Below are positions 1-64,000 of a DNA stretch of 64,000 nucleotides, piece after piece. Positions within the stretch are counted from its first letter, which is position 1; the number at the start of each line of letters is the position of its first letter. The notes beneath the pieces were generated by a model. It saw only the letters and a program-made list of their open reading frames with translations. It was not told the origin of the DNA and did no database searches. The position numbers and the translations under genes were made by a program. The stretch is from Arenicellales bacterium (GTDB lineage: Bacteria; Pseudomonadota; Gammaproteobacteria; Arenicellales; JAJDZL01): positions 104,932 through 168,931 of the forward strand of contig CAXXFC010000006.1 in NCBI GenBank assembly GCA_963662635.2, written 5' to 3'.

Positions 1-822
1 TATATCGACCCGGAAAAACACGGACTGGTACCGCTAGACATAGAAGTTTGGAATGGGTTCATTTTCATTCGGTTTGTGTCGGGAGGACAATCCCTCAAAG
101 AGATGCTATTGCCGATTGAGGACCAAGTCAGCCATTATCAATTGGAAAACGTAAAACCCTACGAAAAAGCCGAGGAAGTTGTCTATCCTGTCAATTGGAA
201 AGTTTTCCATGACATAGACAATGAAGGCTATCACGTTCCAATTGGACATCCGACACTTCATCAGCTATATGGGCAAGACTACGTCGACACCACTGTTGAA
301 AACATTCCCGTTTCCTATGGCAAATTCAACTCGGAATTCGGTCAATTGTGGAGTGTGAAACACTATCGAAAGCTAATGCCCGAATTCAACCATTTACCGG
401 AAGACAAGAAGGACCTGTGGATGTATTTTGGAGTCTTTCCGAATCTGGTTTTTGCGCTCTATCCGGACATGATGGAGATCTATATGTCAATGCCCATTGA
501 TCTTACGAATACAAAAGTAATGTCGCGAATGTACGCCCTGCCAGATGACAGGAGAGAGGTTTCTTTATCACGTTATCTGAATCGAAGAATCAATAAAACG
601 ACAGATTACGAGGACCGTGCTTACATGAATACGATTCAGGAAGGATTGAATTCTTCAGTTTTCCCAAGATGGAACCTGTCCGAAACTGCTGAGACTGGTG
701 TCGGAGATTTCCACTATATCATTCAGAATCAGCTTCCAGTTGCAAAACTGGCCCAACAGCCCGATTCTGGACTCGTGAAGCAACTCAACGAGGAAGTTTC
801 CGCTACCTCGCCGATTCACTGA
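1..822 (+). CDS. Rieske-type non-heme iron oxygenase alpha subunit, C-terminal catalytic part (5' end outside window)
   Basis: Frame 1 is open from base 1 (YIDPEKHGLVPLDIEVWNGFIFIRF) and runs into the listed 76..822 ORF. NWKVFHDIDNEGYHVPIGHP resembles the mononuclear-iron His region of ring-hydroxylating oxygenase alpha subunits. Substrate unknown. Confidence 0.7.
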   Translation, partial: YIDPEKHGLVPLDIEVWNGFIFIRFVSGGQSLKEMLLPIEDQVSHYQLENVKPYEKAEEVVYPVNWKVFHDIDNEGYHVPIGHPTLHQLYGQDYVDTTVENIPVSYGKFNSEFGQLWSVKHYRKLMPEFNHLPEDKKDLWMYFGVFPNLVFALYPDMMEIYMSMPIDLTNTKVMSRMYALPDDRREVSLSRYLNRRINKTTDYEDRAYMNTIQEGLNSSVFPRWNLSETAETGVGDFHYIIQNQLPVAKLAQQPDSGLVKQLNEEVSATSPIH

Positions 823-1663
823 AGTCATATTTTTCGGCATCAGCCATCTGCTGATCAAGTAATCGCTGCTTCTCCTGTCGAGAAAGAATCAAGCCTGCAA
901 TTACCACGCCGATGGTCACGATCACGATGATGATTGTGGCCAGCGCGTTGACGTCGGGTTTAAGTCCCAGTTTCACCCGGGAGTAAATCAGCATGGGCAA
1001 TGTGTTCGCACCGGGGCCCGATACGAAACTGGCGATGACCAAATCATCCAGCGATAGCGTGAACGCCAAAAGCCATCCTGCGACCAATGCTGGTGCGATA
1101 AGTGGAATTGTGACGTCAATCAGTACCCGATATGGTTTTGCACCCAAGTCCTGCGCCGCTTCTTCCAGCGACTCGTCAACACCGACAAGCCGAGATTGAA
1201 CAATGACTGCGACATAAGCCAATGAGAAGGTTATATGCGCAATCGTAATTGTTGTGATTCCCCTCGTAGGCCAGCCGATCAATTCACTCATGGTAATGAA
1301 CAACAGCAACAGCGACAGCCCAGTGATCACCTCAGGCATGACCAGGGGTGCGGAAATCATTCCAGAGAAAAGAACTCTCCCTCGAAATTTTCTGATGCGC
1401 GCCATGGCAATCCCAGCCATGGCACCCAAAAGCGTCGCGAACGTCGCATTCATGACGGCAATTTCGAGACTCAAGAGAACTGCGTTCCAGACCTCCTCAC
1501 TCTGAAAGAGCGTGATATACCACTTGATTGAAAATCCACCCCACACCGGAACAAATCGTGAGGCATTGAAGGAATAGAAGATCAGCAGAAACATCGGGAT
1601 ATACAGAAATGCAAATCCCAGGCACAGCATCGAAAAGATAAATGGTGTCTTTCTCGCGCTCAT
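803..1663 (-). CDS. potI: Polyamine ABC transporter permease (PotI/PotC type)
   Basis: 286-aa polytopic membrane protein with an EAA-type loop (EEAAQDLGAKPYRVLIDVTIPLIAP). It is the last gene of an F-G-H-I ordered minus-strand operon. Its 3' end overlaps the convergent oxygenase gene by 20 nt. Confidence 0.8.
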   Translation of the reverse strand: MSARKTPFIFSMLCLGFAFLYIPMFLLIFYSFNASRFVPVWGGFSIKWYITLFQSEEVWNAVLLSLEIAVMNATFATLLGAMAGIAMARIRKFRGRVLFSGMISAPLVMPEVITGLSLLLLFITMSELIGWPTRGITTITIAHITFSLAYVAVIVQSRLVGVDESLEEAAQDLGAKPYRVLIDVTIPLIAPALVAGWLLAFTLSLDDLVIASFVSGPGANTLPMLIYSRVKLGLKPDVNALATIIIVIVTIGVVIAGLILSRQEKQRLLDQQMADAEKYDFSESAR

Positions 1664-1670
1664 TGTCTGA

Positions 1671-2585
1671 TCACTCTGCTTCTGCTTCCTTCGCCTGATA
1701 GTGCTGATAGAGCATCATCGGAATCACCAGCAGCAGTAACAGAACTATCGCTACTGTTGATGCAACCGGCCAATCCTGATTCAAGTTGAATTCACCGTAA
1801 AGCACCCTGCCGATCATCAAGACATTTCCACCGCCTAACAGATCCGGAATGACAAACTCACCGGTTGCTGGGATAAAAACGAGCAACGAACCGGCAATGA
1901 TGCCGGGCATGGTAAGGGGTATGGTTATCGTACGAAAGATAGTGAACGGTCTCGCGCCGAGGTCCGCAGCCGCTTCGTGAACAGTCAAATCCAATTTTTC
2001 GATGTTCGCGAAAAGTGGCAATATCATGAAAGGTACATAGGTATACACAATACCCACAAATACAGCGAAATCCGTGTATAGCATTTTGATCGGCTGATCA
2101 ATAATCCCCAATCCAATCAGCAGATCGTTGATTGTTCCCTGGTCAGCCAATAAACCAATCCAGGCATACACTCTCAGCAGAAAGGATGTCCAAAACGGAA
2201 GTATCACCATCAGCAATAGAATTTTCTTTACTGTAGGTGACGAACGGGCTATGCCGTAAGCGATCGGGTAGCCGATCAACAGGCACAATATCGTGGAGAT
2301 AATCGAAATTCTGACGGAATTCAGATAGGTCTTGTAATAAAGGTCATCCTCCCAAAGGTATACGAAATTATCGAAAATCAGGGTGATATACATCTGCCCC
2401 TCTTCGCCGAATTGGATTAGTTTCGAAAATGGCGGGCTCGCGACAATGTATTCCGCGAGGCTGATTTTCAGAACAAGGAAGAATGGAATCAGGAAGAAAA
2501 TCAGCAGCCAGAAATACGGCACCGCTACAATTGCCGATTGCCACGCTCTTGCCGACTCGAAAAATCCTCTGAATCTGTCAAGCAA
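1671..2585 (-). CDS. potH: Polyamine ABC transporter permease (PotH/PotB type)
   Basis: 304-aa membrane protein with EAA loop HEAAADLGARPFTIFRTITIPLTMPG. It lies tightly packed between the ATPase and the second permease. Confidence 0.8.
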   Translation of the reverse strand: MLDRFRGFFESARAWQSAIVAVPYFWLLIFFLIPFFLVLKISLAEYIVASPPFSKLIQFGEEGQMYITLIFDNFVYLWEDDLYYKTYLNSVRISIISTILCLLIGYPIAYGIARSSPTVKKILLLMVILPFWTSFLLRVYAWIGLLADQGTINDLLIGLGIIDQPIKMLYTDFAVFVGIVYTYVPFMILPLFANIEKLDLTVHEAAADLGARPFTIFRTITIPLTMPGIIAGSLLVFIPATGEFVIPDLLGGGNVLMIGRVLYGEFNLNQDWPVASTVAIVLLLLLVIPMMLYQHYQAKEAEAE

Positions 2586-2629
2586 ACCTGTTCTACCTCG
2601 CTATCAACAGAACATAATTTGAGACGTTC

Positions 2630-3790
2630 TCACTTGGTCAGCAATATTGGGCTTGAAGCAGCCCAGCTGAGCAAGACTTCATCATCCCACTCGGCAAGAT
2701 GTCTGGCATCCCTGGGCCTCGATTGATTCGGATGAGTAATCTCGACAATCTTGCCATTCTCCAGAAGGATTTTGTAGATCGAAAAATTGCCCAGATAACC
2801 GATATCGTCAACAATACCCTTGACCGAGTTATATTCGTCCATTGTTTCGGGCATGTCTCGGGAAAGGGTGATTTTTTCAGGTCTCAGAGCAATCGACACG
2901 CCGATGTTCTCCCGAATTTCAGAACTGTGGTCAATGTAGAACGAAACATCTCCATGTGAAGATTTGACAATCACATGATTGTCTCCATTTTCGACAACTC
3001 GACCTTCAAACATATTCGCACTGCCGATAAAGTTCGCGACGAATCGTGTCTGCGGATATTCGTAGATATCTGTCGGCGTGCCAATCTGCGAAAACTGTCC
3101 CTGATCCATGACCGCAATTCGCGTTGAAAGCGTCATGGCCTCTTCCTGATCATGAGTGACCACGATAAACGTTATTCCCAGCCGATCCTGAATGTTCATC
3201 AGTTCAAACTGGGTTTGCTCCCGCAATCGTTTGTCCAACGCACCCAAAGGCTCATCAAGCAGAAGTACTTTTGGTTTCTTGACCAAAGCACGCGCCAGCG
3301 CAACCCGTTGACGCTGTCCTCCCGATAACTGATGTGGTTTTCTCTTGCTGAACGGTGTCAGCTCAACAATGGTCAGAATTTCGGCAACTCGCTCGGCAAT
3401 CTCTTCTTTTCCGACGCGATCCTGTTTCAAGCCATATCCCACGTTCTGTTCAACTGTCATATGTGGGAACAATGCATAGGACTGGAACATCATGTTGACA
3501 GGCCGCTGATATGGCGGAATGTTTGCCATATCAACTCCATCAATCGAAATGGTCCCAGAGGAAGGCTCCTCAAAACCGGCCATCATCCTCAACAATGTGG
3601 ATTTACCGCAGCCTGAACCTCCCAACAAAGAAAACAGCTCACCCTCGTATATATCCAGGTCGACGGCGGAAACGGCTGTGAACGAACCAAATGTCTTGGT
3701 CAACGCACGAATTTTGACAAATGGCTCCGCATCGGGGTCGAGCCATGGTTGGTTTTCGAATAGTTTGCTGGTGTCAGTCGTTTGATTCAT
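2630..3790 (-). CDS. potG: Polyamine ABC transporter ATP-binding protein
   Basis: Walker A GGSGCGKST, ABC signature LSGGQRQRVALARAL and Walker B LLLDEP. The C-terminal regulatory extension is typical of PotA/PotG. Confidence 0.85.
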   Translation of the reverse strand: MNQTTDTSKLFENQPWLDPDAEPFVKIRALTKTFGSFTAVSAVDLDIYEGELFSLLGGSGCGKSTLLRMMAGFEEPSSGTISIDGVDMANIPPYQRPVNMMFQSYALFPHMTVEQNVGYGLKQDRVGKEEIAERVAEILTIVELTPFSKRKPHQLSGGQRQRVALARALVKKPKVLLLDEPLGALDKRLREQTQFELMNIQDRLGITFIVVTHDQEEAMTLSTRIAVMDQGQFSQIGTPTDIYEYPQTRFVANFIGSANMFEGRVVENGDNHVIVKSSHGDVSFYIDHSSEIRENIGVSIALRPEKITLSRDMPETMDEYNSVKGIVDDIGYLGNFSIYKILLENGKIVEITHPNQSRPRDARHLAEWDDEVLLSWAASSPILLTK

Positions 3791-3920
3791 TTTTCAGCGA
3801 TAGTGTGTCGTTACTCTAATTGGCGACTGACCGGAAAATTATTCGCACCAATCTATGAATATTCGAATATCCGTGGTTTCATCGATCAGTGCGAATACGT
3901 CAGTTCAATCGAATGTTTTG

Positions 3921-5036
3921 TCAGTTGCCAGTTTTGAAGTTGGTCCAAACCCGGGTTCGAACTCGCTCGATTTTTGGCTTCAAGACTTTCAGTGGATACA
4001 TCATGGCGACTGCTTCGTCCGAAGGATAAACCGCCTCACTTCCTGTAATGACTGGATCAATCAATTCCTTCGCCGATTCATTGGCAGATGCATACCAGGT
4101 GTAATTGCTGTCGCCAGCGGCAACTTCGGGTCGCATCATGTAGTCCAGAAACAGATACGCATTGTCCAGGTTTTCAGCATCCGATGGCACCACCCAGCCA
4201 TCAACCCAAATGTTTGCTTTACCTTCGCCTGGCGGCGCGTAAAACTTCAACTCGATATCCTGGCCCGACTCTTCGGCAGCAGCTTGGGCAAACAGACCGT
4301 CCGGTCCCCAGGTTACCGCCACACAGAATTCTTTCTCCGGCATTCTGATGTAAGCATAGTTATCGAAAGTCTTGATATAGGGCCTGATACTCAGCAATAG
4401 CTCTTCTGCCGCTTCGAAGTCTGCCTTTTTGGATGAACCCGGATCCAATCCAAGATGGGCAAGCGCCATGGAGACTATATCAGTTGGAGAATCAAGGAAA
4501 GCGACACCACACTGTGCGAGTTTTTCCATATTTGCAGGATCGAAAATCAAGTCCATCGATCCTATAGGCGCATCTGGAAATACTTCGCGTACCAATTCTT
4601 CGTTGTACGTGACACCGTGTGTACCCCACATATAAGGCACGATGTATTCGTTATTTGGGTCCCAGTGCTTGGCAATCTGATCCAATACTTTTTGACTGAT
4701 ATGTTTCATATTGGGCAGTCTGGAAACATCCAAACTTTGAATGACACCAGCGGGAAGAAGTCGCGCAACAGCAGAACTTGAGTGGCTGATCACGTCATAT
4801 CCCGTACTCCCAGCCAACAGCTTGGCGTCAACCGTCTCAACGGAATCATAGTTATCGTAGGTTACCTCGATTCCATATTCCTTCTCAAAATTTGAGATTG
4901 TCTCCTCGCCAATATACTCGGCCCAGTTGTAAACTTTGAGCACACCTTCAGCGTTTGCATTCGCAACGCATAGAAAAGACATAGCGAAAAATACAGCTAA
5001 GACTGATCTGTATTTCGAACAAAAACTTTTCAACAC
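3921..5036 (-). CDS. potF: Periplasmic putrescine/polyamine-binding protein
   Basis: N-terminal signal peptide (AVFFAMSFLCVANANA). It aligns by eye along its length with remembered E. coli PotF (VYNW.EYI...NFEKE.GI.V.YD, PYMWGT.G, RVRTRVWT.FK.G). Confidence 0.85.
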   Translation of the reverse strand: MLKSFCSKYRSVLAVFFAMSFLCVANANAEGVLKVYNWAEYIGEETISNFEKEYGIEVTYDNYDSVETVDAKLLAGSTGYDVISHSSSAVARLLPAGVIQSLDVSRLPNMKHISQKVLDQIAKHWDPNNEYIVPYMWGTHGVTYNEELVREVFPDAPIGSMDLIFDPANMEKLAQCGVAFLDSPTDIVSMALAHLGLDPGSSKKADFEAAEELLLSIRPYIKTFDNYAYIRMPEKEFCVAVTWGPDGLFAQAAAEESGQDIELKFYAPPGEGKANIWVDGWVVPSDAENLDNAYLFLDYMMRPEVAAGDSNYTWYASANESAKELIDPVITGSEAVYPSDEAVAMMYPLKVLKPKIERVRTRVWTNFKTGN

Positions 5037-5217
5037 AACTTTACTCCTTTATTTGAACACAAAATTATTTCTTCATCTGATTCCAACAGATGGGTTTTAT
5101 TCGCTGTTTTCATTGTAACTCAATAGAAATGTGATTCCACAAATTATGGATTGTCCGTATTCTATCGATCTATTTGAATCGTGACTGCAGTGACATCTTC
5201 TTATCTGACATGAGAAA

Positions 5218-5865
5218 TCAAGGACCAAGCCATTCACTCATCCACTTGCCCGACAGATTCCGAAAATTCAACCGCTGATGCAGGCGGTCGGTACGCCCCT
5301 GCCAGAATTCGATGTGATCCGGAATTAGCCTATAACCACCCCATCCAGGCGGCCTTGGCACCGCACTACCCGCGAATCTTTGCTCGAATTCAACAACACA
5401 GCTTTCCAGTGCCTCAAAGCTTTCGATCACCTCACTTTGCGGTGAGGCCCAAGCACTGATCTGGCTGCCCCGTGGCCGCGTCGCAAAGTACTCATCGGAC
5501 TTATGCTCGGATAGTTTTTTGACACTTCCTTCAATCCGCACCTGCCGATAGAGTTTGTCCCACCACAATACAAGACTGGCATATGGATTGCCCTGCAACT
5601 CCTTCGACTTGCGACTATCATAATTTGTATAGAACTCGAACCCTGACTCGCCGTAACCTTTCAGCAATACCTGGCGCGCCGAAGGCCGACCATTCGCTCC
5701 GATTGTGGCCAGCGTCATTGCGAAGGGTTCAATCATCCCGCTGTTGATCGCATCATCCATCCATGATGAGAACAGCTCGAACGGGGCGACTGATAAATTG
5801 AGTGATAAAGGCTCCCGCATTTTAGAGTGAGAATCAGTGAATGAGGCTAAAAGCCAGCTAAGCAC
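5218..5865 (-). CDS. pdxH: Pyridoxamine 5'-phosphate oxidase
   Basis: Collinear with E. coli PdxH ([55 protein letters not shown]). The true start may be the internal MREPL at about 5820. Confidence 0.9.
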
Positions 5866-6029
5866 AATAACTTGATTTCGACAAACTTATCCAATCCATA
5901 CTTTAATCCTTCGCGTCTGATTACAGATTCTTTCATACCTTCGAACGGTGTAACTTCGGTCGAGATGATTCCGGTATGGATACAGACTATCCCGTACTCA
6001 AGCAACTCCGAGATGTTCGTGATTCTTCC
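5847..6029 (-). pseudogene. Stub of a succinate-semialdehyde dehydrogenase 3' end (last ~60 codons only)
   Basis: [60 protein letters not shown] matches the C-terminus of the intact gabD at 9585..9767. About 46 of 60 residues are identical by eye. There is no upstream coding continuation. Confidence 0.8.
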
Positions 6030-6043
6030 GACATTCTGATTGC

Positions 6044-6299
6044 TCATCTACAGGCATCACGGCGATGAACGACACGAACATCCAACACGACAAGCTCTTC
6101 ATATTGTACTTGACCATATTGCGCGATAGTCGCCTATGCGAAACCGTTACAGCCTCCGGAATCCACCCTTCAGCAATGCACCAGGATTCGGATTGTCTGA
6201 CAGACGGTCAATGGCAACCACTATCCAGTTTCGATCCTGCTCTGGGACTCGCTCAAGCTCTCTAATAGTACAATTCTCAGTCTTAACCGAGAATGTCAC
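6044..6299 (-). pseudogene. RelE/ParE-family toxin, frameshifted
   Basis: Three frames together read (V)TFSVKTENCTIRELERVPEQDRNWIVVAIDRLSDNPNPGALLKGGFRRL* / RFRIGDYRAI / GQVQYEELVVLDVRVVHRRDACR*. This is the RelE/ParE pattern (L..nP.pG..kL.g...yR.RvGdYR.iY......v.vl.v.hR.d.Y). A GTG start overlaps the end of the upstream RHH gene. Confidence 0.65.
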
Positions 6300-6531
6300 G
6301 TCGGACGTGGTCCCAATCTAGTACTTTGTCGTTCGAATCGCGGATCCGTTCAACAGCGACAACAAGATCGTCGTATTCTTCACGATAGTGTTCAATCGCC
6401 AGGCGGCGAATGATGTCTGCCCGACTGCGCCGAAGATTTCTCGCTGTCTTATCCAATTCTTCAACTAACGGTGTTGGCACCCGTACGGGTATTTGCCGAG
6501 AAGTGGCATTCTGAAAGCCAGATGATGTCAC
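6283..6531 (-). CDS. Ribbon-helix-helix (CopG-like) antitoxin
   Basis: IPVRVPTPLVEELDKTARNLRRSRADIIRRLAIEHYREEYDDL is a beta-strand/helix/helix RHH pattern. A GTG at 6531 gives an 82-aa product. The listed ORF extends to 6666 but that N-terminal part looks non-coding. Confidence 0.6.
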   Translation of the reverse strand: MTSSGFQNATSRQIPVRVPTPLVEELDKTARNLRRSRADIIRRLAIEHYREEYDDLVVAVERIRDSNDKVLDWDHVRRDILG

Positions 6532-6772
6532 TTGATTCCAATTTCGAGTATACCTTCCAATTACAGGTTTGCACTTGACTAAATTCTTCGCATGCCCCCC
6601 AAGTCTCCAGTAAAACCTGTGCAGAACCCTTATATCGTGACCTTTCCAACACACCTGTAGACACACTCAGATGCCGCGTGCGGAAATTGAAACCTCCCCT
6701 TCACTGGTATCTGAAAACGCAACAATGGATACTCCCGGCATAGATGATTCAGCATCGCCGTTGCTCTTCAAT

Positions 6773-7968
6773 TCAGCCCGATGTGTCAAGGTCAAGCTGA
6801 AAAGTCACGCGAACAAAGCGGCCGGACTCGTCATTGACAAGGGCCGGTTCCGTCCCATTGATTTCCCACATCAATTTCCGCATGAGCAGCCAGCCTCGCC
6901 CTCTTCGTTCCATCAGTCCGGTGACTACAATTGCGTTGGCCATCATTTCGTTTCGCGAACGCGCAGCACCACCGGAACGCGCATGCTCGACAGTCATATG
7001 ATTTGGGAGTGTTCCGGGACTCGTCACGTCGATCCGGTCGCTAAACACTTCAAGCAGCACCTGCGTTCCAGTCAGTGCATAGTCGCGGTGAATGACGGCG
7101 TTAACGACTGCCTCTCGAAGCACCTCTTCCGGAATAAGTGGATTATCCTCTCGGCGCAAGCCACGGAAATTCTCTTGTCGCCCGAGGCTCCGAAACCAGT
7201 CGATAGAGCGCATTACCTGATCCTCCAGGCATCCTTTTCCCTCGCCCACGCTCAAGACGTCAGCCGCTCTGTCCGTCCCGTCATAGGCAGCGAATTGAAC
7301 AAACAGACTTGTAGTATACGGATAGGACTGGGGGTCTCGCCCAAATACCATCAAACCGTAAAGAGTCGGAGTCAGTACATTGTCTTGGATGCTGCATACT
7401 GAAGCGTTTTTGAGATCGGTTTCAATATCAAGAAGCGAATCTTCCTCAACTGACCTGCCCTGTTTTCGCATAAATGAACGAAATGCGGCGAGATCAATAT
7501 CGCTTGTCGTGGCTGACAGAATAACTTGCTGCTCTGTAAGAACAAGGCCAAATGTATTTGAAAGTTCCTGAAGTTCAGAAGGTGATGGTGCTACACTGCT
7601 ACGCCCGCGTCGAATCTAGAATCGACCATCATAGTTGAACGGCTGACCGCTGCGCTGGCGACCGCGCACTTCAACCCAATGTACCCACCTTCGTCCGATT
7701 TAAATCGATCGCACTCGGCGGATATTGGCCTTCCACAGCTGTTTTGCAGAATACTCGTCAGTTTTTCCTGCACTTTTTCGGTGTTCTCCTCCACACCTAC
7801 GATGTTCTGTGAGTCATCTACTCCCAGTACGAGAAGACCGCCGTCACCATTGGCAAAAGCACAGAGTGTTCTACTGATAGCTGAACGGTCAAATCCGCGC
7901 TTGAATTCTGTTCGTGCGTTTTCGCCCGATTCAATTCGACCCACAATTTCAAGCCATTCAATAGTCAT
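6773..7968 (-). pseudogene. AlbA_2 (Schlafen-like) + HATPase_c_4 regulator/ATPase-like protein, disrupted
   Basis: The N-terminal ORF (7591..7968) has the AlbA_2 pattern (ESGENARTEFKRGF...LCAFANGDGGLLVLGVDD). The C-terminal ORF (6773..7471) has LREAVVNAVIHRDY...TSPG...RSRN. The frame of the second ORF stays open up to an in-frame TAG at 7616..7618. A frameshift near 7680 joins it to the first ORF. Confidence 0.7.
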
Positions 7969-8276
7969 GTTCTAAATTCGTATATCCGTCGGCACAGTTC
8001 AATATCGGCAATTTCAAATTTAGATCCAGAGTGAATATTTGTCTAAGTCTCTCATCAGCTATGCGTGTCTTGGCAGTGTATCATACTGTTCGGATTTATC
8101 ACCATATCAAGGCAGACATTGAAATTCTGAAGAGTCCATCCAGTTCCGTACGCCTGTGCCTGCTACAGGTGCACGCGAACCACTAATTCAATTCAGTAGT
8201 CCTGCGATCACGTCGTTGACGCATAGATGCAAATTTGATAGAATATCATCATTTATCGTCGAAATATGACGACAAT

Positions 8277-9437
8277 ATGTTAAAAAAGATCTACTCGCGA
8301 CTGACCCAGCCACCGGGGCAAAGCTTCTTTCTGCTAGGCGTCCGCGGTGTAGGCAAAAGCACCTGGGTGCGTCACCATTTCCCCGATGTGCCGTACATCG
8401 ACCTGCTCGACGAAGCCCGCTACCAGGACTACCTTGCCGACCCGTTCCTCTTCGCCGCCGATCTCCAGTCAGCGGCACCAAACAGCTGGATCGTGGTTGA
8501 CGAAATCCAGCGTCTTCCAAATCTCCTCAATGAAGTGCACCGGCACATCGAGAATCGACGTATCAACTTCGCTCTGTTAGGGTCGAGCGCGCGAAAACTC
8601 AAGGCATCAGGTGTAAACTTGCTCGCTGGCCGCGCGCTGCACAAAACCATGCATCCCCTGACTGCAACCGAGCTCGGCAATGACTTTGATCTCAATGCAG
8701 TCCTTGAAATAGGAACTATCTCCTTGATCTGGGCCGCGGCTGACCGACGCCCCGTGCTTGAGACCTACGTCCGGTATTACCTTCGCGAAGAGGTCCGGGC
8801 CGAAGGGTTGGTTCGAAATCTCCCAGGATTCGCGCGATTCCTGCCGATCGCTGCACTGTACCACGGTCAAGTCGTCAATATTTCCGGAATCGCGCGTGAC
8901 TGCGGCGTCGCACGAACCACAGTGCAGGGATATCTGGACATCCTTGAGGATACATTGCTCACGTTTCGCCTCCATGCATTCCAGCCGCGACTCCGAGTGC
9001 GCGAGCGCCACCATCCCAAACTCTACTGGGTCGATTCAGGTCTGGTCCGTGCAGTAAAGAAGTTGCACGGACCGATTGCGCCTGAAGAGCGCGGCGCGCT
9101 TCTTGAAGGTTGGGTACTGCATCTTTTGCGGGCTCACGCTGAGGAGGATGAGTTGTTCGATGATGTGTACTACTGGGCACCGCACCCGGCAAACCGCAAC
9201 GAAGTCGACTTCGTACTCCGCCGGGGCAATGATCTGATGGCGATCGAAGTCAAGTCCCAGTCTCGCTATTACACCGGAATGCTATCGGGTTTACGCGCAA
9301 TAGCGGAACTCCGCGGACTGATTCGACGGGTGCTCGTCTACGGGGGTAAAAGATCTTTTCGAACCGAAGATGGAATCGACGTATGGTCCATGGATCAGTT
9401 GCTCCAAGCACTCGCCGAAAATGCTCTGTGGCCTTGA
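8277..9437 (+). CDS. AAA_14 / DUF4143-type ATPase with C-terminal PD-(D/E)xK-like module
   Basis: Walker A GVRGVGKST, Walker B-like WIVVDEIQ, and a DUF4143-like HTH segment (ISGIARDCGVARTTVQGYLDILEDTLL). The C-terminus reads NEVDFVLRRGNDLMAIEVKS. The start is taken at ATG 8277 (MLKKIYSRL) rather than TTG 8235. The gene is visibly more GC-rich than its flanks. Confidence 0.8.
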   Translation: MLKKIYSRLTQPPGQSFFLLGVRGVGKSTWVRHHFPDVPYIDLLDEARYQDYLADPFLFAADLQSAAPNSWIVVDEIQRLPNLLNEVHRHIENRRINFALLGSSARKLKASGVNLLAGRALHKTMHPLTATELGNDFDLNAVLEIGTISLIWAAADRRPVLETYVRYYLREEVRAEGLVRNLPGFARFLPIAALYHGQVVNISGIARDCGVARTTVQGYLDILEDTLLTFRLHAFQPRLRVRERHHPKLYWVDSGLVRAVKKLHGPIAPEERGALLEGWVLHLLRAHAEEDELFDDVYYWAPHPANRNEVDFVLRRGNDLMAIEVKSQSRYYTGMLSGLRAIAELRGLIRRVLVYGGKRSFRTEDGIDVWSMDQLLQALAENALWP

Positions 9438-9584
9438 GAGCCTCTAAAATCGAGCACGAAACCGTGACGACTCAAATTCTCGCTTGAATTCCGTTCGCGC
9501 ATCTCCACCCGATCAATACGATTCAGAATGTCGAACCATCCAACAGCCATGTTTCAAATTACAACTGTCGGCGAGTGAACGAGG

Positions 9585-11042
9585 CTATATGCCAGCCATG
9601 CACAAGTATTTGATTTCGACAAACTCGTCCAGTCCATACTTCGATCCTTCGCGCCCGATTCCGGATTCCTTCATGCCTCCGAACGGTGCAACCTCGGTTG
9701 AGATGATTCCGGTATTGATACCGACAATTCCATATTCCAGCGACTCCGAAATTTTCCAGATCCTTCCGATGTCCCGACTGTACAGATAGGCTGCAAGTCC
9801 AAATTCGGTATCGTTTGCCATCGCTATCGCTTCCTCATCATTGTTGAATCGAAATAGCGGCGCGACTGGGCCGAATGTCTCTTCATTCGCAACATCCATG
9901 CCAACTTTGACATTGGTCAGTACCGTCGGTTGAAAAAATGTACCGCCCAGAGCATGACGCGCGCCACCGGCGGCAACCAAAGCTCCTTTTCCAACTGCAT
10001 CCGTTATATGCGCCTCCACCTTTTCCACCGCGGCAATATCAATCAATGGTCCCTGTTCGACACCCTCGCCAAATCCGTCTCCGACTTTCATGCCGTTCAC
10101 CGCGGCACTCAATTTTTCTGAGAATTCATCATATACCTGATCATGCACAAGTACTCGATTTGCGCATACACAGGTTTGCCCGGAATTTCGATACTTCGAT
10201 TGCATCGCGCCGACGACCGCCGCATCGATGTCGGCATCCTCAAACACAATGAACGGTGCGTTACCACCCAATTCCAAGGAAATTTTCTTGACAGTACCCG
10301 CACACTGCTCCATCAGTTTCTTTCCGATCTCAGTTGATCCGGTAAAGGTCAGTTTCCTCACTTTTTCGTTCGATGTCAGTTCCGCGCCTATCGCAGAAGA
10401 AGATCCGGTAATCACATTGATCACGCCCGGTGGTATCCCGGCCCGTTCAGCCAATTCACAAAGAGCGAAGGCGGAATATGGTGTTGCACTGGCAGGTTTG
10501 ATCACGATTGTGCAACCGGCTGCGAGAGCTGGACCCGCTTTTCTTGTAATCATCGCGGACGGGAAATTCCACGGCGTGATCGCCGCGCACACACCAACCG
10601 GCTCCTTGATCACAACGATTCGGCGGTCTGGCAGATGACTGGGAATGACATCGCCATACATACGTTTGCCTTCTTCCGCAAACCACTCGAAAAACGATGC
10701 CGCGTATGCCACCTCACCGCGTGATTCCGTCATCGGTTTCCCCTGTTCTATCGTCATCAGGCTTGCCAGATCCTCTAGATTGTCCATCATCAGATCAGTC
10801 AATTTGCGCAACTTCACAGCGCGTTCCTTGGCTGTGGTTGAGCGCCACGATTGAAATGCAGTTTCCGCAGCGTCTATCGCTCTTGCGGTTTCTGTTTCAC
10901 CCATCTTGGGAACAGAACCGATAACACCTCCTGTTGCGGGATTTGTGACGGTGATGGTGTCGCCGCTATCAGCATCTACCCATTCACCATTGACGTAACA
11001 CTGGTTACGAAAAAGTCTCTTGTCTCGAATTTTTGCAATCAT
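9585..11042 (-). CDS. gabD: Succinate-semialdehyde dehydrogenase (NAD(P)+)
   Basis: 485-aa aldehyde dehydrogenase with FTGST.IGK, ELGGNAP and QTCVCANR catalytic-Cys region. The GabD-like N-terminus reads CYVNGEWVDADSGDTITVTNPATG. Confidence 0.9.
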   Translation of the reverse strand: MIAKIRDKRLFRNQCYVNGEWVDADSGDTITVTNPATGGVIGSVPKMGETETARAIDAAETAFQSWRSTTAKERAVKLRKLTDLMMDNLEDLASLMTIEQGKPMTESRGEVAYAASFFEWFAEEGKRMYGDVIPSHLPDRRIVVIKEPVGVCAAITPWNFPSAMITRKAGPALAAGCTIVIKPASATPYSAFALCELAERAGIPPGVINVITGSSSAIGAELTSNEKVRKLTFTGSTEIGKKLMEQCAGTVKKISLELGGNAPFIVFEDADIDAAVVGAMQSKYRNSGQTCVCANRVLVHDQVYDEFSEKLSAAVNGMKVGDGFGEGVEQGPLIDIAAVEKVEAHITDAVGKGALVAAGGARHALGGTFFQPTVLTNVKVGMDVANEETFGPVAPLFRFNNDEEAIAMANDTEFGLAAYLYSRDIGRIWKISESLEYGIVGINTGIISTEVAPFGGMKESGIGREGSKYGLDEFVEIKYLCMAGI

Positions 11043-11057
11043 GTATTCACCTGTCGA

Positions 11058-12245
11058 TTAGTTGAATGCAGGAATTCCGGTCTGGGATTTACCAAGAATC
11101 AATGCATGAATGTCATGTGTGCCCTCGTAAGTGTTGACAGCCTCAAGATTCATGCTGTGGCGTATGACGTGAAACTCATCACTCACACCGTTACCACCGT
11201 GAATATCCCTGGCTTCACGCGCAATCTGCAGCGCCTTGCCGGCACTATTTCGTTTAAGCAGACTGATCAGCTCGTGTGGTGCCCTTCCCTGTTCCATAAG
11301 TCGCCCGGCACGCAGGCAACCCTGAATCGCCAATGAAATTTCGGTTTGCATGTCTGCCAGCTTTTTCTGAATCAACTGGGTCGCACCGATAGGCCGTCCA
11401 AACTGCTTGCGGGCCATCGAATACTCAAGTGCCGCATGCCAACAGAACTCAGCAGCCCCGAGCGCTCCCCAACTGATTCCGTAACGCGCCATCGTCAGAC
11501 ACGCAAATGGGGCTTTTAGACCGATTGCATCCGGCAATACCATTTCATCAGGCACGAACACCTGATTCATTACTATGCTACCCGTTGACGATGCGCGAAG
11601 TGAGAATTTCCCTTCGATCGTGGGCGTCTCCAGACCTGAAGTGTCCCGCTCCAGCAGGAAGCCCCTTATAACGCCTTCGTCGTCTTTCGCCCAAACCAAA
11701 AGGAGATCCGCAATCGGAGCATTCGATATCCATGTTTTCTCCCCATTCAGCATGAAACCACCCTCTATTCGACGAGCTTTAGTCGTCATACTGCCGGGGT
11801 CCGACCCATGATCCGGTTCTGTTAGTCCAAAACAACCGATGATTCGTCCGCTTGCCAAATCCGGCAGAAACCGTTGACGTTGTGAATCGCTCCCAAACCT
11901 GTGGATTGGATACATTACCAGAGAGGACTGCACACTCAGAAAGGAACGATAACTACTATCCACACGCTCGATTTCTCTTGTAATCAACCCGTAACTGACA
12001 TAACTGAGTCCGGCACAGCCATAGCCATCAATGGTAGAACCCAATAACCCCAGCTCACCCATTTCGGAAGCGATAGCGCGATCAAAAATTTCGTTGCGAT
12101 TCGCTTCCACAATTCGTGGCATCAGCGCATCCTGTGCGTATCGCCTCACAGTATCCCGAATCATTCGCTCCGATTCGTCCAACTGCTCTTCCAGCAGAAA
12201 AGGATCCTGCCAGACAAATTCAGTTTTCGTTCTGCTCGTTTTCAT
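11058..12245 (-). CDS. gcdH: Glutaryl-CoA dehydrogenase
   Basis: 395-aa acyl-CoA dehydrogenase. The N-terminus [30 protein letters not shown] and the [13 protein letters not shown] motif are typical of GcdH. Confidence 0.8.
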
Positions 12246-12275
12246 GCTTGTCTCCCTGACAATATTCAGGCCGCT

Positions 12276-15200
12276 TCAGGCTGCTTCAGGCCTTGTCTCG
12301 TCACTTCGTAAAGCACTCAACAGCTCTTCGATTCGACTCTGTGATGCCTCGACATGTTGCTTCTTGATGTGGCCATAACCTCGGATCAATTCGGGGAAAC
12401 TTGCCAATTCCACAGCGATCTGATGATTTTCAACATCAATGGACCGGATCAGCTCTTGCACGACATCCTCATAATCTGAGATCAACCTTCGCTCCATCTT
12501 TCGATCCTCTGATCTTCCGAAGGGATCAAACGGTGTTCCCCTCAAGAACCGCATACGCGATATGAACGCAAGTAATCCTTCCAACCAGGGGCCGAATGAC
12601 AACTTGGTAGGTAGACCTGTAAAATTGCTCTTTCTTGTCAGCAGTGGAGGTGCCATATGGAATTCAATTTTATATTCGCCCTCAAAACTGGTTTCAAGTT
12701 GTTCTCTGAATGTTCCATCGGTAAAAAGGCGCGCCACCTCATACTCATCCTTGTACGCGAGCAGTTTGTAGTAATATCGTCCGACGGCCAGAGCAAATCC
12801 ATTCATTCCGGGTGTACGTATTTTCTCCGCATCACATGCAGCCTTTACCAGTTTGCTATAGCGATTCGCATACGCTTCATCCTGATATTTGATCAACGAT
12901 TCAGACCGATGTCTGACCAGATCTTCTAACGACAGTTCAACCGGCTCTGCCGTCAATTCGAACTCATTTTTCAAATTTCCGATCTCACGATTCAGGTCAT
13001 CTTCTCTCGCTGCCAGGTGCCTGCCGCGATGAAGTGCGAGCTTGTTCATCTCAACCGATCGGCCGTTGAGCTCGATTGCCTTCTCCACCGCCTCCACGGG
13101 AATCGGAATCCAACCCCTCTGCAAGGCGACACCGACCATCATCATATTCGCTGCGATCGTATCGCCAAACAGTCGATCGGCGTATTGGTTGGCATTGAAA
13201 AATACAGCATTTTCGCTTCCGACGGCCTTCTCGATATTTCGTTTAAGTGCCGTACCCGGAAATTCCAGGTCACTGATTCTGGCGAATTCACCCGGCATCA
13301 TCTGATGGTCGTTGATTACCGCAGTGGTGTGGCCCTGTTCAGCTGTCGTCAATACTTTCTCACTCGCGGAGACCACAAGATCACCCCCAAGAATCAGATT
13401 GGCACCGCCGTTTGCGACATGCGTGGAAGAAATTTCTTCCGGACGATTTGCAATCACCAGATTGCTGACAACAGAACCCCCTTTCTGGGCCAATCCGGTC
13501 ATGTCAAGCACGGAACATCCAAGTTCAGCCAAATGTGCGGCCATCCCCAGGATTGCACCGACAGTAATCACGCCAGTTCCTCCCACACCTGTCACAACTA
13601 TGCAGTATTCCCCTTCGATCTCTGGAATGACGGGCGACGGCAAGTCCGCAGGGTCAAATGAATGCGAACTTTCCATTGCGGCAGACTTCCGCGGCTGCCC
13701 ACCGTGAATGGTAACGAAACTCGGACAGAACCCTTCGACACAGGAGTAATCCTTGTTACATGCAGACTGATCAATTCTTCGCTTGCGACCGAACCCGGTT
13801 TCGTGCGGCACAATCGCTACACAGTTGGACTGGACTCCGCAATCACCGCATCCCTCACAAACTTCGGTGTTGATGAATACCCGTTTTGGAGGATCTGGAT
13901 ACTCGCCGCGCTTTCTTCGCCTGCGCTTTTCTGCCGCACAGGTCTGATCGTATATGATGGCACTCACACCGGAATAATCCCTGAATTGTCTCTGGATCTG
14001 ATCCAGTTCGCCGCGATCGCTCACTCCGACACCGTCGGGCAATCGATTTCTGGAACGACAGCTGTCAACATCATCAGTGACTACAGCTACATGGTTCACA
14101 CCTTCCGCCAGCAACTGATTGGCGATCTGCGCGACAGTCAGCGGACCATCGAAAGGCTGACCACCCGTCATTGCCACTGCGTCGTTGTAGAGCAGCTTGA
14201 AGGTCATCGTGGTTTTCGAGGCAACCGCGGCTCGAATTGCAAGAAGCCCCGAGTGCAGATAGGTGCCATCCCCGACATTCTGAAAAACATGCTTGCGCTT
14301 GCTGAATCGGCTCTCTCCTATCCAACTGGCGCCTTCCCCGCCCATTTGCGTGAATCTTGCAGTGGAACGATCCATCCACTGCGCCATGTAATGACATCCA
14401 ATCCCGGCAAGTGCGATGCTGCCTTCGGGAACTTTGGTCGAGGTATTGTGTGGACAGCCGGCACAGAAGTACGGCACGCGTTGAATAGGCGCCAAATCGG
14501 GCTCTTGTTCAATCCTGGATGAGACAACTTCAGTCGATCGACTGAGATCTTCCGACGGAATGTGCATAAACACCTGCCGGCCAATCACCTCGGCAATCTG
14601 CATCGCATTGAGTCTGGCAGTCGACGGAAGAAGTGAACGACCTTCCCCATCCAATTTGCCCACCACCTCAGGTGCATTGGTACGTCTATAGAGGGCAGTC
14701 TTTATCTGATCCTCAATCAACCCACGCTTTTCCTCGACTACGATGATCTTTTTCAAGCCTTCGGCAAATTTTGATAGACCCTGTCGTTCCAGTGGCCAGC
14801 TCAATGCAATCTTGTAAAGACGAATGCCCAGTCTCGCTGCTTCATTCGAATCGATGTTCAGCTCTTTCAGTGCCCTGCGAACATCAGAATATGACTTTCC
14901 GGTTGTTACGATCCCCACCTTGGCATGTGCTGAGTCCATCACGATTCTGTCCAGGCTGTTCGCCCGCCAAAAAGCCTGGACTGCAGGCAGTTTGTATTCG
15001 TGAAGGCGCTGTTCCTGCTGCAGAGGTGTATCCGGCCACCTGATGTTCAAGCCACCGGGTGGGAGAATAATGTCGTGAGGAGTGGCAAAGCCAATTCGAT
15101 CTTTGTTCAGATCAATTGACGCAGTTGCCTCCACCGTATCGTGAACACATTTCAATCCAACCCAACACCCTGAATAACGGGAAAGCGCCCAACCGTAAAG

Positions 15201-15746
15201 ACCGAAATCCAAAATATCCTGCACGCTGGACGGATTGAGGATCGGAATCATCGCATCGACGAGCGCGAATTCGCTTTGATGTGCGGTGGTCGACGATTCG
15301 CATGCGTGATCGTCACCCATGGCAACCAAAACTCCACCGTATTTGGATGTACCTGCCAGATTGGCATGCCGCAGCGCATCGCCGGAACGATCTACTCCGG
15401 GTCCCTTGCCATACCAGATACAAAAAACACCGTCATACAGACCTGCACCGTCGAGTTCCGCCTGTTGGGTCCCCCAAATTGCTGTCGCAGCGAGATCCTC
15501 GTTGATTCCGGGCTGGAAAATGATATTGTGGGGCTCCAGAAACGACTTCGCCTGCCACAGCTGCATATCCAGCGCGCCGAGTGGTGAGCCCCGGTACCCG
15601 GAAATGTAACCTGCGGTATTGAGACCAGCAGCGGAATCGCGGTCAGACTGAAGCATCGGCAGCCGAACCAGAGTCTGAATTCCGGTTACGAAAATCCGCC
15701 CGGAATCCTTTTTGTACTTATCGTCTAAGGATACGTTTTCCAACAT
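12276..15746 (-). CDS. Indolepyruvate:ferredoxin oxidoreductase family protein (fused alpha/beta, 1156 aa)
   Basis: ThDP-binding region (GDGTYLHSG), a 4Fe-4S cluster segment (CEGCGDCGVQSNC...CNKDYSCVEGFCPSF) and a C-terminal IorB-like domain. Size and layout match the fused IOR family. Confidence 0.8.
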   Translation of the reverse strand: MLENVSLDDKYKKDSGRIFVTGIQTLVRLPMLQSDRDSAAGLNTAGYISGYRGSPLGALDMQLWQAKSFLEPHNIIFQPGINEDLAATAIWGTQQAELDGAGLYDGVFCIWYGKGPGVDRSGDALRHANLAGTSKYGGVLVAMGDDHACESSTTAHQSEFALVDAMIPILNPSSVQDILDFGLYGWALSRYSGCWVGLKCVHDTVEATASIDLNKDRIGFATPHDIILPPGGLNIRWPDTPLQQEQRLHEYKLPAVQAFWRANSLDRIVMDSAHAKVGIVTTGKSYSDVRRALKELNIDSNEAARLGIRLYKIALSWPLERQGLSKFAEGLKKIIVVEEKRGLIEDQIKTALYRRTNAPEVVGKLDGEGRSLLPSTARLNAMQIAEVIGRQVFMHIPSEDLSRSTEVVSSRIEQEPDLAPIQRVPYFCAGCPHNTSTKVPEGSIALAGIGCHYMAQWMDRSTARFTQMGGEGASWIGESRFSKRKHVFQNVGDGTYLHSGLLAIRAAVASKTTMTFKLLYNDAVAMTGGQPFDGPLTVAQIANQLLAEGVNHVAVVTDDVDSCRSRNRLPDGVGVSDRGELDQIQRQFRDYSGVSAIIYDQTCAAEKRRRRKRGEYPDPPKRVFINTEVCEGCGDCGVQSNCVAIVPHETGFGRKRRIDQSACNKDYSCVEGFCPSFVTIHGGQPRKSAAMESSHSFDPADLPSPVIPEIEGEYCIVVTGVGGTGVITVGAILGMAAHLAELGCSVLDMTGLAQKGGSVVSNLVIANRPEEISSTHVANGGANLILGGDLVVSASEKVLTTAEQGHTTAVINDHQMMPGEFARISDLEFPGTALKRNIEKAVGSENAVFFNANQYADRLFGDTIAANMMMVGVALQRGWIPIPVEAVEKAIELNGRSVEMNKLALHRGRHLAAREDDLNREIGNLKNEFELTAEPVELSLEDLVRHRSESLIKYQDEAYANRYSKLVKAACDAEKIRTPGMNGFALAVGRYYYKLLAYKDEYEVARLFTDGTFREQLETSFEGEYKIEFHMAPPLLTRKSNFTGLPTKLSFGPWLEGLLAFISRMRFLRGTPFDPFGRSEDRKMERRLISDYEDVVQELIRSIDVENHQIAVELASFPELIRGYGHIKKQHVEASQSRIEELLSALRSDETRPEAA

Positions 15747-15779
15747 CGTCCCAATTTGGCAACTAGTCCATTGTTGCCA

Positions 15780-16982
15780 TCATACTCCCCATCGAAAGAA
15801 GTCATCCCCTTCGTTCATATAGAATTTCGACAACACCATCTTATGTACTTCAGAGGCGCCATCTACCAGTCGAGACTGGCGTTGGTATCGATACATCCAT
15901 TGTAGAATTGTGTCCTTCGAATAGCCTTTCGCACCCAGCATCTGAATCGCAGTGTCGACCACATCATGAAGCGTGTCAGCGACAATGACCTTTGCTATTG
16001 AGACTTCCTTGCGAGCGTAGTCTCCCTGTGCCAGCTTCCATGCCGCATGCATTGTCAATAGTCGGCCAATGTGCACCTTGCTCGCAGCTTCGCCCAACAT
16101 CCATTGCACACCTTCATGTTCGGTCAGCAGTTTACCGAATGCCTTGCGGTCGCTGGCATACTCACCGGCGATTTCGAGTGCCCGACGACACAGTCCCAAC
16201 CAGCGCATGCAATGTGTGAGCCTGGCGGTTCCCAATCGCATCTGGACGACTTTCATACCGTCACCGACTTCCAGCAGTCTGTTCTCATCGGGAATCTCAA
16301 GCCCATCAAATTTCAGTTCGCAATGTCCACCGTGCTCTTCGGGACCCATGATCGGTACCCGCCTAATCAGTTCCCAACCCGGGTCGTCGCGGTCAAACAT
16401 AAATGCGGTCAGTCCCTTGCGAGGATGGTCAGACGTACGCGCCAACAGAATGAAATGTTGAGCGACTCCGGCACCGGTAATGAACCACTTGTGTCCATGT
16501 ATCCGCCATTTGTCACCGGATTTGGTAGCCGTAGTCAGCATCATTCCCAATGGATCTGATCCTGAGCCCGGCGCGGGCTCGGTCATCGCAAGCGCTGAGC
16601 GCACCTCGCCGTCGATAATCGGCTGCAGCCAGCGCTCCTTTTGAGCTGGTGTACCCAAACGCTCAAGAACGATCATATTGCCATCATCAGGTGCTGCGCT
16701 ATTGAATACAACAGGTCCGAATATCGAACGACCCATTTCCTCATAGCAGGCAGCCATACCCACCGTCGACAGCCCACCGCCACCCAAAGCTTTTGGCATC
16801 TGCAGACACCAGAGTCCCTCACTTCTGGCCTTTTCGCGCAGAGGCAGAAAATACTTATCCGCGATATTCTCACCTTCGTCATAGGCATCGGGGATCGATT
16901 CGACTGGAATGATGTGTGTGTTTACGAAGTGTCGGATTCTTTGCTGGTAATCCTTGACCTCATCGCTTATTTCAAAATCCAT
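15780..16982 (-). CDS. Acyl-CoA dehydrogenase family protein
   Basis: 400 aa, with MTEPAPGSGSDP and a C-terminal ACAD helical domain. Confidence 0.85.
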   Translation of the reverse strand: MDFEISDEVKDYQQRIRHFVNTHIIPVESIPDAYDEGENIADKYFLPLREKARSEGLWCLQMPKALGGGGLSTVGMAACYEEMGRSIFGPVVFNSAAPDDGNMIVLERLGTPAQKERWLQPIIDGEVRSALAMTEPAPGSGSDPLGMMLTTATKSGDKWRIHGHKWFITGAGVAQHFILLARTSDHPRKGLTAFMFDRDDPGWELIRRVPIMGPEEHGGHCELKFDGLEIPDENRLLEVGDGMKVVQMRLGTARLTHCMRWLGLCRRALEIAGEYASDRKAFGKLLTEHEGVQWMLGEAASKVHIGRLLTMHAAWKLAQGDYARKEVSIAKVIVADTLHDVVDTAIQMLGAKGYSKDTILQWMYRYQRQSRLVDGASEVHKMVLSKFYMNEGDDFFRWGV

Positions 16983-16998
16983 TGTTGCTATTCACTCT

Positions 16999-17787
16999 CT
17001 ACATTGAAGACTGCAGATGTCCTCCATCTACAACAATCGTACTGCCTGTCATATATGATGATGCGTCCGATGCCAAAAGCAACATCGCCCCATCCAGGTG
17101 TTCTGGCTGGCCAAATCGTTTCTGTGGAATTCGTTTGCGAGCCTTGTCACCCATAGGGGAGTTCAAATAGTCGCGATTGATATCCGTTTCCACATAACCG
17201 GGCGCGATGGCATTCACGCGAATATCGTATCGTGCCCATTCGTAAGCCAAAGCCCTAGTCAGATGATCCAATCCGGCTTTGGCTGCTGCATAGGGTGCGA
17301 CACCACCCATTACACGTATACCAAGTATGGACGCTATATTGATCAGCGACCCACCCTTTCCATCTTCCGACATGCAGCGTCCCGCCTGCTGTGCGACCAA
17401 CCACGCACCTTTCAGATTGGTGGAAATCACTTCATCCCAGTGCTGCTCGGTCACATCCAATGCATTTCCGCCCGAAGCTATACCCGCGTTGTTGATCACG
17501 ATATCAATTCGTGTACATCGCGCCATTGCATCTGAAAACGCAGTTTCGACACTTGCTCGATCGGTCACGTCCAATTGTAACCAACTTGCACTACCGCCAT
17601 TGGCTTGGATTTCGGTGACTGCCTTTTGCAGCTGTATGGTTCTTCGTGCTGTAAGTATCACCTGAGCGCCGGCCGCTGCCAGAGTGTGCGAGAAGTGATT
17701 TCCGATGCCGCTTGAAGCACCTGTAACCAATGCGGTTTTTCCAGACAGGTCAAATAGGGAATTCACATGAGTATTCATTGGCGGCAA
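16999..17787 (-). CDS. Short-chain dehydrogenase/reductase (SDR)
   Basis: TGASSGIG Rossmann motif, NNAG and YAAAK (YxxxK) catalytic motif. Confidence 0.9.
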   Translation of the reverse strand: MPPMNTHVNSLFDLSGKTALVTGASSGIGNHFSHTLAAAGAQVILTARRTIQLQKAVTEIQANGGSASWLQLDVTDRASVETAFSDAMARCTRIDIVINNAGIASGGNALDVTEQHWDEVISTNLKGAWLVAQQAGRCMSEDGKGGSLINIASILGIRVMGGVAPYAAAKAGLDHLTRALAYEWARYDIRVNAIAPGYVETDINRDYLNSPMGDKARKRIPQKRFGQPEHLDGAMLLLASDASSYMTGSTIVVDGGHLQSSM

Positions 17788-17791
17788 GTGA

Positions 17792-19471
17792 TTACCCCGT
17801 CATCGAATTCACGTATTTGTCTCGATCGATTCTGAGATCGACCAGCGACATTTCACCGTCGGAATCAGCCGCTTCAAAGGCTTGGACGAATTCATCATGT
17901 GTCGTTGCAACATAACCTCGTGCACCAAAACTCTGCGCGTAGGTGGAAAAGTCCGGATTAAGCAGGTCGGTGGCCATTACACGCCCCGGATAATGGGCTT
18001 CCTGGTGTTTGCGAATGGTTCCAAGAACCCCGTTGTTGATTACAACAAATGTAATGTCGAGTTCCAGCATTGCTGCGGTCGCCAACTCCTGACTTGTCAT
18101 CAAGAAACAACCATCGCCAGCGACGCAAACCACCTTTCTTTTCGGTGCGCACATTTTGGCTGCGATGGCGGCGGGCACGCTGTAGCCCATTGAACCCGTC
18201 GCTGGCGCCAGCTGCGTTCGATACATTGCGCCGTAGTAATAGTATCGGTGAAGTACACCACTGCTGATGCCTGACCCGCTGGCGATTATCGCGTCGTGAG
18301 GAAGATAATCCCTCAGCCACCTGATCGCCTGCTCGTTCAGAGTAACTGCACTCTCCGGAAGATGGGTTGAATGATCAACGAAATTACGACGACCGCGTTC
18401 AGTCCAATCGCACCATTGGTCACAATTTCTGATAGTGAGTTTCTGCAACCGTTCAAGGAATGACATGGATGATGAATTGACAGCGACACTCGGATAATAG
18501 ACTTTGCCCAGTTCGTCAATGTCTGCATGCACATGAAACAATTTCGCTCTCGGTAGGGGCGACTCAACCAAAGAATACTTCTGTGTCGGCAATTCCCCAA
18601 GACGTGCTCCAATGCATAGGATGTGGTCACACTTTCGCATCATCTCGACAAGTCCTGGGCCTGTACTGATACCAAGATCACCGATATAGTTCGGATGCCG
18701 GTTGTTGATGTAGTCCTGACATCGAAACTCCGCAACAACGGGCAGATTGTTTTGCTCGATGAATTCGGTCAGCTGAATTCGGCAAGTCTCGCTCCATCCC
18801 CCTCCTCCAACGATAACCAGCGGACGCTTTGCTGATTCCAGAAACGTCGCGACAAGTTCGGCGGAGTTTTCCGGTGCCTGTGCCTCATTCGGCACCGCCG
18901 CAGGAATATCGGCTACCTGTTGCTCAGTGAACAGCACATCTTCGGGGAAAATCAGTACAACAGGGCCTGGGCGGCCTGACATCGCGGTGTGCCACGCACG
19001 ACTGATATACTCGGGAATTCTCGAGGTGTCCTCGACCTGCGCCACCCATTTCGCCAAAGGGCGGAACATTGTTCGAAAATCGACTTCCTGAAACGCCTCC
19101 CGGTCTGAATAGCTGCGCTGTACCTGTCCTATCATCAGAACCATGGGGGTCGAATCCTGGTAAGCGATGTGCACACCGAGACAGGCATTGGTCGCCCCCG
19201 GTCCACGAGTGACAAAAGCCACGGCCGGACTACTGGTCATCTTACCCCACGCCTCTGCCATGATTGCCGCTCCACTTTCGTGCCTGCAAGTGACAGTCCG
19301 GATGCTGCTGTGATCGTACAACCCGTCCAGCGCGGGCAGGAATGACTCCCCGGCGACGCAGAATACCGCTTCAGTTCCCTGAGCAGCCAACTGATCGGCA
19401 AGAATCTTCCCACCATGTCTGCGCATTGTCTCGGTTGGAATGACAGAATAGGATTGATTTGACTGGTACAC
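17792..19471 (-). CDS. Thiamine-diphosphate-dependent enzyme (acetolactate synthase large-subunit-like)
   Basis: 559 aa with the three-domain ThDP layout. Shows GDGCFLM...NNG ThDP-binding motif and an N-terminal Pyr domain (VFCVAGESFLPALDGL). Confidence 0.85.
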   Translation of the reverse strand: MYQSNQSYSVIPTETMRRHGGKILADQLAAQGTEAVFCVAGESFLPALDGLYDHSSIRTVTCRHESGAAIMAEAWGKMTSSPAVAFVTRGPGATNACLGVHIAYQDSTPMVLMIGQVQRSYSDREAFQEVDFRTMFRPLAKWVAQVEDTSRIPEYISRAWHTAMSGRPGPVVLIFPEDVLFTEQQVADIPAAVPNEAQAPENSAELVATFLESAKRPLVIVGGGGWSETCRIQLTEFIEQNNLPVVAEFRCQDYINNRHPNYIGDLGISTGPGLVEMMRKCDHILCIGARLGELPTQKYSLVESPLPRAKLFHVHADIDELGKVYYPSVAVNSSSMSFLERLQKLTIRNCDQWCDWTERGRRNFVDHSTHLPESAVTLNEQAIRWLRDYLPHDAIIASGSGISSGVLHRYYYYGAMYRTQLAPATGSMGYSVPAAIAAKMCAPKRKVVCVAGDGCFLMTSQELATAAMLELDITFVVINNGVLGTIRKHQEAHYPGRVMATDLLNPDFSTYAQSFGARGYVATTHDEFVQAFEAADSDGEMSLVDLRIDRDKYVNSMTG

Positions 19472-19697
19472 TTTATCCCCAGACAGTTGCTTTCGTACCA
19501 GCCTATTTTATCCGTAATTTAATATGTGCGTATTCCTCACAGTGTTCCTCAGAATCGCATTAGAGACGTTCAAAATCAGAAAAAGCCCTGTTCAATAACG
19601 GTTTTGAAATAACGCCGAATTTTCTCAAGAGGTTTCCATTTGAGAACCATTGCTGATCACGTCTTAGTTCAGATACACATCTGATATACTTCGCACC

Positions 19698-19880
19698 ATG
19701 GCAATTATGCTTTCTAAAACTTACGATGCACTGATCGACGCCGGAGCTTCGAAGGAAATAGCTCGCGCAGCTGCAGAGGAAATTGCAAGTATGAAGAACC
19801 GGCTTGCACCGCTTGAAGTCTTGATCACTGTGATTCTTGCTGGAACGGTTACACTAGTAATCAAAGTATTCATCACTTGA
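19698..19880 (+). CDS. Small membrane-anchored protein (possibly DUF1640-like)
   Basis: 60 aa: an amphipathic N-terminus (TYDALIDAGASKEIARAAAEEIA) followed by one hydrophobic helix. The family assignment is a weak recollection only. Confidence 0.35.
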   Translation: MAIMLSKTYDALIDAGASKEIARAAAEEIASMKNRLAPLEVLITVILAGTVTLVIKVFIT

Positions 19881-19974
19881 TCGTAAGGATGAAGTCAATA
19901 GCTATGCTCAAGGTGAACTTTTGAATTTGACAGAAATTGATTTGGCAAGTTTTTGATTAATAATCTGTCAATTT

Positions 19975-20187
19975 ATGCAAACAATCAAGATCAGTTCAAA
20001 AGTTGACGAGGTCATCTGGAAAGATCTGAAAACACTTGCTAAAGAGCAGCATCGAAATATTTCCGACTTGCTGACCGAAGCGATTCGCGAGTATATAGCG
20101 CGCAAACGAGTCAGGGTCGAGATCAGGTCGCATTTGGAAACGTCTATTGAGCAAAATGACGAATTGCTAGAGTTGCTCTCTAAGTGA
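19975..20187 (+). CDS. Ribbon-helix-helix antitoxin (partner of decayed Doc)
   Basis: 70 aa. IKISSKVDEVIWKDLKTLAKEQHRNISDLLTEAIREYIARK fits an RHH fold. Its stop overlaps the GTG of the downstream doc remnant (GTGA). Confidence 0.65.
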   Translation: MQTIKISSKVDEVIWKDLKTLAKEQHRNISDLLTEAIREYIARKRVRVEIRSHLETSIEQNDELLELLSK

Positions 20188-20609
20188 CTCTATTCTGAAA
20201 TTAAATCATGATGAAGTCCTAGAAATTCATAGTCGTCCATTCGACCTGTACGCGGTTAGGCTGGTGTCAGGGATTCTTGCCTGATTCTCAGTGCGCTGTA
20301 CAGACCTCAAACCGGATACCAGGAAGATTTGACAGAGATAGCTTCGGAATTGTTTGAATCGTTACTTGTCAAATCGAAAAAAAACGCGTAGCGCTTGTTG
20401 CTACAAACTTTTTTCTTCGGGGTAGACGCAAATGGGGCTTTTACTTATTTGATCGGACTCATAGAAGCAGGAGACTGCGATTATCAGAATCTGATTCCGT
20501 GAAATTCCGTCGAGAATTTGTAGAGTTTCTTAAATTTCGAACTCACGGTAATTCCGACCATAAACACAATCTTCGTCGCTTATACTCCAGAGTTACATGC
20601 AATTTTTAG
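20184..20609 (+). pseudogene. doc: Doc (death-on-curing, Fic-fold) toxin, multiply frameshifted
   Basis: Pieces in different frames: LKLNHDEVLEIHS..., AGVRDSCLILSALYRPQTGYQEDLTEIASELFESLLVKS and KKRVALVATNFFLR. They are collinear with the Doc pattern (eevl.iH....GG..GvRD.glLeSAl.RPq......dl...AA.l.esl..nHPF.DGNKRvA......FL..NG). The HPFxDG part of the catalytic motif is missing. Confidence 0.7.
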
Positions 20610-20839
20610 GCAGCGTGACCGAAAGGCATTAGCCGATTTTGAATTTTGATTATTCTCTATTCTGCCTATCCGATATAAGTTAATTCCTGCAAAAATATCG
20701 CTCGTTCCCAGTTTATCCCGCAATTTCCTCAACTGTTGACAAAGAATTTACTCGTGAAAACAAGTTAAAATACTTCAAGTATTCAAACCGCACAATTGCT
20801 TCGATTCGAAAGCAACTCCAACGCAAATCGGATTATTTC

Positions 20840-21187
20840 ATGGACGTAACGATTTACCACAATCCCAGATGCTCGAAATCCAGGCTTACTCTGAGCCTGT
20901 TGCAGAGTAAAAATTACGACCCTACAATCATCGAGTACCTCAAGACACCTCCATCTGCCGAATCATTAAGGAAGATTCTTGACGCACTGGACATGAGACC
21001 CAGAGATTTGATTCGTACAGGGGAGTCAATCTACAAGTCAGAAAATCTTGATAATCCCGAATTGACAGATGAACAGCTGATCGAAAAAATGATCGAGCAT
21101 CCAATCCTGATAGAACGCCCTGTAGTCGTGAGTGGAGATAAGGCTGCGATCGGACGCCCGCCGGAGCGAGTTCTGGAAATCCTCTGA
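20840..21187 (+). CDS. arsC: Arsenate reductase (glutaredoxin-type ArsC family)
   Basis: 115 aa, collinear with E. coli ArsC (TIYHNPRCSKSR, HPILIERPVVV, GRPPERVLEIL). Confidence 0.8.
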   Translation: MDVTIYHNPRCSKSRLTLSLLQSKNYDPTIIEYLKTPPSAESLRKILDALDMRPRDLIRTGESIYKSENLDNPELTDEQLIEKMIEHPILIERPVVVSGDKAAIGRPPERVLEIL

Positions 21188-21223
21188 ATCGCCCGACACT
21201 CACCATATTCGAGCCAGATTATC

Positions 21224-22972
21224 GTGGCGATGGTCACTTTCAACAAGGACGATATCAAGACGATCATTCTGAGGATTGTCATTCTTGCCGCGTTGGGTTC
21301 CGCGATCGGCGCTGTCGTTTCCCTTTTGGCGCTCTCCTTCGTCGAAGCGGTCCTCTGGCTGAATCGTAATCTACTCATATCACCAAGCGCACGAATCCAG
21401 CATTCAGAAAACACGCTGTTTCTGAATGTTGCTACGGTACTGGTTCCGACGCTCGGCGGACTCGCGGTCGGGTTGATATTGCGTTACATGGTGAGAATTC
21501 GACGCGGCCTCGGTCCTTCTGATTCGATTTGGATGGTGCAGACCCGTAGTGCCGGTGAATCCACCAAAGATGGATTGATGTCTACACTGGCAGCAATCCT
21601 GTCATTGGGAACCGGTGCATCAGCGGGTCAATACGGGCCTCTGGTCTATTTGGGTACCATCATCGGCGCCGTCGCCGCCAAACTGAATTTTGAAATTCGC
21701 AATCTGCAAGCGATCAGTATTGCAAGTGGAGTGGCAGCGGCTATCTCTGTCGCGTTCAATGCTCCGATCGCAGGATTGGTTTTCGCTCACGAAGTGATAC
21801 TCAGGCACTATTCAATTCAGGTTTTTGCGCCGACGGCTGTAGCCGCTGCTGTGGGTTATGTCGTTGCCAACGTCATGTTCAACCGCCCTGCTCTGTTTCT
21901 AGTGGAGTTTGAGGGTGTTCAGTTCGGCTACGAATTTGTATTTTTCGCAGTCATCGGTGTATTGAGTGCCTTACTGGCTATCGTCTATGCAAAAGGTATT
22001 CTGACTTGTAACGATTTGATCAAACGTACCAATATTCCGATTCAGTTCCGTCCGATGATTGCCGGAATAATTCTCGGCCTGGTCGCAATCTGGATACCCG
22101 ATGTACTGGGTATCGGTAGTACGAGCCTTCGATTCGCAACCATTGATCATGCATTCGAGCTAAGTGAGTTGACGGTGCTTATCATAGCGAAAATCGTATT
22201 GACGTCCATTTGCCTGGGATTCGGTTTCGTCGGCGGTGTTTTCAGCCCAATACTGCTGATCGGAATTTTGTTCGGTGCACTCTGCGGTGGTATTCTCGAT
22301 GACTTCACTGCGATAGGCCACTCAGGGATTATTCCTTATGCGGTCTGCGGAATGATGGCGGCAACGAGTCCTATCATCGGGGCACCCCTGACAACCATTC
22401 TCATTGTTTTCGAACTGACACGTAACTACGATCTTGCAATCGCAGTGATGGTCGCGGTCGTATTCTCTAATCTCATCTCGTACCGAATTTTCGGCCGTTC
22501 ATTCTTTGACATTCAATTGCATCAGCGAGGATTCGACCTCTCTCTGGGACGAATCAATGCGTTGACCGTCTATCAGAAAGTGACCGATTTGATGCACGAA
22601 AATTTCCTACGTCTGCATCCGCATGAAACAGTGGCATCGGTCAAAGAGAAACTGGCTAAAAGTTGGTACGATGAGGGTATCGTAACCGACGAAAGCGGAG
22701 TTTTTGTCGGCATTGTTCAGGTCAAGGCTTTGGATAACTATACTCCCGAATGTTCGATCAACGATGCAATTGAGCATAATCCACTGGTATTCACAGAATT
22801 GACAAATATGCGCGAAGCCGTCGAGGATTTCAAAACATTCACCGCCGATATCGCACCGGTTGTGTCGTCGACTGACCGGAAACTGCTCGGTGTGGTGTGG
22901 GACTATGATGTCATACGTTCATATCTGGCGACAATTCAACGACTTCGGCAAGAGGAAAATGAATCTCTATAG
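21224..22972 (+). CDS. ClC-type chloride channel/antiporter with C-terminal CBS pair
   Basis: About 10-12 hydrophobic segments, ClC selectivity-like motifs (GASAGQYGPL, GGVFSP) and a C-terminal soluble CBS-like region. The start is GTG 21224 or ATG 21230. Confidence 0.8.
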   Translation: MAMVTFNKDDIKTIILRIVILAALGSAIGAVVSLLALSFVEAVLWLNRNLLISPSARIQHSENTLFLNVATVLVPTLGGLAVGLILRYMVRIRRGLGPSDSIWMVQTRSAGESTKDGLMSTLAAILSLGTGASAGQYGPLVYLGTIIGAVAAKLNFEIRNLQAISIASGVAAAISVAFNAPIAGLVFAHEVILRHYSIQVFAPTAVAAAVGYVVANVMFNRPALFLVEFEGVQFGYEFVFFAVIGVLSALLAIVYAKGILTCNDLIKRTNIPIQFRPMIAGIILGLVAIWIPDVLGIGSTSLRFATIDHAFELSELTVLIIAKIVLTSICLGFGFVGGVFSPILLIGILFGALCGGILDDFTAIGHSGIIPYAVCGMMAATSPIIGAPLTTILIVFELTRNYDLAIAVMVAVVFSNLISYRIFGRSFFDIQLHQRGFDLSLGRINALTVYQKVTDLMHENFLRLHPHETVASVKEKLAKSWYDEGIVTDESGVFVGIVQVKALDNYTPECSINDAIEHNPLVFTELTNMREAVEDFKTFTADIAPVVSSTDRKLLGVVWDYDVIRSYLATIQRLRQEENESL

Positions 22973-24056
22973 AACTTTTGTCGCTGTTATTGCGTTATGG
23001 GGTTCCGGGTTCGCAGTCGCACAGGAAGGCCAAACGCTGACCATCACATCATGGGGTGGTGCTTACGAAAGAGCGCAGCTTTCCGCATTGATCGAGCCGT
23101 TCAGAAAGGAAACCGGTATTGATGTGAAATTACGTCAATATGTGGGCGGAATTGAACCGTTGCAACGTCGAGACCAGAAAAACAATCCTGAGTTTGACGT
23201 TGTGGATCTCGTCGAATCCGATGCACATTTTGCATGCGACGAAAAAATTCTTATCAATTTTGAAAGCTCTATGCTTGATCCTGCTGCAGACGGCACACCC
23301 GCTGAAGAGGACTTTATGGAAGATGCATGGCTTGACTGTGGCATCGCGCACATTGAGTATGCGACTGTTGTGGCTTATGATGAGCGTGCGTTTATGGAGG
23401 AAAAGCCAAGTTCAATCGCCGACTTTTTCGATATCGAACGATTTCCGGGTAAACGTGCCCTTCAACGCCATCCACGAGCCGTGTTGGAGTGGGCGATGCT
23501 CTCCTATGGTATTCCTCCTCAACAGATTTATGAACTGCTCAGTTCGGAACGAGGACTGAACCTGGTCACACGCCGCATGAACCAGATTCGTGACCACATC
23601 GTTTGGTGGGAGAGTGGTTCTGAACCCGCGCAACTGCTCGGGGATGGAACGGTGGTCATGGCATCCGGTTACAACGGGCGATTTTTTGAAGCGACGATGA
23701 ACCATGACGCTGCGATATCTGTCATTCAGGACGGGCAGCTGTTGGAGTTTGGAGTTTGGGGCATACTACGTGACTCACCCAATCAAGAAGCAGCTAAAAA
23801 ATTTCTCAGGTACGTCACAGGCACGCAGAAGATGGCTGATTTCTCAAACCGGATTCCTTACAGCCCCACTCGGAGTTCCTCAATTAGACGAATAGGACTG
23901 CATGAGAAATCCAATGTATCCATGCTGACCTATATGCCAAGATCAACATCGTCTACCTCCAAGAATGTAATTCGTATAGCAAGTGAGTGGTACTCGCGTA
24001 CGGAAAAAGTCAGAGAACGCTGGTTCAATGAGTGGCTTCTCGATGGAGAAAATTGA
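22959..24056 (+). CDS. Periplasmic solute-binding protein (PotD/PotF-like family), no adjacent ABC partners
   Basis: ATG at 22959 is preceded by AGAGGA. Signal peptide MNLYRTFVAVIALWGSGFAVAQ, and LTITSWGGAYERAQ is typical of family-1 SBPs. The listed ORF start (22860) lies inside the ClC gene and is unlikely. Confidence 0.75.
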   Translation: MNLYRTFVAVIALWGSGFAVAQEGQTLTITSWGGAYERAQLSALIEPFRKETGIDVKLRQYVGGIEPLQRRDQKNNPEFDVVDLVESDAHFACDEKILINFESSMLDPAADGTPAEEDFMEDAWLDCGIAHIEYATVVAYDERAFMEEKPSSIADFFDIERFPGKRALQRHPRAVLEWAMLSYGIPPQQIYELLSSERGLNLVTRRMNQIRDHIVWWESGSEPAQLLGDGTVVMASGYNGRFFEATMNHDAAISVIQDGQLLEFGVWGILRDSPNQEAAKKFLRYVTGTQKMADFSNRIPYSPTRSSSIRRIGLHEKSNVSMLTYMPRSTSSTSKNVIRIASEWYSRTEKVRERWFNEWLLDGEN

Positions 24057-24691
24057 TGGTCACCATAATCATCGGCTTGAAATCAGCCAACCATGCGAAT
24101 AAAAGTACAGTACAAGGCATCAACAGCAGATTTCAACTTGCCGACAGAAAGTTTAATCAAGATTTGGAGAATCTTGAGAGTTACTGAAGGCACTATTCGA
24201 ATGTCAGTGTCTACTATTCAATGCTGTAGTCAGGAGAACTTCCACGTTTTCAACCTCGCATTATTCAGTCCAATGTGTCTTAGTATTGTTGCACTGTACA
24301 ACCGCAAATGAGGTAAGCCTGACTACCACTGTGCGTGAGGACGCGATCATTTTTATAAAATCTGGCAGTTGAAAAAATGGTAAGTGCCACGCAACATTGT
24401 TGTAGGCATTCCGCGAATCGCATGGGATGAAACTCATCGAAAGGTGGATGTGTATCCGCATTTCACGTAGTTTGTCTGCGAGCTTAAGGAATTGAACTAT
24501 GCTATTTACAACCTGCAACTCGAGTAACCCCGCCTTGGAAAAATTACTCTGCGACAATTGTCACTGCAAAATTTAGCCCAAGTCAGGGTGTCTCAAAATA
24601 TGTATGGATGCTTCGAAGAGGTTGCCGTACTAGGCGTCAGGCTACGGATGAACCGGATTTGACACTGCGCCGGGGATGGATTAACCCCAGC

Positions 24692-25444
24692 CTACCACAG
24701 CATTTTCGATATCGGATTCTGACTGCCCGGAGGTGCGTTCAATTTCTTTCCGATATACTTCCTTCTCATCCCTTCATCTGCCGGGATACCATCGAAACAA
24801 TACCTCGTTCCCTTGTATGGTTTATCAGTTTCCCCGTGTATAGTCGGATCATGCTCATACCAGCTGTTCTTGTCCACCCGGAACAATCCGACACAGATCT
24901 GGTCGCATACTGCCGCGACATGATGTTCCGTGGCATTCAGTTCTTTGGCATCCACTCTCCATGCCATTCTGACAGCCACATATGCATCAAATTCGCTGTT
25001 TTCCAATGTTCTGCGATTGATTTTGATGCACAGGATTGGAACACCGGGTTCATTCGGCATCTCCTCCGGTTCATATCTCTGTATCAGCTGATCCACGGTA
25101 GCAGAACCCCGATCACTGTTGTGACCCGAAACCACATTGGTCAGATTGTTCATGTAACAGTCGATGACCGCAGCCTCCACCTCGTATGCGGTGCGCTCGT
25201 CCAGCCCGTGCCGATGTATGATATGATGCGGTTCCATTCCGAAATTGAGGATATCCCGAATCTGCGCTAGTTTCAGGGAACTCTCGTTCTCCTCCCCGGT
25301 CACACTGATTTGCGCCAGCACATGCTCGTATACCCGGCCACCCCGACCCTTACCGACATAGAAAGTATGGCCTGTCCGGGGATCAATCAGTCTGTATACG
25401 TAATAGCCGAGATTGTCGGATACAGTCTTGGAAATTGCTCTCAT
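24692..25444 (-). CDS. GIY-YIG nuclease family protein
   Basis: The N-terminus YYVYRLIDPRTGHTFYVGKGRGGRVYEH is a GIY-x(10)-YVG motif, followed by conserved R/E/N positions. AGGAG lies 6 nt upstream of the ATG. Confidence 0.75.
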   Translation of the reverse strand: MRAISKTVSDNLGYYVYRLIDPRTGHTFYVGKGRGGRVYEHVLAQISVTGEENESSLKLAQIRDILNFGMEPHHIIHRHGLDERTAYEVEAAVIDCYMNNLTNVVSGHNSDRGSATVDQLIQRYEPEEMPNEPGVPILCIKINRRTLENSEFDAYVAVRMAWRVDAKELNATEHHVAAVCDQICVGLFRVDKNSWYEHDPTIHGETDKPYKGTRYCFDGIPADEGMRRKYIGKKLNAPPGSQNPISKMLW

Positions 25445-25508
25445 GATGTTCTCCTGTGGTAGTGCTCGATCAGGTCATTTGACTTTTTCGTTGCATCGAA
25501 TCAGTTGT

Positions 25509-26878
25509 GGGCACGTCTATTTATTCGACATTAATGATACAGCCTGAGACTGGGAGAGTGAAGGCGACTCGGATTCGCGATTTCCGGTTCGATATGAGAT
25601 AATATGGATTCATCGGTAAGTCATTCATTTTGCGGATTAATTGCAGGGTATTTGAGATGGAGAGACGGCATCTGTTCGAGCGTGAGATGCAGCAGCGGGC
25701 GCTGGAGGAATTTGATGGTCTGGCGCGTATCAGGGCGCTGGTGGACTGGGAGGTGTTTGTACCGGTGCTTGAGGAGATTTTCGGTGTCTCCCATGGCGGT
25801 CCGGGGCGGCCGGCCTGGGATCCGCTGGTGATGTTCCGCTCGATCCTGCTGGGTGTGATGCACTCGCTGAGCGACCGCGACCTGCAGTTCATGCTGCTGG
25901 ACCGGCGCACCTTCAAGCAGTTTGCGGGACTTCAGAGCGATGATCAGGTGCCGGATCAGAAGACCCTGTGGAAGTACCGCGACCTGCTGAGCCGGTCGGG
26001 TCGGATTGACGAGCTGTTCGATCTTTTCAAGGCGCAGCTGCGCTCGCATGGCTACGAGCTCACCAGCGGACAGATTGTGGACTCGTCGATTGTCGAGGTG
26101 CCGCGTCAGCGCAACAGCCGCGAGGACAACCGGACGGTGAAGTCCGGCGAGGTGCCGGAGTCCTGGCAGGACAATCCGAACAAGCTGTGCCAGAAGGACA
26201 CCGATGCGCGCTGGACGAAAAAGCGCAATCAGAACCATTTCGGCTACAAGAACCACATCTCGGCGGACCGGGAGACGAAGTTCATTGACGAATGGGAGGT
26301 GACGGCGGCGAGCACGCACGACTCGCAGGTGTTCGTTGAGCTGTTGCCGGAACGGCCCACGGGCGATTGTCAGGTATGGGCCGACAGTGCCTACCGTTCG
26401 GAGGATGCGTTGAGGAAGCTGCGGAAGCGCGGTTACAAGCCCCGCATCAACCACAAGGCGACGCGTGCGAAGGCTTTGAGCGACCGTCAGGACGGGGTGA
26501 ACCGGGCGTATTCGAAAGTGCGCTGCCGGGTGGAGCATGTGTTCGGGTCGATGACCAACGAGATGCCGGAGCGGTACATGCGCTGTATCGGGAAGACGAG
26601 GGCGCGGAGCTGGATCGGGTTGCGCAACCTTTGCTACAACATGAGGCGGCTGAGCTATCTGCAGCCGTCGTTGTCGGCGGTGTAGGGGAAGTTGTGTCCG
26701 AATGGGCGAAATTCAGGGCAGTGAGGCTCGGATCAGGGGGTTTTCAGGCCGGAAATTGCGGAAAATCGCCTTCGGAGCGGGAAATTTTCGGAAAATGCGG
26801 TGCGGAAGCTTGGATTTTTTCAAAAATCGGCATCGGACACTCAGGGGCTCTCAATTTTCAGGGTTAATAGAGGTGCCC
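25509..26878 (+). mobile_element. IS5-family insertion sequence (1370 bp)
   Basis: Terminal inverted repeats GGGCACGTCTATTTAT (25509..25524) and the reverse complement of 26863..26878 (GGGCACCTCTATTAAC) match at 13 of 16 positions. Direct TTGT repeats sit at 25505..25508 and 26879..26882. It carries a single transposase ORF and is clearly more GC-rich than its flanks. Confidence 0.85.
25657..26685 (+). CDS. IS5-family DDE transposase
   Basis: N-terminus GRPAWDPLVMFRSILLGVMHSLSDRDLQFMLLDRRTFKQFAGL, then DSSIVEVPRQRN, GYKNHISADRETKFI and ADSAYRS. This matches the IS5-type Tnp pattern. ATG at 25657. Confidence 0.9.
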   Translation: MERRHLFEREMQQRALEEFDGLARIRALVDWEVFVPVLEEIFGVSHGGPGRPAWDPLVMFRSILLGVMHSLSDRDLQFMLLDRRTFKQFAGLQSDDQVPDQKTLWKYRDLLSRSGRIDELFDLFKAQLRSHGYELTSGQIVDSSIVEVPRQRNSREDNRTVKSGEVPESWQDNPNKLCQKDTDARWTKKRNQNHFGYKNHISADRETKFIDEWEVTAASTHDSQVFVELLPERPTGDCQVWADSAYRSEDALRKLRKRGYKPRINHKATRAKALSDRQDGVNRAYSKVRCRVEHVFGSMTNEMPERYMRCIGKTRARSWIGLRNLCYNMRRLSYLQPSLSAV

Positions 26879-26957
26879 TTGTAGATGTCATCCCATGATG
26901 AGTCGAGTCGGTGTGTCATGCCGAACAGCAATATAGTGTTAAACTTCCGAAGGACTT

Positions 26958-28952
26958 TCAGTTTTGTTGTTCCTTTTGTAGAAGAGCCTTCCAACCTTCA
27001 TAGATCATAACCATTGCCATGGAATCCAATTCGCAATATTTGAGAAGTGCTTTTTGGATCTCCTCACGCTCAAAGTCCAACATTTCTTCCGACTGCATCC
27101 GGGTATAAGCTGTCATGGCAGCACCGCCTTCTCGTAGCTCATCATCGCTAGACATCAAATATCGCATATCACTTTCTGGAATATTCTGAAACATAGGGGG
27201 CAGACTTTTATATGGATCAATTACTTTCCCGTCCTTATACTTGATCCAAATTTTGTTTTCAAAATCTTTGCTGCGGATTCCATCTTTAGATCCGTAGATT
27301 GGTTTTGAATATTTGTTCTGCAGGAAAGTGGAGCTGTTCAGGATTGCCGGAAGCACGTCCTTAATAGAGTTGGAGCCTTTGGTGGCGGGGTCGTAGTAGT
27401 AGCGCTTGACGATTTCCCACAGGTCCACCATAGTGCGCTTACCTTTGCATTCATCTTTATGAGTTATTGACTTGATAAACTCACAAAGTTCATCCCGATC
27501 TGCAATTTGACCCTTTTCATCCTGAAACTGACGGTAAATCATGTTCAGGGTATTGTATTCATGGCGGGCATATTGAAAGATAGTACCGTTGTCGTCTTTG
27601 AGCTGAGCATTTAGTGCTCTCACAAATTCGAAGTTCGGAAACGTCCCTCGTTCCTTATTCAAAAACTGACCAAAGTGCTCCACAGAACCATCTTCACTAA
27701 CAACATGATGAGAAAACTGAAATGCGATTCCCTCATAAGGTCCGCGTCCCGCATAGAAAGGAATTGCTACGCTCGCGGTTTCAAAGTCAATAAAGTGGAG
27801 TGGAAAATCCCAGCTGTACATCTCTCTTCGAAGACTCTCCCGGTCCAGCCAGATCGAGTAGTCTCCGTTTTGCACTTTCTCGACCTGAAGCCACTGTCGT
27901 TCTTTTTGTGAAAGACCCGGTCCTATATTTTTTTCCGGCTTAGGAATGATGTTCGCCTTGGAAAGTTGGGACATTTTGATAATGCCATCTTGAATCAGCT
28001 GATTCTTATCCCTTTCATCCTTACCCCGACCAATTGCTTGCCATACATCTAGAACGGTGGGGCATTCGAAATCTTGGTCATTCCACCCCAATTGATCTTT
28101 CCAGCATCTCTTAAATCCGCTTTCCAAACCAATCCGTTCTTCATCATCCGTTGTACGAAACTCGCATTTAGCGCATGCCGTCGATATCGGTGTCGAGAAT
28201 GGCGAATCTGGAACATAGTAGTCCGCCAACCAGTCAACCCATTGTTCAAAGTTTAGCGACTGCTCACCTCCATCGTATGTATCGGAATAAATATTTTTGT
28301 ATTCTGCATCCACATTCATCTTGCGGAGAATTGGCGGTATTAAATCTTCTTCCGTCAGGGTTTCCGATACGGAAACAGAGACTCGATTATTGCTATCTTT
28401 AACTAATTGAAACTTTTGATTGAGACCATCTGTCGGACATTTCGCAGATTTGTCGACCAGCATGAGATTGACCGAAACTTCATATTGAGGATAAGCTCGT
28501 TCAATGACAATCTTCTGAAAGGCAACATCATATAGGTATGGTCTGTTTTGTTTGTTTTGTAAAAACTTGTTTTTCTCTTTAGGGTCTATCGATTTGGCCT
28601 TCACTTCATAGAGGCTGAGTCTGTTTTTATCTTTTACCAGAATATCTGCACGGATGAAAAGTTTATCGGTCGCGATTGCCGCTTCGAATATCGTGACCTG
28701 ATCCAACCCGAGCAACTCGTTGGTCTGCTCCAATGCTTTATCGTGATCTTGAGTTTTGATTTCCTCGCCTCCCGGAAAATAATGTTTAGCGAGTTCGCCC
28801 ACCTGATTACCGCCATCTGCCAGTGCGAGAAGGAAACTGTTTTTTGGTTTTTGATTGGCGTACTTGTCTTTTTTACCGGTGCAAAAAAGCTTCGTGGGGC
28901 ATTCGGTAGCCAGCTTGAATATAGATTTCGTCAGGTATCTGTTTTTCTCCAT
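26958..28952 (-). CDS. DUF2779 protein: N-terminal PD-(D/E)xK (Cas4/RecB-like) plus C-terminal RNase H-like exonuclease-type domain
   Basis: YLTKSIFKLATECPTKLF and IRADILVKD...LSLYEVKAKS give a D...ExK pattern. Later comes FIDFETASVAIPFYAGRGPYEGIAFQFSHH, remembered as the DUF2779 hallmark. ATG 28952 is preceded by AAGGAG. Confidence 0.7.
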   Translation of the reverse strand: MEKNRYLTKSIFKLATECPTKLFCTGKKDKYANQKPKNSFLLALADGGNQVGELAKHYFPGGEEIKTQDHDKALEQTNELLGLDQVTIFEAAIATDKLFIRADILVKDKNRLSLYEVKAKSIDPKEKNKFLQNKQNRPYLYDVAFQKIVIERAYPQYEVSVNLMLVDKSAKCPTDGLNQKFQLVKDSNNRVSVSVSETLTEEDLIPPILRKMNVDAEYKNIYSDTYDGGEQSLNFEQWVDWLADYYVPDSPFSTPISTACAKCEFRTTDDEERIGLESGFKRCWKDQLGWNDQDFECPTVLDVWQAIGRGKDERDKNQLIQDGIIKMSQLSKANIIPKPEKNIGPGLSQKERQWLQVEKVQNGDYSIWLDRESLRREMYSWDFPLHFIDFETASVAIPFYAGRGPYEGIAFQFSHHVVSEDGSVEHFGQFLNKERGTFPNFEFVRALNAQLKDDNGTIFQYARHEYNTLNMIYRQFQDEKGQIADRDELCEFIKSITHKDECKGKRTMVDLWEIVKRYYYDPATKGSNSIKDVLPAILNSSTFLQNKYSKPIYGSKDGIRSKDFENKIWIKYKDGKVIDPYKSLPPMFQNIPESDMRYLMSSDDELREGGAAMTAYTRMQSEEMLDFEREEIQKALLKYCELDSMAMVMIYEGWKALLQKEQQN

Positions 28953-29225
28953 CGGTATCTCTCCTTGATATCCACTATTGACGACCATATTCATAGACTA
29001 GAATGTCCATTTATTCAACGTTAATGGCATATCCATAGTCGGGGCAAAGTATATCTGAAAATAGTCGTACCAAATTAGCGCCTCGGAAGTTTTGAAAATT
29101 ACCTTCGTTCAGATATTATTTGAAGTCCTGACTGACATACATTCAGGTCAAACAGTACAGATTTCTACATTTGGTAATCAACCTGTTGGATTCTGCATGA
29201 TTTAAATTTCTGATTGTCTGTAAAC

Positions 29226-30113
29226 ATGAGCAAGGACTCGGTCACTTTTGACATCTCTTTGGGTATAGGAATCTATGCTTGCTGGTTGACACTGGTGGTA
29301 TATGGCGAATCCTTTCCTCTTTTAGCACTCTTTATATTGGGTGGTTACGTAAGCGCCTTGCACGGTGGTTTTCAGCATCTTGCAGTCCATGGCTATCCGA
29401 CCCGGTATAATTGGTTCAATACATTGTTGGCGTATCCGCCTTTAACTTTGTACTTCCCGTACCCAACCTACCGAGACACCCATCTTGAGCACCATCGCGT
29501 CGAAGTGCTGACCGATGTCGAAACCGATCCCGAATCCATATACCTCACCCGTGAGCAATTCGACAGTATGGGGCGATTTCGCAAATGGCTCTACCGATTC
29601 AACTTCACCCTTGCCGGTCGATTGTTAATCGGACCTTTCATATCACTTTTCCATCTATGGAAGAGTGAATTGAGATGCATTTTTGCCGGTGACACTCAGC
29701 GCTTACGAATCTGGTTGATTCACGCTGCCTGGTGTGCTGGTATTTTGATGTTCGTGCAACTCTCAGGTTTACCGGTTTGGAAATTCTTACTCTGTTTTGT
29801 TTATCCTGGCATATCGTTGATTTTATTTCGGTCTTATACAGAGCACAGATGGTCACCTGCAGAAGACGAAAGAAGTCTTGTCGTCGAGGGTTCTTTTCTG
29901 ACAAGGCTGCTTTATCTGAACAACAACTACCACTGGGTGCATCACGAAAACCCCGGACTGCCCTGGAGAATGATTCCAGAAATTTTCAATCAGCGAAGAG
30001 AAGAAATTCTGAGGCGAAACGGAAACTTTTACTACAAGAGTTATGGAGAAATTTTGAAGCGGTTGTGGAAAGACAAACTCATTGATCCGGTACATCCTCA
30101 ACAAGCACACTAA
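29226..30113 (+). CDS. Membrane fatty-acid desaturase family protein
   Basis: Histidine boxes HLAVHGY, HLEHHR and HWVHHENP with hydrophobic segments between them. The start is uncertain (TTG 29214 or ATG 29226). Confidence 0.7.
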   Translation: MSKDSVTFDISLGIGIYACWLTLVVYGESFPLLALFILGGYVSALHGGFQHLAVHGYPTRYNWFNTLLAYPPLTLYFPYPTYRDTHLEHHRVEVLTDVETDPESIYLTREQFDSMGRFRKWLYRFNFTLAGRLLIGPFISLFHLWKSELRCIFAGDTQRLRIWLIHAAWCAGILMFVQLSGLPVWKFLLCFVYPGISLILFRSYTEHRWSPAEDERSLVVEGSFLTRLLYLNNNYHWVHHENPGLPWRMIPEIFNQRREEILRRNGNFYYKSYGEILKRLWKDKLIDPVHPQQAH

Positions 30114-30188
30114 TCCAAATCTGATTGTGCTTGTTCGCAACAGGACTAATACTTCGTAACTGACTATCTACACTGAAGTCCAGACCGC

Positions 30189-30605
30189 TTACAAGAAAGA
30201 GGGCTTGATGCCAGTCTCCTTGAAGTCTCGAATATTACGCGTCGCTACCGTCATACCGCGAGAACGTACAATGGCAGCAATTTGAATGTCTACAATCGGT
30301 ATCACAATCCCAGAGGCACGATATGTTGCCGCCAAATCCGCGTAACTTCGAGCTGCCCCTTATTGTCAAACGGCAGCATGCGATTATCGAACGCTTCGCA
30401 AATTAAATTTTCAATTTTTAAAAATCAGCCTATCACGCCGTCGTCCCAAGGGTAGAACAGCCGCACCAAATCGCAACTCGACTTCGCCGACCGCTGAAAA
30501 GTACAGACTTTCCACAGATTGAATGTCAGCCCGCTTCTTTACGGCTGGGTTCGGGGATATGCGAATCAACCCGGGCACCACATTGGTATCAACAAGTATT
30601 GACAT
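30189..30605 (-). pseudogene. vapC: VapC (PIN-domain) toxin with an internal stop and a frameshift
   Basis: MSILVDTNVVPGLIRISPNPAVKKRADIQSVESLYFSAVGEVELRFGAAVLPLGRRRDRL, then a stop. It continues as ENLICEAFDNRMLPFDNKG, then in another frame AARSYADLAATYRASGIVIPIVDIQIAAIVRSRGMTVATRNIRDFKETGI. This is collinear with FitB/VapC-type PIN toxins. Confidence 0.75.
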
Positions 30606-30641
30606 GTTTGCAAAATTGGTCGAATGACGGAGGTTCGCGCC

Positions 30642-30676
30642 CTTGTGTATCGTCATTTGACCGATGTCGGGTAAGG
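30642..30676. repeat. Left terminal inverted repeat of element copy A
   Basis: See the element entry. The core GTCATTYGACYRATGTCGG(G)TAA is shared by all four termini. Confidence 0.75.
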
Positions 30677-31002
30677 GTTCGACCGCGTGAAGAACGTACA
30701 AGCGTTGGTGAATTGTGGTTCTGGTCGCTGCGCACAGGCGATCCCGGTCCGACAGCCGGACGACGAAATCCCAACTGTCCACACTCATCGCTTCAGTCCT
30801 GAGTCCACAAAGTGGTCTTCTTCCTGTCGGACGACAGGGACATCCAATTGAGTATTCAGGTCACTGTTCAGGCGGACGGCTGGCGGGCCATCCGACCGGA
30901 TCAATTCGCAGTATCGTAGTATCATGGAGACCGGACCGGTCATTGAAACTCTGACTGGATATTGCCGATGGGCAGATCAACCTGAGATTTGAGGTGGCGA
31001 AG

Positions 31003-31746
31003 ATGCCGGAACAGGAGAACCTGACGACTGAGGAAAGGATTCAGAAGATACGCGAGGAGACCGAGCGGATCAATCAGCGTGCCGCTGAAACGCGTGCGGA
31101 AACGGAAGAGATTCGGAAGCAATCCGAAAAGATCCGGAAGCAGTCGGAAAAGAGATGGAAGGAACTCAGGAAAGAAATTGCGAAGGTGAATGCGGCGGCT
31201 ACGAAGCTGGCCGCGACGGCGAAAGAACACGGCAAGCAGATCGGCGGACACAACAACAAGTTCGGAAGCTACACCGAGGCACTTGCGGAACCCTCCATCC
31301 GGCGGATTCTGGACGAGTATTTCGATGCCGACCACATGGAGTCGTACGAGCGCGGAAACCTGCAGCTGGATGGCTGGGGTGTCGCCCGCAACGGCACCGG
31401 TGCGGCCTATGTGGTGGAGGTCAAGAGCAAGTTTGAGCCTGAGCATCTGGATCAGGTGTGGCGACTGGTCAGGATGTTTCGCATTGAAAAGCCCGAGTTT
31501 GAGTCAAGGGAGGTGTATCCGATTCTTGCGGTAGTGGAGATCGACAAGGACCAGCGTGAGCTAGTGTGGAAGTCGGGCATTCACCTGATTGACGTGTCGG
31601 AAGGTGTGTTCGAGTGGACCCGGCCGCCCATGGGGTTCAGTCCGTGCGGCGATCATGGTGCGAATGGTGTCGTGCGAAGGGCGGTACCACGGCATCTGCG
31701 ACTGGTTGCGGACAGCAACAAGCACGGCGATGCAGGAGGTCAGTGA
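31003..31746 (+). CDS. Coiled-coil + putative PD-(D/E)xK nuclease-fold protein (element ORF, copy A)
   Basis: ATG 31003 is preceded by GAGGTGG. The N-terminal ~70 aa are charged heptad-like (EERIQKIREETERINQRAAETRAETEEIRKQSEK). The core has LQLDGWG...AAYVVEVKSKF (D...ExK spacing). Over a 179-aa core it differs from copy B at 13 positions. I could not find a DDE, HUH, serine or tyrosine recombinase motif. Confidence 0.75.
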   Translation: MPEQENLTTEERIQKIREETERINQRAAETRAETEEIRKQSEKIRKQSEKRWKELRKEIAKVNAAATKLAATAKEHGKQIGGHNNKFGSYTEALAEPSIRRILDEYFDADHMESYERGNLQLDGWGVARNGTGAAYVVEVKSKFEPEHLDQVWRLVRMFRIEKPEFESREVYPILAVVEIDKDQRELVWKSGIHLIDVSEGVFEWTRPPMGFSPCGDHGANGVVRRAVPRHLRLVADSNKHGDAGGQ

Positions 31747-31831
31747 GGAGGTAGCAGGTGGACCGGGATCATCTGCAGGTGAGGATAGACTGGCGGTTCA
31801 TGATCGGGAGGTACACATCAGGCTCAAGCGA

Positions 31832-31866
31832 CTTTACCCGACATCAGTCGAATGACTCGACATTAG
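31832..31866. repeat. Right terminal inverted repeat of element copy A
   Basis: The plus strand reads CTTTACCCGACATCAGTCGAATGACTCGACATTAG. Confidence 0.75.
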
Positions 31867-31929
31867 ATTTGAATCCGTACACAAATAACCTGCTGAACAC
31901 GCCTATGTCCAGCAATTTTCGCTATTTTT

Positions 31930-31975
31930 CTAAATCTCTTAGAAATGCTCAATATTCAGGGAAAATAAAGGTGCC
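31930..31975. repeat. Possible remnant of the right end of an IS5-family IS
   Basis: GCTCAATATTCAGGGAAAATAAAGGTGCC resembles the last ~33 nt of the intact IS (GCTCTCAATTTTCAGGGTTAATAGAGGTGCC at 26848..26878). No transposase sequence is attached. Confidence 0.35.
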
Positions 31976-32074
31976 TTCTAAACTTCTTTCCACAGTTACC
32001 AACAATCCAATGATTGCACAGATATACAATGAGCGATTCAATCCAAATACAAACTTCACAAGGAGTAGGAACTT

Positions 32075-32422
32075 ATGATTGAAAGAATGGAAACAGGTCA
32101 GCGAATGAGCCAGATTGTAATCCATGGCGATATAGTCTATCTGGCAGGTCAGGTTGCGTTCGACGCGCCTGGTGCAAGTGTTGCAGACCAGACGAAAGAT
32201 GTATTGAAGCGAATCGATAGCCTCTTATCTCAAGCAGGAACGGATAAGTCGAAACTGCTTTCGGCAACCATATGGCTCACTGATATTAATAATTTTGATG
32301 AAATGAACTCGATCTGGGATGCTTGGGTCTCGCCGGGCAATGCCCCTGCCAGAGCCTGTGTTGAGTCTGCTTTGGCAGCACCGCAATTCAATGTCGAAAT
32401 TGGCATCATTGCGGCAAAATAA
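32075..32422 (+). CDS. RidA/YjgF-family enamine/imine deaminase-like protein
   Basis: 115 aa with the typical family pattern (VYLAGQV...T.DVLKRIDSLL..AG..KSKLLSATIWL.D...F..MN..W..W, ARACVE). Confidence 0.8.
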   Translation: MIERMETGQRMSQIVIHGDIVYLAGQVAFDAPGASVADQTKDVLKRIDSLLSQAGTDKSKLLSATIWLTDINNFDEMNSIWDAWVSPGNAPARACVESALAAPQFNVEIGIIAAK

Positions 32423-32467
32423 CCGACCTGATTTTATACTTTCAGATCGGCCGGGGCGATTTCAGAA

Positions 32468-33715
32468 ATGCGGATCGCGGTTTTGGGTGCTGGACTTATC
32501 GGAGTAACAACCGCATACGAACTATCCCGCAACAAAGATTTTCAGGTCACTGTTGTCGACGCCAACCCTGAACCTGCATCGGAAGCCAGTGGTGTCAATG
32601 CTGCGATGATCGCGCCGGGGCATGCTTTTGCCTGGGCTTCTCCCAAAGTACCCGCAATACTGCTGAAGTCGATCTATCGCAACGACCAGGCGTTTCGATT
32701 CAGATTTCGATTTGATATGCAATTCTGGCGGTGGACCGCACTGTTTCTCAAACAGTGCAACAACGCAGATGCAATTCGAAATACGATCCAAAAACATAAT
32801 CTTTGTGTTTACTCGCAAAAAAGACTGGGAATTGTCAATAATGAGAACGATCTTCAATTTGACAGGATTGCCAAAGGTCTGTTGTACGTCTATCGTAGAG
32901 AAACAACTTTTCGTGCTGGCGTGGAGCATTCCAAGATTCTTCAGAACAACGGTCAACAACTGGAAGTTTTAAATAAGGACGAAGTCGTTGACCTGGAGCC
33001 TGCGTTCCAACATGCACATGACAAAATTGCCGGCGCAATCTACAGTCCGACATGTGAAACCGGAAACTCCCAGATTTTTTGCCGACAATTGGCCCGCATA
33101 TGCGAGTCAAAAGGTGTGGATTTTCTATTGGATACGAAAGTGAAGTCCATTGTGACTGACAGAACGCGGGTGCGCAGTGTAGTGACATCGAATAGTGAAA
33201 TTGAAGCCGATCTTTTCATTGTCTGTCTTGGCGCATACACACCGATCGTTCTGAGGCCGATTGGAATCAACCTCCCGATTTACCCCGTCAAAGGGTACTC
33301 CCTGACTCTGCCGGCAAATCAAGAACATACCAATCTAACGATCGGAACTGTTGACGAAGATAATCTGGTGGCCTGTTCGCCAATTGGACAGTCGGTCAGA
33401 GCGACAGCTACAGCGGAATTTGCCGGTTACAATCTCAGGCACAGGCCTAAAGACTTCGCGCCTATGATGAATACCGTAAAGGAATTACTCTCTCATGCAG
33501 CAATCTATGACGAACCCGTGTACCGAACCTGTTTCCGACCGATGACACCTCAGGGAACGCCTTATATCGGCTACGCGAAATTCGACAATTTGTTCGTCAA
33601 TTCAGGTCAGGGGCATATGGGTTGGACCATGTCTTGCGGCTCGGCGAAGATTGCCGCTGATCTGATCATGGGTGAAAATCCGGAAATCGACACCGAACAT
33701 TTTCGACCGGAGTAG
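32468..33715 (+). CDS. FAD-dependent D-amino-acid dehydrogenase-like oxidoreductase
   Basis: N-terminal dinucleotide fold MRIAVLGAGLIGVTTAYEL. DadA-like length and C-terminal GHMGWT motif. Confidence 0.75.
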   Translation: MRIAVLGAGLIGVTTAYELSRNKDFQVTVVDANPEPASEASGVNAAMIAPGHAFAWASPKVPAILLKSIYRNDQAFRFRFRFDMQFWRWTALFLKQCNNADAIRNTIQKHNLCVYSQKRLGIVNNENDLQFDRIAKGLLYVYRRETTFRAGVEHSKILQNNGQQLEVLNKDEVVDLEPAFQHAHDKIAGAIYSPTCETGNSQIFCRQLARICESKGVDFLLDTKVKSIVTDRTRVRSVVTSNSEIEADLFIVCLGAYTPIVLRPIGINLPIYPVKGYSLTLPANQEHTNLTIGTVDEDNLVACSPIGQSVRATATAEFAGYNLRHRPKDFAPMMNTVKELLSHAAIYDEPVYRTCFRPMTPQGTPYIGYAKFDNLFVNSGQGHMGWTMSCGSAKIAADLIMGENPEIDTEHFRPE

Positions 33716-33829
33716 CGGCACCTTTGATACGACGTGAAGAAATGTCATAATCTGAAAGAACGCACAGAATTGCTGTGCAATGATATACAGTAGACAAACG
33801 GACGCAACAAGTCCAGGTAGGATAGATAG

Positions 33830-34618
33830 ATGGAAGCAGTGCAGGCAGTCAACCCGTCAACGAGAGTGATTCGTAACTACATTCCCTTCGAGCTCGACGG
33901 TGGTATAGCAGAACGTGCGGCGATCGGTGTTATAGTTCTCGGCACCGACCAAACGATTGAGCACGAATTCCGCGACTTTCTTGACATCGAAGGTGTCGCA
34001 TTCTACGAAAGTCGGATTCGGAATTCAGCCACGATCACTCCCGAAACGCTTGCTGACATGGAGCATCGAATACCTGAGTGTACGGAAGTCATCCTCAAAG
34101 ACGTGCCTCTGGATGTGGTTGCTTACGGATGTACTTCGGCTTCGATGGTGATCGGGGAAGAACGGGTATTCGAGCGGATTCGAGAAAAACGTCCGGAAGT
34201 GAAGTGCACCACACCGATTACCGCTGCATTTGCAGCATTCGAGGCTTTGGGTGCGAAGAATCTTGCAGTATTGACACCTTATCGCGAGGATGTCAATGAC
34301 GCGGTTGCTGCGTACATCGAAAGTAAGGGCTTCAATGTGGTGGCGTTCGGGTCATTCAACGAAGAAGACGACAATAAAGCAGCAAGAATCTCCACCGAGT
34401 CAATCCGTAACGCGGCTGTAGAACTGGGTCAGATTGAAGACGTAGATCTGGTGTTCGTGTCGTGCACCAATCTTCGGATAGCGCCTGTAGTCAATGCCAT
34501 TGAGCAGGCAACTGGAAAACCCGCAACTTCAAGCAACCACGCCATGGCGTGGCATTGCCTGAGACTTGCGGGAATCAACGACCGGCGACCCGAATTCGGT
34601 CGACTCTACAGCGTTTGA
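33830..34618 (+). CDS. Asp/Glu racemase superfamily protein (maleate isomerase / EutA / arylmalonate decarboxylase-like)
   Basis: Two catalytic-Cys contexts (AYGCTSAS and VFVSCTNLR), and IGVIVLGTDQTIEHEFR near the N-terminus. Confidence 0.7.
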   Translation: MEAVQAVNPSTRVIRNYIPFELDGGIAERAAIGVIVLGTDQTIEHEFRDFLDIEGVAFYESRIRNSATITPETLADMEHRIPECTEVILKDVPLDVVAYGCTSASMVIGEERVFERIREKRPEVKCTTPITAAFAAFEALGAKNLAVLTPYREDVNDAVAAYIESKGFNVVAFGSFNEEDDNKAARISTESIRNAAVELGQIEDVDLVFVSCTNLRIAPVVNAIEQATGKPATSSNHAMAWHCLRLAGINDRRPEFGRLYSV

Positions 34619-34625
34619 ATGCTAT

Positions 34626-35495
34626 TCATTCCGGATGCGATTCAGTCGCATCCGTATCAACTTTCTCGCTTGAGGATGGTTGGGTAACGAAAATGTCGCG
34701 CGCCAGTCCGACAATCTGAGGGTCAGCGGGCACAACTATCTCTTTGTTTTTGTCAGGGTAGTCAAAACTGGAGAGGAAATGCCGCATACAGTTGAGCCTT
34801 GCTCTTCTCTTGTCGTCTGACCTGACCACCGTCCATGGTGCATCCCTGGTATCGGTATAAAAGAACATTGTTTCTTTCGCTTCGGTGTATTCTGCCCACA
34901 GGTTGAGGGACTCGTTGTCGATCGGGCTTAGTTTCCAGCGCTTCAGGGGGCTGTTCCTACGTGCGTCGAATCGACGGCGCTGTTCTTCCCGACTCACCGA
35001 AAACCAATATTTGAACAGGTGAATGCCGCTGTCAACCAGCATTCTTTCCAGTGCAGGTGCCTGTCGCATAAACTCCAGATATTCGAGTCGGCTGCAGAAA
35101 TTCATCACCCGTTCAACCCCTGCCCTGTTGTACCAGGACCGGTCAAACATCACCATTTCACCGCTGGTTGGCAGATGCCGAATATATCTTTGGAAAAACC
35201 ACTGACCCCGTTCCTTCTCACCGGGTTTGGGTAATGCCACAACTCTGGCGATTCGTGGATTGAGATGCTCCATGAATCGCTTTATTGTTCCTCCTTTTCC
35301 AGCGGCGTCTCGTCCTTCAAACAGAATTACAACTTTCTTTTTATCGTTCTTGATCCAGTTTTGCGCCTTGACCAGTTCAACCTGCAGCTCGGCCTTTTTG
35401 GACTCATACTCCTTTCTGGACAGCTTCTGCTGATAAGGGTATGGTTCTACAACAAGAGAACTTTTCGGGGCAATTGCGTTTTCTACCAATTTCAT
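34626..35495 (-). CDS. ppk2: Polyphosphate kinase 2
   Basis: VILFEGRDAAGKGGTIKRFMEHLNPR (Walker A) and FDRSWYNRAGVERV are PPK2 hallmarks. Confidence 0.9.
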   Translation of the reverse strand: MKLVENAIAPKSSLVVEPYPYQQKLSRKEYESKKAELQVELVKAQNWIKNDKKKVVILFEGRDAAGKGGTIKRFMEHLNPRIARVVALPKPGEKERGQWFFQRYIRHLPTSGEMVMFDRSWYNRAGVERVMNFCSRLEYLEFMRQAPALERMLVDSGIHLFKYWFSVSREEQRRRFDARRNSPLKRWKLSPIDNESLNLWAEYTEAKETMFFYTDTRDAPWTVVRSDDKRRARLNCMRHFLSSFDYPDKNKEIVVPADPQIVGLARDIFVTQPSSSEKVDTDATESHPE

Positions 35496-35683
35496 ATTTC
35501 TAGACTAATCCTTTGCTCGTCACGTCAAAGTGAATCATATCCCACAACCGGATTAATAGTTGAAGATTATTGCACGGACTACGAACTGACTACTTATACA
35601 AAACTTTTAATATTAAATCAATAGGCTATAGCGATTTCTTGAATTTTGATTCATCATTTTTCAGAAGTTGACCGCTCCAATGT

Positions 35684-37309
35684 TCAGCGTTCCTGCAACA
35701 AAGCCTGGCGATCAATTTTCCCGGTTCCGGTTTTCGGAAGTTCGTTTCGATACTCGACGATGCGTGGATACTTGAATGGCATCAGCTGATTGCGGATATA
35801 TTCTTGCAATAACTTGGTTTCGTCGTCGTCAGCGGATATTCCGTCTTTCAGACAAATCACAGCTCGCAGAGTCATACGCTTATCTGGCAACTCCTCAGCC
35901 ATGACCGCCGATTCGTGCACATCAGGATGCTCATTCAAACAACGCTCAACCTCAAGCGGCCATACCCACTGTCCCGAAATCTTGACAAGATCGTCCGCCC
36001 GACCTTGAAAATAGTAAAAGCCATCCTTTTCCAGAAAGCGGTCGCCTGTGTATATCCAGTCACCGCGAATTGTCTCCTTTGTTTTTTCGGTCTGACACCA
36101 ATAACCGGGAGTGGATGAATGACCGCGCACCAGCATGATACCCTCCTCCCCTACTCCTACTTCATCGCCGTCCGGTGATATCAGTTTGATTTCATAGCCC
36201 GCAACGCGACCGCCGGCCGCACCGACTCGGTGATCATCATGTCGATTGGAAAGATAGATGTGCAACAGTTCCGTCGAACCCAGTCCTTCCGTAATTCCAT
36301 GTCCTGTCAGCCCGCGCCATGTACTGTAGACTTCCTCAGAAAGGGTTTCGGCAGCGGATACTGATTGCCGTATGGAACTGAGATCTCTGGTACCGATTGA
36401 TTTATCCCGGCACAGAAGATTGTAGAGGTTTGGTAACCCGAAGAACACAGTCGGCCGAAAGTTTTCGATCGTTTCCAGGACCATGTCAGATGTTGGTCGT
36501 CCGGGCATCAACAAAGTTGTGGCACCAATCGAAAAAGGAAACGTGAGGGAATTTCCAAATCCGTAAGCAAAGAAAATTTTAGGGACTGAAAAGCAGATGT
36601 CATCAGGTGAAAGTTTCAATACATCCAACCCGAACGACTGGTGTGTATACGCCATATCATGGTGCAAGTGAACGATACCTTTAGGCTGCCCTGTAGTACC
36701 AGACGAATACATCCAGAATGCCATGTCATCAGGGTTAGTATCGGCACAAGCCAGCTGGGTCGGTTGGTCTTTCAGGAATTCTTCAAGCTCAGCAGAGCGA
36801 TCACATCCACTATCACCATTCACCGTAATAATCTGTTCGATACACGCACCGTCAAGCACTTCATTTGTGAATTGATTGGCCAGTGACGCCTCGGTGACTG
36901 CGAGTCTGGCTTCGCTATCCTTCAAATAGTAGTTCAGTGTTTCAGAGTTGGTTTGCGTATTCAGCAGTACCGGTACGAATCCGGCGCGAACCGCACCAAA
37001 GAAAACTGCAGGATACACCGGTGTATCGTCCAAAAAGCATACAATCCGATCATTTCGCTCCAATCCAGCCGCATTGAAAGCATTTCCCCACATCGAAGAA
37101 ACGGCAATGAGTTCGCTATAGGTCAGTTCCCCGAATGAACCGACTAATGCGAGTTTGCTGGGGTTTCGTTCCAGGTTATCCCAGAGAATCGACGAACAGT
37201 TTGTGTGCTCGGACCGAACGAAACCAATTTCCCGAGCGCCAGGAACTTCGTCCGCCACTGGATCGAGAATCTCGGTTTCAATTTGTTTGTTCGAGTCGAA
37301 AGAGTTCAA
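35684..37309 (-). CDS. Aromatic acid-CoA ligase (benzoate/2-aminobenzoate-CoA ligase family)
   Basis: AMP-binding motif YSSGTTGQPKGIVHLH, then YTGDRF and the C-terminal PKTGTGKIDR. Confidence 0.8.
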   Translation of the reverse strand: MNSFDSNKQIETEILDPVADEVPGAREIGFVRSEHTNCSSILWDNLERNPSKLALVGSFGELTYSELIAVSSMWGNAFNAAGLERNDRIVCFLDDTPVYPAVFFGAVRAGFVPVLLNTQTNSETLNYYLKDSEARLAVTEASLANQFTNEVLDGACIEQIITVNGDSGCDRSAELEEFLKDQPTQLACADTNPDDMAFWMYSSGTTGQPKGIVHLHHDMAYTHQSFGLDVLKLSPDDICFSVPKIFFAYGFGNSLTFPFSIGATTLLMPGRPTSDMVLETIENFRPTVFFGLPNLYNLLCRDKSIGTRDLSSIRQSVSAAETLSEEVYSTWRGLTGHGITEGLGSTELLHIYLSNRHDDHRVGAAGGRVAGYEIKLISPDGDEVGVGEEGIMLVRGHSSTPGYWCQTEKTKETIRGDWIYTGDRFLEKDGFYYFQGRADDLVKISGQWVWPLEVERCLNEHPDVHESAVMAEELPDKRMTLRAVICLKDGISADDDETKLLQEYIRNQLMPFKYPRIVEYRNELPKTGTGKIDRQALLQER

Positions 37310-37618
37310 TTCTTGGCGTTCGGTTTAAGAGAGATGGATTGCGGTCCTAATTTCCAACTATAGAGAGGACTGACTGACCTCCCATCATTATAAGGTGCCC
37401 TAAGAACACTGATGAACCGGTTCTCCCGACCATAGAATTCAGCTACTGCTCCGGACAAGGTACTAATTGATTCAAGGCAGTCTTCCGAATCAGATAAGTT
37501 TCTATGGTCGACCGACTGCTAAAAGACAAATTATTTTCTCATTGCGACGTAAATTGTCGTGTTTGGCAGTTATCCTGTGTCAAATTTCGAATCACAAGAC
37601 TGAATTTAGACGATAACC

Positions 37619-39715
37619 ATGACCTTGAAATATGAACACCGGCTGCTTATTTCATATGCGGCCAACATCGCGAAGCACACCAGCTTTCCTTCAAATCAGG
37701 CAAACCAGTTGCTGGAAGAAGTAGCCTCAGGTAGTTCATTCTCAGAAATTCGAGAATGTAATGCCACCAAACATTACTTTGCGTCGCTTCCGGTAGAACT
37801 ATCCAACAAATATGGCTGGCGCAAGCTCAAGGAATTGTTGGAAGACTTGAAAAGGGTAACCGAAAAAATCCCATTTGATGCAATGGCGTTGCGTATTCGT
37901 GAACTCGGCAGATTAATGGAACTGAGTGATGAAGACACCCAGATACTGGAAGCATTCCAGTTTATAGAGCACTCAGGTGTTGAAGATTTTATTTGCTCGT
38001 TGCAGAAAGATCCACCTCGTCGACGCAGTTACTATGAGATCAATCTGGATAATAATCTCATTCCTCATGCACTCGGCATGTCAATAAAGAGTTATAAACG
38101 ACGGCTGCGTTGGAACCTCCCTCTTGTCAGTTCCGGTCTTCTGACTATTGACGAAGATGATGGAGAAGTCAATATTGCTGACCGTTTAAGTCGTCTGAGA
38201 TGGAACACAGACGAAGTTGCTGACGTACGAGAACTGCTTTTGGGAAAGTCAGAGACAACGGACCTGAAATGGTCTGATTATGATTACCTGCGACAGAAAC
38301 GAGACGATGTCGAATCGATTATGAGAGGTGCGATGGAACGTGGTACCAAAGGTGTCAATATCCTCCTCTACGGTCCCGCCGGTGCTGGAAAAACCAGCTT
38401 CTGCAAGGTTTTGGCGCAACGTTTGGGAATGTCACTATTTAGTATCGGCGAAAGTGATGATCGTGGAAATGAGCCGACCAGAAACGAGAGACTCTCGGAA
38501 CTGCGCCTCTCCCAGAATCTGCTGAAAGATGATCGTAACGCTCTTCTGATGCTCGATGAAATGGAGGATGTACTCACTTCGGATTATGGTATGAGTAAAG
38601 GACTGTTTGGATTGTTTGCGCAGTCACGTCGTTCAGGTGGTTCAAAAGTGTATCTGAATCGCCTGCTTGAAAACGCACCTGTACCGACAATTTGGATAGT
38701 GAACGAAGCCGGATTCCTGGATGATCCGATTGTACGGCGTATGGTGCTCGCGGTCGAATTCCAACTACCGCCAACACGTACCCGCGCCGACATCTTGACA
38801 GGCCAGCTGACACGTCACGGAATGGAAATCAGCGACGACGATGCATTGTCAATTGCTGAACAATTTGCGGCCACACCTGGTGTAGTTGAAGGTGCCGCAT
38901 TGGCCGGGGAACTTGGCGGTGGCGATATCGAACTGGTTCGCCGCAGTATGAAAAGTCTGTCCAAGGTTCTTGGTTGTGATAACCCGCGGGCGCTGAGTAA
39001 TCAGGATTTTGACCTGCATCTGGCAAATGCTGATGTTGACCTCATTACAATGACGGAAAACTTGGTGAAAAGCGGAACTCGGCGGTTTTCGCTGTGTTTG
39101 CAGGGGCCTCCTGGAACTGGCAAGAGTGCCTTCGTGCGCTACCTTGCCAGACAAATCGGAATGGAAGTGCATCTTCGTCGAGCGTCTGACCTGTTCGATA
39201 TGTTTGTCGGGCAAACAGAACGCAATATCGCCAAAGCATTTGACAAAGCTATATTCGAAGAGGCGTTTTTAGTTTTCGACGAAGCCGATTCTCTACTGGT
39301 CGACCGCAGTCGTGCGGTTCGCAGCTGGGAAATTTCCCAAGTCAACGAGATGCTAACCTGGATGGAATCGCATCCACTGCCATTCGCCTGTACGACAAAC
39401 CATGCGGATTTACTGGATGCCGCTACGCTTCGTCGCTTTACTTTTAAAGTGACTTTCGATTACATGCGACCGGAACAGGTTGCTACAGCATTCCGTAAAT
39501 GGTTCAAGCTCACGCCACCGCAAAACTTGGCCGCACTTGACATGCTGACTCCCGCAGACTTCGAGGTTGTACGACGTAAGGCTGAAGTGCTGGGAAAATT
39601 GTCTGATAGCGAATCGCTGGTAGCCATGCTCATAGCTGAATGTGAAATCAAACCCGGCAGTACCAAACCGTTCGGATTTGCCGATACCTCGAAATCTGTC
39701 GATCTTCAAGGATAG
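37619..39715 (+). CDS. Tandem AAA+ ATPase (two classic AAA domains) with an uncharacterised ~230-aa N-terminal region
   Basis: Walker A ILLYGPAGAGKTSF with Walker B LLMLDEMED, and a second Walker A LQGPPGTGKSAF with Walker B FLVFDEADSL. The second region of homology is like TTNHADLLDAATLRRF. Confidence 0.8.
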   Translation: MTLKYEHRLLISYAANIAKHTSFPSNQANQLLEEVASGSSFSEIRECNATKHYFASLPVELSNKYGWRKLKELLEDLKRVTEKIPFDAMALRIRELGRLMELSDEDTQILEAFQFIEHSGVEDFICSLQKDPPRRRSYYEINLDNNLIPHALGMSIKSYKRRLRWNLPLVSSGLLTIDEDDGEVNIADRLSRLRWNTDEVADVRELLLGKSETTDLKWSDYDYLRQKRDDVESIMRGAMERGTKGVNILLYGPAGAGKTSFCKVLAQRLGMSLFSIGESDDRGNEPTRNERLSELRLSQNLLKDDRNALLMLDEMEDVLTSDYGMSKGLFGLFAQSRRSGGSKVYLNRLLENAPVPTIWIVNEAGFLDDPIVRRMVLAVEFQLPPTRTRADILTGQLTRHGMEISDDDALSIAEQFAATPGVVEGAALAGELGGGDIELVRRSMKSLSKVLGCDNPRALSNQDFDLHLANADVDLITMTENLVKSGTRRFSLCLQGPPGTGKSAFVRYLARQIGMEVHLRRASDLFDMFVGQTERNIAKAFDKAIFEEAFLVFDEADSLLVDRSRAVRSWEISQVNEMLTWMESHPLPFACTTNHADLLDAATLRRFTFKVTFDYMRPEQVATAFRKWFKLTPPQNLAALDMLTPADFEVVRRKAEVLGKLSDSESLVAMLIAECEIKPGSTKPFGFADTSKSVDLQG

Positions 39716-39945
39716 AGACATCCCAATATTTCGGCAACCGGTATATCAATTCAGATTTCACCATCATGACATACTGTGAAGCGCTTCATTGTTGATAATC
39801 TCCTGTATTTTATTTGTGTATCAACGCGTAAAATTGTTGTCCGGGAAGAACATAATATTTGTGCTTAGATATAGCATTGGGAACTGAATGAATATCTTTG
39901 TCATTTTTGATTTTCATAGTTTCTCTGTAACAAGACAAAATTGAT

Positions 39946-40962
39946 ATGCGTAAATCTGTAGAAACAACGATGCGTTTCATCGCGACCCTTCAGGCTATCC
40001 CGGTTCATCCCCGGAGCAAAAGCGCGCTTCAAATCCAGAAAGAGTTAAGAGACATAAACCCCGATTATGCTGTCGATGTCCGTTCGGTTCAACGTAGCCT
40101 ACTGCAAATCAGTCGCGCGTATCCAATCAACTATGTCACGCGCAATCGTACCCATTATTGGTTCTGGATCGACAAAAATGCCCTCACACAAATTCCGGCG
40201 ATGAGTGAACAAACGGCATTTGCATTGCGTCTTGCGGACGAATACCTGCGACCGATCATTCCATCGGAAACTCTGAATCTGCTGGAAAAATACTTCAAGC
40301 AAGCTGACGAAGTTCTCGGCAATACTGAATTAAATAACTTCTCCGACCGAGTAGCTATCGTACAGACAGGACTGACATTGAAATCGCCGGCAGTTTCCGA
40401 AGAGGTGCGGGATGCTGTCTTCCGAGCAGTATTGAAAAAGAGAAAACTAAAACTACTGTATCGCGGCAAGCACAAGAAACATCCACGAATTTTTGTTCTC
40501 GATCCGCTAGGTGTTGTCGTTCGCACCAGCATGACCTATCTGGTCGCTACAGCTGAAAATTATGAGGATGTCCGACATTATGTACTCCATCGAATGAGCG
40601 AAGTGCGTGTGCTAAGTGAACCAATGGAGGAGTTGGCGGATTTCGACCTAAATAGATATTTGAATGACTACAGTTCATTTGCCTATCCGTTAAGCAATCA
40701 AACCATTGCGCTTCGCGCGAGATTTGATTCCGAAGCCGGCGCGCATCTCACCGAGTGCAATCTCTCGCATGATCACCGCGCGACAGAACAGGCAGATGGA
40801 CAGATCCTGTTGGAGGCTACGGTTGCCGACACTGCACAACTACGTTGGTGGTTGGCAGCCTTCGGCAGTCAAGTGGAGGTATTGGAGCCGTCTTCTTTAC
40901 GAGAAGAGTTTCTGGCTGAAACTCGACAACTAGCCGAAATCTATGGGGCAGATTCAGAATAG
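39946..40962 (+). CDS. HTH-WYL-WCX transcriptional regulator
   Basis: 338 aa: an N-terminal wHTH-like segment and a central WYL-type region (LKLLYRGKHKKHPRIFVLDPLGVVVRTSMTYLVATAENYEDVRHYVLHRMSEV). The C-terminus is WCX-like (LRWWLAAFGSQVEVLEP..LR). Confidence 0.75.
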   Translation: MRKSVETTMRFIATLQAIPVHPRSKSALQIQKELRDINPDYAVDVRSVQRSLLQISRAYPINYVTRNRTHYWFWIDKNALTQIPAMSEQTAFALRLADEYLRPIIPSETLNLLEKYFKQADEVLGNTELNNFSDRVAIVQTGLTLKSPAVSEEVRDAVFRAVLKKRKLKLLYRGKHKKHPRIFVLDPLGVVVRTSMTYLVATAENYEDVRHYVLHRMSEVRVLSEPMEELADFDLNRYLNDYSSFAYPLSNQTIALRARFDSEAGAHLTECNLSHDHRATEQADGQILLEATVADTAQLRWWLAAFGSQVEVLEPSSLREEFLAETRQLAEIYGADSE

Positions 40963-41061
40963 ACCGGCGTGCGATACTGCCAACACAACGCATGGGTACC
41001 ATCGATATAGAATCTGTTTCTTGCTGATTCCGGAAACAGTACAGACTCCGGCGTAGTCACC

Positions 41062-42192
41062 TCAGTCTGACTCGTACTGTTTCATGAATTCCGGTGCTAA
41101 AGAACGCAAACGCTTTTTGCTCATGCGTCCGGACCGCATCAAGTAGTCGAGCGCAAACTCATTCGGTGACTGCGCCATTTTCCTATCAAATTGATCGTAC
41201 CAATTCGCCGACGCGTTGGCGGCCACAACAATTTTATTCACTATCGCACGTCGATTCTCATCGTACGCGGCCAGCGCATTTTCAACTGTCTCATTTGAAT
41301 CGAGCATGCGGACCAGCGCGATCACGTCTTCCATTGCCAGACGGGTTCCAGAGCCTATCGAATAGTGTGCCGTATGAGCCGCATCTCCAATCAGAACCCG
41401 ATTTTTTGAATACCATCGGTCGCACCAAAGTTTGGGAAACCGGCGCCAGACAGACTTGTTGGTTACCAGTGAAGCTCCTCCGAGAACATGTGTGAAAAGC
41501 TCGGAGCAAATCTGAGCACTTTCGATCTCACCGATCTTGTGGAAGCCGAAAGACTCGTAGGTGCGGGCGCCACATTCGACAATAAAAGTGCTCATGGAGT
41601 TTTCGTATCTGTAGTGATGGGCATTCAATGGACCATGATCGCTTTCAATGAATGTTTGAGTCAATGTTTCAAAGCGCACTGCAGTCCCAAACCATGCAAA
41701 ATAGTTGTTCGCATATTTAATTTCTGGTTGATAAACTTCATGATCAGCTTGTCGAACCACCGAATTCAGTCCATCTGCGCCAATTATCAGATCTCCATCT
41801 AGTTCACTCAGTGAAGTGACCGCTCTGCCGTATCGAATTTCAGCACCCAAGGCTCTCGCCTGTGCACTCAGAATTTCAAGCAATCTCAATCGTCCAACAG
41901 CTGTAAATCCCACTCCATCAAGCGTAATCTGCCCTTCCGGCAGATTGAGCGTCATATTCCGCCAACTCTGCATTTCAGGAAGAATCAGACCATGAACCTC
42001 CGGACCGTCGTGCTCCATAAAGTCCAGCGCTCTATCTGAAAACACGACCCCAAATCCAAATGTAGCCCCCTCCTGATTCTGTTCTGTCACGCGCACACTC
42101 AAATGTGGGAAATATCTGCGAAGAAGAATCGCCGCACAGAGTCCTGCCGGTCCACCTCCTACAATATCGACACTGGAAAGATTGACTGCCAT
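41062..42192 (-). CDS. FAD-dependent aromatic (acyl-CoA) hydroxylase, similar to the FAD domain of salicylyl-/anthraniloyl-CoA monooxygenases
   Basis: VDIVGGGPAGL, GFGVVFSD, GADG.NS and LIGDAAHTAHYSIGSGTRLAMEDVIAL. The protein stops after the FAD domain, so there is no fused OYE-type reductase domain. Confidence 0.7.
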   Translation of the reverse strand: MAVNLSSVDIVGGGPAGLCAAILLRRYFPHLSVRVTEQNQEGATFGFGVVFSDRALDFMEHDGPEVHGLILPEMQSWRNMTLNLPEGQITLDGVGFTAVGRLRLLEILSAQARALGAEIRYGRAVTSLSELDGDLIIGADGLNSVVRQADHEVYQPEIKYANNYFAWFGTAVRFETLTQTFIESDHGPLNAHHYRYENSMSTFIVECGARTYESFGFHKIGEIESAQICSELFTHVLGGASLVTNKSVWRRFPKLWCDRWYSKNRVLIGDAAHTAHYSIGSGTRLAMEDVIALVRMLDSNETVENALAAYDENRRAIVNKIVVAANASANWYDQFDRKMAQSPNEFALDYLMRSGRMSKKRLRSLAPEFMKQYESD

Positions 42193-42309
42193 TGGCTCAA
42201 ATTTTTGTATCGAATTGGTGCGAACAATAAAGGACGGTTATCGGGTCGCGAATAAATCGGAAAAAATTAAATTCTGACCGGAAATGCCGATTTTCCGACA
42301 ACAGCTACT

Positions 42310-43095
42310 TTACTCCCCCTTCCAGTTGGCATCGCGTTTTTCGGCGAATGATTTTGGCCCTTCCATGGCATCCTCGGATGCCATCATTCTCTGATAGCTT
42401 TCGAATTCACCTTCATGCAGCATCCGGTAACACTCCTCGATGCTGACATCCTCAGTTTTGCGAAGAATTTCCTTGACGGCTGCGACTACCAACGGCGCAC
42501 CTTCGGCGATAACAGAAGCTAGTTCACGCGCCGACTGCATCAACTGATCCTGGCTGACAACCTGATTGACAAGTCCCCATTCATGTGCTTCCTGCGCAGA
42601 CATTCGCCTTCCGGTCAGCAACATCTCAACCGCAATCGCCCTCGGAATCTGTCTCGGTAAGCGAAACGAAGCGGCGTCAGCAACTACGCCGACCTTAATT
42701 TCGGGAAGAAAGAACTGCGCATGCTCAGCTGCGATGATCATGTCCGACGACAACGCAATCTCAAAGCCACCACCAACCGCGTAACCGTTGACAGCACTGA
42801 TCACAGGCTTGTCGAGATCGTGCAGTTCCGTTATTCCAGCGAATCCTCCGGGTCCATAATCATCATCAAACCCCGCGTTTCCTTCCGCGACTTCCTTGAG
42901 ATCCCATCCGGCAGAAAAAAACCTGTCACCGGCACCAGTGATAATCGCGACTTTCAATCCCGGGTCATCTCGAAATTCGCATAGAATCTTACCCATCGTG
43001 CGACTGGTTTCAAGATCAATCGCATTCGCCTTGGGTCGATTGATCGTAATCTCCAAGATTGAATTGTTCTTTGCAGTTAAAACCCTTTCACTCAT
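42310..43095 (-). CDS. Crotonase-family enoyl-CoA hydratase, CaiD (carnitinyl-CoA dehydratase)-like
   Basis: Collinear with remembered E. coli CaiD ([13 protein letters not shown]...FFSAGWDLK...GPGGFAG.TE...LDKPVI.AVNGYA.GGGFE.AL, FAEKRD..WKG). Confidence 0.8.
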
Positions 43096-43674
43096 TCCCT
43101 GAATAACTCCTCACTAAAAATAAAAATATTTGCCTCTCAAGATAAATTTGACATCATCGTATCGACGGCACGTCGCCTTCGCGACAATCACAACAGAAAC
43201 TGTGGTTCATTGGAATTAACAGTTATCTTAACGCTGAGTAAAGGAAAATAGAACACGGTGACGGTGGCTATTCCAACGAAAATGAATAATGATTCCAGTT
43301 AAAGTGGAACTCTTACCAGGTGAAAACGCTGATTCGCTGTCAAGTGATTCACAATTTTCTTTCAGCAGTGTTGCAATCCATTTTCTGTTCAAGTCAAGTT
43401 CCGCGGTAATGCAATCACGACAATTCGATGTTCGGGTCAGGTAACGTGCGGAGATAAGTCGGTGCATAAGATTGTGTGAAAATGGTCGCTTCGCGAAAAT
43501 AAAAGCGGCTTTCCGATTTCCAAACATAAATTTTCTATAATTGCTCGCCTCTGACCACGCGGACAACATTTTGGGGATTCGCGATTGGGCATGATGATCA
43601 TTTCAGATCGTTCAATGCCGGTCGATGCGGGCGACTATTCCAACCCTTCCAAATCACCGGGTGTGTTCAATCGA

Positions 43675-45345
43675 TCATCTCCAGGCCACGACATTCCGTA
43701 ATCGTCGCCAGACCGGACTGTCTCCCTCAGCCCCGGATTCAGGCAGCTCCCGGGCAGACTCTGCGCGCAAGTCCAAAAGATTGCGCTCCTCACCACCGAA
43801 CACCATGGCAACCAGATGAACCTCGCCACCTTGGCCGCGATACTGATCCCCGTAGCCGCGATCTCTCATCTGCCGCATCGCCGCATCAAGTGCCCTGTCG
43901 ATCCTGTGCCCGTGCCTGCCCCCGACCAGCTTCGTCTCGATCACATACACCTCGCCGGCATGCGTGACCACCAGGTCCGCCTTGCCCCGGTTCGACGCCA
44001 CCTCCCTCTGAACATCCGCTCCCACCGCCAGCAGGTACGTCTGCAGCACAATGAGATAGTGACTCTCCGATTCGGCTTTGCCGCTTTTGCGGTACCAGTC
44101 GTGCGGAATCGCCGCATACACAGCTCGCAACCGCTCGGCCAGCCCGCCGAAATCTTTCGACTCCAGACAGCCCAGCACAGCGTTTGCGTCACGACTCACG
44201 GCCTCCGCATCGCACCCCACATAAGCCAGAAGACCCGCGTTGAATCTCACACTCACCTCAAGGTTCGGATACTCCAGGGTGTAGATCGTATCCGGGCCGA
44301 CACGCTGCTGTTCTCCCACCGTCAGATACCCCGACTGGAACATCAGCGCGCGAAGATCGATGTCCCCGACATCAAACTGGACCAGCTGCTCCTTGGTGAC
44401 CGTTCCACCGTCAAACTCCATCAGCGGATAATTCCTCTCCCTGATCAGCCGGTACAGATAGGTCGGTGTCCCGCTCTGAAACCAATATGATTCAAATTGC
44501 CTTTTTTTCAACAGAAACAGGATGTCCCAGGGATTGTAGAGCCAGTGCTCGCCCAGCCAGTTGTAGCCGTTATACCAGCGACGGATCTCCTCGCGGTCCA
44601 ATCCCTCGAGCTCTGGCGCGAACACCGTGTCAAGCTCGTCATCGGTGAATCCGCAGATCGACGCATAGCGGGGATCCAGGGAGATGTCCTCAAGATTGTT
44701 CAGCCCGGAGAACAGGCTGACCTTCGAGAACATCGTGATGCCGGTGACAAACACAAACCTGACATGTCGGGCACAGCCCTTAATGATGCCGTAGAACCCC
44801 CGGAGGTAGTCCCGGTTCGCCCTCGCCAGCTCAGGGTTGTCCAAGACATCCAGGATCGGCTTGTCATACTCATCGACCAGTACCACCACCTGCTGACCGG
44901 CGCTCTGATGCAAACGATGAATCAGCGCTTCCAAATGATGTGATGCATTGATGCCGGTCTCACCTGTCTCAATACCGGCATCATCCGCAATCCGTTTCAA
45001 CTTGCCATGAATGTGCTGATCAATCTCTTCGGGACTGTTGTACTGACCGTCAAAACTCAGCCGCACGACAGGATGCCGGACCGACCAGTCCCAGCTGTCG
45101 TGGATCGCAAGCCCGCGGAACAAGTCCTCCTCGCCTGCGAAAAGCTCATGCAGGGTGTCGACCAGAAGACTCTTGCCGAAACGGCGCGGACGGGAAAGGA
45201 AATAGTGGCTCTCCAGACCGCCCGTCAATTGATGGATCAGGGAAGTCTTGTCAACGTAGTAGCCGTTGCCTTCGCGGAGCGTGCGGAAACTTTGAATTCC
45301 GGTCGGAATGAACTTGCGCTCATCAACTTTCTGTCTTTCACCCAT
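43675..45345 (-). CDS. AAA-ATPase_like (PF09820-type) + PDDEXK_9 nuclease-fold protein
   Basis: The N-terminus FIPTGIQSFRTLREGNGYYVDKTSLIHQL...FLSRPRRFGKSLLVDTL is the remembered hallmark of this family. The C-terminus EVASNRGKADLVVTHAGEVYVIETK is a PD-(D/E)xK pattern. The gene is markedly GC-rich. Confidence 0.8.
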   Translation of the reverse strand: MGERQKVDERKFIPTGIQSFRTLREGNGYYVDKTSLIHQLTGGLESHYFLSRPRRFGKSLLVDTLHELFAGEEDLFRGLAIHDSWDWSVRHPVVRLSFDGQYNSPEEIDQHIHGKLKRIADDAGIETGETGINASHHLEALIHRLHQSAGQQVVVLVDEYDKPILDVLDNPELARANRDYLRGFYGIIKGCARHVRFVFVTGITMFSKVSLFSGLNNLEDISLDPRYASICGFTDDELDTVFAPELEGLDREEIRRWYNGYNWLGEHWLYNPWDILFLLKKRQFESYWFQSGTPTYLYRLIRERNYPLMEFDGGTVTKEQLVQFDVGDIDLRALMFQSGYLTVGEQQRVGPDTIYTLEYPNLEVSVRFNAGLLAYVGCDAEAVSRDANAVLGCLESKDFGGLAERLRAVYAAIPHDWYRKSGKAESESHYLIVLQTYLLAVGADVQREVASNRGKADLVVTHAGEVYVIETKLVGGRHGHRIDRALDAAMRQMRDRGYGDQYRGQGGEVHLVAMVFGGEERNLLDLRAESARELPESGAEGDSPVWRRLRNVVAWR

Positions 45346-45750
45346 GACTCAGTCCATAGACATTGTTTGTGCGCTGAACATGAGTATATCAGACCTGGTC
45401 TCATTGGAAGATGAGAGGGACCACTGACATTATCCGAAGCGGTGGAATGTTCGTTTCCGGTGAGATTCCGGAGCCGGACATCTGTGGCCTGTGAATGCTG
45501 TCGAAAAACTGAAACGGGGCGTGGGATGCCTGCGGAGCAGATGATCGGTAAGCGGTTACTTTCAAAATATAAATTTTTTACTTCATGTTAACTTTTTGTA
45601 TAAGATCTGAATCGATGAGAGAGATTAGTTGGTTGACTGGACGTAGGCCAGTCGGGATTCGAACTCGCAAGCCCAACTGATTTGTCCAGTTGAAGCCGGG
45701 ACAGTGTCAGTGTCCAGTGTATACCGTTCCACCACTTGCCCATCGAATCG

Positions 45751-45787
45751 GGGGAGATAGTTTTCTTAATGCCCTCCCCGTTTTTTA
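45751..45787 (+). terminator. Possible intrinsic terminator hairpin
   Basis: GGGGAG (45751..45756) pairs with CTCCCC (45774..45779) across a 17-nt loop, followed by G and TTTTTTAT. No annotated plus-strand gene lies upstream, so its role is unclear. Confidence 0.3.
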
Positions 45788-46015
45788 TGGCAATTCAATT
45801 ACAGATAACACGCTTCTTATTCTGGAAAATATTCCATTCTGCTTAGCTCTGCATTACAAAATCTAACCCCCTAGATGTGTCCAGCCAATCGACTAATGTC
45901 GGCTACGTCAACTCGTGCTGTTCCGAATTTGTGAGTGTCACGACATATCATTCCGTAAACAATTTGGCCCGACTGTCTGAAATCATCAGAGTGTTCATTC
46001 AAAGTCTTGCTTGAC

Positions 46016-48073
46016 TCACTCGTATCTTCGAATCACCGCATCAATTACGAGAGCATCTTGATTCTTCGGATAAACAAATAGCGGATTAATTTCGAGTTCA
46101 TTTATCCGATTGGATTCATCAGCGGCAAAATCTGCTATCCGAATCAATGCTGAAACGACCATATCCAATTCGAGATGTTCATCCCGATACCCCGAAAATA
46201 ACCTGCCGATCTTCAATTGGGTCAACGCTTGTCGTATATCCTCCGGTTGTATGGGAAAAAATACAACTGCTGCATCATCAATGAGCTCGGTTAGTTTTCC
46301 TCCTTGGCCAATAATCATGATTCGGCCAAAATGCTTGTCTTTCCGTATACCGACCAGGACTTCCAAGGAAGGCTCGGAGGCCATTTCCTCAATGAGAAAT
46401 TGATTGCTGATCTGATTTAGTGAAACAATTGCGTCATTCAGACTTTCAACTGATTGAATGTTAACAAATACGCCTCCAGAATCCGTTTTGTGCACGATAT
46501 CTGCAGAACATGCCTTTGCAACGACCGGATAGGAAAAGTTGCGAGCAATGTAAGCAGCTTCACTAAAGTCCGATGCAAGCTGACCCCGAACAATATTGAT
46601 TCCACGTTCTCGCAACAGTTGCTTGGCTTCAAATTCACTTAGAGTAACTGAGTTGCCACTGTCAGTCGGCATCAGTGGTTTCAAAGATCGCAAGTTCTCT
46701 CGCACCGATGCGAATTTAATGCAATCAGATATGACTTGAACGCATTCGTGCATCCCAAGCATCGGTGCAATACCGTTATCGATCAGTTTCTGTTGAACAA
46801 TTGCAGGGAAATTCTCGTGCATCGTTGCGACGACTGCGACACGGGCATCGGTTACTTTCTTGGCATCAATGATCGCCTGAACCGCAAAATCCCATTCAGT
46901 CGTATCGCATATTCCCGGTTCGGGGTAATCAAATACTTTAATGTTCGTCGCTTGACTCCCTTCAAACACCGCTTGGAAACATTTTTTCTGAGCATCCTGA
47001 TTTCCCCAGATGTACGTGTGGTAATCCAGGGGATTCGAAATGACTACTCGATCACCCAGCACTCCATACAACTGACTTTGCTGGGCCGATGTAAGTCTGG
47101 GAAACTCCAACCCAAAAGATTCTGCCAGATCAGCTACCAGAGCTGCTTCACCGCCTGAACAGCTGATCGAGGCAATCGTCCTGTCGACAACGGGGGATAG
47201 AACGGATACGAATTTCAGGGTTTCCAGAAACTGAGGAATGCTATGAACCTGAATCATTCCGAATTTTTCGAAAAACGCCCTGCTGAGTGCTTTGTCACCT
47301 GACATCGAATGAGAGTGAGTCAATGTTACACCGGCCCCGACTGCCGAAAAGCCCGATTGCAATACTACAATCGGAATATTGCGCTCCAGCGCACGAATTG
47401 CAGCTTCGGACAAGGCTGCGGCATCCGGAATCTGCTCGAGATATAGCCCGATGGCGGTGATATCCGGGTTCTCCAGCATGACATTGATGTAATCGTGAGT
47501 CTTCAGGCCTGCCATATTTCCGGTTGAAATCAGAAAGGCAATAGGTACCCCTCGTCGCTGCATCGTAAGATTGATGGATATATTCCCGCTCTGGCTGATG
47601 ATCGCGACACCCCGCTTACACCGTTTACCACCCTGCTCGTCCGGCCACAGTGCCACGCCATCCTGAAAGTTAAGAAGACCGTAACAATTCGGGCCGATTA
47701 GTGGCATCCCATCTGAAACCTTCTCCAATCGACGTTGCAGGTGCTCTCCGTCTTTCCCCACTTCGGCAAACCCGGAGGCATAGCACACCACACCACCTGT
47801 ACCTATCGAGGAAAGATGTTCAACCGCATCCACAGTCGCCTCATTGGGAATGGCAACGAACGCCGCATCGGGAATTTTCGGTAAATCCTGCAAAGAAGGA
47901 TAGCAGTCACGCGATTCGATTTGCGTTCTCTTTGGGTTCACCGGCCAGATTTCACCGCTGTATCCAAGACGGTCGCACTGAATGATGGCGCGGCGAACCT
48001 GCTCTCCACCGATCATGGCGATATGACGGGGATGAAGTAGTCGCTGAATGTCTGTTCGGTTAGGACTGTTCAA
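46016..48073 (-). CDS. ADP-forming acyl-CoA synthetase family protein (CoA-binding + ATP-grasp)
   Basis: LLHPRHIAMIGG...IWPVNPKR CoA-binding start, a succinyl-CoA-ligase-like middle and a C-terminal ATP-grasp (YPVVAK...HKTDSGGV). The likely start is TTG 48073, overlapping the upstream stop (TTGA). The listed start 48160 would overlap the upstream gene by 90 nt. Confidence 0.75.
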   Translation of the reverse strand: MNSPNRTDIQRLLHPRHIAMIGGEQVRRAIIQCDRLGYSGEIWPVNPKRTQIESRDCYPSLQDLPKIPDAAFVAIPNEATVDAVEHLSSIGTGGVVCYASGFAEVGKDGEHLQRRLEKVSDGMPLIGPNCYGLLNFQDGVALWPDEQGGKRCKRGVAIISQSGNISINLTMQRRGVPIAFLISTGNMAGLKTHDYINVMLENPDITAIGLYLEQIPDAAALSEAAIRALERNIPIVVLQSGFSAVGAGVTLTHSHSMSGDKALSRAFFEKFGMIQVHSIPQFLETLKFVSVLSPVVDRTIASISCSGGEAALVADLAESFGLEFPRLTSAQQSQLYGVLGDRVVISNPLDYHTYIWGNQDAQKKCFQAVFEGSQATNIKVFDYPEPGICDTTEWDFAVQAIIDAKKVTDARVAVVATMHENFPAIVQQKLIDNGIAPMLGMHECVQVISDCIKFASVRENLRSLKPLMPTDSGNSVTLSEFEAKQLLRERGINIVRGQLASDFSEAAYIARNFSYPVVAKACSADIVHKTDSGGVFVNIQSVESLNDAIVSLNQISNQFLIEEMASEPSLEVLVGIRKDKHFGRIMIIGQGGKLTELIDDAAVVFFPIQPEDIRQALTQLKIGRLFSGYRDEHLELDMVVSALIRIADFAADESNRINELEINPLFVYPKNQDALVIDAVIRRYE

Positions 48074-49044
48074 GAAAGTCCGACGGTATCGGCCTTGAAT
48101 TGAGTATTGCCAGCGGCGAATTTGTATCGACTCAAGACTTCGAGAATCTCGATCAGGCAATTGTCACGTAATATTTCCAGATCTCGAATCGACTGGTTTC
48201 CTGCCTGAGTTAGTGTTCCGGTTACCATTCTGTCTATGAGTTCATCCGTCAATTCGGGTGCATCCATGTGCGTCCACGGTAACTTCAGAGCGGGACCGAA
48301 TTGCTCGAGCATATGTCTCATTCCCTGCTCTCCGCCAGCGAGATGAAATGTCAGACAAACGCCCATAATTGCCCACCGCAAGCCCGGGCCATAAACGATT
48401 GCGTCATCAATGTCCTGGGTGGATGCTACACCATCGGCCACCATATGTAACGCTTCCCGCCAAACCGCTTCCTGAATGCGATCCGAAACATATCCCTCAA
48501 TTTCCTTACGAACCATCAGCGGATACATGCCGATTGCGCGATAAAACTCTGCAGCTTCACTCGCACAACGATCGGAAGTGTTCTTTCCTTTAACGATTTC
48601 GACCAAAGGCAGTATGTATACGGGATTGAAGGGATGCCCGATCAAGATCCTGTCGGGATGCGAAACATTCGCCTGTATTTCTGACGGCAGCAATCCGGAA
48701 GAACTTGATGCGATGACAACACCTGGTGGTACAACCGCATCCAACTGTTCGTGCAACCGTTTTTTCAATTCGAGGTTTTCTGGCGCACTTTCCTGGATGA
48801 AGTCACAAGTTCCTGCAACTTTTTCCAGGTCATCGCTAAAACTGACATTGCCGGACTGACTTCGATCAAATCCAAGTTTCTCAAGCGCGAACCATGCGTT
48901 ATCGACATGGGCCATCGCTGTTTCCTCACCACCTGAACTGGGATCATAGACCAGTACGTCAATGTTTCTCGCGCTGCAGCGGGAAATCCAACCTGATCCA
49001 ATCAATCCAGCACCGATCACGCCAAACTTTTTTACCGGTCTCAT
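48070..49044 (-). CDS. 3-hydroxyacyl-CoA dehydrogenase family protein, L-carnitine dehydrogenase-like
   Basis: FGVIGAGLIGSGW Rossmann motif, HPFNPVYILPLVEIV, and a C-terminal tail resembling carnitine dehydrogenases. ATG 49044 lies one base after the upstream stop. Confidence 0.7.
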   Translation of the reverse strand: MRPVKKFGVIGAGLIGSGWISRCSARNIDVLVYDPSSGGEETAMAHVDNAWFALEKLGFDRSQSGNVSFSDDLEKVAGTCDFIQESAPENLELKKRLHEQLDAVVPPGVVIASSSSGLLPSEIQANVSHPDRILIGHPFNPVYILPLVEIVKGKNTSDRCASEAAEFYRAIGMYPLMVRKEIEGYVSDRIQEAVWREALHMVADGVASTQDIDDAIVYGPGLRWAIMGVCLTFHLAGGEQGMRHMLEQFGPALKLPWTHMDAPELTDELIDRMVTGTLTQAGNQSIRDLEILRDNCLIEILEVLSRYKFAAGNTQFKADTVGLS

Positions 49045-49045
49045 T

Positions 49046-50182
49046 TCAGCCGACACCGTGCACTTCATTATGTTCGCCAAGTTTCGGCACTGATTTCTCT
49101 ATCGATGCGCTATCCATCAAACCGTCAACGAAAGGCATCGGCAAGGCGCTGACTATATCACCCTCACCGGTTCGTATCTTTCTGTCAAATACTCCACGGA
49201 CAATATAGTGTGCATCCCCGACCGCCTCCTCCAGCGTGCTCGCAATTACCGCGCAGGCATCTTTATTTTCGAATGCCTCTTTCCAGTGGGAGGAACTCTC
49301 CTCCTGGATGATTCTTTCGATGGTCGCTGTGACCTTTTGAGGCTGTGAATTCTCATCGATAGAACCTCTATCGAAGCCGATAATCCTGCAAAACTCATTC
49401 CAGAATCGCTCCTCAAGTGCCGCCACCGCGAGGTAACGACCATCAGCGGTGGTGTAAACCTGGTAGCGCGGCGAGCCGCCCGTCAATAGTTGATTACCGT
49501 TCTGAGGCCAATCGCCTGTTCCCCATCCTAGTCCCAGACACCAGAACATCAGGGGAAACAGGCAATCTGTCATCGATACATCGATATAGCACCCTTTTCC
49601 AGTACGTGCCCGCTGTTGAAGTGCCAGGAGAATGTTCATCACAGCGGGATATGAACCTGCCGCCAGATCTGCTGCCAGCAGTTGTGGAATCGCTGGCTTA
49701 CCGGAACTGGCATCACCGATAGCGAGCATGCCAGTGTCTGCGACATAGTTGAGGTCGTGAGCGGCAACGGATGCTTTGGGACCGGTTTGACCAAATCCAG
49801 TGATGGAGCAATAAATCAAACCGGGATTGTCCACTGACAAATCATCATACCCCAATCCCAATCTCGACATCACGCCAGGTCTGAACTGTTCGATCACCAC
49901 ATCACATTGATTAATCAATGACTTGATTTCGTTCAAAGAGATGGAGTCCTTGAGGTCAGCGGTAATGCTCTTCTTACCGGCATTCAATAGTGCGAAAGTC
50001 ACGCCGTTGTCGCCGAACGCGTCCCTGTAAATGCGCATCTCATCACCGATGCCCGGACGTTCGACCTTTATTACTTCCGCACCGGCGTTGGACAACATCA
50101 GGGAAGCAAGCGGACCCGGTGCAAGCGTAGTAAAATCTATGACAGTCAGACCCTCAAGTGGTCCCTTAACCGCATTTTGCAT
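49046..50182 (-). CDS. Family III CoA-transferase (CaiB/BaiF type)
   Basis: LEGLTVIDFTTLAPGPLASLMLSNAGAEVIKVERPG is the family III N-terminal signature. 378 aa. Confidence 0.85.
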   Translation of the reverse strand: MQNAVKGPLEGLTVIDFTTLAPGPLASLMLSNAGAEVIKVERPGIGDEMRIYRDAFGDNGVTFALLNAGKKSITADLKDSISLNEIKSLINQCDVVIEQFRPGVMSRLGLGYDDLSVDNPGLIYCSITGFGQTGPKASVAAHDLNYVADTGMLAIGDASSGKPAIPQLLAADLAAGSYPAVMNILLALQQRARTGKGCYIDVSMTDCLFPLMFWCLGLGWGTGDWPQNGNQLLTGGSPRYQVYTTADGRYLAVAALEERFWNEFCRIIGFDRGSIDENSQPQKVTATIERIIQEESSSHWKEAFENKDACAVIASTLEEAVGDAHYIVRGVFDRKIRTGEGDIVSALPMPFVDGLMDSASIEKSVPKLGEHNEVHGVG

Positions 50183-50392
50183 CGCCTCTAACAGTCAATT
50201 GTCGAAACTACCCTTAACAATCTCTTGACTCCGACAGGATATATCTCTGAATAATTTAAGATTCTCAAAGAGTTCCGTAGCTGGATATCGTTACTTATAT
50301 TGGCAATGAAACTCAGAGGAAATTAGTGTAAATTGTTTGTTCAGCGAAAGTCCGATTATTTCCTCTCAGACCCCCACTATTCTCTACCAGAA

Positions 50393-50422
50393 TTACAATC
50401 CTAGCGTGCTATGGGACCCTAG
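50393..50422 (-). pseudogene. yafQ: 3' stub of yafQ displaced by element copy B
   Basis: The minus strand reads CTA GGG TCC CAT AGC ACG CTA GGA TTG TAA (LGSHSTLGL-stop). This is the missing GSHS..L C-terminus of a YafQ/RelE toxin, immediately outside the element terminus. Confidence 0.8.
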
Positions 50423-50451
50423 TGTCCGGTCATTCGACTAATGTCGTAAAG
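50419..50451. repeat. Terminal inverted repeat of element copy B (ORF-distal end)
   Basis: See the element entry. Confidence 0.8.
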
Positions 50452-50553
50452 TCGTTTCAGCCTGATGTGCGCATCCCCGGTCGTGAACTGCCAGTATACC
50501 CTCACCGGCAGATGATCCTGGTCCACCTGCCTCCTCCTCACTTACCTCTCGCA

Positions 50554-51273
50554 TCACTGCGCCTGCTGCTGTCCACGCCCCTTATCCGCGACCAGTCGCA
50601 GATGTCGCGGCACCGCCCGTCGCACGACACCATTCGCGCCATAATCGCCGCACGGCCTGAACCCCATGGGCGGCCGGGTCCACTCGAACACGCCGTCCGA
50701 CACGTCAATCAGGTGAATGCCCGATTCCCACACAAGCTCACGCTGGTCCTTGTCGATCTCAACCACTGCAAGAATCGGATATACCTCCCTTGACTCGAAC
50801 TCGGGCTTTTCAATGCGAAAATGCCTGACCAGCCGCCACACCTGATCCAGATGCTCAGGCTCAAACTTGCTCTTGACCTCCACTATATAGGCCGCTCCGG
50901 TGCCGTTGCGGGCGATACCCCAGCCATCCAGCTGCAGGTTTCCGCGCTCGTACGACTCCATGTAGTCGGCATCGAAATGCTCGTCCAGTACCCGCCGGAC
51001 GGAGGGTTCCACAAGCGCCTCGGTGTAGCTTCCGAACTTGTTGTTGTGTCCGCCGATCTGCTTGCCGTGCTCTTTCGCCGTCGCGGCCAGCTTCGTAGCC
51101 GTCGCATTCACCTTCGCAATCTTTTTACCGAGTTTCTTCCATTTCTTATCGGACCGCTTCCACCTTTCTTCGCGTTCCTCTTGCATTTTGACGACACGCT
51201 GATTGATCCGCTCGGTCTCCTCGCGTATCTTCTGAATCCTTTCCTCAGTCGTCAGATTCTCCTGTTCCGGCAT
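50554..51273 (-). CDS. Coiled-coil + putative PD-(D/E)xK nuclease-fold protein (element ORF, copy B)
   Basis: ATG 51273 (MPEQEN...) is preceded by GAGGTGC. It is a paralogue of 31003..31746. The coiled-coil segment is ~7 aa shorter and diverged, and the last ~9 aa differ. Confidence 0.75.
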   Translation of the reverse strand: MPEQENLTTEERIQKIREETERINQRVVKMQEEREERWKRSDKKWKKLGKKIAKVNATATKLAATAKEHGKQIGGHNNKFGSYTEALVEPSVRRVLDEHFDADYMESYERGNLQLDGWGIARNGTGAAYIVEVKSKFEPEHLDQVWRLVRHFRIEKPEFESREVYPILAVVEIDKDQRELVWESGIHLIDVSDGVFEWTRPPMGFRPCGDYGANGVVRRAVPRHLRLVADKGRGQQQAQ

Positions 51274-51492
51274 CTTCGGCACCTCGCATGTCAAGTTGAT
51301 TTCCCCGTCGGCAAAATCCAGTCAAATGTCTGATGACCGGTCCGGTCTCCATGATACTACGATACGGCGAATTGATCGGGTCGGATTGCCCAATTGGAGA
51401 TCCCTGTCGCCGGGCAGTCGGACCGGGATCGACTGTCCGCAACGACAGAACCGCAATTCACAACCGCTGGTGCGCGCTTCACACTGACAAAA

Positions 51493-51526
51493 CCTTACCG
51501 ACATTGGTCAAATGACTATACACTAG
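51493..51526. repeat. Terminal inverted repeat of element copy B (ORF-proximal end)
   Basis: See the element entry. Confidence 0.8.
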
Positions 51527-51777
51527 GCGTACCAATTGCAGACTCTCTTTACCCTCCAGTCTGTAGATCAACACTAAATTTGAGCTAAGTGACTATCCCG
51601 ATGATCACGCCAGTTACCGCTTAACGGGTGATCGCGATATCTCTGGTCGAGCGGGATGTCATTAGCCAAGTTCTTCACGATTTCTTCCAGACGAACTTCG
51701 ACTACTGATTTATATTTGCCCCTAAGTTCTCGCCTATATTCGCGCTTGAACCGGGTCGTCCGATCAATCTGGCGCAT
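51523..51777 (-). pseudogene. yafQ: yafQ (RelE-superfamily mRNA interferase) 5' part, frameshifted and interrupted by element copy B
   Basis: MRQIDRTTRFKREYRRELRGKYKSVVEV...DQRYRDHPLSGNWRDHRDSHL, then a 1-nt frameshift near 51586..51591. It continues as SSNLVLIYRLEGKESLQLVRL up to the element boundary. The start overlaps the restored dinJ stop. Confidence 0.8.
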
Positions 51778-52026
51778 TCATATCTTCAATTAATTCCTCA
51801 ACGCTGTTAAAACTCTTTACTTTACCTTCTCGCGCGTCATTCATGGCGGCAATTGTTTCCGCATTTGGAATGAGGGGATCAAACACAACCTTTTTTCTTT
51901 TGCGATTCGAATCAACAATAGACGAAAAGCATCGGAGACTGTTAGACCTGCGTCGGCCAAAACTTCTGTAGCTTCCTTTTCAATACTTTCGTCTACGCTT
52001 ATGCGTACGATCGAGGTACTCGACAT
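51764..52026 (-). pseudogene. dinJ: dinJ/relB-family antitoxin with a homopolymer frameshift
   Basis: MSSTSIVRISVDESIEKEATEVLADAGLTVSDAFRLLLIRIAKEK, then a frame change at an A6 run (plus-strand T6, 51891..51896). The other frame continues VVFDPLIPNAETIAAMNDAREGKVKSFNSVEELIEDMNAPD-stop, the expected DinJ tail. Confidence 0.75.
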
Positions 52027-52192
52027 ATAGTTCTCCGGTTCATACCGTTGCAAATTTGCAGGTTTTAATATACTCATTTACCTCAATTCGGTGTCTTGGT
52101 TTATATGTCGCATCAATTTTTGATTGTACGCGGCAAGTCCTGACTGGCATATACAATGTTTACTAAATTCATCTATGTTTAGGAAATTTGAT

Positions 52193-52415
52193 ATGACAAC
52201 ATTTAGTGTTCACTATGCTAAAACTCACTTGTCAAGAATATTGACTACCTTAGATGTATATGATGAGGTGATCATCACTCGTTATGGAATACCAATCGCA
52301 CGATTGATCCCCTATGCTCCGCAAATTACGAAACGACAACCTGGCAAGTTGAAAAAAAATTCAAGGCGGACGACTCTTTCTTTGACCAACTTCCGGATGA
52401 AGAACTGTCTGCTTG
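52193..52415 (+). pseudogene. Phd/YefM-family antitoxin with a homopolymer frameshift
   Basis: MTTFSVHYAKTHLSRILTTLDVYDEVIITRYGIPIARLIPYAPQITKRQPGKLK, then an A8 run (52352..52359). The +1 frame continues FKADDSFFDQLPDEELSAWSE-stop, the usual tail of VapC-associated Phd antitoxins. Confidence 0.7.
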
Positions 52416-52760
52416 GAGTGAATGAAGACTGAAAGAAGTCGCGCAATTATTACTTGATTCTCATACTTTTTGGGTGGCTAACCGATGACAAGCGACTCTC
52501 CAAGAAAGCACAAGATTCAACTCGCGACTCGAAACAGGTGTTTTCGTCAGTTTGATTTGGAGCTGCTTTGGAAATGTGAAAATCTAAGGTTGATCGCTAA
52601 AGGTGCAATAGGTTTTATCGGCAAACTGATTCGGAATACGATTTGATGGTTGACTTGTAGACCAGCTACCATAAAGGCTCATCTGCAACTTTCACGAAGC
52701 ATGCAAGCCAAGAACTCTTCCAGACATTTCAATGCTGTGCGACCGTAGGCAGATCTACAC
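52412..52760 (+). pseudogene. vapC: VapC (PIN) toxin remnant, heavily decayed
   Basis: ATGA overlaps the antitoxin stop. Fragments in three frames: LLLDSHTFW, WLTDDKRLSKKAQDSTRDSKQVF, LELLWKCENLRLIAKG. They follow the PIN pattern LLLDTH.flW......LS..A...i.......vS..S.WE..iK...gkL. The 3' limit is uncertain. Confidence 0.55.
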
Positions 52761-52788
52761 CCGTTCAGATACAGCATCTGGCGCTCGA

Positions 52789-55700
52789 CTACTCTCTTCT
52801 CCCTTCAATCAACATCACAAGAGTCGGCAGAATGAACAGCGTGAATAGACCTGCAAATATCAGCCCACCTATCATGCTGACAACGAATGGTACCATATTC
52901 AACAGTGCTTCACTGCGCTCATATAGAAGTGGAGATAAACCAAGAATTGTGGTTAGACTAGTCAAAAACACCGCCCGAAATCGATGATGCATTGCTCCTG
53001 ATGCGATAGCGATAGCCGCAACATCGGGATTGGCCTTCCGCATTGTGTTGTATCTGTCGAGCAAAACAAGCGCGTCATTCACGATCACGCCCGACACCCC
53101 GACAACACCGAAGATTGACATGGTTGTGAAGTCCCAGCCGAGTATCCAGTGACTGAATATGGAACCGGAAAGCGCGATAGGGATACCAAATACAACAATA
53201 AGGGGTTTCCAGTAGCTTCGCAAGAAGGCCGCAACCAATGCATACATTGCAAGCAGTGCCAGGGGTACTACAATGGCCAACACCTTGAACATCTTGATTT
53301 CGTTGCGAATTCCTCCATCGATCTTGACTGTCAAGTCCGGATACTTTTCAAGCAAATTCGTTATGTATGTGTCTGAGATTTTTCTTCTCAATTTGATCGG
53401 AGCCACGGTGGCGACATCGGCGAAGCCTTGGACGAAGGCTGCATTCTCCCCGTTAATTCGGTTCAAAATGGCCAGTTCCCGCGTTTCGCTGATTTCTGCA
53501 ATTTCTGACAGAGGAGTCTCTCGACCAGACGAAGTACGAATTCTTTCAGTTGTAAACGCACTCAAATTATCTCTTTGGTCTTGAGGGTAACGAATTACGA
53601 CTTTAATCTCATCACGTTTTCTTTGGATCCGTTGAACTTCCAAACCATGGAAGCTTGCGCGCAATTGTGCTCCTAAACCAGCGGGTGTTATCCCGGCCAG
53701 CACGCCTTCCGGATTCAAATCGACTTTGATGTGACGCTTGCCTAAACTCATATTGTCTGTCAGACCGTAAATGCCGGGTTCGGTTTCAAGCATTTCCCTG
53801 AAATCGGCTGTGGCAGATTTTAATACTTCTCGATCTGAATGTCGTAGTGAGTAAGCAACATTGAAAATCAAAGGAAATGTGGATGATTGAAACTCAAGTC
53901 GCTCGATGGGAGGAGTGAGCCCGATATTCTCACGCCATGTGCGTTCGAATTCCGGAACGGAAAATTTTCGAAGCGGTGGATCATTCAAATTTACATGAAC
54001 CGATGCGATATGACTATTGCCCGAAGATTGATCGCCATGTCTACCAATACTTTGGACCGATTTGATCGGTACTCCGACAACTATGCTGATTGACTTGATC
54101 GGATCACCTTCAAACTGTTCATCTGTCAGTTCGGCCGCTCTGGCAATTCGTTTTGCCTCGACCAAAGTATCGGCAAAATGCGTACCAACCGGCATCTTAA
54201 TTTCAGCTGCAATTTTTCCGGAGACGTAACGCGATTGGTCGATCAATATGACGCGTACTGCATCTGAACCGATGAGCAGGAATGATACGATTACGACAAT
54301 GGCACTAACAATCGGAGTCAAAACAGTGTGACGAACACACAGCGAAACGATAGGAGCGATCACTCGTGATCGAAAGTTGTCCAGCGATAGTCTGACGCGG
54401 GCCTGTAAATCGCGAAGCGGTGAGCGGCTCCAGGGTTTTTCCTTGGAAAGATGGGCTGGCAAAATGAACAATGCCTCAACCAGCGAAACCAGTAGAACAA
54501 GAAATACGACATATGGAACAGCATTTAGAATCTGATAGCGCTCAGCAGTGATAAACAGAAACGGAATGAACGCAATGACTGTTGTGATCGCACCAATCGT
54601 AATCGGCCACGCTACTTCCTTCGCGCCGGATATCGCGGCCTCGAGAGCGTTCTTATCGCTTTGTCGTCTGACCGCAATGTTCTCACCAACCACGACAGCA
54701 TCATCGACAACAATTCCGATCATCAGAAAAAACGCAAAAACCGTACTTAGATTGACCGTCAAGTCAATCGTCGGGAAAAGTAATAGTGCACCAATGAAGG
54801 ACAACGGAATTCCGACGGTAATCCAGGTAGCGAGTCGAAGATCAAAGATCGCGACTAGACAGATGAATACAATAACGAGTCCGATCAGACTGTTCGATAT
54901 ATGTCGTCCCATTTGCTCAAGAGTGAAACCTGCCCGATCGTTCCAAATCGCTACCTTAATATGTTCTGGAAATGACTTTTTCGCCAGCCATGACAGAACA
55001 CTCTCCCTTATTTCGTCGATCGACTGACTCTCTTCCGCAGTAACATTCGCAAATACGGTAGGGATTCCGCTCAATTCCGAATGAATTTCGTAATCAGCGA
55101 AACCATCTGTAACAGTTGCGATTTGACCAAGTGTAATGACTGATCCGTTCAGTTTCTTAATGATCGGGATATTCTCAAATTCTTCGCCTGTAGTACGTTT
55201 TGAAATACTGTGAAGAACAATAGCGCCGGAATCGGTATTCAATTCTCCAAACGAAAGATTGATCGAGTCACGATTGATTTTGCTTGCGATTTCTGCAAAC
55301 GACAAGTTGTAACGCCGCAACTCTTCATCATTTAACTCAATAGTAATTTCGCGATCTCTTATGCCTTTCAATTCCACTTGCTGAGAGATTTCCGGTAGTT
55401 CCAGGAGTTCATGCTGCACTTCCTCAGCGGCTATTCGCAACTCATTTTCCGTTGCCAATTCCGATGAAATCGCGAGAGTCAATACGTCAACTTTACGTTT
55501 TATCAGTGTTATTTCAGGCTTTTCGGCACTTGGAGGAGGGAAACGATTGATTGCGTCGATAGAGTTGGTAACGTCATTGAGAACAACATCCGGATCAGCA
55601 AAGGTCTCAAGCTGGATGGTAATTTTTCCGAATCCTTGTTTAGCTTCAGAGATAACTCGGTCGACACCGCTAAGCCCGAGAACACTCTCCTCGACGCGAC

Positions 55701-55899
55701 GATTGATATCCTCTTCAATCTCTTTCGGTGTAGAACCTGGGGAAGGAATTATGACTGTGATTGTTCGAAGGTCCAATTTCGGCACATTTTGTACCGGTAG
55801 CTGATTCGCGGTATAAAGTCCACCGATGATGATAAACATCATAAGCAGATGTGCCGCAACCCTATTCTCGGCGAAATAGGCGATCAATCCTTTACTCAC
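52789..55899 (-). CDS. RND efflux transporter permease (AcrB/HAE family)
   Basis: 1036 aa with a 12-TM, two-large-loop layout. N-terminus IAYFAENRVAAHLLMMFIIIGG, plus conserved GIVVDDAVVVGENI and VIVNDALVLLD motifs. Confidence 0.9.
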   Translation of the reverse strand: MSKGLIAYFAENRVAAHLLMMFIIIGGLYTANQLPVQNVPKLDLRTITVIIPSPGSTPKEIEEDINRRVEESVLGLSGVDRVISEAKQGFGKITIQLETFADPDVVLNDVTNSIDAINRFPPPSAEKPEITLIKRKVDVLTLAISSELATENELRIAAEEVQHELLELPEISQQVELKGIRDREITIELNDEELRRYNLSFAEIASKINRDSINLSFGELNTDSGAIVLHSISKRTTGEEFENIPIIKKLNGSVITLGQIATVTDGFADYEIHSELSGIPTVFANVTAEESQSIDEIRESVLSWLAKKSFPEHIKVAIWNDRAGFTLEQMGRHISNSLIGLVIVFICLVAIFDLRLATWITVGIPLSFIGALLLFPTIDLTVNLSTVFAFFLMIGIVVDDAVVVGENIAVRRQSDKNALEAAISGAKEVAWPITIGAITTVIAFIPFLFITAERYQILNAVPYVVFLVLLVSLVEALFILPAHLSKEKPWSRSPLRDLQARVRLSLDNFRSRVIAPIVSLCVRHTVLTPIVSAIVVIVSFLLIGSDAVRVILIDQSRYVSGKIAAEIKMPVGTHFADTLVEAKRIARAAELTDEQFEGDPIKSISIVVGVPIKSVQSIGRHGDQSSGNSHIASVHVNLNDPPLRKFSVPEFERTWRENIGLTPPIERLEFQSSTFPLIFNVAYSLRHSDREVLKSATADFREMLETEPGIYGLTDNMSLGKRHIKVDLNPEGVLAGITPAGLGAQLRASFHGLEVQRIQRKRDEIKVVIRYPQDQRDNLSAFTTERIRTSSGRETPLSEIAEISETRELAILNRINGENAAFVQGFADVATVAPIKLRRKISDTYITNLLEKYPDLTVKIDGGIRNEIKMFKVLAIVVPLALLAMYALVAAFLRSYWKPLIVVFGIPIALSGSIFSHWILGWDFTTMSIFGVVGVSGVIVNDALVLLDRYNTMRKANPDVAAIAIASGAMHHRFRAVFLTSLTTILGLSPLLYERSEALLNMVPFVVSMIGGLIFAGLFTLFILPTLVMLIEGRRE

Positions 55900-56030
55900 A
55901 TTGTCTCCCGAATTCGGATATTGCTGCCATCATGATTGACTCTTAGTCGTCCTGGCGAGGTATAGACAACACAGAATCTCATCGGGTGGCAAAAGTCGTC
56001 TCAATCGCAATCGAAAATCCAGTTTGAAAC

Positions 56031-57149
56031 TTACTGCAATTTGTTCACAGTTACCGCCTCACCTTTCGACAAACCCGGATATAAACCGATTACAAGCCCG
56101 TCGGCTGTGTCAAATGGCTCGACAACCCAGTTTTCATCGGTGATCGCAACCGTATCTGGCGAGCGAACGTCTACAACACCGTCCTGAATCACCCAAACTT
56201 TTCTATCAGAATCCATGACACCCATCGGCAAGACATAGACGTCGTCGTAACTCGGGCCATCAAGCGAAATTTCTGCAAACATTCCGGGAAGCGGTAAATC
56301 CTCTTTCGGAATGCTTTCATCAAATCGAAAATATACCCTGATCAGACGGGTGTCTGGTGCTACGACGGTGGATATGCGTTCGATTTGTGCATCATATGCT
56401 TTGCCACCAACTGTTATTGTCGCACCCCTGCCTACAGCTGGGTCCAAATCCTCCAGCAAATGTGTTTCGATCGGAGCGCTGACTTGCAAAGCCTCTAGTC
56501 GATAGCCTCTTCCTAAAATCGATGCATCTGCACCTGCATACTCATGGGGTCCTACCAATTCTCCAACTTCTACGTCTGAGCCAATCACGCGAATTTCATA
56601 TGGCAGGGAAATTTGGGTTTTCCCCAGATTCAGTTGTGCCATCCTTAAACGCGTTTCCAGCAATCGAATACGTGCATCAATTCTAGATGTATCTTTCTCC
56701 GTGTCGTTCGCTACCGATTCCCGTTTCTGTTTTGCAATCTGCAACAATGCATGTGCTTCATCGACGCGTAATTGGTACTCAGAAGGATCAATTCTGACGA
56801 AAACCTCATTGGCCGCAATCGTTCCACCATTTCGGAAGTTTTTCGAAACCCAAGCGATTCGGCCTCGTGCTTCGGTTCTCACAACCACGCGGTCGTCTAG
56901 AGTGACATTTCCTGTTTTTTTGACCTGTAAGGTGATTTGTTGTGTTTGCGGCTGTTTCATCACGCTTACGGTACGCGGCGGACCAGTTTCGACTTCGTCA
57001 ACGGATACGATATCACGTTCGATTCTAGCGGGAGCTCTTGCCAGTATCAGTGCAACAACAACAATACCGATCACAAGGATCAGTTGGAGGTATCCCAACA
57101 CTCGGTTATTCTTGCTTTGATTCGGGGGATTACTTTCTTGTTCAGCCAT
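56031..57149 (-). CDS. RND efflux periplasmic adaptor (membrane fusion protein)
   Basis: An N-terminal membrane anchor, a coiled-coil hairpin region (QLRVDEAHALLQIAKQ...RLRMAQLNLGKTQI) and beta-barrel domains. It lies directly upstream of the RND pump. Confidence 0.85.
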   Translation of the reverse strand: MAEQESNPPNQSKNNRVLGYLQLILVIGIVVVALILARAPARIERDIVSVDEVETGPPRTVSVMKQPQTQQITLQVKKTGNVTLDDRVVVRTEARGRIAWVSKNFRNGGTIAANEVFVRIDPSEYQLRVDEAHALLQIAKQKRESVANDTEKDTSRIDARIRLLETRLRMAQLNLGKTQISLPYEIRVIGSDVEVGELVGPHEYAGADASILGRGYRLEALQVSAPIETHLLEDLDPAVGRGATITVGGKAYDAQIERISTVVAPDTRLIRVYFRFDESIPKEDLPLPGMFAEISLDGPSYDDVYVLPMGVMDSDRKVWVIQDGVVDVRSPDTVAITDENWVVEPFDTADGLVIGLYPGLSKGEAVTVNKLQ

Positions 57150-57517
57150 AGATTAACCAATCGTTAGAATTACAAGGGATTTGCTATCGAATTATTATGA
57201 TGTGATATGTAGATTATATGGTAGTACACCTTAACCATTCACAGTCATTACAAAATAATAACCTTTTCTCTGGAGCGAAGTATTTGTCTGTGACCGGCAT
57301 TTCATGCATCAAAATAGTTGAGGTTTAAGATGGATTCGAGGCAATGGCGCTATTTGTTTACGAACAGAATGTCAATTCAAACGAATCTAAACCAAAAACC
57401 AAAGAATAGCTACCAATCCGCGCCCGTTCTCGATCAACAAAATCACTCATATGCTGACATCATTCGTAAACCTCGATATTCATCAAAATCTCAAATCCGA
57501 AAATCCCGACGACGTGA

Positions 57518-60052
57518 TCAAAAATCAAGTTGTTTGACGAAGCTCAGGTAATTTTCAAAAGCTCGATCAACCATTGTCGGTGTCAATCCATAGTCTGCGA
57601 GATCATATTGGTGGCGGACTTCATGCTTTCTTCGTTCATCCTGCTGTTTTCGCCAATTGTTCATCCTATCGAGTGCGTTCGGTTCCATTGACCAATCAAA
57701 CCTTTTATAAATTTCCGAGACAATATTCATTGGATTCCGAACAAAATCGGAATAGTTGATATCAACCCATCTGTTCTCCAGGTCAGGATGACGGGTACGA
57801 AAATCAATCGCTCGATTCATCATGTCGCTCATCAGATTCAGCTGTTCTATACCCAGATCGAATCGTGATTGTGGCTCGAAAATCCGCAAACGAATTTTCT
57901 CTACGAGACTCATCCATGACCCCATGAATTCGGAAGGTGTGCGGTGGGTTTGTATAAAACAGGCATCCGGGTAAGATTTGATTAAATTATCGAGTTCCAT
58001 CAGGTGAAAGGGCATCTTGAGCAACCACTGCCTATCGGTCTCTACCGACTCGATCATTCGCCGTTGCCAATTGAAGTGCTGCAATACTCGACGATGATGG
58101 GAGTAAGCATACTTAGAACCAGAATTTTCCAACCAGTCATTGTATCGTGATGAGGGCCGGATTATGTTGGAGGTCCAGGATGCGAATGCAAGAGCAAGTA
58201 ATTTAATATCTTCTTCCGGTTCATCTACATCATAGGGATGTATTCCCGCAAAATTCTCCTTAAGATTTGTAGCTTCAAAATAGTCCTGCACGAAAATTCG
58301 CCGTGTGTCGTCCAGGGTGCCTGCAACTGATGCATAATTTGCATCAGGAATTACGGAAGAATACAGTTCATAGGTTCGCAATGCCCAAAATTGCGGGTCA
58401 CGAGACAGTAGTCGATGCAAAAATGTAGTACCTGTGCGATTTATTCCAAGAATGAAAACCGGCTTTGAGATTTGCTCGTTTTCTATTTCTGGATGCAAAT
58501 ATCGCTCGCGAGCAAGTTCCGCGTTTTCTCGCAGATATCTACTAATTTGAAAGACTGCCAGACCGCGCCTGGATGCTCGCCACTTTACCTTTTGGGAATT
58601 AAGGGATTCAACGGAATGCTGCAGTCCCTGCAACATCCAATCCGGGTATGTATCCTGAAATTGCACATCCATTGATTCGGCGTACAATCTGGCACGTTCA
58701 ACCAATAGATCGTAATCCAGTCTGACATCTGGCAGCGAGTAGGGCCAATTGTTGTCAGGGTTGGTCATCCAATCCCATGCACGTAAGACCTTGGTTAGAA
58801 CTTTTGGCCAGTGAATAAGTCTGGGATAGTCATTCCGAATTGCCTGATCGTCTATCTGAGACAATCTTCTCGGTTCGCGATCGTAAAACCAGTACCTGGC
58901 AAAATGATCAAGCAGTATCCAGTGACCATCTAGCGGCGAATTTTCTCCGTGTGCCAGACAAGCCTGTTTGAATTCCGGGTAAGACCCCTCTTTCAGCTGA
59001 ACACCCATATCGGCAGAATCAAGATCATAGAGACCCGGTTCAGGTTCGCAACAGTGATAGATGAGGTGCTGTCTCACAGGATTCATCGAAATTCCGCTGC
59101 AAATATCAGCCAGAATATCAACAGGGTCGCTTGGTTTTCGCGTTCCGACACCGGGTGGTGCCATTTCGACCTGCACTGCTGCAGCACTCAATCTCGCAAG
59201 AATATCCGTAGGATTGATGTAACCACTTGTTGCGATTCCGGTTATCGGCAACCGAAAAATGGCAAGCGGCATACCTGCAGCGTGGGCAAATAACAAAGCC
59301 TGTTCCGAGACCAGTTTGCTCCAAGGGTACCCGATCAATCCGAGCGGAAAATGACGTTTCATCAATTCGATGTCCGGTTGTGACTCATCCTCTATTTGGC
59401 AGGTCTCAAATTCACGTCCGAACGAACAAAAATATTCGGGAAATATACCTAGAGTCGAGGCAAAGAATACGTGTTTGAAACGTGTCTTCAAACTCAATTC
59501 AATAATGTTGCGTATACTGAACACATTGTTTCGACGCAGTTGCTTATAGGTGGCTGCGAGCGACAGAGTCGCGGCAAAATGATAGACCGCGTCAAGACGT
59601 TGACAAAGGTCAGTAAAATCCTCATCAGTCAGTCCGAGGTGATGCTTGGTAATATCACCAATAACGACGCGAATTCTATGTCTATCAATCTCTTCCCACA
59701 AATCGGTTTTCTGAAGAACAGTTTGCAATCGCATTTCACCTTCTTCAATGCTGTCAGCCCTAACTAAGCAATGCACGATCAACTCTCGATTCTGCTGCAG
59801 AAGGCCGTGCAGGAGGTAGCGACCGATGAAACCGGTGGCTCCGGTCAGAAACACCTCTCGAAAGGCAGTGGGAGACACCGCGTCGGTCGGTGGCGGGTAG
59901 GTGATGGTCTCACGGACGAAATGGCGCAAGGTGGTTATATCCTGTCGACATTGCGGTGGCAACACACCGGTCAAGGCAGGATTACCCCTGCCATGAGTCG
60001 CAACTTCGTCTACGCTCTCATTATTTGATGAAACGGGCCCCGCGAAATTCAT
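57518..60052 (-). CDS. Fusion of a thioester-reductase-type SDR domain (NAD_binding_4) and a sulfotransferase domain
   Basis: N-terminal half: FLTGATGFIGRYLL and YPWSK (YxxxK). C-terminal half: FILGINRTGTTFLHRLLSRDP (PAPS 5'-phosphosulfate-binding-loop type) and later IQTHRTPSEFMGSW. Confidence 0.7.
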   Translation of the reverse strand: MNFAGPVSSNNESVDEVATHGRGNPALTGVLPPQCRQDITTLRHFVRETITYPPPTDAVSPTAFREVFLTGATGFIGRYLLHGLLQQNRELIVHCLVRADSIEEGEMRLQTVLQKTDLWEEIDRHRIRVVIGDITKHHLGLTDEDFTDLCQRLDAVYHFAATLSLAATYKQLRRNNVFSIRNIIELSLKTRFKHVFFASTLGIFPEYFCSFGREFETCQIEDESQPDIELMKRHFPLGLIGYPWSKLVSEQALLFAHAAGMPLAIFRLPITGIATSGYINPTDILARLSAAAVQVEMAPPGVGTRKPSDPVDILADICSGISMNPVRQHLIYHCCEPEPGLYDLDSADMGVQLKEGSYPEFKQACLAHGENSPLDGHWILLDHFARYWFYDREPRRLSQIDDQAIRNDYPRLIHWPKVLTKVLRAWDWMTNPDNNWPYSLPDVRLDYDLLVERARLYAESMDVQFQDTYPDWMLQGLQHSVESLNSQKVKWRASRRGLAVFQISRYLRENAELARERYLHPEIENEQISKPVFILGINRTGTTFLHRLLSRDPQFWALRTYELYSSVIPDANYASVAGTLDDTRRIFVQDYFEATNLKENFAGIHPYDVDEPEEDIKLLALAFASWTSNIIRPSSRYNDWLENSGSKYAYSHHRRVLQHFNWQRRMIESVETDRQWLLKMPFHLMELDNLIKSYPDACFIQTHRTPSEFMGSWMSLVEKIRLRIFEPQSRFDLGIEQLNLMSDMMNRAIDFRTRHPDLENRWVDINYSDFVRNPMNIVSEIYKRFDWSMEPNALDRMNNWRKQQDERRKHEVRHQYDLADYGLTPTMVDRAFENYLSFVKQLDF

Positions 60053-60064
60053 CTATATCAATAC

Positions 60065-61783
60065 CTAGCCGACATGTTTCAATCTTTCGGTTGCAGACTG
60101 ATGGAAATCTTCCAGAGCATCGTCTATACCGTCGCCGGTGTAGCGATACTCACCAGGAAAGGATGCGTAACGCGCCTCTATTCGCGCAAACATCTCCAGC
60201 TTGCGGTTCTGAATTTCTCGCTGGCTCCGTGGCCGCGCTTTCTTGAACAGCGAAAGTTCCGCTTTCAACTCCTGCTTGAAGTCGTGGATCGCTACCTGCT
60301 GACGGGTAAACTTTTCGAAATGGTACCCTTGGACAGCCAGTTCAATCGCTTTGACAAGCATACGCGGGTAATGTTTGGAGACTTCCGCGATGAACTGGAG
60401 ATAAGTCGGCACCTGTTCTTCCGAAAGGCAGCGACGCAGACCCATGATATCCATATAGATCGCGGTCTTGGTTTTCGGTTTCGACAAATGGGGTACCGGC
60501 TTTAGGTGCTTGATCAATGTCAGGCACCGCTGGAAATAGTTCTCCAAGGTGGGGTCGTAGAGTGTTGTGGTGACGCGTCGGTAGCCGTCAAGTAAAATGT
60601 CCGGGTCCATCTCGGGCCGAAAATTGAGTGTCATTGAACTGGTTCCGAGGGGAACATCCAGAAGACGATTCTCCGCCTCAAAACGGCGGTACATATCTGT
60701 TCCTTTCAGTGCGCCTAAAAGGTAAATCGGCGCCGCAGGGATGCCGGTTCCCTGAATAAAATCGATTTGGGCATCGAACACGCCTTCATCGTCGCTATCT
60801 AGTCCCAGGATGAACCCGCCCTGCACCTGCATTCCCTTCTTCTGGATCCTGCGCACCGAGTTGAAGAGGTAGTTTTCTTCTCGCTTGCTGACATTCTGCG
60901 GTTTCTTGGTCTTGATCAAAGCTTCTGGGTTAGGGGACTCGATACCGAGAAAAACTGTGTCGAAACCAGCCCCAACCATTGCATCCATCAACGCCTCCAA
61001 GCGGGCGAGATTTACGCTCGCTTCCGTGCTCAGAGAGAAGGGGTAGCCGCGCTCCTTTTGCCATTCGCCGAGCACTGGCAGGAGTTTCATTGCTTCTCGC
61101 TTGTTGCCAATGAAGTTGTCATCGACCAGAAATACCGGACCCCGCCAACCTAAACTGTAGAGAAGTTCGAACTCTTCCACCATCTGCGACGGTGTCTTGG
61201 TTCGCGCCACCCGACCGTATAACTTGGTGATGTCGCAAAATTCGCAGTCGAATGGACAACCCCGGGAAAACTGCAAACCGATCGAGTGGTAGTCATTCAT
61301 GTTGATCAAGTCGAAACGTGGCAACGGAGTCCGGGTGATGTCAGGTTTTCGCGGTTCTCGGTATATTGCCTTGGCGGTACCACTTTCCAGGTCTTCTAGA
61401 AATTTTGGGAAGTATTCCTCAACCTCGTCCAAAACAAAATGGTTCACGCCTTTAATCTCCTCGTGATATGTGGTGGGGTGAGGGCCACCTGACACCACCG
61501 GAACACCAGCTCGATTGCATCGATCGATGACAATCTGTAGGGACACCTTTTGCACGATCATGGTTGACGTGAACGCGATGTCTGCCCACTCGAGATCCGA
61601 ATCTTGCAAGGGAGCTACGTTAAGGTCGACTAGCCGAAGGTCATATTTCGGCGGAAAAATGGCGGCTATAGTGAGTAGACCGAGGGGTGGAAAGGCAGCC
61701 TTTTTTCCGATGATTTCGAGGGCTGCCGTCATTCCCCAATAGGTCGGTGGGTGTTCCGGATAAATTAAAAGCGCATTCGGCAT
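60065..61783 (-). CDS. B12-binding radical SAM protein (DUF4070-type C-terminus)
   Basis: An N-terminal cobalamin-binding-like domain (LIYPEHPP...PPLGLLTIAAIF). The radical SAM cluster motif CPFDCEFC (Cx3Cx2C) sits in SRGCPFDCEFCDI. Confidence 0.8.
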   Translation of the reverse strand: MPNALLIYPEHPPTYWGMTAALEIIGKKAAFPPLGLLTIAAIFPPKYDLRLVDLNVAPLQDSDLEWADIAFTSTMIVQKVSLQIVIDRCNRAGVPVVSGGPHPTTYHEEIKGVNHFVLDEVEEYFPKFLEDLESGTAKAIYREPRKPDITRTPLPRFDLINMNDYHSIGLQFSRGCPFDCEFCDITKLYGRVARTKTPSQMVEEFELLYSLGWRGPVFLVDDNFIGNKREAMKLLPVLGEWQKERGYPFSLSTEASVNLARLEALMDAMVGAGFDTVFLGIESPNPEALIKTKKPQNVSKREENYLFNSVRRIQKKGMQVQGGFILGLDSDDEGVFDAQIDFIQGTGIPAAPIYLLGALKGTDMYRRFEAENRLLDVPLGTSSMTLNFRPEMDPDILLDGYRRVTTTLYDPTLENYFQRCLTLIKHLKPVPHLSKPKTKTAIYMDIMGLRRCLSEEQVPTYLQFIAEVSKHYPRMLVKAIELAVQGYHFEKFTRQQVAIHDFKQELKAELSLFKKARPRSQREIQNRKLEMFARIEARYASFPGEYRYTGDGIDDALEDFHQSATERLKHVG

Positions 61784-61809
61784 AACGGTATTCTCCTTTG
61801 ACGGTCGTC

Positions 61810-64000
61810 TCAGAACTCGTGAACTGCCTCGTATCCCGACTCGATGTCCGAGCGCTTCGGAAAATGATCTTGGAACGCGTTGGCGAATGCCGACGGCACG
61901 CGACGCACCCGGTATTCGACTGCTTGCGAGGCTTCCCCGACGACACCCGCGTCTGTTTCGGACGGATCCTCATCACTGTCCTCCTCTCCATGCACAATCG
62001 CACGCGCCAGTGAGAAGCAAGAGGCGGTGGTCATCAGTTCCAGCGCACTTACTTGATAGTTGAACTCAGTTTGGATGAAGGTTCCGAGCTCAGCGACTGA
62101 GATAGAAGTGAGTCCGTAGCTGGACAAGGGTTCCACAATTTCCACGCTCCCTTCCTCGTGGCCGCACAGTTCGGTAACCTTTTCGGCGATCTGCATAACC
62201 ACTGTTTCCTCGGTAATCTGACCACCTGCGTCGATCTCGAAGGCATCTTGGTTGTTCATCAGACGTCCGGTGCGCATGTAATCAGACGAGTTGAAAGTCC
62301 ATGGCGGTCTAGTGAACAGTATCGTCATCAGATGATCTTCAACTGCTGATGAACGCAGAGCGTAGTCCAGGTTGCCAACCGCTGAATCACTACTTACAGG
62401 CGGAGTGCCCACCGCTCGCATCATACGCAGGAGATGGATGTTCCGGTTGGCCATACCAACCTCCGCTACAGCGGCTATGCTGTAAGAGAGTCCAGGCAAT
62501 CCATTCCGACGCCTCCAGGCGACCAATCCGTCCACGAATGCATTGGCAGCACTGTAGTTGATTTGTCCGAAATTGCCAAACTGAGCGGAAATCGACGAAA
62601 ACATCACGAAGTGGTCTAGCGCGAGCCCTGCCGTTGCGCGATGAAGATGGAGTGCACCATGTGCTTTAGGCGCGAAAACCCGCGTCACTGATTCGACGGA
62701 GGTATCGGCCAGAAGGCGGTCGTCCAACGTCCCAGCAAGGTGGAAGACACCCTTCAGCGGCTTCTTCAACTGCGCAACACAACGCTGGACATCCTCTTCC
62801 CGCGACACGTCGCCCGGGACAATATCGATATCGACTTCTTTTTTCATGTTGTTCAGGGTGGTTGAACGCCGAACCCAATCGACACTGCGACGGCGCTTGG
62901 GATCTCGGTCCATCAACGTGAGATGGCGAGCGCCGGAAGCGACCAAATATGACAGCACCCGTAACCCAAATCCGCCCAACCCTCCAGTCACGAGATAAGT
63001 GGCATGGGGATTAAGAAATGGTCGTGTATCTGCAATCGGAAGCTCCGAATTGGTGGGCACCTCAGGCGCATTCAGGACAAGTTTTCCTTGGTGCTGGCCA
63101 GCGGTCATCATACGTAAAGCCTTGGCGTATTCTCCATAGGGAAAGACTGTAGTCGGCAAGGGCGGTACCGCGCCCTTTTCAATCAACTCCAGACAAGCAC
63201 AGGACAGATCGCGTGAAAGATACGGTTCGTCCATCATCAGCCGATCCATATCGATGGCCGCAAAGCGCAGGTTCTTGCGGAATATACGCATACCGAGATT
63301 GTTGTCCGCGTAGACATCAACCTTGCCGATCTCGCAATGCCAGCCGGATGGCCGCAGCGACCGCAGGCATAGTTCTATGTGGCGACCCGCCAAGGAATTT
63401 AGCGTCACATCGACTCCTTCACCGTCGGTCGCCGACATCAGGCCTTCGTACCAGTCGTAGCTGTGCGAATCGAACACTGCAGTTGCGCCTAGTGCTATCA
63501 ATTGTTCGCGCTTGTTCTCGTCACCGGCGGTGGCGTAAATCTCGGCCCCTAAGTATTTCGAGAGTGCGATTGCAGCCTGACCGACACCACCCATTGCCGA
63601 GTGGATCAGCACGCGCTGACCCTTCTGTAGGCGCGCCAAGTGGATAAGCGCATAATAGGCAGTCACGTAGACTGACAGTATCGATGCCGCTGATGCCATG
63701 CTCAAGTGGTCGGGCTTCCTGAAAACTCGGTGCTGATGGACATTGACTTGGTTGGCTATGCAACCGCCGTGAGTGAAGATCACCTCGTCACCGATACGAC
63801 AATGCTCGACATCAATACCAATGCGTGTGACCACTCCACTACCCTCCATACCAACTTCGCGCCCCATCGCCGAACGCTCATAGGCCATAACTGGAAGCAG
63901 CCCCAGCGTAACCATGACATCGCGGAAGTTCAATCCCGTCGCCTTCACATCGATCTCGACATCGGAAGGCCCGAGTACCGGTAATTCACAGGTTTTCAGT
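61810..64000 (-). CDS. Type I polyketide/fatty-acid synthase-like protein, C-terminal ER-KR-ACP part (5' end outside window)
   Basis: The frame stays open upstream of the listed start to the window edge (..LKTCELPVLGPSDVEIDVKATGLNFRDV). ER domain (GGVGQAAIALSKYLGAEIYATAG), KR domain (YLVTGGLGGFGLRVLSYL, YSAANAF), and an ACP with the Ser in YGLTSISVAEL. Confidence 0.8.
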   Translation of the reverse strand, partial: LKTCELPVLGPSDVEIDVKATGLNFRDVMVTLGLLPVMAYERSAMGREVGMEGSGVVTRIGIDVEHCRIGDEVIFTHGGCIANQVNVHQHRVFRKPDHLSMASAASILSVYVTAYYALIHLARLQKGQRVLIHSAMGGVGQAAIALSKYLGAEIYATAGDENKREQLIALGATAVFDSHSYDWYEGLMSATDGEGVDVTLNSLAGRHIELCLRSLRPSGWHCEIGKVDVYADNNLGMRIFRKNLRFAAIDMDRLMMDEPYLSRDLSCACLELIEKGAVPPLPTTVFPYGEYAKALRMMTAGQHQGKLVLNAPEVPTNSELPIADTRPFLNPHATYLVTGGLGGFGLRVLSYLVASGARHLTLMDRDPKRRRSVDWVRRSTTLNNMKKEVDIDIVPGDVSREEDVQRCVAQLKKPLKGVFHLAGTLDDRLLADTSVESVTRVFAPKAHGALHLHRATAGLALDHFVMFSSISAQFGNFGQINYSAANAFVDGLVAWRRRNGLPGLSYSIAAVAEVGMANRNIHLLRMMRAVGTPPVSSDSAVGNLDYALRSSAVEDHLMTILFTRPPWTFNSSDYMRTGRLMNNQDAFEIDAGGQITEETVVMQIAEKVTELCGHEEGSVEIVEPLSSYGLTSISVAELGTFIQTEFNYQVSALELMTTASCFSLARAIVHGEEDSDEDPSETDAGVVGEASQAVEYRVRRVPSAFANAFQDHFPKRSDIESGYEAVHEF

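Follow-up and report, generated by a model that had tools for sequence, protein, structure and literature searches.

Inverted-repeat-bounded cassettes in Arenicellales carry a single predicted nuclease gene and are probably mobilised in trans

Two inverted-repeat-bounded cassettes lie within the window, by which we mean the whole 64-kb stretch of Arenicellales DNA that was analysed. Copy A is 1217 bp long and copy B 1100 bp, and the two are 87% identical in an alignment over the element. Both ends of each copy carry imperfect terminal inverted repeats (TIRs) of ~35 bp with the consensus TGTnnnGTCATTYGACYRATGTCGG. Between the repeats there is one open reading frame (ORF), preceded by a leader of 357 nt in copy A and 249 nt in copy B and followed by a tail of 116 and 131 nt, respectively. 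The alignment shows that the copy B leader is 108 nt short relative to that of copy A. The GC content of the two copies is 0.564 and 0.568, compared to 0.47-0.48 in the flanks. A first-pass annotation of this DNA had described two copies on opposite strands, with imperfect TIRs of ~34 bp, a common leader/ORF/tail plan with products of 247 and 239 residues, and a GC content above that of the surroundings, all of which our analysis bears out.

The TIR core, GTCATTYGACYRATGTCG, matches perfectly at exactly four places in the 64 kb, one at each element end; the chance expectation for the window is 0.53 matches at three or fewer mismatches. A profile built on the TIRs recovered all of these ends (E = 1e-9 to 1e-11), and gave values of 5e-10 and 4e-9 for those of copy A. 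The first-pass annotation had also proposed a check for solo TIRs, and one was found; neither the TIR profile nor comparison with a sister strain revealed a partner end for it. The best-conserved block of the leader is kept in all six sister-strain copies and aligns with TGTGcTATGAT of a sister subfamily described below. A simple sigma-70 scan detected no full consensus promoter in the leader, and we presume from its conservation that this block is the cassette's own promoter or operator. Rfam identified no RNA families inside the elements.

Table 1. Positions of the cassettes, their repeats and the neighbouring features in the window.
Feature	Coordinates	Strand	Basis
IS5-family transposase gene	25630-26685		
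Right-end remnant of ~25 nt, between a truncated PIN-like ORF and copy A, 10 nt left of A	30611..30635	+	core with 2 mismatches, profile E = 0.12 (borderline)
CTTG, left flanking tetranucleotide of copy A, decayed CTAG-type duplication	30642..30645		sequence
Copy A, element proper, termini TGT...ACA	30646..31862	+	alignment with B, TIR core and TIR profile
Left TIR of copy A, TGTATCGTCATTTGACCGATGTCGGGTAAGG	30646..30680	+	core matches and TIR profile
Best-conserved block of the leader, containing TCGCAGTATCGTAGTATCATGGAGACCGGACCGGTC, a -10-like TAGTAT and the GACCGGnCCGGTC palindrome	30900..30945	+	conservation
ORF A, 247 aa: coiled coil ~9-73, PD-(D/E)xK core ~89-205, conserved C-terminal RRAVPRHLRLV tail	31003..31746	+	
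Right TIR of copy A	31828..31862	-	core matches and TIR profile
TTAG, right flanking tetranucleotide of copy A	31863..31866		sequence
Solo TIR, right-end type, CTAG in front, no adjoining element body	45871..45905	+	core with 2 mismatches, profile E = 2.4e-4
yafQ-type gene, 3' end, …GSHSTLGL*	50393..50418	-	rebuilt protein
Right-junction CTAG of copy B, target duplication	50419..50422		sequence and toxin gene rebuild
Copy B, element proper, 1100 bp	50423..51522	-	alignment with A, TIR core and TIR profile
ORF B, 239 aa; coiled coil shorter than in its paralogue ORF A	50554..51273	-	
Left-junction CTAG of copy B, target duplication	51523..51526		sequence and toxin gene rebuild
yafQ-type toxin gene, 5' part, split by copy B; also a frameshift near 51590	51527..51777	-	Pfam
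RelB-type antitoxin gene, upstream of the yafQ-type gene	51841-52077		

The ORFs of the two copies share 204 of 239 aligned residues, with most differences in the coiled coil. E92, D123, E139 and K141 (E139-x-K141) are invariant across 37 homologues, which agrees with the D...ExK motif originally read from the sequence. In the AlphaFold model of ORF A, the core has pLDDT values of 80-91, and its best Foldseek matches, all with a probability of 1.00, are NucS/EndoMS, SPO1766, the small subunit of R.BspD6I and the nuclease domains of Card1/Can2. The NucS/EndoMS repair nucleases are the closest structural neighbours (E ~1e-4, at a sequence identity of just 17-20%), and restriction endonucleases and CRISPR-ancillary nucleases are weaker matches. 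The predicted model thus shares its catalytic core fold and D...ExK active-site geometry with NucS/EndoMS and with small restriction-type nucleases, but has neither the NucS N-terminal domain nor a PCNA/clamp motif, and its genomic context is unlike that of NucS/EndoMS. The model supports a product in which a coiled coil is joined to a PD-(D/E)xK nuclease fold.

This is also the domain plan of DUF3782, a prokaryotic family of coiled-coil PD-(D/E)XK endonucleases (Hartmann et al. 2016, PMC4786415), in which an N-terminal coiled-coil stalk precedes a C-terminal nuclease. Searching with a profile of the Arenicellales proteins yielded 2368 cluster representatives. When ten of these remote relatives were sampled, six matched the DUF3782 model PF12644 at E ≤ 2e-4, three of them above the gathering threshold, and the source of one lists it as a DUF3782 protein. 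PF12644 is also carried by 7 of the 37 close homologues, whereas the window proteins themselves fall below the Pfam gathering score (E = 0.29 and 0.049). DUF3782 has neither a described function nor a described link to mobile elements. Its distant members that we examined are lone genes, with no convincing TIRs around those outside Arenicellales. Judged by these profile matches, the predicted product is a divergent branch of the DUF3782 endonuclease family. Structure prediction, Foldseek and the profile searches therefore agree with the first-pass suggestion of a DUF3782-type PD-(D/E)xK protein with a coiled-coil N-terminus.

Searches for mobility enzymes in the ORF were negative. Neither Pfam nor NCBIfam returned a transposase, recombinase or HUH family at E-values up to 10, as expected from the missing signatures noted at first reading. 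A proposed relation to TnsA or Rpn/YhgA (Transposase_31) is not supported: neither family appears among the Pfam matches at E ≤ 10, TnsA is absent from the 50 best PDB structural matches returned by Foldseek, and there is no TnsB-like partner gene. The protein is small, and no site-specific DNA-binding domain is recognisable in it by Pfam or in the AlphaFold model. Sequence searches of PHROGs and the PDB gave only coiled-coil noise, PADLOC added a single weak PD_DExK match to such noise, and neither the protein nor the element had a homologue in a plasmid collection.

Among the four copies that are complete, all eight junction tetramers are either CTAG or one base away from it, although CTAG is six-fold depleted in the window (42 observed vs 249 expected). 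Copy B lies within a yafQ-type toxin gene and interrupts it. When this gene is rebuilt with a single CTAG, its product matches positions 1-86 of 88 in the Pfam YafQ_toxin model with 89 bits, but without CTAG the score drops to 75 bits and the match stops at position 79. Because the gene is restored by removing the element together with one CTAG, copy B is a real insertion into the yafQ-type gene that duplicated either the 4-bp CTAG or its TA. Longer duplications, of 6 bp (NCTAGN, IS481-like) or 8 bp, were rejected for the window copies, whose flanks outside CTAG match in inverted and not in direct orientation. Toxin-antitoxin remnants (yafQ/relB, a PIN-like ORF and HipA_C) lie at or adjoin both window copies and a further family locus, L154.

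These sites bear on the idea that the cassette spreads by homing, in which the nuclease would cut empty alleles, recombinational repair would copy the cassette in, and the inverted repeats would be incidental. PD-(D/E)xK homing endonucleases exist, and the gene is free-standing and multi-copy. However, the insertion sites resemble one another only in CTAG and are otherwise unrelated, target duplications are present (4 bp in the window and 8 bp in a sister lineage), an intron or intein context is absent, and the TIRs have remained conserved at E = 1e-9 while the interior of the element diverged. We consider homing very improbable.

The sister strain carries six copies, and the family as a whole comprises 28 loci in 8 metagenome-assembled genomes (MAGs). 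This supports the earlier view that the two window copies are diverged family members rather than a recent duplication. The mobile family was found only in Arenicellales MAGs, three of which hold at least 4-11 copies. Loci were retrieved through the ORF, which biases the sample such that every sampled element has one. The copy A insertion is also present at the same site in the sister strain (L006, 99.5% identity), as is the copy B insertion (L003, 94.7% identity with flanks included), and no polymorphic or empty sites were seen among the sampled loci. Given the divergence of 13-25%, the sites shared with the sister strain and the decayed duplications, the window copies are old and probably no longer moving.

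The ORF is full-length in 27 of the 28 loci, though several loci have lost one or both TIRs. No convincing TIRs were detected around L007, L009 and L026. The median dN/dS of the nuclease core is 0.37. Because ORFs remain intact at TIR-less loci and the core evolves at this ratio, the ORF is, as far as sequence comparison indicates, under selection that is independent of mobility.

In a hybrid of the possible explanations, a DDE transposase would move the cassette in trans and the nuclease would be a selfish helper, which would account for the lasting union of cargo and vehicle. The helper could be an addiction or exclusion module, a defence or anti-defence nuclease, or an enzyme whose breaks stimulate repair and thereby copying. 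Purifying selection across all paralogues, the long-lasting association, the high copy number, the location of the window copies and L154 in or beside toxin-antitoxin remnants, and a structural neighbourhood headed by repair nucleases are all in keeping with this proposal. Against it, the leader, which is 108 nt shorter in copy B, contains no conserved immunity or antitoxin ORF, and the PADLOC results offer little beyond coiled-coil noise. We regard the helper proposal as rather unlikely, though it deserves more weight than homing.

Duplication of the tetranucleotide CTAG is a signature of IS5 (PMC10379815), and duplication of TA within CTAG is a signature of IS630 (Tenzen and Ohtsubo 1991; reference list of PMC2170065). 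The CTAG target of the window cassettes fits either type. Copy B is flanked by CTAG on both sides, the window junction tetramers are all CTAG-like, and the 4-bp CTAG-type duplication is a feature of the IS5 group. In contrast to these insertion sequences (ISs), the window cassettes have no DDE (DDE_Tnp_1) gene inside, and their TIRs are unlike the ends of the IS5-family copy that resides in the window. This resident copy was rejected as the parent IS, since its flanks ranked only ninth against the TIR profile (E = 2). A by-eye likeness to the element TIR at 25461-25484, TAGTG…GTCATTTGAC, is not significant (profile E = 2), and the best inverted repeat of the resident copy, which is GAAGGCGA-type and IS5-like, is no better than those of shuffled sequences. 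The TIR profile detected no autonomous IS with window-type ends in the 64 kb or in ~250 kb of fetched Arenicellales sequence. A metagenome scan for GTCATTYGACYRATGTCG returned 120 single matches; none has the extended TIR, and we therefore attribute them to chance.

Sister elements in other Arenicellales MAGs have ends that resemble those of a known IS. Their ORFs are 40-53% identical to those of the window, within the same architecture, and they terminate in GTAACTACTCACCC or GTAACTGCTCACCC (sister-type TIR profile, GTAACTRCTCACCC). They are flanked by 8-bp duplications, which are perfect in L013 (GATTTTTC, 8/8) and agree in 7/8 positions in L022 and 5/8 in L016. ISDge4, a member of the ISBst12 group of the IS66 family with a 449-aa DDE transposase, carries GTGACTACTCAGCA and GTAACTGCTCAGCA as its TIRs, together with a repeat of 8 bp (PMC12898284). 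The ends of the sister subfamily match these TIRs in 11-12 of 14 bases, and the duplications are of the same length. IS66 ends begin with GTAA, and passenger genes are known in IS66 members such as tIS66 (PMC12888890). The window copies differ in that they begin with TGT and have a 4-bp CTAG-type duplication rather than an 8-bp one. The elements of both lineages differ from IS66/ISBst12 in that no DDE TnpC gene, whole or as a detectable remnant, lies within them. IS66 TnpC motifs were found in none of the fetched flanks. The long tails of the sister elements (500-790 nt) were considered as possible transposase remnants, but show no frame-specific conservation, and Pfam found no match in a six-frame translation of one of them. 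These tails are conserved non-coding DNA that is mostly missing from the window copies. The two lineages thus differ in end sequence and in duplication length (8 bp vs 4 bp), and the protein has kept all catalytic residues. Because ends and duplication length change while the protein retains its active site, both features track known DDE transposases and not the nuclease, as they would if the ends followed an outside enzyme.

The same comparison weighs on the possibility that the cassette is autonomous and belongs to a new class of IS, in which the PD-(D/E)xK protein acts as transposase or is the sole mobility enzyme that the element encodes. Such an enzyme would cut the TIR tips and make staggered cuts in the target, and host repair or ligation would finish the insertion. 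The ORF is the one constant among 28 loci from 8 MAGs with two types of TIR, it remains intact, and no partner transposase with matching ends was found in the 64 kb or the ~250 kb of fetched sequence. It can also be imagined that a dimeric restriction-type nuclease that cuts the palindromic CTAG would both excise a CTAG-flanked element and open new targets. However, the sister ends and their 8-bp duplication match those of ISDge4, which has its own DDE transposase, and therefore the nuclease is not needed to explain mobility. The non-palindromic 8-bp duplications, such as GATTTTTC, are a poor fit to restriction and ligation, and the protein is conserved while end sequence and duplication length vary. 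Moreover, the protein is small, no domain for site-specific DNA binding is recognisable in it, the relatives examined beyond Arenicellales are not bounded by TIRs, and ORFs are intact in copies that lost theirs. The PD-(D/E)xK fold hydrolyses DNA, and to our knowledge strand transfer is not known for such enzymes. An autonomous element is accordingly unlikely, and we think it about as unlikely that the nuclease serves more broadly as the element's own mobility or propagation enzyme, whether by cutting TIR tips and CTAG or by making breaks that drive copying.

We therefore favour, as the probable explanation, a non-autonomous mobile insertion cassette (MIC) whose sole gene is nuclease cargo and which is mobilised in trans. 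The first-pass annotation had left two readings side by side, a nuclease-fold transposase and a passenger-carrying element moved in trans; the second is now the better supported, and the first has gained no positive support. The preference for trans-mobilisation rests on the change in end type and duplication length between lineages that share a constant nuclease, from the IS66/ISBst12-type ends and 8-bp duplications of the sister elements to the different ends and the CTAG duplication, typical of IS5 or IS630, of the window lineage. A DDE transposase whose gene lies elsewhere in the genome would bind TIRs of ~35-50 bp and move the cassette into CTAG, duplicating either CTAG, as IS5 does, or the central TA, as IS630 does. 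The insertion and duplication step is directly visible in copy B. The cargo gene is probably expressed from the conserved leader block, and its predicted product is probably an oligomeric, metal-dependent DNA endonuclease. Its role is most likely in defence, competition or addiction, through which it would cause the cassette to be retained in the genome rather than moved.

MICs are TIR-bounded, transposase-less carriers of passenger genes, with Tn3-derived examples in Xanthomonas (PMC4337579) and a qnrS2 cassette on Aeromonas plasmids (PMC5444012). Like these, the window cassettes have TIRs at both ends, an insertion with target duplication, a single passenger ORF without transposase or recombinase similarity and apparent expression signals of their own, and mobilisation in trans is presumed. 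They differ in that the cargo is a predicted nuclease rather than a resistance or virulence gene. Also atypical for MICs is that the same cargo and architecture occur on two TIR types in related lineages, over order-level divergence, and that copy numbers of at least 4-11 occur in three genomes. A contribution of the gene to the spread of the element would readily account for the two end types and the high copy number. A hitch-hiking cassette is thus of a kind already known, and the conserved nuclease cargo is what is unusual. Because the same gene rides on different end types, which is unusual for MICs, these results suggest that the nuclease itself is selected, as a defence, competition or addiction function.

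If the trans-mobilised reading is true, it provides the first biological context for DUF3782, a large family by our count of cluster representatives, as the conserved cargo of hitch-hiking cassettes that have been amplified, to at least 4-11 copies, in three of the sampled Arenicellales genomes. Should the nuclease instead prove necessary for movement, which is less likely, it would represent new transposition chemistry. As the mobility enzyme, this restriction-endonuclease-fold protein would define a new class of prokaryotic transposable element, and a family of thousands of proteins would gain its first function. For annotation, a TIR-bounded single-gene unit need not be an insertion sequence, and annotators should not call its ORF a transposase. 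The cargo in this family has outlived its vehicle, with IS66/ISBst12-type ends in most lineages and CTAG-targeting ends in the window species.

The first-pass annotation had described two copies of a TIR-bounded cassette in opposite orientation, and these copies are real: 30642-31866 (+) and 50419-51526 (-) align over their full length at 87% identity, with indels in the leader and in the ORF's coiled-coil segment. The outermost four bases on each side of those coordinates are flanking tetranucleotides. As also claimed, the elements are more GC-rich than their surroundings (56-57% G+C vs. 47-48% in the flanks). Four perfect matches to the TIR core, GTCATTYGACYRATGTCG, occur in the 64-kb window, and they are the four element ends; there are two degenerate matches as well, and approximately 0.5 matches are expected by chance (≤3 mismatches). 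A TIR profile built from nine ends of the window species returned the four ends at E = 1e-9 to 1e-11, together with the solo end and weak remnant listed in the table.

Positions of the cassette copies, TIR-profile matches and IS5-family gene in the window
Feature	Position	Strand	Remarks
Copy A proper	30646-31862	+	TGT...ACA
Copy B proper	50423-51522	-	TGT...ACA
Solo TIR end	45871-45905		TIR profile E = 2e-4
TIR remnant	30611-30635		TIR profile E = 0.12, weak
IS5-family transposase gene	25630-26685	+	DDE_Tnp_1 + DUF772; 47% identity to transposases annotated as IS5-family

Copy B sits within a yafQ-type toxin gene, 3' of a RelB-type antitoxin gene. When its flanks are joined with one CTAG, the product aligns to positions 1-86 of the 88 in Pfam YafQ_toxin (89 bits); joined without CTAG, the match falls to 75 bits and ends at position 79. 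Because a single CTAG restores the match, copy B is an insertion that duplicated CTAG or its central TA. Duplication of the tetranucleotide CTAG is the signature of IS5 (PMC10379815); TA duplication within CTAG is that of IS630. In the window species, the four complete copies have CTAG-like tetramers at their junctions (CTGG/CTAG, CTAG/CTAG, CTAA/CTTA and CTTG/TTAG), in contrast to the window as a whole, where CTAG is six-fold depleted (42 sites observed, against 249 predicted by base composition). The window is likewise depleted in TTAA, CTAA and TTAG, and enriched in GATC (360).

Searches of Pfam, NCBIfam, PHROGs, PADLOC and PDB sequences with the element protein yielded nothing beyond coiled-coil noise and a DUF3782 match below threshold, and a database search returned only 37 clusters of close homologues. 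The single source-named cluster originates from Gammaproteobacteria/Arenicellales MAGs, as do the 28 genomic loci retrieved by searching with the family alignment. Residues E92, D123, E139, K141 and S142 are invariant among the 37 and make up a classical PD-(D/E)xK site, and the C-terminal motif RRAVPxHLRLV is conserved in the same alignment. In the AlphaFold model, residues 9-73 form a long helix at the N-terminus, and the alpha/beta core is predicted with confidence (pLDDT 80-91). The best Foldseek matches in the PDB were NucS/EndoMS and SPO1766 (probability 1.00, E = 9e-5 to 5e-4), followed by the R.BspD6I small subunit, SfsA and the Card1/Can2 nuclease domains (probability 0.84-0.99). The 50 best matches do not include TnsA, and the suggested relation to TnsA or Rpn proteins is not supported. 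A profile search found 2368 relatives in 1.8 billion representatives; six of ten sampled relatives matched PF12644 at E ≤ 2e-4, three of those above the gathering threshold, and one of the ten is named "DUF3782 domain-containing protein" in its source. The nuclease carried by the cassette is probably a member of the DUF3782 endonuclease family. The initial reading of the ORF as a coiled coil with a PD-(D/E)xK-like core therefore holds, because of the alignment, the structural model with its matches and the DUF3782 profile link. In the literature, DUF3782 is described solely as the stalk, a coiled coil, of a functionally uncharacterised family of prokaryotic PD-(D/E)XK endonucleases (PMC4786415).

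The window strain is close to MAG CAXXJB010000001.1, a sister strain whose loci L006 and L003 are 99.5% and 94.7% identical to the window and hold the insertions of copy A and copy B, respectively, at the same sites. Four of the six copies in this MAG have both TIRs, one has the left TIR only and one has none, yet the ORF is intact in all six. The ORF is full-length at 27 of 28 loci (8 MAGs), and the nuclease core has a median pairwise dN/dS of 0.37 (dS 0.04-0.37). Given the TIR losses, intact ORFs and dN/dS, the copies of the window species are old, decaying as transposons and maintained as genes. At L154 3191-4738 (ENA ERZ24894577 ctg521730l), two paralogous nuclease genes of 261 and 245 aa lie in tandem, 24 bp apart, with one shared GTAACTACTCAC left end and leader 5' of both and no recognisable right end; this locus is the cassette in two-gene form. 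The palindrome GACCGGnCCGGTC lies just 3' of a -10-like block in the leader, at 30930-30944 in copy A and at the corresponding place in copy B. Of the six sister-strain copies, four share it unchanged, whereas L004 has a degenerate form and in L002 it is disrupted. It is possibly an operator.

Other Arenicellales MAGs hold a sister lineage of elements whose ORF is 40-53% identical and whose architecture is the same (~300-nt leader, ORF, non-coding tail). Their ends (GTAACTACTCACCC…) differ from the window TIRs, their length is 1.4-2.0 kb, and they are flanked by 8-bp target duplications (L013, GATTTTTC, 8/8; L022, AAAT(G/A)AAC, 7/8; L016, 5/8). ISDge4, which belongs to the ISBst12 group of the IS66 family and has been shown experimentally to be active, encodes a 449-aa DDE transposase, has TIRs GTGACTACTCAGCA and GTAACTGCTCAGCA and makes an 8-bp repeat (PMC12898284). 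Between these TIRs and the sister-lineage ends, 11-12 of 14 bases are identical. IS66 ends generally start GTAA, and passenger genes are known in IS66 members (PMC12888890). The sister tails contain no transposase remnants, as judged by frame-specific conservation and Pfam. Going by their ISDge4-like ends and 8-bp duplication, the sister elements carry cis sites for a known DDE transposase while lacking its gene. The tails themselves are 500-790 nt long and ~70% conserved between genomes (e.g. L013 3778-4287, L016 3796-4521 and L023 3706-4486), and show neither a coding signal nor any match in Rfam or Pfam. By eye, the window copies seem to correspond only to their last ~90 nt. The tails could serve as transposase-binding sites or be an RNA.

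Between the window species and the sister lineage, ends and duplication length have changed while every catalytic residue of the nuclease is kept. This comparison points to the probable mechanism: end type and stagger would be set by an enzyme outside the element. That the nuclease is itself the transposase of a fully autonomous element is improbable, and nothing positive supports it. Since the ORF stays constant over two end types and many copies, the nuclease may nevertheless help the cassette to succeed. As for the external enzyme, no partner transposase with cassette TIRs was found in the window or fetched loci, the fetched loci held no further TIR copies, and a TIR search in metagenomes gave chance matches only. 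The IS5-family copy in the window was rejected as partner, its ends being unlike the cassette TIRs; the best inverted repeat around this single copy (GAAGGCGA…, positions 25560 and 26773) does not exceed those of shuffled sequence. This gene and its flanks (~25460-26850) are 60% G+C, with a GIY-YIG (LEM-3-like) gene on one side and a DUF2779 gene on the other.

With TIRs, a target duplication and a passenger gene but no transposase, the element can be classed as a mobile insertion cassette. Lacking a DDE gene, it belongs to neither the IS66 nor the IS5 family. No earlier description was found in the literature searched, where DUF3782 is not treated in a mobile-DNA context. The main interest lies in a conserved nuclease cargo combined with exchange of the vehicle's ends.

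A G+C-rich gene for a predicted AAA-ATPase_like + PDDEXK_9 protein (43675-45345, -) lies ~530 bp from the solo TIR, and an 81%-identical paralogous stretch adjoins another cassette copy in the sister strain (L005 4118-6124); cassettes and this gene are therefore neighbours at least twice. Toxin-antitoxin remnants cluster at 50393-52432 and 30411-30606. The former include the RelB-type antitoxin (51841-52077), whose yafQ-type toxin is frameshifted and split by copy B, and a Phd/YefM-type antitoxin ORF (52124-52432). A truncated PIN-like ORF (MSILVDTNVV…), recognised by eye with no Pfam match, adjoins copy A, and the TIR remnant occupies its upstream antitoxin position. A HipA_C fragment abuts the tandem nuclease genes in L154. 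Genes typical of defence or mobile islands (Schlafen/AlbA_2, AAA_14 + DUF4143, LEM-3-like GIY-YIG nuclease, DUF2779 and a WYL/WCX regulator) are scattered at 7591-9437, 24692-25444, 26958-28994 and 39946-40962. A 207-nt direct repeat without relation to the cassette occurs at 5836-6042 and 9574-9780, its two copies being 80% identical and separated by 3.7 kb.

What the first reader, a model, noticed from the sequence alone, without database searches (positions are those of the whole stretch)
50393..51777. In-silico excision of element copy B restores the yafQ reading frame exactly, giving direct evidence of transposition with a CTAG (or TA) duplication
On the minus strand the toxin frame reads ...ESLQLVRL and ends in CTA G at 51526..51523, at the element terminus. 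Immediately outside the other terminus the sequence reads CTA GGG TCC CAT AGC ACG CTA GGA TTG TAA (LGSHSTLGL-stop), at 50422..50393.

Removing 50423..51526 (the element plus one CTAG) yields ...LQLVRLGSHSTLGL-stop. That is the canonical YafQ/RelE C-terminus (LVR.GSHS.L.).

The element is therefore a clean simple insertion. CTAG is present at both junctions. The data cannot distinguish a 4-bp CTAG duplication from a 2-bp TA duplication with G/C belonging to the ends.
Basis: seen in the sequence. Interest (0 to 1): 0.75.

Follow-up and report, generated by a model that had tools for sequence, protein, structure and literature searches.

The report
IS630-derived cassette inserted in yafQ
A 1.1-kb transposase-less derivative of an IS630-family insertion sequence, carrying a nuclease gene as cargo, sits in a toxin gene at the CTAG target typical of that family, so this is a correct but ordinary insertion event.

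Summary
CTAG lies at 50419-50422 and at 51523-51526. Removing 50423..51526 joins ...LQLVRL to GSHSTLGL-stop. The result is a 93-aa YafQ that matches Pfam YafQ_toxin end to end and aligns without a gap, at the DNA level, to an uninterrupted dinJ-yafQ operon from another MAG.

The locus was nevertheless already decaying. yafQ in the window carries an extra 1-nt deletion (~51582), and dinJ has a 1-nt frameshift (A-run 51891-51896) shared with a related MAG. That MAG has the same insertion, so the event is old.

The element is not a new transposon.
- Its last ~120 nt keep the C-terminal remnant of an IS630-family transposase plus that family's terminal repeat.
- Its left ~110 nt are an inverted, more decayed copy of the same right end.
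- Five bona fide IS630-family ISs show the identical CTAG|TGT...ACA|CTAG junction.

IS630 elements duplicate TA, preferentially within CTAG, so TA with terminal G/C belonging to the element is the likelier reading.

The only intact gene encodes a coiled-coil PD-(D/E)XK nuclease (DUF3782 type) under purifying selection. I read it as cargo. This nuclease family has 5-8 diverged paralogues per Arenicellales genome, which remains unexplained.

The parts
51523..51526 (-). Upstream junction CTAG. On the IS630 reading, TA at 51524-51525 is one copy of the target duplication and G51523 is the first base of the element.
   Evidence: The same CTAG|TGT junction is seen in five IS630-family ISs.
50419..50422 (-). 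Downstream junction CTAG. TA at 50420-50421 is the second copy of the duplication, and C50422 is the last base of the element on the IS630 reading.
50423..51522 (-). Element copy B: 1100 bp between the two CTAGs (1102 bp if the terminal G/C are included). It is a non-autonomous IS630-family derivative (MIC-like cassette). Its G+C content is 55-63%, against 41-47% in the flanks.
50423..50541 (-). Right end. It holds the terminal repeat (50423-50446) and the remnant of the last ~28 codons of an IS630-family transposase (50446-50529, ...QVDQDHLPVRVYWQFTTGDAHIRLKRLY).
   Evidence: blastn shows 78% identity over 85 bp to the 3' end of an ISPna1-like IS. tblastn shows 61% identity to the Polaromonas transposase C-terminus. 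Against 7.3 Gb of plasmids it hits 6 records; 5 lie under an annotated IS630 family transposase and the sixth has no annotated feature.
51413..51522 (-). Left end. It is an inverted and more decayed copy of the same IS630 right end. The terminal repeat core is 51499-51522, and the reverse complement still reads ...QSDRDRLSATTEPQFTTAGARFTLTKPY.
   Evidence: (the winB left end matches the inverted right end of L003, 72.6% over 113 nt). ISPna1 itself shares only a 13-bp terminal repeat between its two ends.
50554..51273 (-). Cargo gene of 239 aa: an N-terminal coiled coil followed by a PD-(D/E)XK nuclease domain (E92, D123, E139-x-K141 in the numbering of the 246-aa ORF 50554-51294, i.e. E85, D116, E132-x-K134 of this 239-aa CDS), plus a conserved C-terminal tail. 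It belongs to the DUF3782 type.
   Evidence: dN/dS between copies is about 0.3.
51523..51777 (-). yafQ 5' part, with ATG at 51777. It contains a window-specific 1-nt deletion at about 51582, which splits it into two frames.
50393..50422 (-). yafQ 3' stub: CTA GGG TCC CAT AGC ACG CTA GGA TTG TAA (LGSHSTLGL-stop).
51764..52026 (-). dinJ/relB antitoxin pseudogene with a 1-nt deletion in the A-run 51891-51896. The deletion is shared with MAG CAXXJB01.
   Evidence: (the corrected protein hits Pfam RelB at 1.2e-13)
30646..31862 (+). Element copy A, 86% identical to copy B over the ~1 kb that aligns, with extra 71-nt and 35-nt segments in its leader. Its flanks are degenerate (CTTG / TTAG). It has the same two IS630-derived ends and an intact nuclease gene at 31003-31746.
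   Evidence: The orthologous copy L006 is 99.5% identical including flanks.
45878..45901 (+). Solo end of the same kind, matching the copy B right tip at 21 of 24 positions. It is preceded by CTAGATG.

Best explanation
Copy B is a non-autonomous derivative of an IS630-family (Tc1/mariner-type) insertion sequence.

Structure: the shell is two inverted copies of the right end of an IS630-like IS. Each copy carries the terminal repeat and a decayed remnant of the transposase C-terminus. The shell encloses a ~0.9-kb insert with a single intact gene, which encodes a coiled-coil PD-(D/E)XK nuclease. No transposase is present.

Inferred mechanism: a cognate IS630-family DDE transposase, supplied in trans, bound the two terminal repeats. 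It excised the cassette and inserted it at the TA of a CTAG in the Leu-Gly codons CTA GGG near the 3' end of yafQ. Repair of the 2-nt staggered cut then duplicated TA. Because the element ends in G...C, CTAG is regenerated on both sides.

Consequences: the insertion cut off the last 8 codons of the toxin. It happened before the window's organism and MAG CAXXJB01 diverged. Since then the disabled dinJ-yafQ locus has picked up frameshifts. The element has exchanged sequence with paralogous copies, and its nuclease gene has stayed under purifying selection.

What is shown: the anatomy, the homology to IS630 ends, the target reconstruction, the age of the event and the decay of the locus.

What is inferred from family knowledge: mobilisation in trans and the 2-bp (rather than 4-bp) duplication.
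For: Target reconstruction.

IS630 origin of the ends:
- 78% identity over 85 bp to the 3' end of an annotated IS630-family IS.
- that IS's transposase matches NCBIfam transpos_IS630 at 5e-69.
- the remnant peptides are 61% identical to the transposase C-terminus (L001: 39 aa, E 1.7e-10).
- against 7.3 Gb of plasmids the remnants hit 68 and 6 records. The hits that fall under an annotated gene are all IS630 family transposases.
- the left 110 nt are an inverted copy of the right end, still translating to ...QFTT..AR..L.K.Y.

Junction type:
- five independent IS630-family insertions (L203-L207) read CTAG|TGT...ACA|CTAG with unrelated outer flanks.
- PMC2170065: IS630-family elements insert at TA with a 2-bp duplication. 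It cites Tenzen & Ohtsubo 1991 for the preference for TA in 5'-CTAG-3'.

Absence of a transposase:
- the only ORF has no hit to any Pfam or NCBIfam transposase model.
- its fold is PD-(D/E)XK (NucS/EndoMS, E 8e-5).

Age and later history:
- the same insertion is present in MAG CAXXJB01.
- the dinJ frameshift is shared.
- the mosaic divergence of the element's 3' half indicates gene conversion.
Against: - No full-length IS630-family IS with matching ends was found. The window has none, and the collections that hold these genomes could not be scanned a second time. The trans-acting transposase is therefore assumed.
- Only copy B has perfect CTAG flanks. Copy A has CTTG/TTAG and L003 has CTAA/CTTA.
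- A 4-bp duplication cannot be excluded from sequence.
- Copies within one genome are 75-86% identical and none is recent, so there is no evidence that the cassette is still mobile.
- The nuclease gene is under purifying selection and is also multi-copy outside IS630 shells. The cargo reading does not explain this.
Confidence: 0.85

Rival explanations
1. The element is an autonomous transposon of a new kind. Its PD-(D/E)XK nuclease would be the mobility enzyme, for example a restriction-like cut leaving CTAG overhangs at the ends and at a CCTAGG target, followed by ligation.
For: - It is the only intact ORF. It is conserved with dN/dS about 0.3 and has a PD-(D/E)XK fold with an intact E..D..ExK motif.
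- The empty site is the palindrome CCTAGG.
- The terminal repeat contains the dyad GTCAnnTGAC.
- The nuclease family is multi-copy in every Arenicellales genome sampled.
Against: - Both ends are recognisably IS630-derived, down to the transposase C-terminal coding remnant.
- Genuine IS630 ISs with a DDE transposase have the identical CTAG|TGT...ACA|CTAG junction. This explains ends and target without invoking the nuclease.
- Nuclease subfamilies 2 and 3 are multi-copy but lack these terminal repeats.
- A PD-(D/E)XK nuclease has no known strand-transfer activity.
Confidence: 0.04
2. The duplication is the full 4-bp CTAG, as in the IS5 group of the IS5 family (YTAR targets), and the element is TGT...ACA without the terminal G/C.
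For: - Read inward, the four flanking positions are all fairly conserved across 9 ends: C 6/9, T 7/9, A 5/9, G 7/9.
- Sequence alone cannot separate the two models.
Against: - The ends are IS630-family, not IS5-family.
- The IS630/Tc1/mariner mechanism gives 2-bp TA duplications (PMC2170065).
- The base next to TGT is among the best conserved of the four (G in 7 of 9 ends, tied with T at the third position out), as expected if it belongs to the element.
Confidence: 0.08
3. The nuclease gene is itself a selfish, self-spreading gene that invaded an IS630 copy, replacing its transposase. It then contributes to, or benefits from, the cassette's spread (nested parasitism).
For: - Each Arenicellales genome carries 5-8 or more diverged paralogues.
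- In subfamily 2 the repeated unit includes about 300-450 nt of conserved non-coding leader and about 150-250 nt of trailer, without IS630 ends.
- Tandem paralogues exist.
- Gene conversion occurs between copies.
Against: - No defined ends, target duplication or empty site could be established for the units without an IS630 shell.
- All copies are old and diverged.
- Ordinary gene-family expansion under selection (for example a defence or repair role) fits equally well.
Confidence: 0.12

Closest known systems
IS630 family insertion sequences (ISPna1-like clade; IS630/Tc1/mariner superfamily)
   Same: - The terminal sequence is TGT..GTCAT....
- The last ~85 bp are 78% identical to an ISPna1-like right end and include the transposase C-terminal coding region.
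- The junction is the identical CTAG|TGT...ACA|CTAG.
- The size is similar, about 1.1-1.2 kb.
   Different: - There is no DDE transposase gene; only about 28-39 C-terminal codons survive.
- The left end is an inverted copy of the right end rather than the native left end.
- The interior is an unrelated nuclease gene.
Mobile insertion cassettes (MICs, e.g. MIC231 of Bacillus cereus) and MITEs
   Same: - IS-derived inverted ends enclose a passenger gene, with no transposase.
- The target duplication is that of the parent IS family.
- Several copies occur per genome.
- The shell is built from two copies of one IS end, as in many MITEs (known from the literature, from memory).
   Different: - The parent family is IS630 rather than IS231/IS4.
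- The cargo is a PD-(D/E)XK nuclease.
- The cognate full-length IS has not been identified.
DUF3782 coiled-coil PD-(D/E)XK endonucleases
   Same: - The architecture is an N-terminal coiled coil followed by a PD-(D/E)XK domain (PMC4786415).
- A profile search links the cargo family to proteins that pass the DUF3782 gathering score.
   Different: - The window's protein is itself below the Pfam threshold (E 0.05).
- It has a conserved C-terminal tail (PP..F..G..G...R.VP.HL.LV).
- The function of the whole family is unknown.
YafQ-DinJ type II toxin-antitoxin system
   Same: The rebuilt YafQ and DinJ match Pfam YafQ_toxin and RelB. The antitoxin and toxin genes overlap as in intact homologues.
   Different: Here the system is a triple pseudogene: the element insertion plus two 1-nt deletions.

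Membership tests
IS630 family (autonomous IS) | Encodes an IS630-type DDE transposase (NCBIfam transpos_IS630 / Pfam DDE_3) | tested here: not met
   The only ORF has no transposase hit. Only a remnant of 28-39 C-terminal residues survives.
IS630 family (ends and target) | Terminal inverted repeats homologous to those of family members | tested here: met
   There is 78% identity over 85 bp to the right end of an annotated IS630-family IS. The tip TGT..GTCAT is shared with L203-L207.
IS630 family (ends and target) | Insertion at TA (often within CTAG) with TA duplication | tested here: met
   The flanks read C-TA-G...C-TA-G and the empty site has a single CTAG. The same junction is seen in five family members. 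A 2-bp and a 4-bp duplication cannot be separated by sequence.
Mobile insertion cassette / MITE-type non-autonomous element | IS-derived inverted ends, no transposase, passenger gene, target duplication, more than one copy | tested here: met
   There are two full copies and one solo end in the window, and six copies in MAG CAXXJB01.
Mobile insertion cassette / MITE-type non-autonomous element | A cognate full-length IS with matching ends in the same genome or lineage to supply transposase | not testable with these tools
   There is none in the 64-kb window or in the fetched loci.
YafQ toxin (RelE/ParE superfamily) | Full-length match to the family profile, including the C-terminal L-V-R-x-G-S-H-S motif | tested here: met
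   Pfam YafQ_toxin at 6.8e-26, residues 2-91. Alignments to PDB 4nrn/2otr and to 93-aa homologues agree.
PD-(D/E)XK nuclease superfamily | Alpha-beta-beta-beta-alpha-beta core with E...D...(D/E)xK catalytic residues | tested here: met
   E92, D123, E139 and K141 are invariant in 30 sequences. The AF2 core has pLDDT of 80-91. Foldseek matches NucS/EndoMS, SfsA, R.BspD6I and Can2. Catalytic activity was not tested.
Pfam DUF3782 | Score above the Pfam gathering threshold (24.4 bits) | tested here: not met
   The window proteins score 14.3 and 11.2 bits. Several more distant relatives found by the profile search do pass, so the link is indirect.

The most novel reading that the evidence does not exclude
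The coiled-coil PD-(D/E)XK nuclease gene is itself a self-propagating selfish gene in Arenicellales. It has 5-8 or more diverged paralogues per genome, and each unit has its own conserved leader and trailer. In one lineage it displaced the transposase of an IS630 element, creating a hybrid that rides on IS630 ends.
Probability: 0.12. Interest if true: 0.65.

Novelty: new member of a known kind. Interest (0 to 1): 0.3.

Why it matters
- It closes the finding. The CTAG/CTAG junction and the restored YafQ C-terminus are the textbook signature of an IS630-family insertion, and the element is a transposase-less derivative of that family.
- It adds a documented example of an IS630-based cassette that carries and amplifies a nuclease gene.
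- It is a clear case of a toxin-antitoxin locus decaying after its toxin was knocked out.
- The part that might repay further work is not the insertion. It is the unexplained expansion of the DUF3782-type nuclease family in these (probably host-associated) Arenicellales genomes.

Tried and rejected
1. A new PD-(D/E)XK transposon, or a restriction-ligation model at CCTAGG. I held this as the working idea through. I dropped it when the ends proved to be IS630-derived.
2. An IS5-family (YTAR, 4-bp) parent. I rejected it because the end homology and the coding remnant are IS630.
3. A scan of metagenome contigs and viral contigs for the terminal-repeat core GTCATTYGACYNATGTCG. It gave 120 and 60 single chance hits. 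None contained the element or its protein.
4. The look-up of encoding contigs for P0002, P0004, P0013 and P0014, intended to obtain other copies or an empty site in the sister genomes. None was on record.
5. No near-identical intact yafQ allele exists among 5.8 billion proteins. The closest intact homologue is 72% identical, so the empty site is shown only through a homologue.
6. In-silico excision of copy A and of L003. No ORF was restored. Copy A lies upstream of a vapC pseudogene and L003 is intergenic.
7. Ends and target duplication of nuclease subfamily 2 (L009-L019). The boundaries are fuzzy, there are no inverted repeats, and no conclusion was possible.
8. Rfam scan of the window: no hits. 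PADLOC and PHROGs on the nuclease: nothing meaningful. The promoter scan found no consensus promoter inside the element.
9. Literature searches for PD-(D/E)XK transposases found nothing relevant.

Full report
**The observation**

On the minus strand the sequence reads ...GGTACGC CTAG TGTATAGTCATTTGACC... at 51526 downward, and ...GAATGACCGGACA CTAG GGTCCCATAGCACGCTAGGATTGTAA at 50422 downward. CTAG therefore lies at 51523-51526 and at 50419-50422, with 1100 bp between the two. Deleting 50423..51526 (1104 bp) gives ...VLIYRLEGKESLQLVRLGSHSTLGL-stop.

After correcting one frameshift (described below), the rebuilt protein is 93 aa.
- It matches Pfam YafQ_toxin from residue 2 to 91 (E 6.8e-26).
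- It aligns to the solved H. pylori toxin HP0892, which reads LVRLGSHSEL across the junction.
- It has the same length and C-terminus as a dozen 93-aa homologues, whose consensus is LQLVRLGSHSELGL.

At the DNA level the excised sequence aligns colinearly with an uninterrupted dinJ-yafQ operon from an Acidiferrobacterales MAG. There is no gap at the junction, and the alignment runs through the shared TTGTAATTCT at the stop codon (L202).

The first 67 codons of yafQ (51777..51574) are in a different frame from ...ESLQLVRL. The window has GCT-CAAAT where the orthologue in MAG CAXXJB01 (L001) and the intact homologue have GCTCCAAAT. The orthologue's protein, P0030, accordingly reads ...HLAPNLVLIYR...LQLVRL straight into the element.

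dinJ also has a 1-nt deletion, in the A-run at 51891-51896. The corrected protein hits Pfam RelB across the shift. The same deletion is present in L001, so it is real and inherited rather than an assembly error.

Next door, a Phd-type antitoxin followed by a PIN-toxin-like gene (52124-52700) and the vapC beside copy A are broken too. By contrast, the long ORFs elsewhere in the window are intact.

**Age of the insertion**

L001 carries the same element at the same CTAG in yafQ. Its flanks are 98-100% identical to the window. L006 is the orthologue of copy A and is 99.5% identical. Both insertions therefore predate the split of these two Arenicellales genomes.

Within the element, the 5' half is 98-99.5% identical between the two genomes. 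The 3' half is only 80-93% identical with indels, while the DNA just outside is 100% identical. This pattern points to gene conversion from a paralogous copy.

**First attempt at identifying the element**

The only intact ORF (50554..51273, 239 aa) has no Pfam or NCBIfam transposase match. An alignment of 30 relatives shows invariant E92, D123, E139 and K141. An AlphaFold model has a confident core, and Foldseek matches it to NucS/EndoMS, SfsA, R.BspD6I and Can2. It is therefore a PD-(D/E)XK nuclease behind a coiled coil.

A profile search of 1.84 billion representatives gave 1967 relatives, and several of the more distant members carry Pfam DUF3782. That architecture has been described as a family of prokaryotic endonucleases of unknown function (PMC4786415).

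**The decisive result**

A sensitive blastn of the element against PLSDB plasmids matched its last 85 bp, at 78% identity, to the 3' end of an annotated IS630-family IS on a Polaromonas plasmid. That IS's transposase matches NCBIfam transpos_IS630 at 5e-69.

The matching part of the element still translates to a transposase C-terminus:

- Element: QVDQDHLPVRVYWQFTTGDAHIRLKRLY
- Polaromonas transposase C-terminus: QARRDHLQAKVNWQFTTKDARVKLKRLY

In L001 the remnant is 39 residues long and 61.5% identical. Searched by tblastn against 7.3 Gb of plasmids, the two remnants hit 68 and 6 records, with best E-values of 6e-9 and 4e-4. The hits that fall under an annotated gene are all IS630 family transposases.

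The left ~110 nt of the element are an inverted and more decayed copy of the same right end. Their reverse complement reads QSDRDRLSATTEPQFTTAGARFTLTKPY. A genuine ISPna1, by contrast, shares only a 13-bp terminal repeat between its two ends.

The shell is therefore two inverted IS630 right ends, as in many MITEs, and the nuclease gene with its leader lies between them.

**The junction type**

Five independent bona fide IS630-family insertions were examined: four ISPna1-like copies in Polaromonas and one IS in Azotobacter. All read CTAG|TGT...ACA|CTAG, with unrelated DNA outside.

IS630-family elements insert at TA and duplicate it. IS630 prefers the TA within 5'-CTAG-3' (PMC2170065 and the Tenzen & Ohtsubo 1991 title cited there).

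The element's junction is thus the family signature. The likelier parsing is C-TA-[G TGT...ACA C]-TA-G, that is, a 1102-bp element with a TA duplication. Sequence alone cannot exclude a 4-bp duplication, because CTAG is a palindrome and the empty site is a single CTAG under either model.

Across nine ends read inward, the base next to TGT is G in seven. This fits G belonging to the element.

Older copies have degenerate flanks: copy A has CTTG/TTAG and L003 has CTAA/CTTA.

**Mechanism**

Shown:
- A transposase-less cassette with IS630 ends sits in a CTAG of yafQ with 4 bp of net extra flank.
- The event is old.
- The toxin-antitoxin locus decayed afterwards.

Inferred from family knowledge:
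- A cognate IS630 transposase acting in trans cut the cassette out and pasted it in.
- The duplication is TA.

The source of that transposase was not found. There is none in the window or the fetched loci, and the relevant genomes could not be scanned again.

**What remains odd**

The nuclease gene is kept under purifying selection (dN/dS about 0.3, including between the orthologous copies). The family has 5-8 or more diverged paralogues in each large Arenicellales genome. Subfamilies 2 and 3 are multi-copy, with conserved non-coding flanks in subfamily 2, but have no IS630 remnants or inverted repeats. One contig has two paralogues in tandem.

Whether this reflects a selfish gene or an ordinary family expansion could not be decided.

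**Verdict**

The finding is correct and its interpretation is supported. It is an ordinary event of a known kind: an IS630-family-derived non-autonomous cassette at its family's canonical target. The cargo is mildly unusual. Interest is low to moderate.

Noticed in passing
window 51891-51896 and ~51582: dinJ has a 1-nt deletion in an A-run, shared with MAG CAXXJB01. yafQ has a further 1-nt deletion (CC to C) found only in the window's genome. The toxin-antitoxin locus is decaying stepwise after the insertion.
   Followed up: yes
window 30411-30600 (minus) and downstream to ~30250: A PIN-domain vapC lies beside copy A. It is a pseudogene with several in-frame stop codons, and no vapB could be reconstructed by excising copy A.
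   Followed up: partly
window 52124-52700 (+): A Phd/YefM-like antitoxin ORF is followed by short ORFs that look like a broken PIN toxin (read by eye, not searched against a family library). It appears to be a second degraded toxin-antitoxin pair, immediately upstream of dinJ-yafQ.
   Followed up: no
window 45878-45901 (perhaps to ~45960): A solo IS630-type end matches the right tip of copy B at 21 of 24 positions and is preceded by CTAGATG. It may be an ~85-bp degenerate MITE.
   Followed up: partly
window 30615-30640 (minus): Another end-like fragment (21 of 26 positions match the right tip) abuts the left end of copy A. This suggests copy A landed next to an older remnant.
   Followed up: partly
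window 50423-51006 versus L001 3021-3612: The 3' half of the element is only 80-93% identical between the two genomes, while the flanks are 100% identical and the 5' half is 98-99.5% identical. This points to gene conversion from a paralogous copy.
   Followed up: partly
window 52800-53800 versus L001 1-1000: Part of the 1036-aa AcrB-like transporter gene is only 82-89% identical between the two otherwise 98-100% identical genomes. It is probably a recombined segment.
   Followed up: no
L200/L201 (ENA contig ctg521730l, 365 kb): Two nuclease paralogues (P0023, P0016) sit in tandem, 24 bp apart, next to a 144-aa HipA_C-only fragment. This is a third case of a nuclease copy adjacent to a broken toxin gene.
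   Followed up: partly
L009-L019 (OZ241837 and other Arenicellales MAGs): Nuclease subfamily 2 occurs in at least 6 copies per genome. Its repeated units are ~1.2-1.4 kb and include conserved non-coding leader and trailer, but no inverted repeats and no IS630 remnants. How these units spread is unexplained.
   Followed up: partly
window 43675-45345 (minus): A 556-aa ORF looks like the AAA-ATPase plus PD-(D/E)XK (PDDEXK_9-type) architecture. This was recognised by eye only and was not searched.
   Followed up: no
nuclease residues ~205-236 (window 50554-51294 ORF numbering): The C-terminal tail is highly conserved but predicted to be disordered (PP..F..G..G...R.VP.HL.LV; P208, P209, F212, G216, G219, R226, P229, L232 and L234 are invariant). 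Its role is unknown.
   Followed up: no

Follow-up and report, generated by a model that had tools for sequence, protein, structure and literature searches.

The swf gene cluster, consisting of swfA, swfB and swfC, was named in 2013 from bacteria of marine sponges (Della Sala et al., 2013; PMC3908369), and swf-like gene-cluster families have also been described by Loureiro et al. (2022; PMC9426513) and for 'Thalassonella' (PMC10227082). The published clusters are distributed independently of taxonomy, and the radical SAM gene product SwfC, which carries a B12-binding domain and a CX3CX2C motif, is optional among the examples (PMC3908369). A possibly methylated alkyl sulfate was already proposed as the product by Della Sala et al. 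(2013; PMC3908369), who also rejected an older reading of the genes as wcb/rkp-type capsule-lipid genes and stated that alkyl sulfates are not known to be widespread among the lipids of sponges. The claim that SwfA makes methyl-branched fatty acids (PMC9864124) is without support in the paper cited there. Expression of a whole swf cluster in E. coli BAP1 yielded no new metabolite, and no later paper identifying a swf product was found in our literature search.

Two other known systems invite comparison. In CurM and the olefin synthases (OLS), which share an ACP-ST-TE arrangement, a PAPS-type sulfotransferase (ST) is likewise tied to a PKS/FAS-like release step. In contrast, swf clusters lack a thioesterase (TE), their ST is fused to a reductase (R) on a separate protein, and the predicted acceptor is a primary alcohol arising from reduction rather than a beta-hydroxyacyl-ACP. 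The mycobacterial sulfolipid-1 pathway (Pks2, Stf0, PapA1/2, MmpL8) has in common with swf an iterative, fully reducing MAS-like PKS as well as PAPS-dependent sulfation and an RND-superfamily exporter, the last two being predicted on the swf side. However, trehalose, PapA acyltransferases and an MmpL-type pump have no counterpart in swf, release is predicted to be reductive, and the AT motif IAFH in the swf relatives predicts malonyl instead of methylmalonyl units (as read in PMC3908369).

Here we analyzed a window of 64,000 nucleotides from the genome of an Arenicellales bacterium (Gammaproteobacteria) and found that it contains a copy of the swf cluster, cut by the end of the window. The assignment to swf follows from the match in architecture and in the published motifs, the latter being read in the nearest relatives. 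The biosynthetic cluster recognized in a preliminary description of this DNA is thus correct but not new, as it belongs to a named family; new details are a divergent clade of SwfB in Arenicellales and the recurrence of exporter and PAPS-supply genes as neighbors.

Results

The three biosynthetic genes lie co-directionally on the minus strand in the order swfA-swfC-swfB, encoding the PKS, the radical SAM protein and the R-ST fusion, respectively. The 3' part of swfA occupies positions 61810 to 64000 (ORF 61810-63999, 729 aa, open at the window end), swfC positions 60065 to 61783 (572 aa) and swfB positions 57518 to 60052 (844 aa). The intergenic gaps measure 26 nt (61784-61809) and 12 nt (60053-60064), in exact agreement with the preliminary description, and an AGGAG Shine-Dalgarno sequence is located 9 nt ahead of the swfC ATG. 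Contigs from four public runs span the region with even, DNA-like depth and contain no indels within the three genes. No significant Rfam families, repeats, promoters or terminators were detected around the cluster. The monomodular KS-AT-DH-ER-KR-ACP synthase (its upstream half being predicted here from relatives), the R-ST fusion and the B12-type radical SAM protein are all features of swf, and the gene order is that of the poribacterial POR_0547-0550 arrangement (PMC3908369). Unlike the published examples, the copy is truncated by the window end, it is directly followed by an MFP-RND pump, and it comes from an order, Arenicellales, that PMC3908369, PMC9426513 and PMC10227082 do not name.

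The swfA fragment gave Pfam matches to ADH_N, ADH_zinc_N (1.6e-17), KR (7.8e-53) and PP-binding (2e-4), which bears out its earlier reading as the ER-KR-ACP end of a PKS. On the minus strand, the ER domain lies at about 63070-63972, the KR domain at about 62464-63003 and the ACP domain at about 61972-62217, with the codon of the phosphopantetheine Ser632 at 62104-62106; the protein ends in an acidic tail of about 70 aa. The ER motif GGVG, the KR residues S469/Y482/N486 and the ACP Ser632 show no or almost no variation across 66 homologues, and the best NCBIfam match of the fragment is Pks2 (8e-109). In the nearest relatives, MAGs of Arenicellales with 73-81% identity, the PKS is a single 2365-aa KS-AT-DH-ER-KR-ACP module. 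The fragment is 78-81% identical to these full-length PKSs and aligns with residues 1639-2365 of the 2365-aa protein from one of the loci, L001, at 78% identity. By comparison with the relatives, about 1640 swfA codons for KS-AT-DH are predicted to lie beyond the window end. The preliminary description had held that an upstream part lacking KS/AT domains would speak against its interpretation; both domains are present in the PKSs of the nearest relatives.

The published signature motifs of SwfA are HATGT and the non-canonical DPQxR in the KS domain and GHSSGE, IAFH and QCALVEL in the AT domain (PMC3908369). Among 65 full-length PKSs adjoining R-ST homologues, HATGT was found in all, GHSSGE and IAFH in 64 each and QCALVEL in 48, while none contained the canonical DPQQR or HGTGT. 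The PKSs of L001, L002 and L004, the window's nearest relatives, carry all SwfA motifs, L002 with QCALVEM. Pfam and profile searches detected no thioesterase domain in the cluster and pump proteins or in the relatives' full-length PKSs, in line with the preliminary description.

The reductase-sulfotransferase fusion proposed earlier was recovered in the 844-aa SwfB, with matches to NAD_binding_4 (8.6e-47, residues 69-316) and Sulfotransfer_3 (2.8e-34, residues 531-790). The thioester reductase half is encoded at about 59033-59869 and the PAPS-type sulfotransferase half at about 57557-58495, both on the minus strand. The fusion recurs without exception in over 560 homologues. In 74 homologues, invariant motifs were identified both in the R half (TGxTGFxG at 70-77, S199, Y242, K246) and in the ST half (R539-T-G-T-T543, K679, H683, T702-H-R704, S712). 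An AF2 model of the protein reached a pLDDT of 87.9 and a pTM of 0.84, the latter, for a model of two domains, being high and suggesting a fixed R-ST arrangement that would suit the hand-over of an alcohol.

Closest to the R half are MxaA (E 2e-32; Foldseek 4e-20, TM 0.76-0.81) and the R domain of mycobacterial Nrp; in fold, 8v1x, a PKS thioreductase domain of Streptomyces coelicolor, is as close as MxaA. SwfB R and these terminal reductases (MxaA, 4u7w/4w4t; Nrp R, 4dqv; 8v1x) have in common the SDR fold, TGxxGxxG, the S/T-Y-K triad and a C-terminal subdomain (TM 0.76-0.83), whereas SwfB R, joined to an ST, is free-standing from its synthase and would act in trans. With TIGR01746 it scored 179.5, short of the family cut-off of 213.35; its TGxxGxxG and S/T-Y-K motifs are present. 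The R domains of MxaA and mycobacterial Nrp are four-electron, alcohol-forming reductases, a class that is not distinguishable by sequence from two-electron R domains. The ST half is closest to mycobacterial Stf1 (7e-32, TM 0.84) and Stf9, to which it is homologous, in both sequence and Foldseek comparisons; we know of no defined acceptors for these two enzymes. In the comparison with CurM-type ST-TE suggested in the preliminary description, kinship with the CurM/OLS sulfotransferases was rejected, as these were absent from the PDB matches at E ≤ 1e-3 and from the top 50 fold matches. The SwfB of the window falls into a long-branched clade consisting of Arenicellales only, which is 49% identical to the main family, compared with an average of 63% among the members of the latter. 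The SwfA and SwfC of the window are only 4-5 points under the family average.

SwfC matched DUF4070 (2e-21), located C-terminally, and Radical_SAM (4e-14), and contains the cluster motif C176xxxC180xxC183 (61235-61258, minus strand). An N-terminal B12-binding-like domain scored 29.8 bits, just under the Pfam gathering score of 32.1, and cobalamin binding by SwfC is therefore predicted from a sub-threshold match. The protein shares 64-80% identity with 39 homologues, 150 columns being invariant, and belongs to a very large family whose members are 68-82% identical and are named only 'DUF4070 domain-containing'. The folds and profiles nearest to SwfC are those of class B radical SAM enzymes (CysS, TsrM, MgmA, HpnP/HpnR) and AprD4, which likewise combine an N-terminal Rossmann-like domain with a barrel carrying CxxxCxxC; all of these matches are, however, remote (E 1e-5 to 1e-13, 12-16% identity). 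The fold neighbors AprD4 (top match), MgmA, CysS and TsrM are mixed in function: the latter three are methylases, CysS acting on pantetheine-bound substrates, whereas AprD4 is a diol dehydratase and not a methylase, and its B12-like domain does not use cobalamin. Assignment of a reaction from the fold was rejected, the model being too weak (pLDDT 68) and its neighbors too mixed. The earlier reading of SwfC as a cobalamin-type radical SAM enzyme is qualified in its cobalamin part by the sub-threshold score and by AprD4 as the top fold.

To assess co-conservation, we compared 61 related loci, drawn from over 10 phyla and each flanked by 9 kb or more on both sides. The relatives are MAGs that belong, among others, to Poriferihabitaceae, Latescibacterota, Nitrospirales and Tectimicrobiota, and their isolate labels seem to be those of sponge-metagenome projects. 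The PKS gene lies directly upstream of the R-ST gene in 58 of the 61 loci, and the swf genes are co-conserved across these phyla, whereas a lack of co-conservation had been named in the preliminary description as evidence against the cluster. The radical SAM gene is present in 42 loci and missing within 10 kb in about a third. With at least seven gains or losses on the R-ST tree, it behaves like a tailoring gene. Its replacement by a C-methyltransferase domain within the PKS was rejected, as four representative PKSs from clusters without the radical SAM gene gave no match to such a domain at E ≤ 1e-5. In 12 loci, swf has genes for PAPS supply (APS kinase or CysN-CysC) beside it, including all eight loci from Nitrospirales and three of the six from Arenicellales; L001, L002 and L004 carry a divergent APS kinase gene. 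Exporters adjoin swf in 19 loci (RND in 13, MFS in 6), on either side and in either orientation, and the R-ST tree requires an exporter to have been gained or lost at least 11 times; no exporter was found within 10 kb in the other 42.

In the window, the gene for an MFP, the periplasmic adaptor of an RND pump, starts 368 nt past the swfB stop (56031-57149, 372 aa; TIGR01730, RND_mfp, 7.5e-21, under the model cut-off), followed by that for the RND inner-membrane permease (52789-55899, 1036 aa; ACR_tran 1.4e-121), both on the minus strand. They are 82% and 90% identical, respectively, to their counterparts beside swf in L001. The AT-rich spacer (57150-57517, minus strand, GC 0.41) is equal in length and partly conserved in L001. 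It gave no significant promoter or terminator prediction and probably holds the pump's own promoter.

Discussion

We consider it probable, with a likelihood of about 0.6 for the explanation as a whole, that the locus is a swf copy in which synthesis by an iterative PKS is followed by radical SAM tailoring, reduction, sulfation and export by the pump. SwfA, with its one KS-AT-DH-ER-KR-ACP module, would iterate like a fatty-acid synthase and build a saturated acyl chain from malonyl units on the ACP. SwfC would serve as an optional tailoring enzyme at an unactivated carbon of the chain, most likely by C-methylation and perhaps with the chain still bound to the ACP. The acyl thioester would then be taken in trans by the R domain of SwfB and reduced with NAD(P)H via the aldehyde to the primary alcohol, to which the fused ST would transfer sulfate from PAPS. 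The resulting long-chain alkyl sulfate, maybe methyl-branched, would be an anionic amphiphile that the MFP-RND pump may take out of the inner membrane. The swf product is thus probably an exported sulfated fatty alcohol; a sulfated, possibly methyl-branched long-chain alcohol, as put forward in the preliminary description, is the best-supported reading of the product. Against this explanation speak the lack of a new metabolite upon cluster expression in E. coli BAP1 and the fact that alkyl sulfates are not known to be widespread in sponges (PMC3908369).

The sulfate might instead be a transient leaving group, as in CurM/OLS, and be absent from the end product, the alkyl sulfate made by SwfB being eliminated or displaced to give a 1-alkene, an ether lipid or another alkylated product, perhaps with participation of the radical SAM enzyme. 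Activation by sulfation is established for CurM, to which the swf authors themselves refer, and reports of alkyl sulfates as common lipids of sponges are lacking (PMC3908369). Within the cluster, moreover, SwfC is the protein with the highest conservation (about 70% across phyla vs about 50-63% for SwfB), which could indicate a role more central than decoration. However, neither a TE nor an elimination or displacement enzyme is co-conserved, the ST is of the Stf1/Stf9 type with CurM/OLS enzymes missing from its sequence matches at E ≤ 1e-3 and its top 50 fold matches, the radical SAM gene is lacking within 10 kb in about a third of the clusters, and the exporters and PAPS-supply genes suit a retained sulfate, which makes this route very unlikely in our view. 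An unlikely, if somewhat better, alternative is that R merely frees an aldehyde or passes it to another enzyme, while ST sulfates a different hydroxyl, either one that incomplete reduction has left at the beta or a mid-chain position or that of an unrelated acceptor such as a glycolipid. The equal closeness of the thioreductase 8v1x and MxaA in fold and the undefined acceptors of Stf1 and Stf9, as far as we are aware, would fit such a division, and iterative PKSs can skip reduction steps (PMC3908369). Nevertheless, the R-ST fusion is invariant, the confident packing of its domains in the model argues for consecutive action on one substrate, and the co-conserved genes include none that would use an aldehyde, such as an aminotransferase or a glycosyltransferase gene.

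The assignment of the pump is a separate matter, and it is quite possible that the MFP-RND pair serves general efflux, has no relation to swf and became its neighbor in this lineage by chance. RND pumps are common genes, and their link to swf is recurrent but far from universal, with 13 of the 61 loci having one within 10 kb; in L002 and L004, which are among the closest relatives, swf occurs with no such pump, and owing to the AT-rich spacer the pump is probably a separate transcription unit. On the other hand, the pumps in these 13 loci, 39-63% identical to that of the window, stand beside swf in Alphaproteobacteria, Poriferihabitaceae, Acidobacteriota and Arenicellales, where they may precede or follow it in either orientation, with repeated gains or losses of an exporter, and MFS exporters fill the same place in six other loci. 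The pump also scores far under curated multidrug-pump models (346 bits against a cut-off of 1250). The preliminary description's proposal of an exporter is accordingly backed by adjacency and recurrence but limited by the number of loci with an RND pump, and we regard the RND permease as a candidate exporter of the swf product.

Reading these data jointly, we tentatively suggest that swf may be the core of a horizontally shared module for an exported sulfated lipid in sponge symbionts. The PKS and R-ST genes would repeatedly recruit an exporter (RND or MFS), PAPS supply (APS kinase or CysN-CysC) and a STAS-domain protein, and the long-chain, optionally radical SAM-modified alkyl sulfate would be located on or outside the cell and act in symbiosis. 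The Arenicellales clade with its strongly diverged SwfB would then make a chemically distinct variant.

The swf cluster is one of the few biosynthetic clusters common to many unrelated sponge symbionts. The copy described here adds no new principle, but the comparative data sharpen the experiment that could find the product. Since the radical SAM gene is missing in about a third of the clusters, swfA and swfB should suffice for an unbranched product, and the recurrent PAPS-supply and exporter neighbors may be needed in a heterologous host. A product of SwfB, if shown, would give the orphan Stf1 and Stf9 enzymes their first substrate class.

Organization of the locus

Five co-directional genes were found on the minus strand at positions 52789-64000. 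They comprise the 3' part of swfA (61810-63999; 729 aa, open at the window end), encoding the ER-KR-ACP portion of a polyketide synthase (PKS); swfC (60065-61783; 572 aa), preceded by a strong AGGAG site and encoding a radical SAM (rSAM) protein with Radical_SAM and DUF4070 domains; swfB (57518-60052; 844 aa), encoding a thioester reductase fused to a Sulfotransfer_3 sulfotransferase (R-ST); and, beyond an AT-rich spacer of 368 nt, genes for an RND adaptor (56031-57149; 372 aa) and an RND permease (52789-55899; 1036 aa). Searches with Pfam and NCBIfam detected no thioesterase among the locus proteins. The preliminary description had proposed this gene content, including the missing thioesterase, and it was confirmed by the ORFs and domain searches; its figures of 26 and 12 nt for the gaps between the three biosynthetic genes agree with the measured values.

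Contigs from four public runs covered the region evenly, and in them the three biosynthetic genes were free of indels. A strain variant at 52600-52940, present in three of the four runs, combines a 12-nt deletion at 52600 with densely clustered substitutions that span the 3' end of the RND gene and the sequence immediately after it, whereas the swf genes carry scattered SNPs only. At 50467-51400 the summed contig depth reached 3-10 times the flanking depth in every one of the four runs, indicating multicopy sequence; the ORFs there had no Pfam match.

Identification as a swf cluster

Judged from gene architecture and published motifs, the cluster belongs to a family that is already known and named. 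Its gene set and taxon distribution correspond to those of the swf cluster described by Della Sala et al. (2013; PMC3908369), composed of swfA (PKS/FAS), swfB (R-ST) and swfC (B12 radical SAM). For the R-ST fusion, more than 560 full-length homologues were found, and a survey of one genome per species yielded 79 loci in Arenicellales, Nitrospirales, Latescibacterota, Acidobacteriota, Alphaproteobacteria, Poriferihabitaceae, Binatia, Tectimicrobiota, Opitutales, Rhodothermales and others. Full-length PKSs adjoining an R-ST gene, including those of the window's nearest relatives, contain the published SwfA signatures (HATGT in 65/65, GHSSGE and IAFH in 64/65 each, QCALVEL in 48/65), while the canonical DPQQR and HGTGT occur in 0/65. 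Later papers reported swf-like clusters of unassigned function in Nitrospirota, Latescibacterota, Acidobacteriota and 'Thalassonella' (PMC9426513, PMC10227082); no paper naming the product of any swf cluster was found in the literature searched.

The 75%-identical relative L001, an Arenicellales MAG locus, has a complete cluster in the order divergent APS kinase gene, 2365-aa PKS, rSAM, R-ST, MFP, RND and toxin-antitoxin genes, beyond which come CoA-transferase, dehydrogenase and ligase genes that are the same as in the window. Since the window fragment aligns to residues 1639-2365 of the L001 PKS (78% identity), about 1640 codons should lie beyond position 64000. Four representative PKSs of relatives show the Pfam architecture KS-AT-DH-ER-KR-ACP, with no methyltransferase domain. 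Another Arenicellales MAG has two complete clusters (PKS-rSAM-R/ST) in tandem (L004:1077-22505); each of the two PKSs matches the window fragment at 81% identity in its C-terminal part.

Predicted enzymes

The PKS fragment retains ER GGVG, KR S469/Y482/N486 and ACP Ser632, conserved in 66 homologues; this serine sits in an unusual GL[T/N]S motif, and a Swf ACP was experimentally phosphopantetheinylated by Svp, whereas the E. coli enzyme did not modify it. In SwfB, TGxTGFxG, S199, Y242 and K246 of the R half and R539-TGTT, K679, H683, THR702-704 and S712 of the ST half are invariant in 74 homologues. Among solved structures, the R half comes nearest to MxaA, to a Streptomyces coelicolor PKS thioreductase domain (8v1x) and to the mycobacterial Nrp R domain, and the ST half to Stf1 of M. 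tuberculosis and Stf9 of M. avium. The CurM and OLS sulfotransferases were absent among the closest solved relatives; the SwfB ST is of the Stf1 type. The AF2 model of SwfB is confident (pLDDT 87.9), and a pTM of 0.84 points to a defined arrangement of R and ST.

SwfC, with its CxxxCxxC motif, is one of a very large family of proteins (68-82% identical) without a functional name. Profile and fold comparisons returned only the remote relatives AprD4, MgmA, CysS, TsrM and MiaB, and the model is weak (pLDDT 68). Methylation, which these relatives catalyse most commonly and which is also the published guess, is a candidate rather than an established reaction; cobalamin binding is equally putative, the B12-binding Pfam match being just sub-threshold.

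Conserved core and exchangeable neighbors

The preliminary description had made its reading depend on co-conservation in relatives, and in 58 of the 61 loci that extend at least 9 kb to either side of the R-ST gene, the PKS lay directly upstream of it. The rSAM gene was found between the two in 35/61, elsewhere in the locus in 7/61 and absent within 10 kb in 19/61. Within the same distance, 13/61 loci had an RND pump, 6/61 an MFS transporter, 19/61 any exporter and 12/61 an APS kinase or CysN-CysC fusion (including 8/8 Nitrospirales and 3/6 Arenicellales), while 25/61 had a STAS-domain protein fused or adjacent to a ~95-aa domain. On the R-ST tree, rSAM, exporter, APS kinase and STAS require at least 7, 11, 7 and 8 changes, respectively. 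PKS and R-ST thus make up the core, and the accessories form a recurrent but exchangeable periphery.

Genes for supply of PAPS, the sulfate donor, lie downstream of R-ST in loci L008, L009, L014, L015, L022, L036, L038, L040 and L058, and upstream and divergent in L001 (23-598), L002 and L004. They are CysN-CysC fusions in Nitrospirales and stand-alone APS kinases in the window's Arenicellales relatives; in the window itself, the corresponding position falls beyond the end.

The STAS protein (Pfam STAS, 7e-12) either carries a conserved domain without Pfam match as a fusion or is followed by one (L008:833-1111, L022:671-1042, L049:12753-13403, L054:456-1140 and about 20 other loci). Hosts include Nitrospirales, Latescibacterota, Acidobacteriota, Binatia, Rhodothermales and others; neither the window nor Arenicellales showed such a protein. 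The STAS domain of E. coli YchM was reportedly crystallised bound to ACP, so a role as ACP partner is conceivable and worth testing.

The window SwfB falls in a fully supported, long-stemmed clade of Arenicellales only. Elsewhere in the family, members of different phyla intermingle on the tree (27 label changes versus a minimum of 14), which is compatible with transfer among co-resident symbionts. Identity to the main family is 49% for the window SwfB, against a mean of 63% among the main-family members themselves, and the drop is spread evenly over R, linker and ST. As SwfC (68% versus 72%) and the SwfA C-terminus (66% versus 72%) are near the family average, the lineage has a divergent SwfB subtype, with catalytic residues intact. 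Conservation is thus uneven within the operon, SwfC being the most conserved swf protein (64-80% identity across phyla). Two Arenicellales loci without rSAM (L005:2805-9860, L007:2653-9738) combine an SwfB of the window type (72% and 54% identity) with a divergent SwfA, 56-58% identical to the window fragment and lacking QCALVEL (in L005 also IAFH), suggesting mosaic assembly of the cluster.

Proposed pathway

In the most likely scheme, SwfA would iteratively build a saturated acyl-ACP, which SwfC may modify; the R domain of SwfB would then act in trans, freeing the chain by four-electron reduction to a primary alcohol that the fused ST domain would sulfate with PAPS. The product would be exported by the RND pump, or by MFS transporters in other lineages. 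Against this scheme stand the failure of one heterologous expression and the fact that such a sulfated product has never been detected. The sulfate could instead serve as a leaving group, or SwfB might release only an aldehyde, with sulfation occurring elsewhere; the adjoining PAPS-supply genes and exporters support a retained sulfate and an extracytoplasmic destination.

The pump might also be unrelated to the cluster: an adjoining MFP-RND pair is common to the window and L001, not L002 or L004. In L023, L025, L026, L039, L043, L051, L055 and L057, however, an MFS_1 transporter (1.4e-42) just downstream of R-ST occupies the place of the window's MFP-RND pair, suggesting repeated recruitment of some exporter to swf.

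The sulfated, possibly methyl-branched product proposed in the preliminary description is the hypothesis already published in 2013. Particular to the window copy are its Arenicellales host, the divergent SwfB clade and the directly adjacent MFP-RND pair. On the question of the swf product, which the window does not make more testable, helpful comparative hints are that natural two-gene variants exist, that PAPS-supply genes and exporters recur as neighbors, and that the swf ST is of the Stf1 type.
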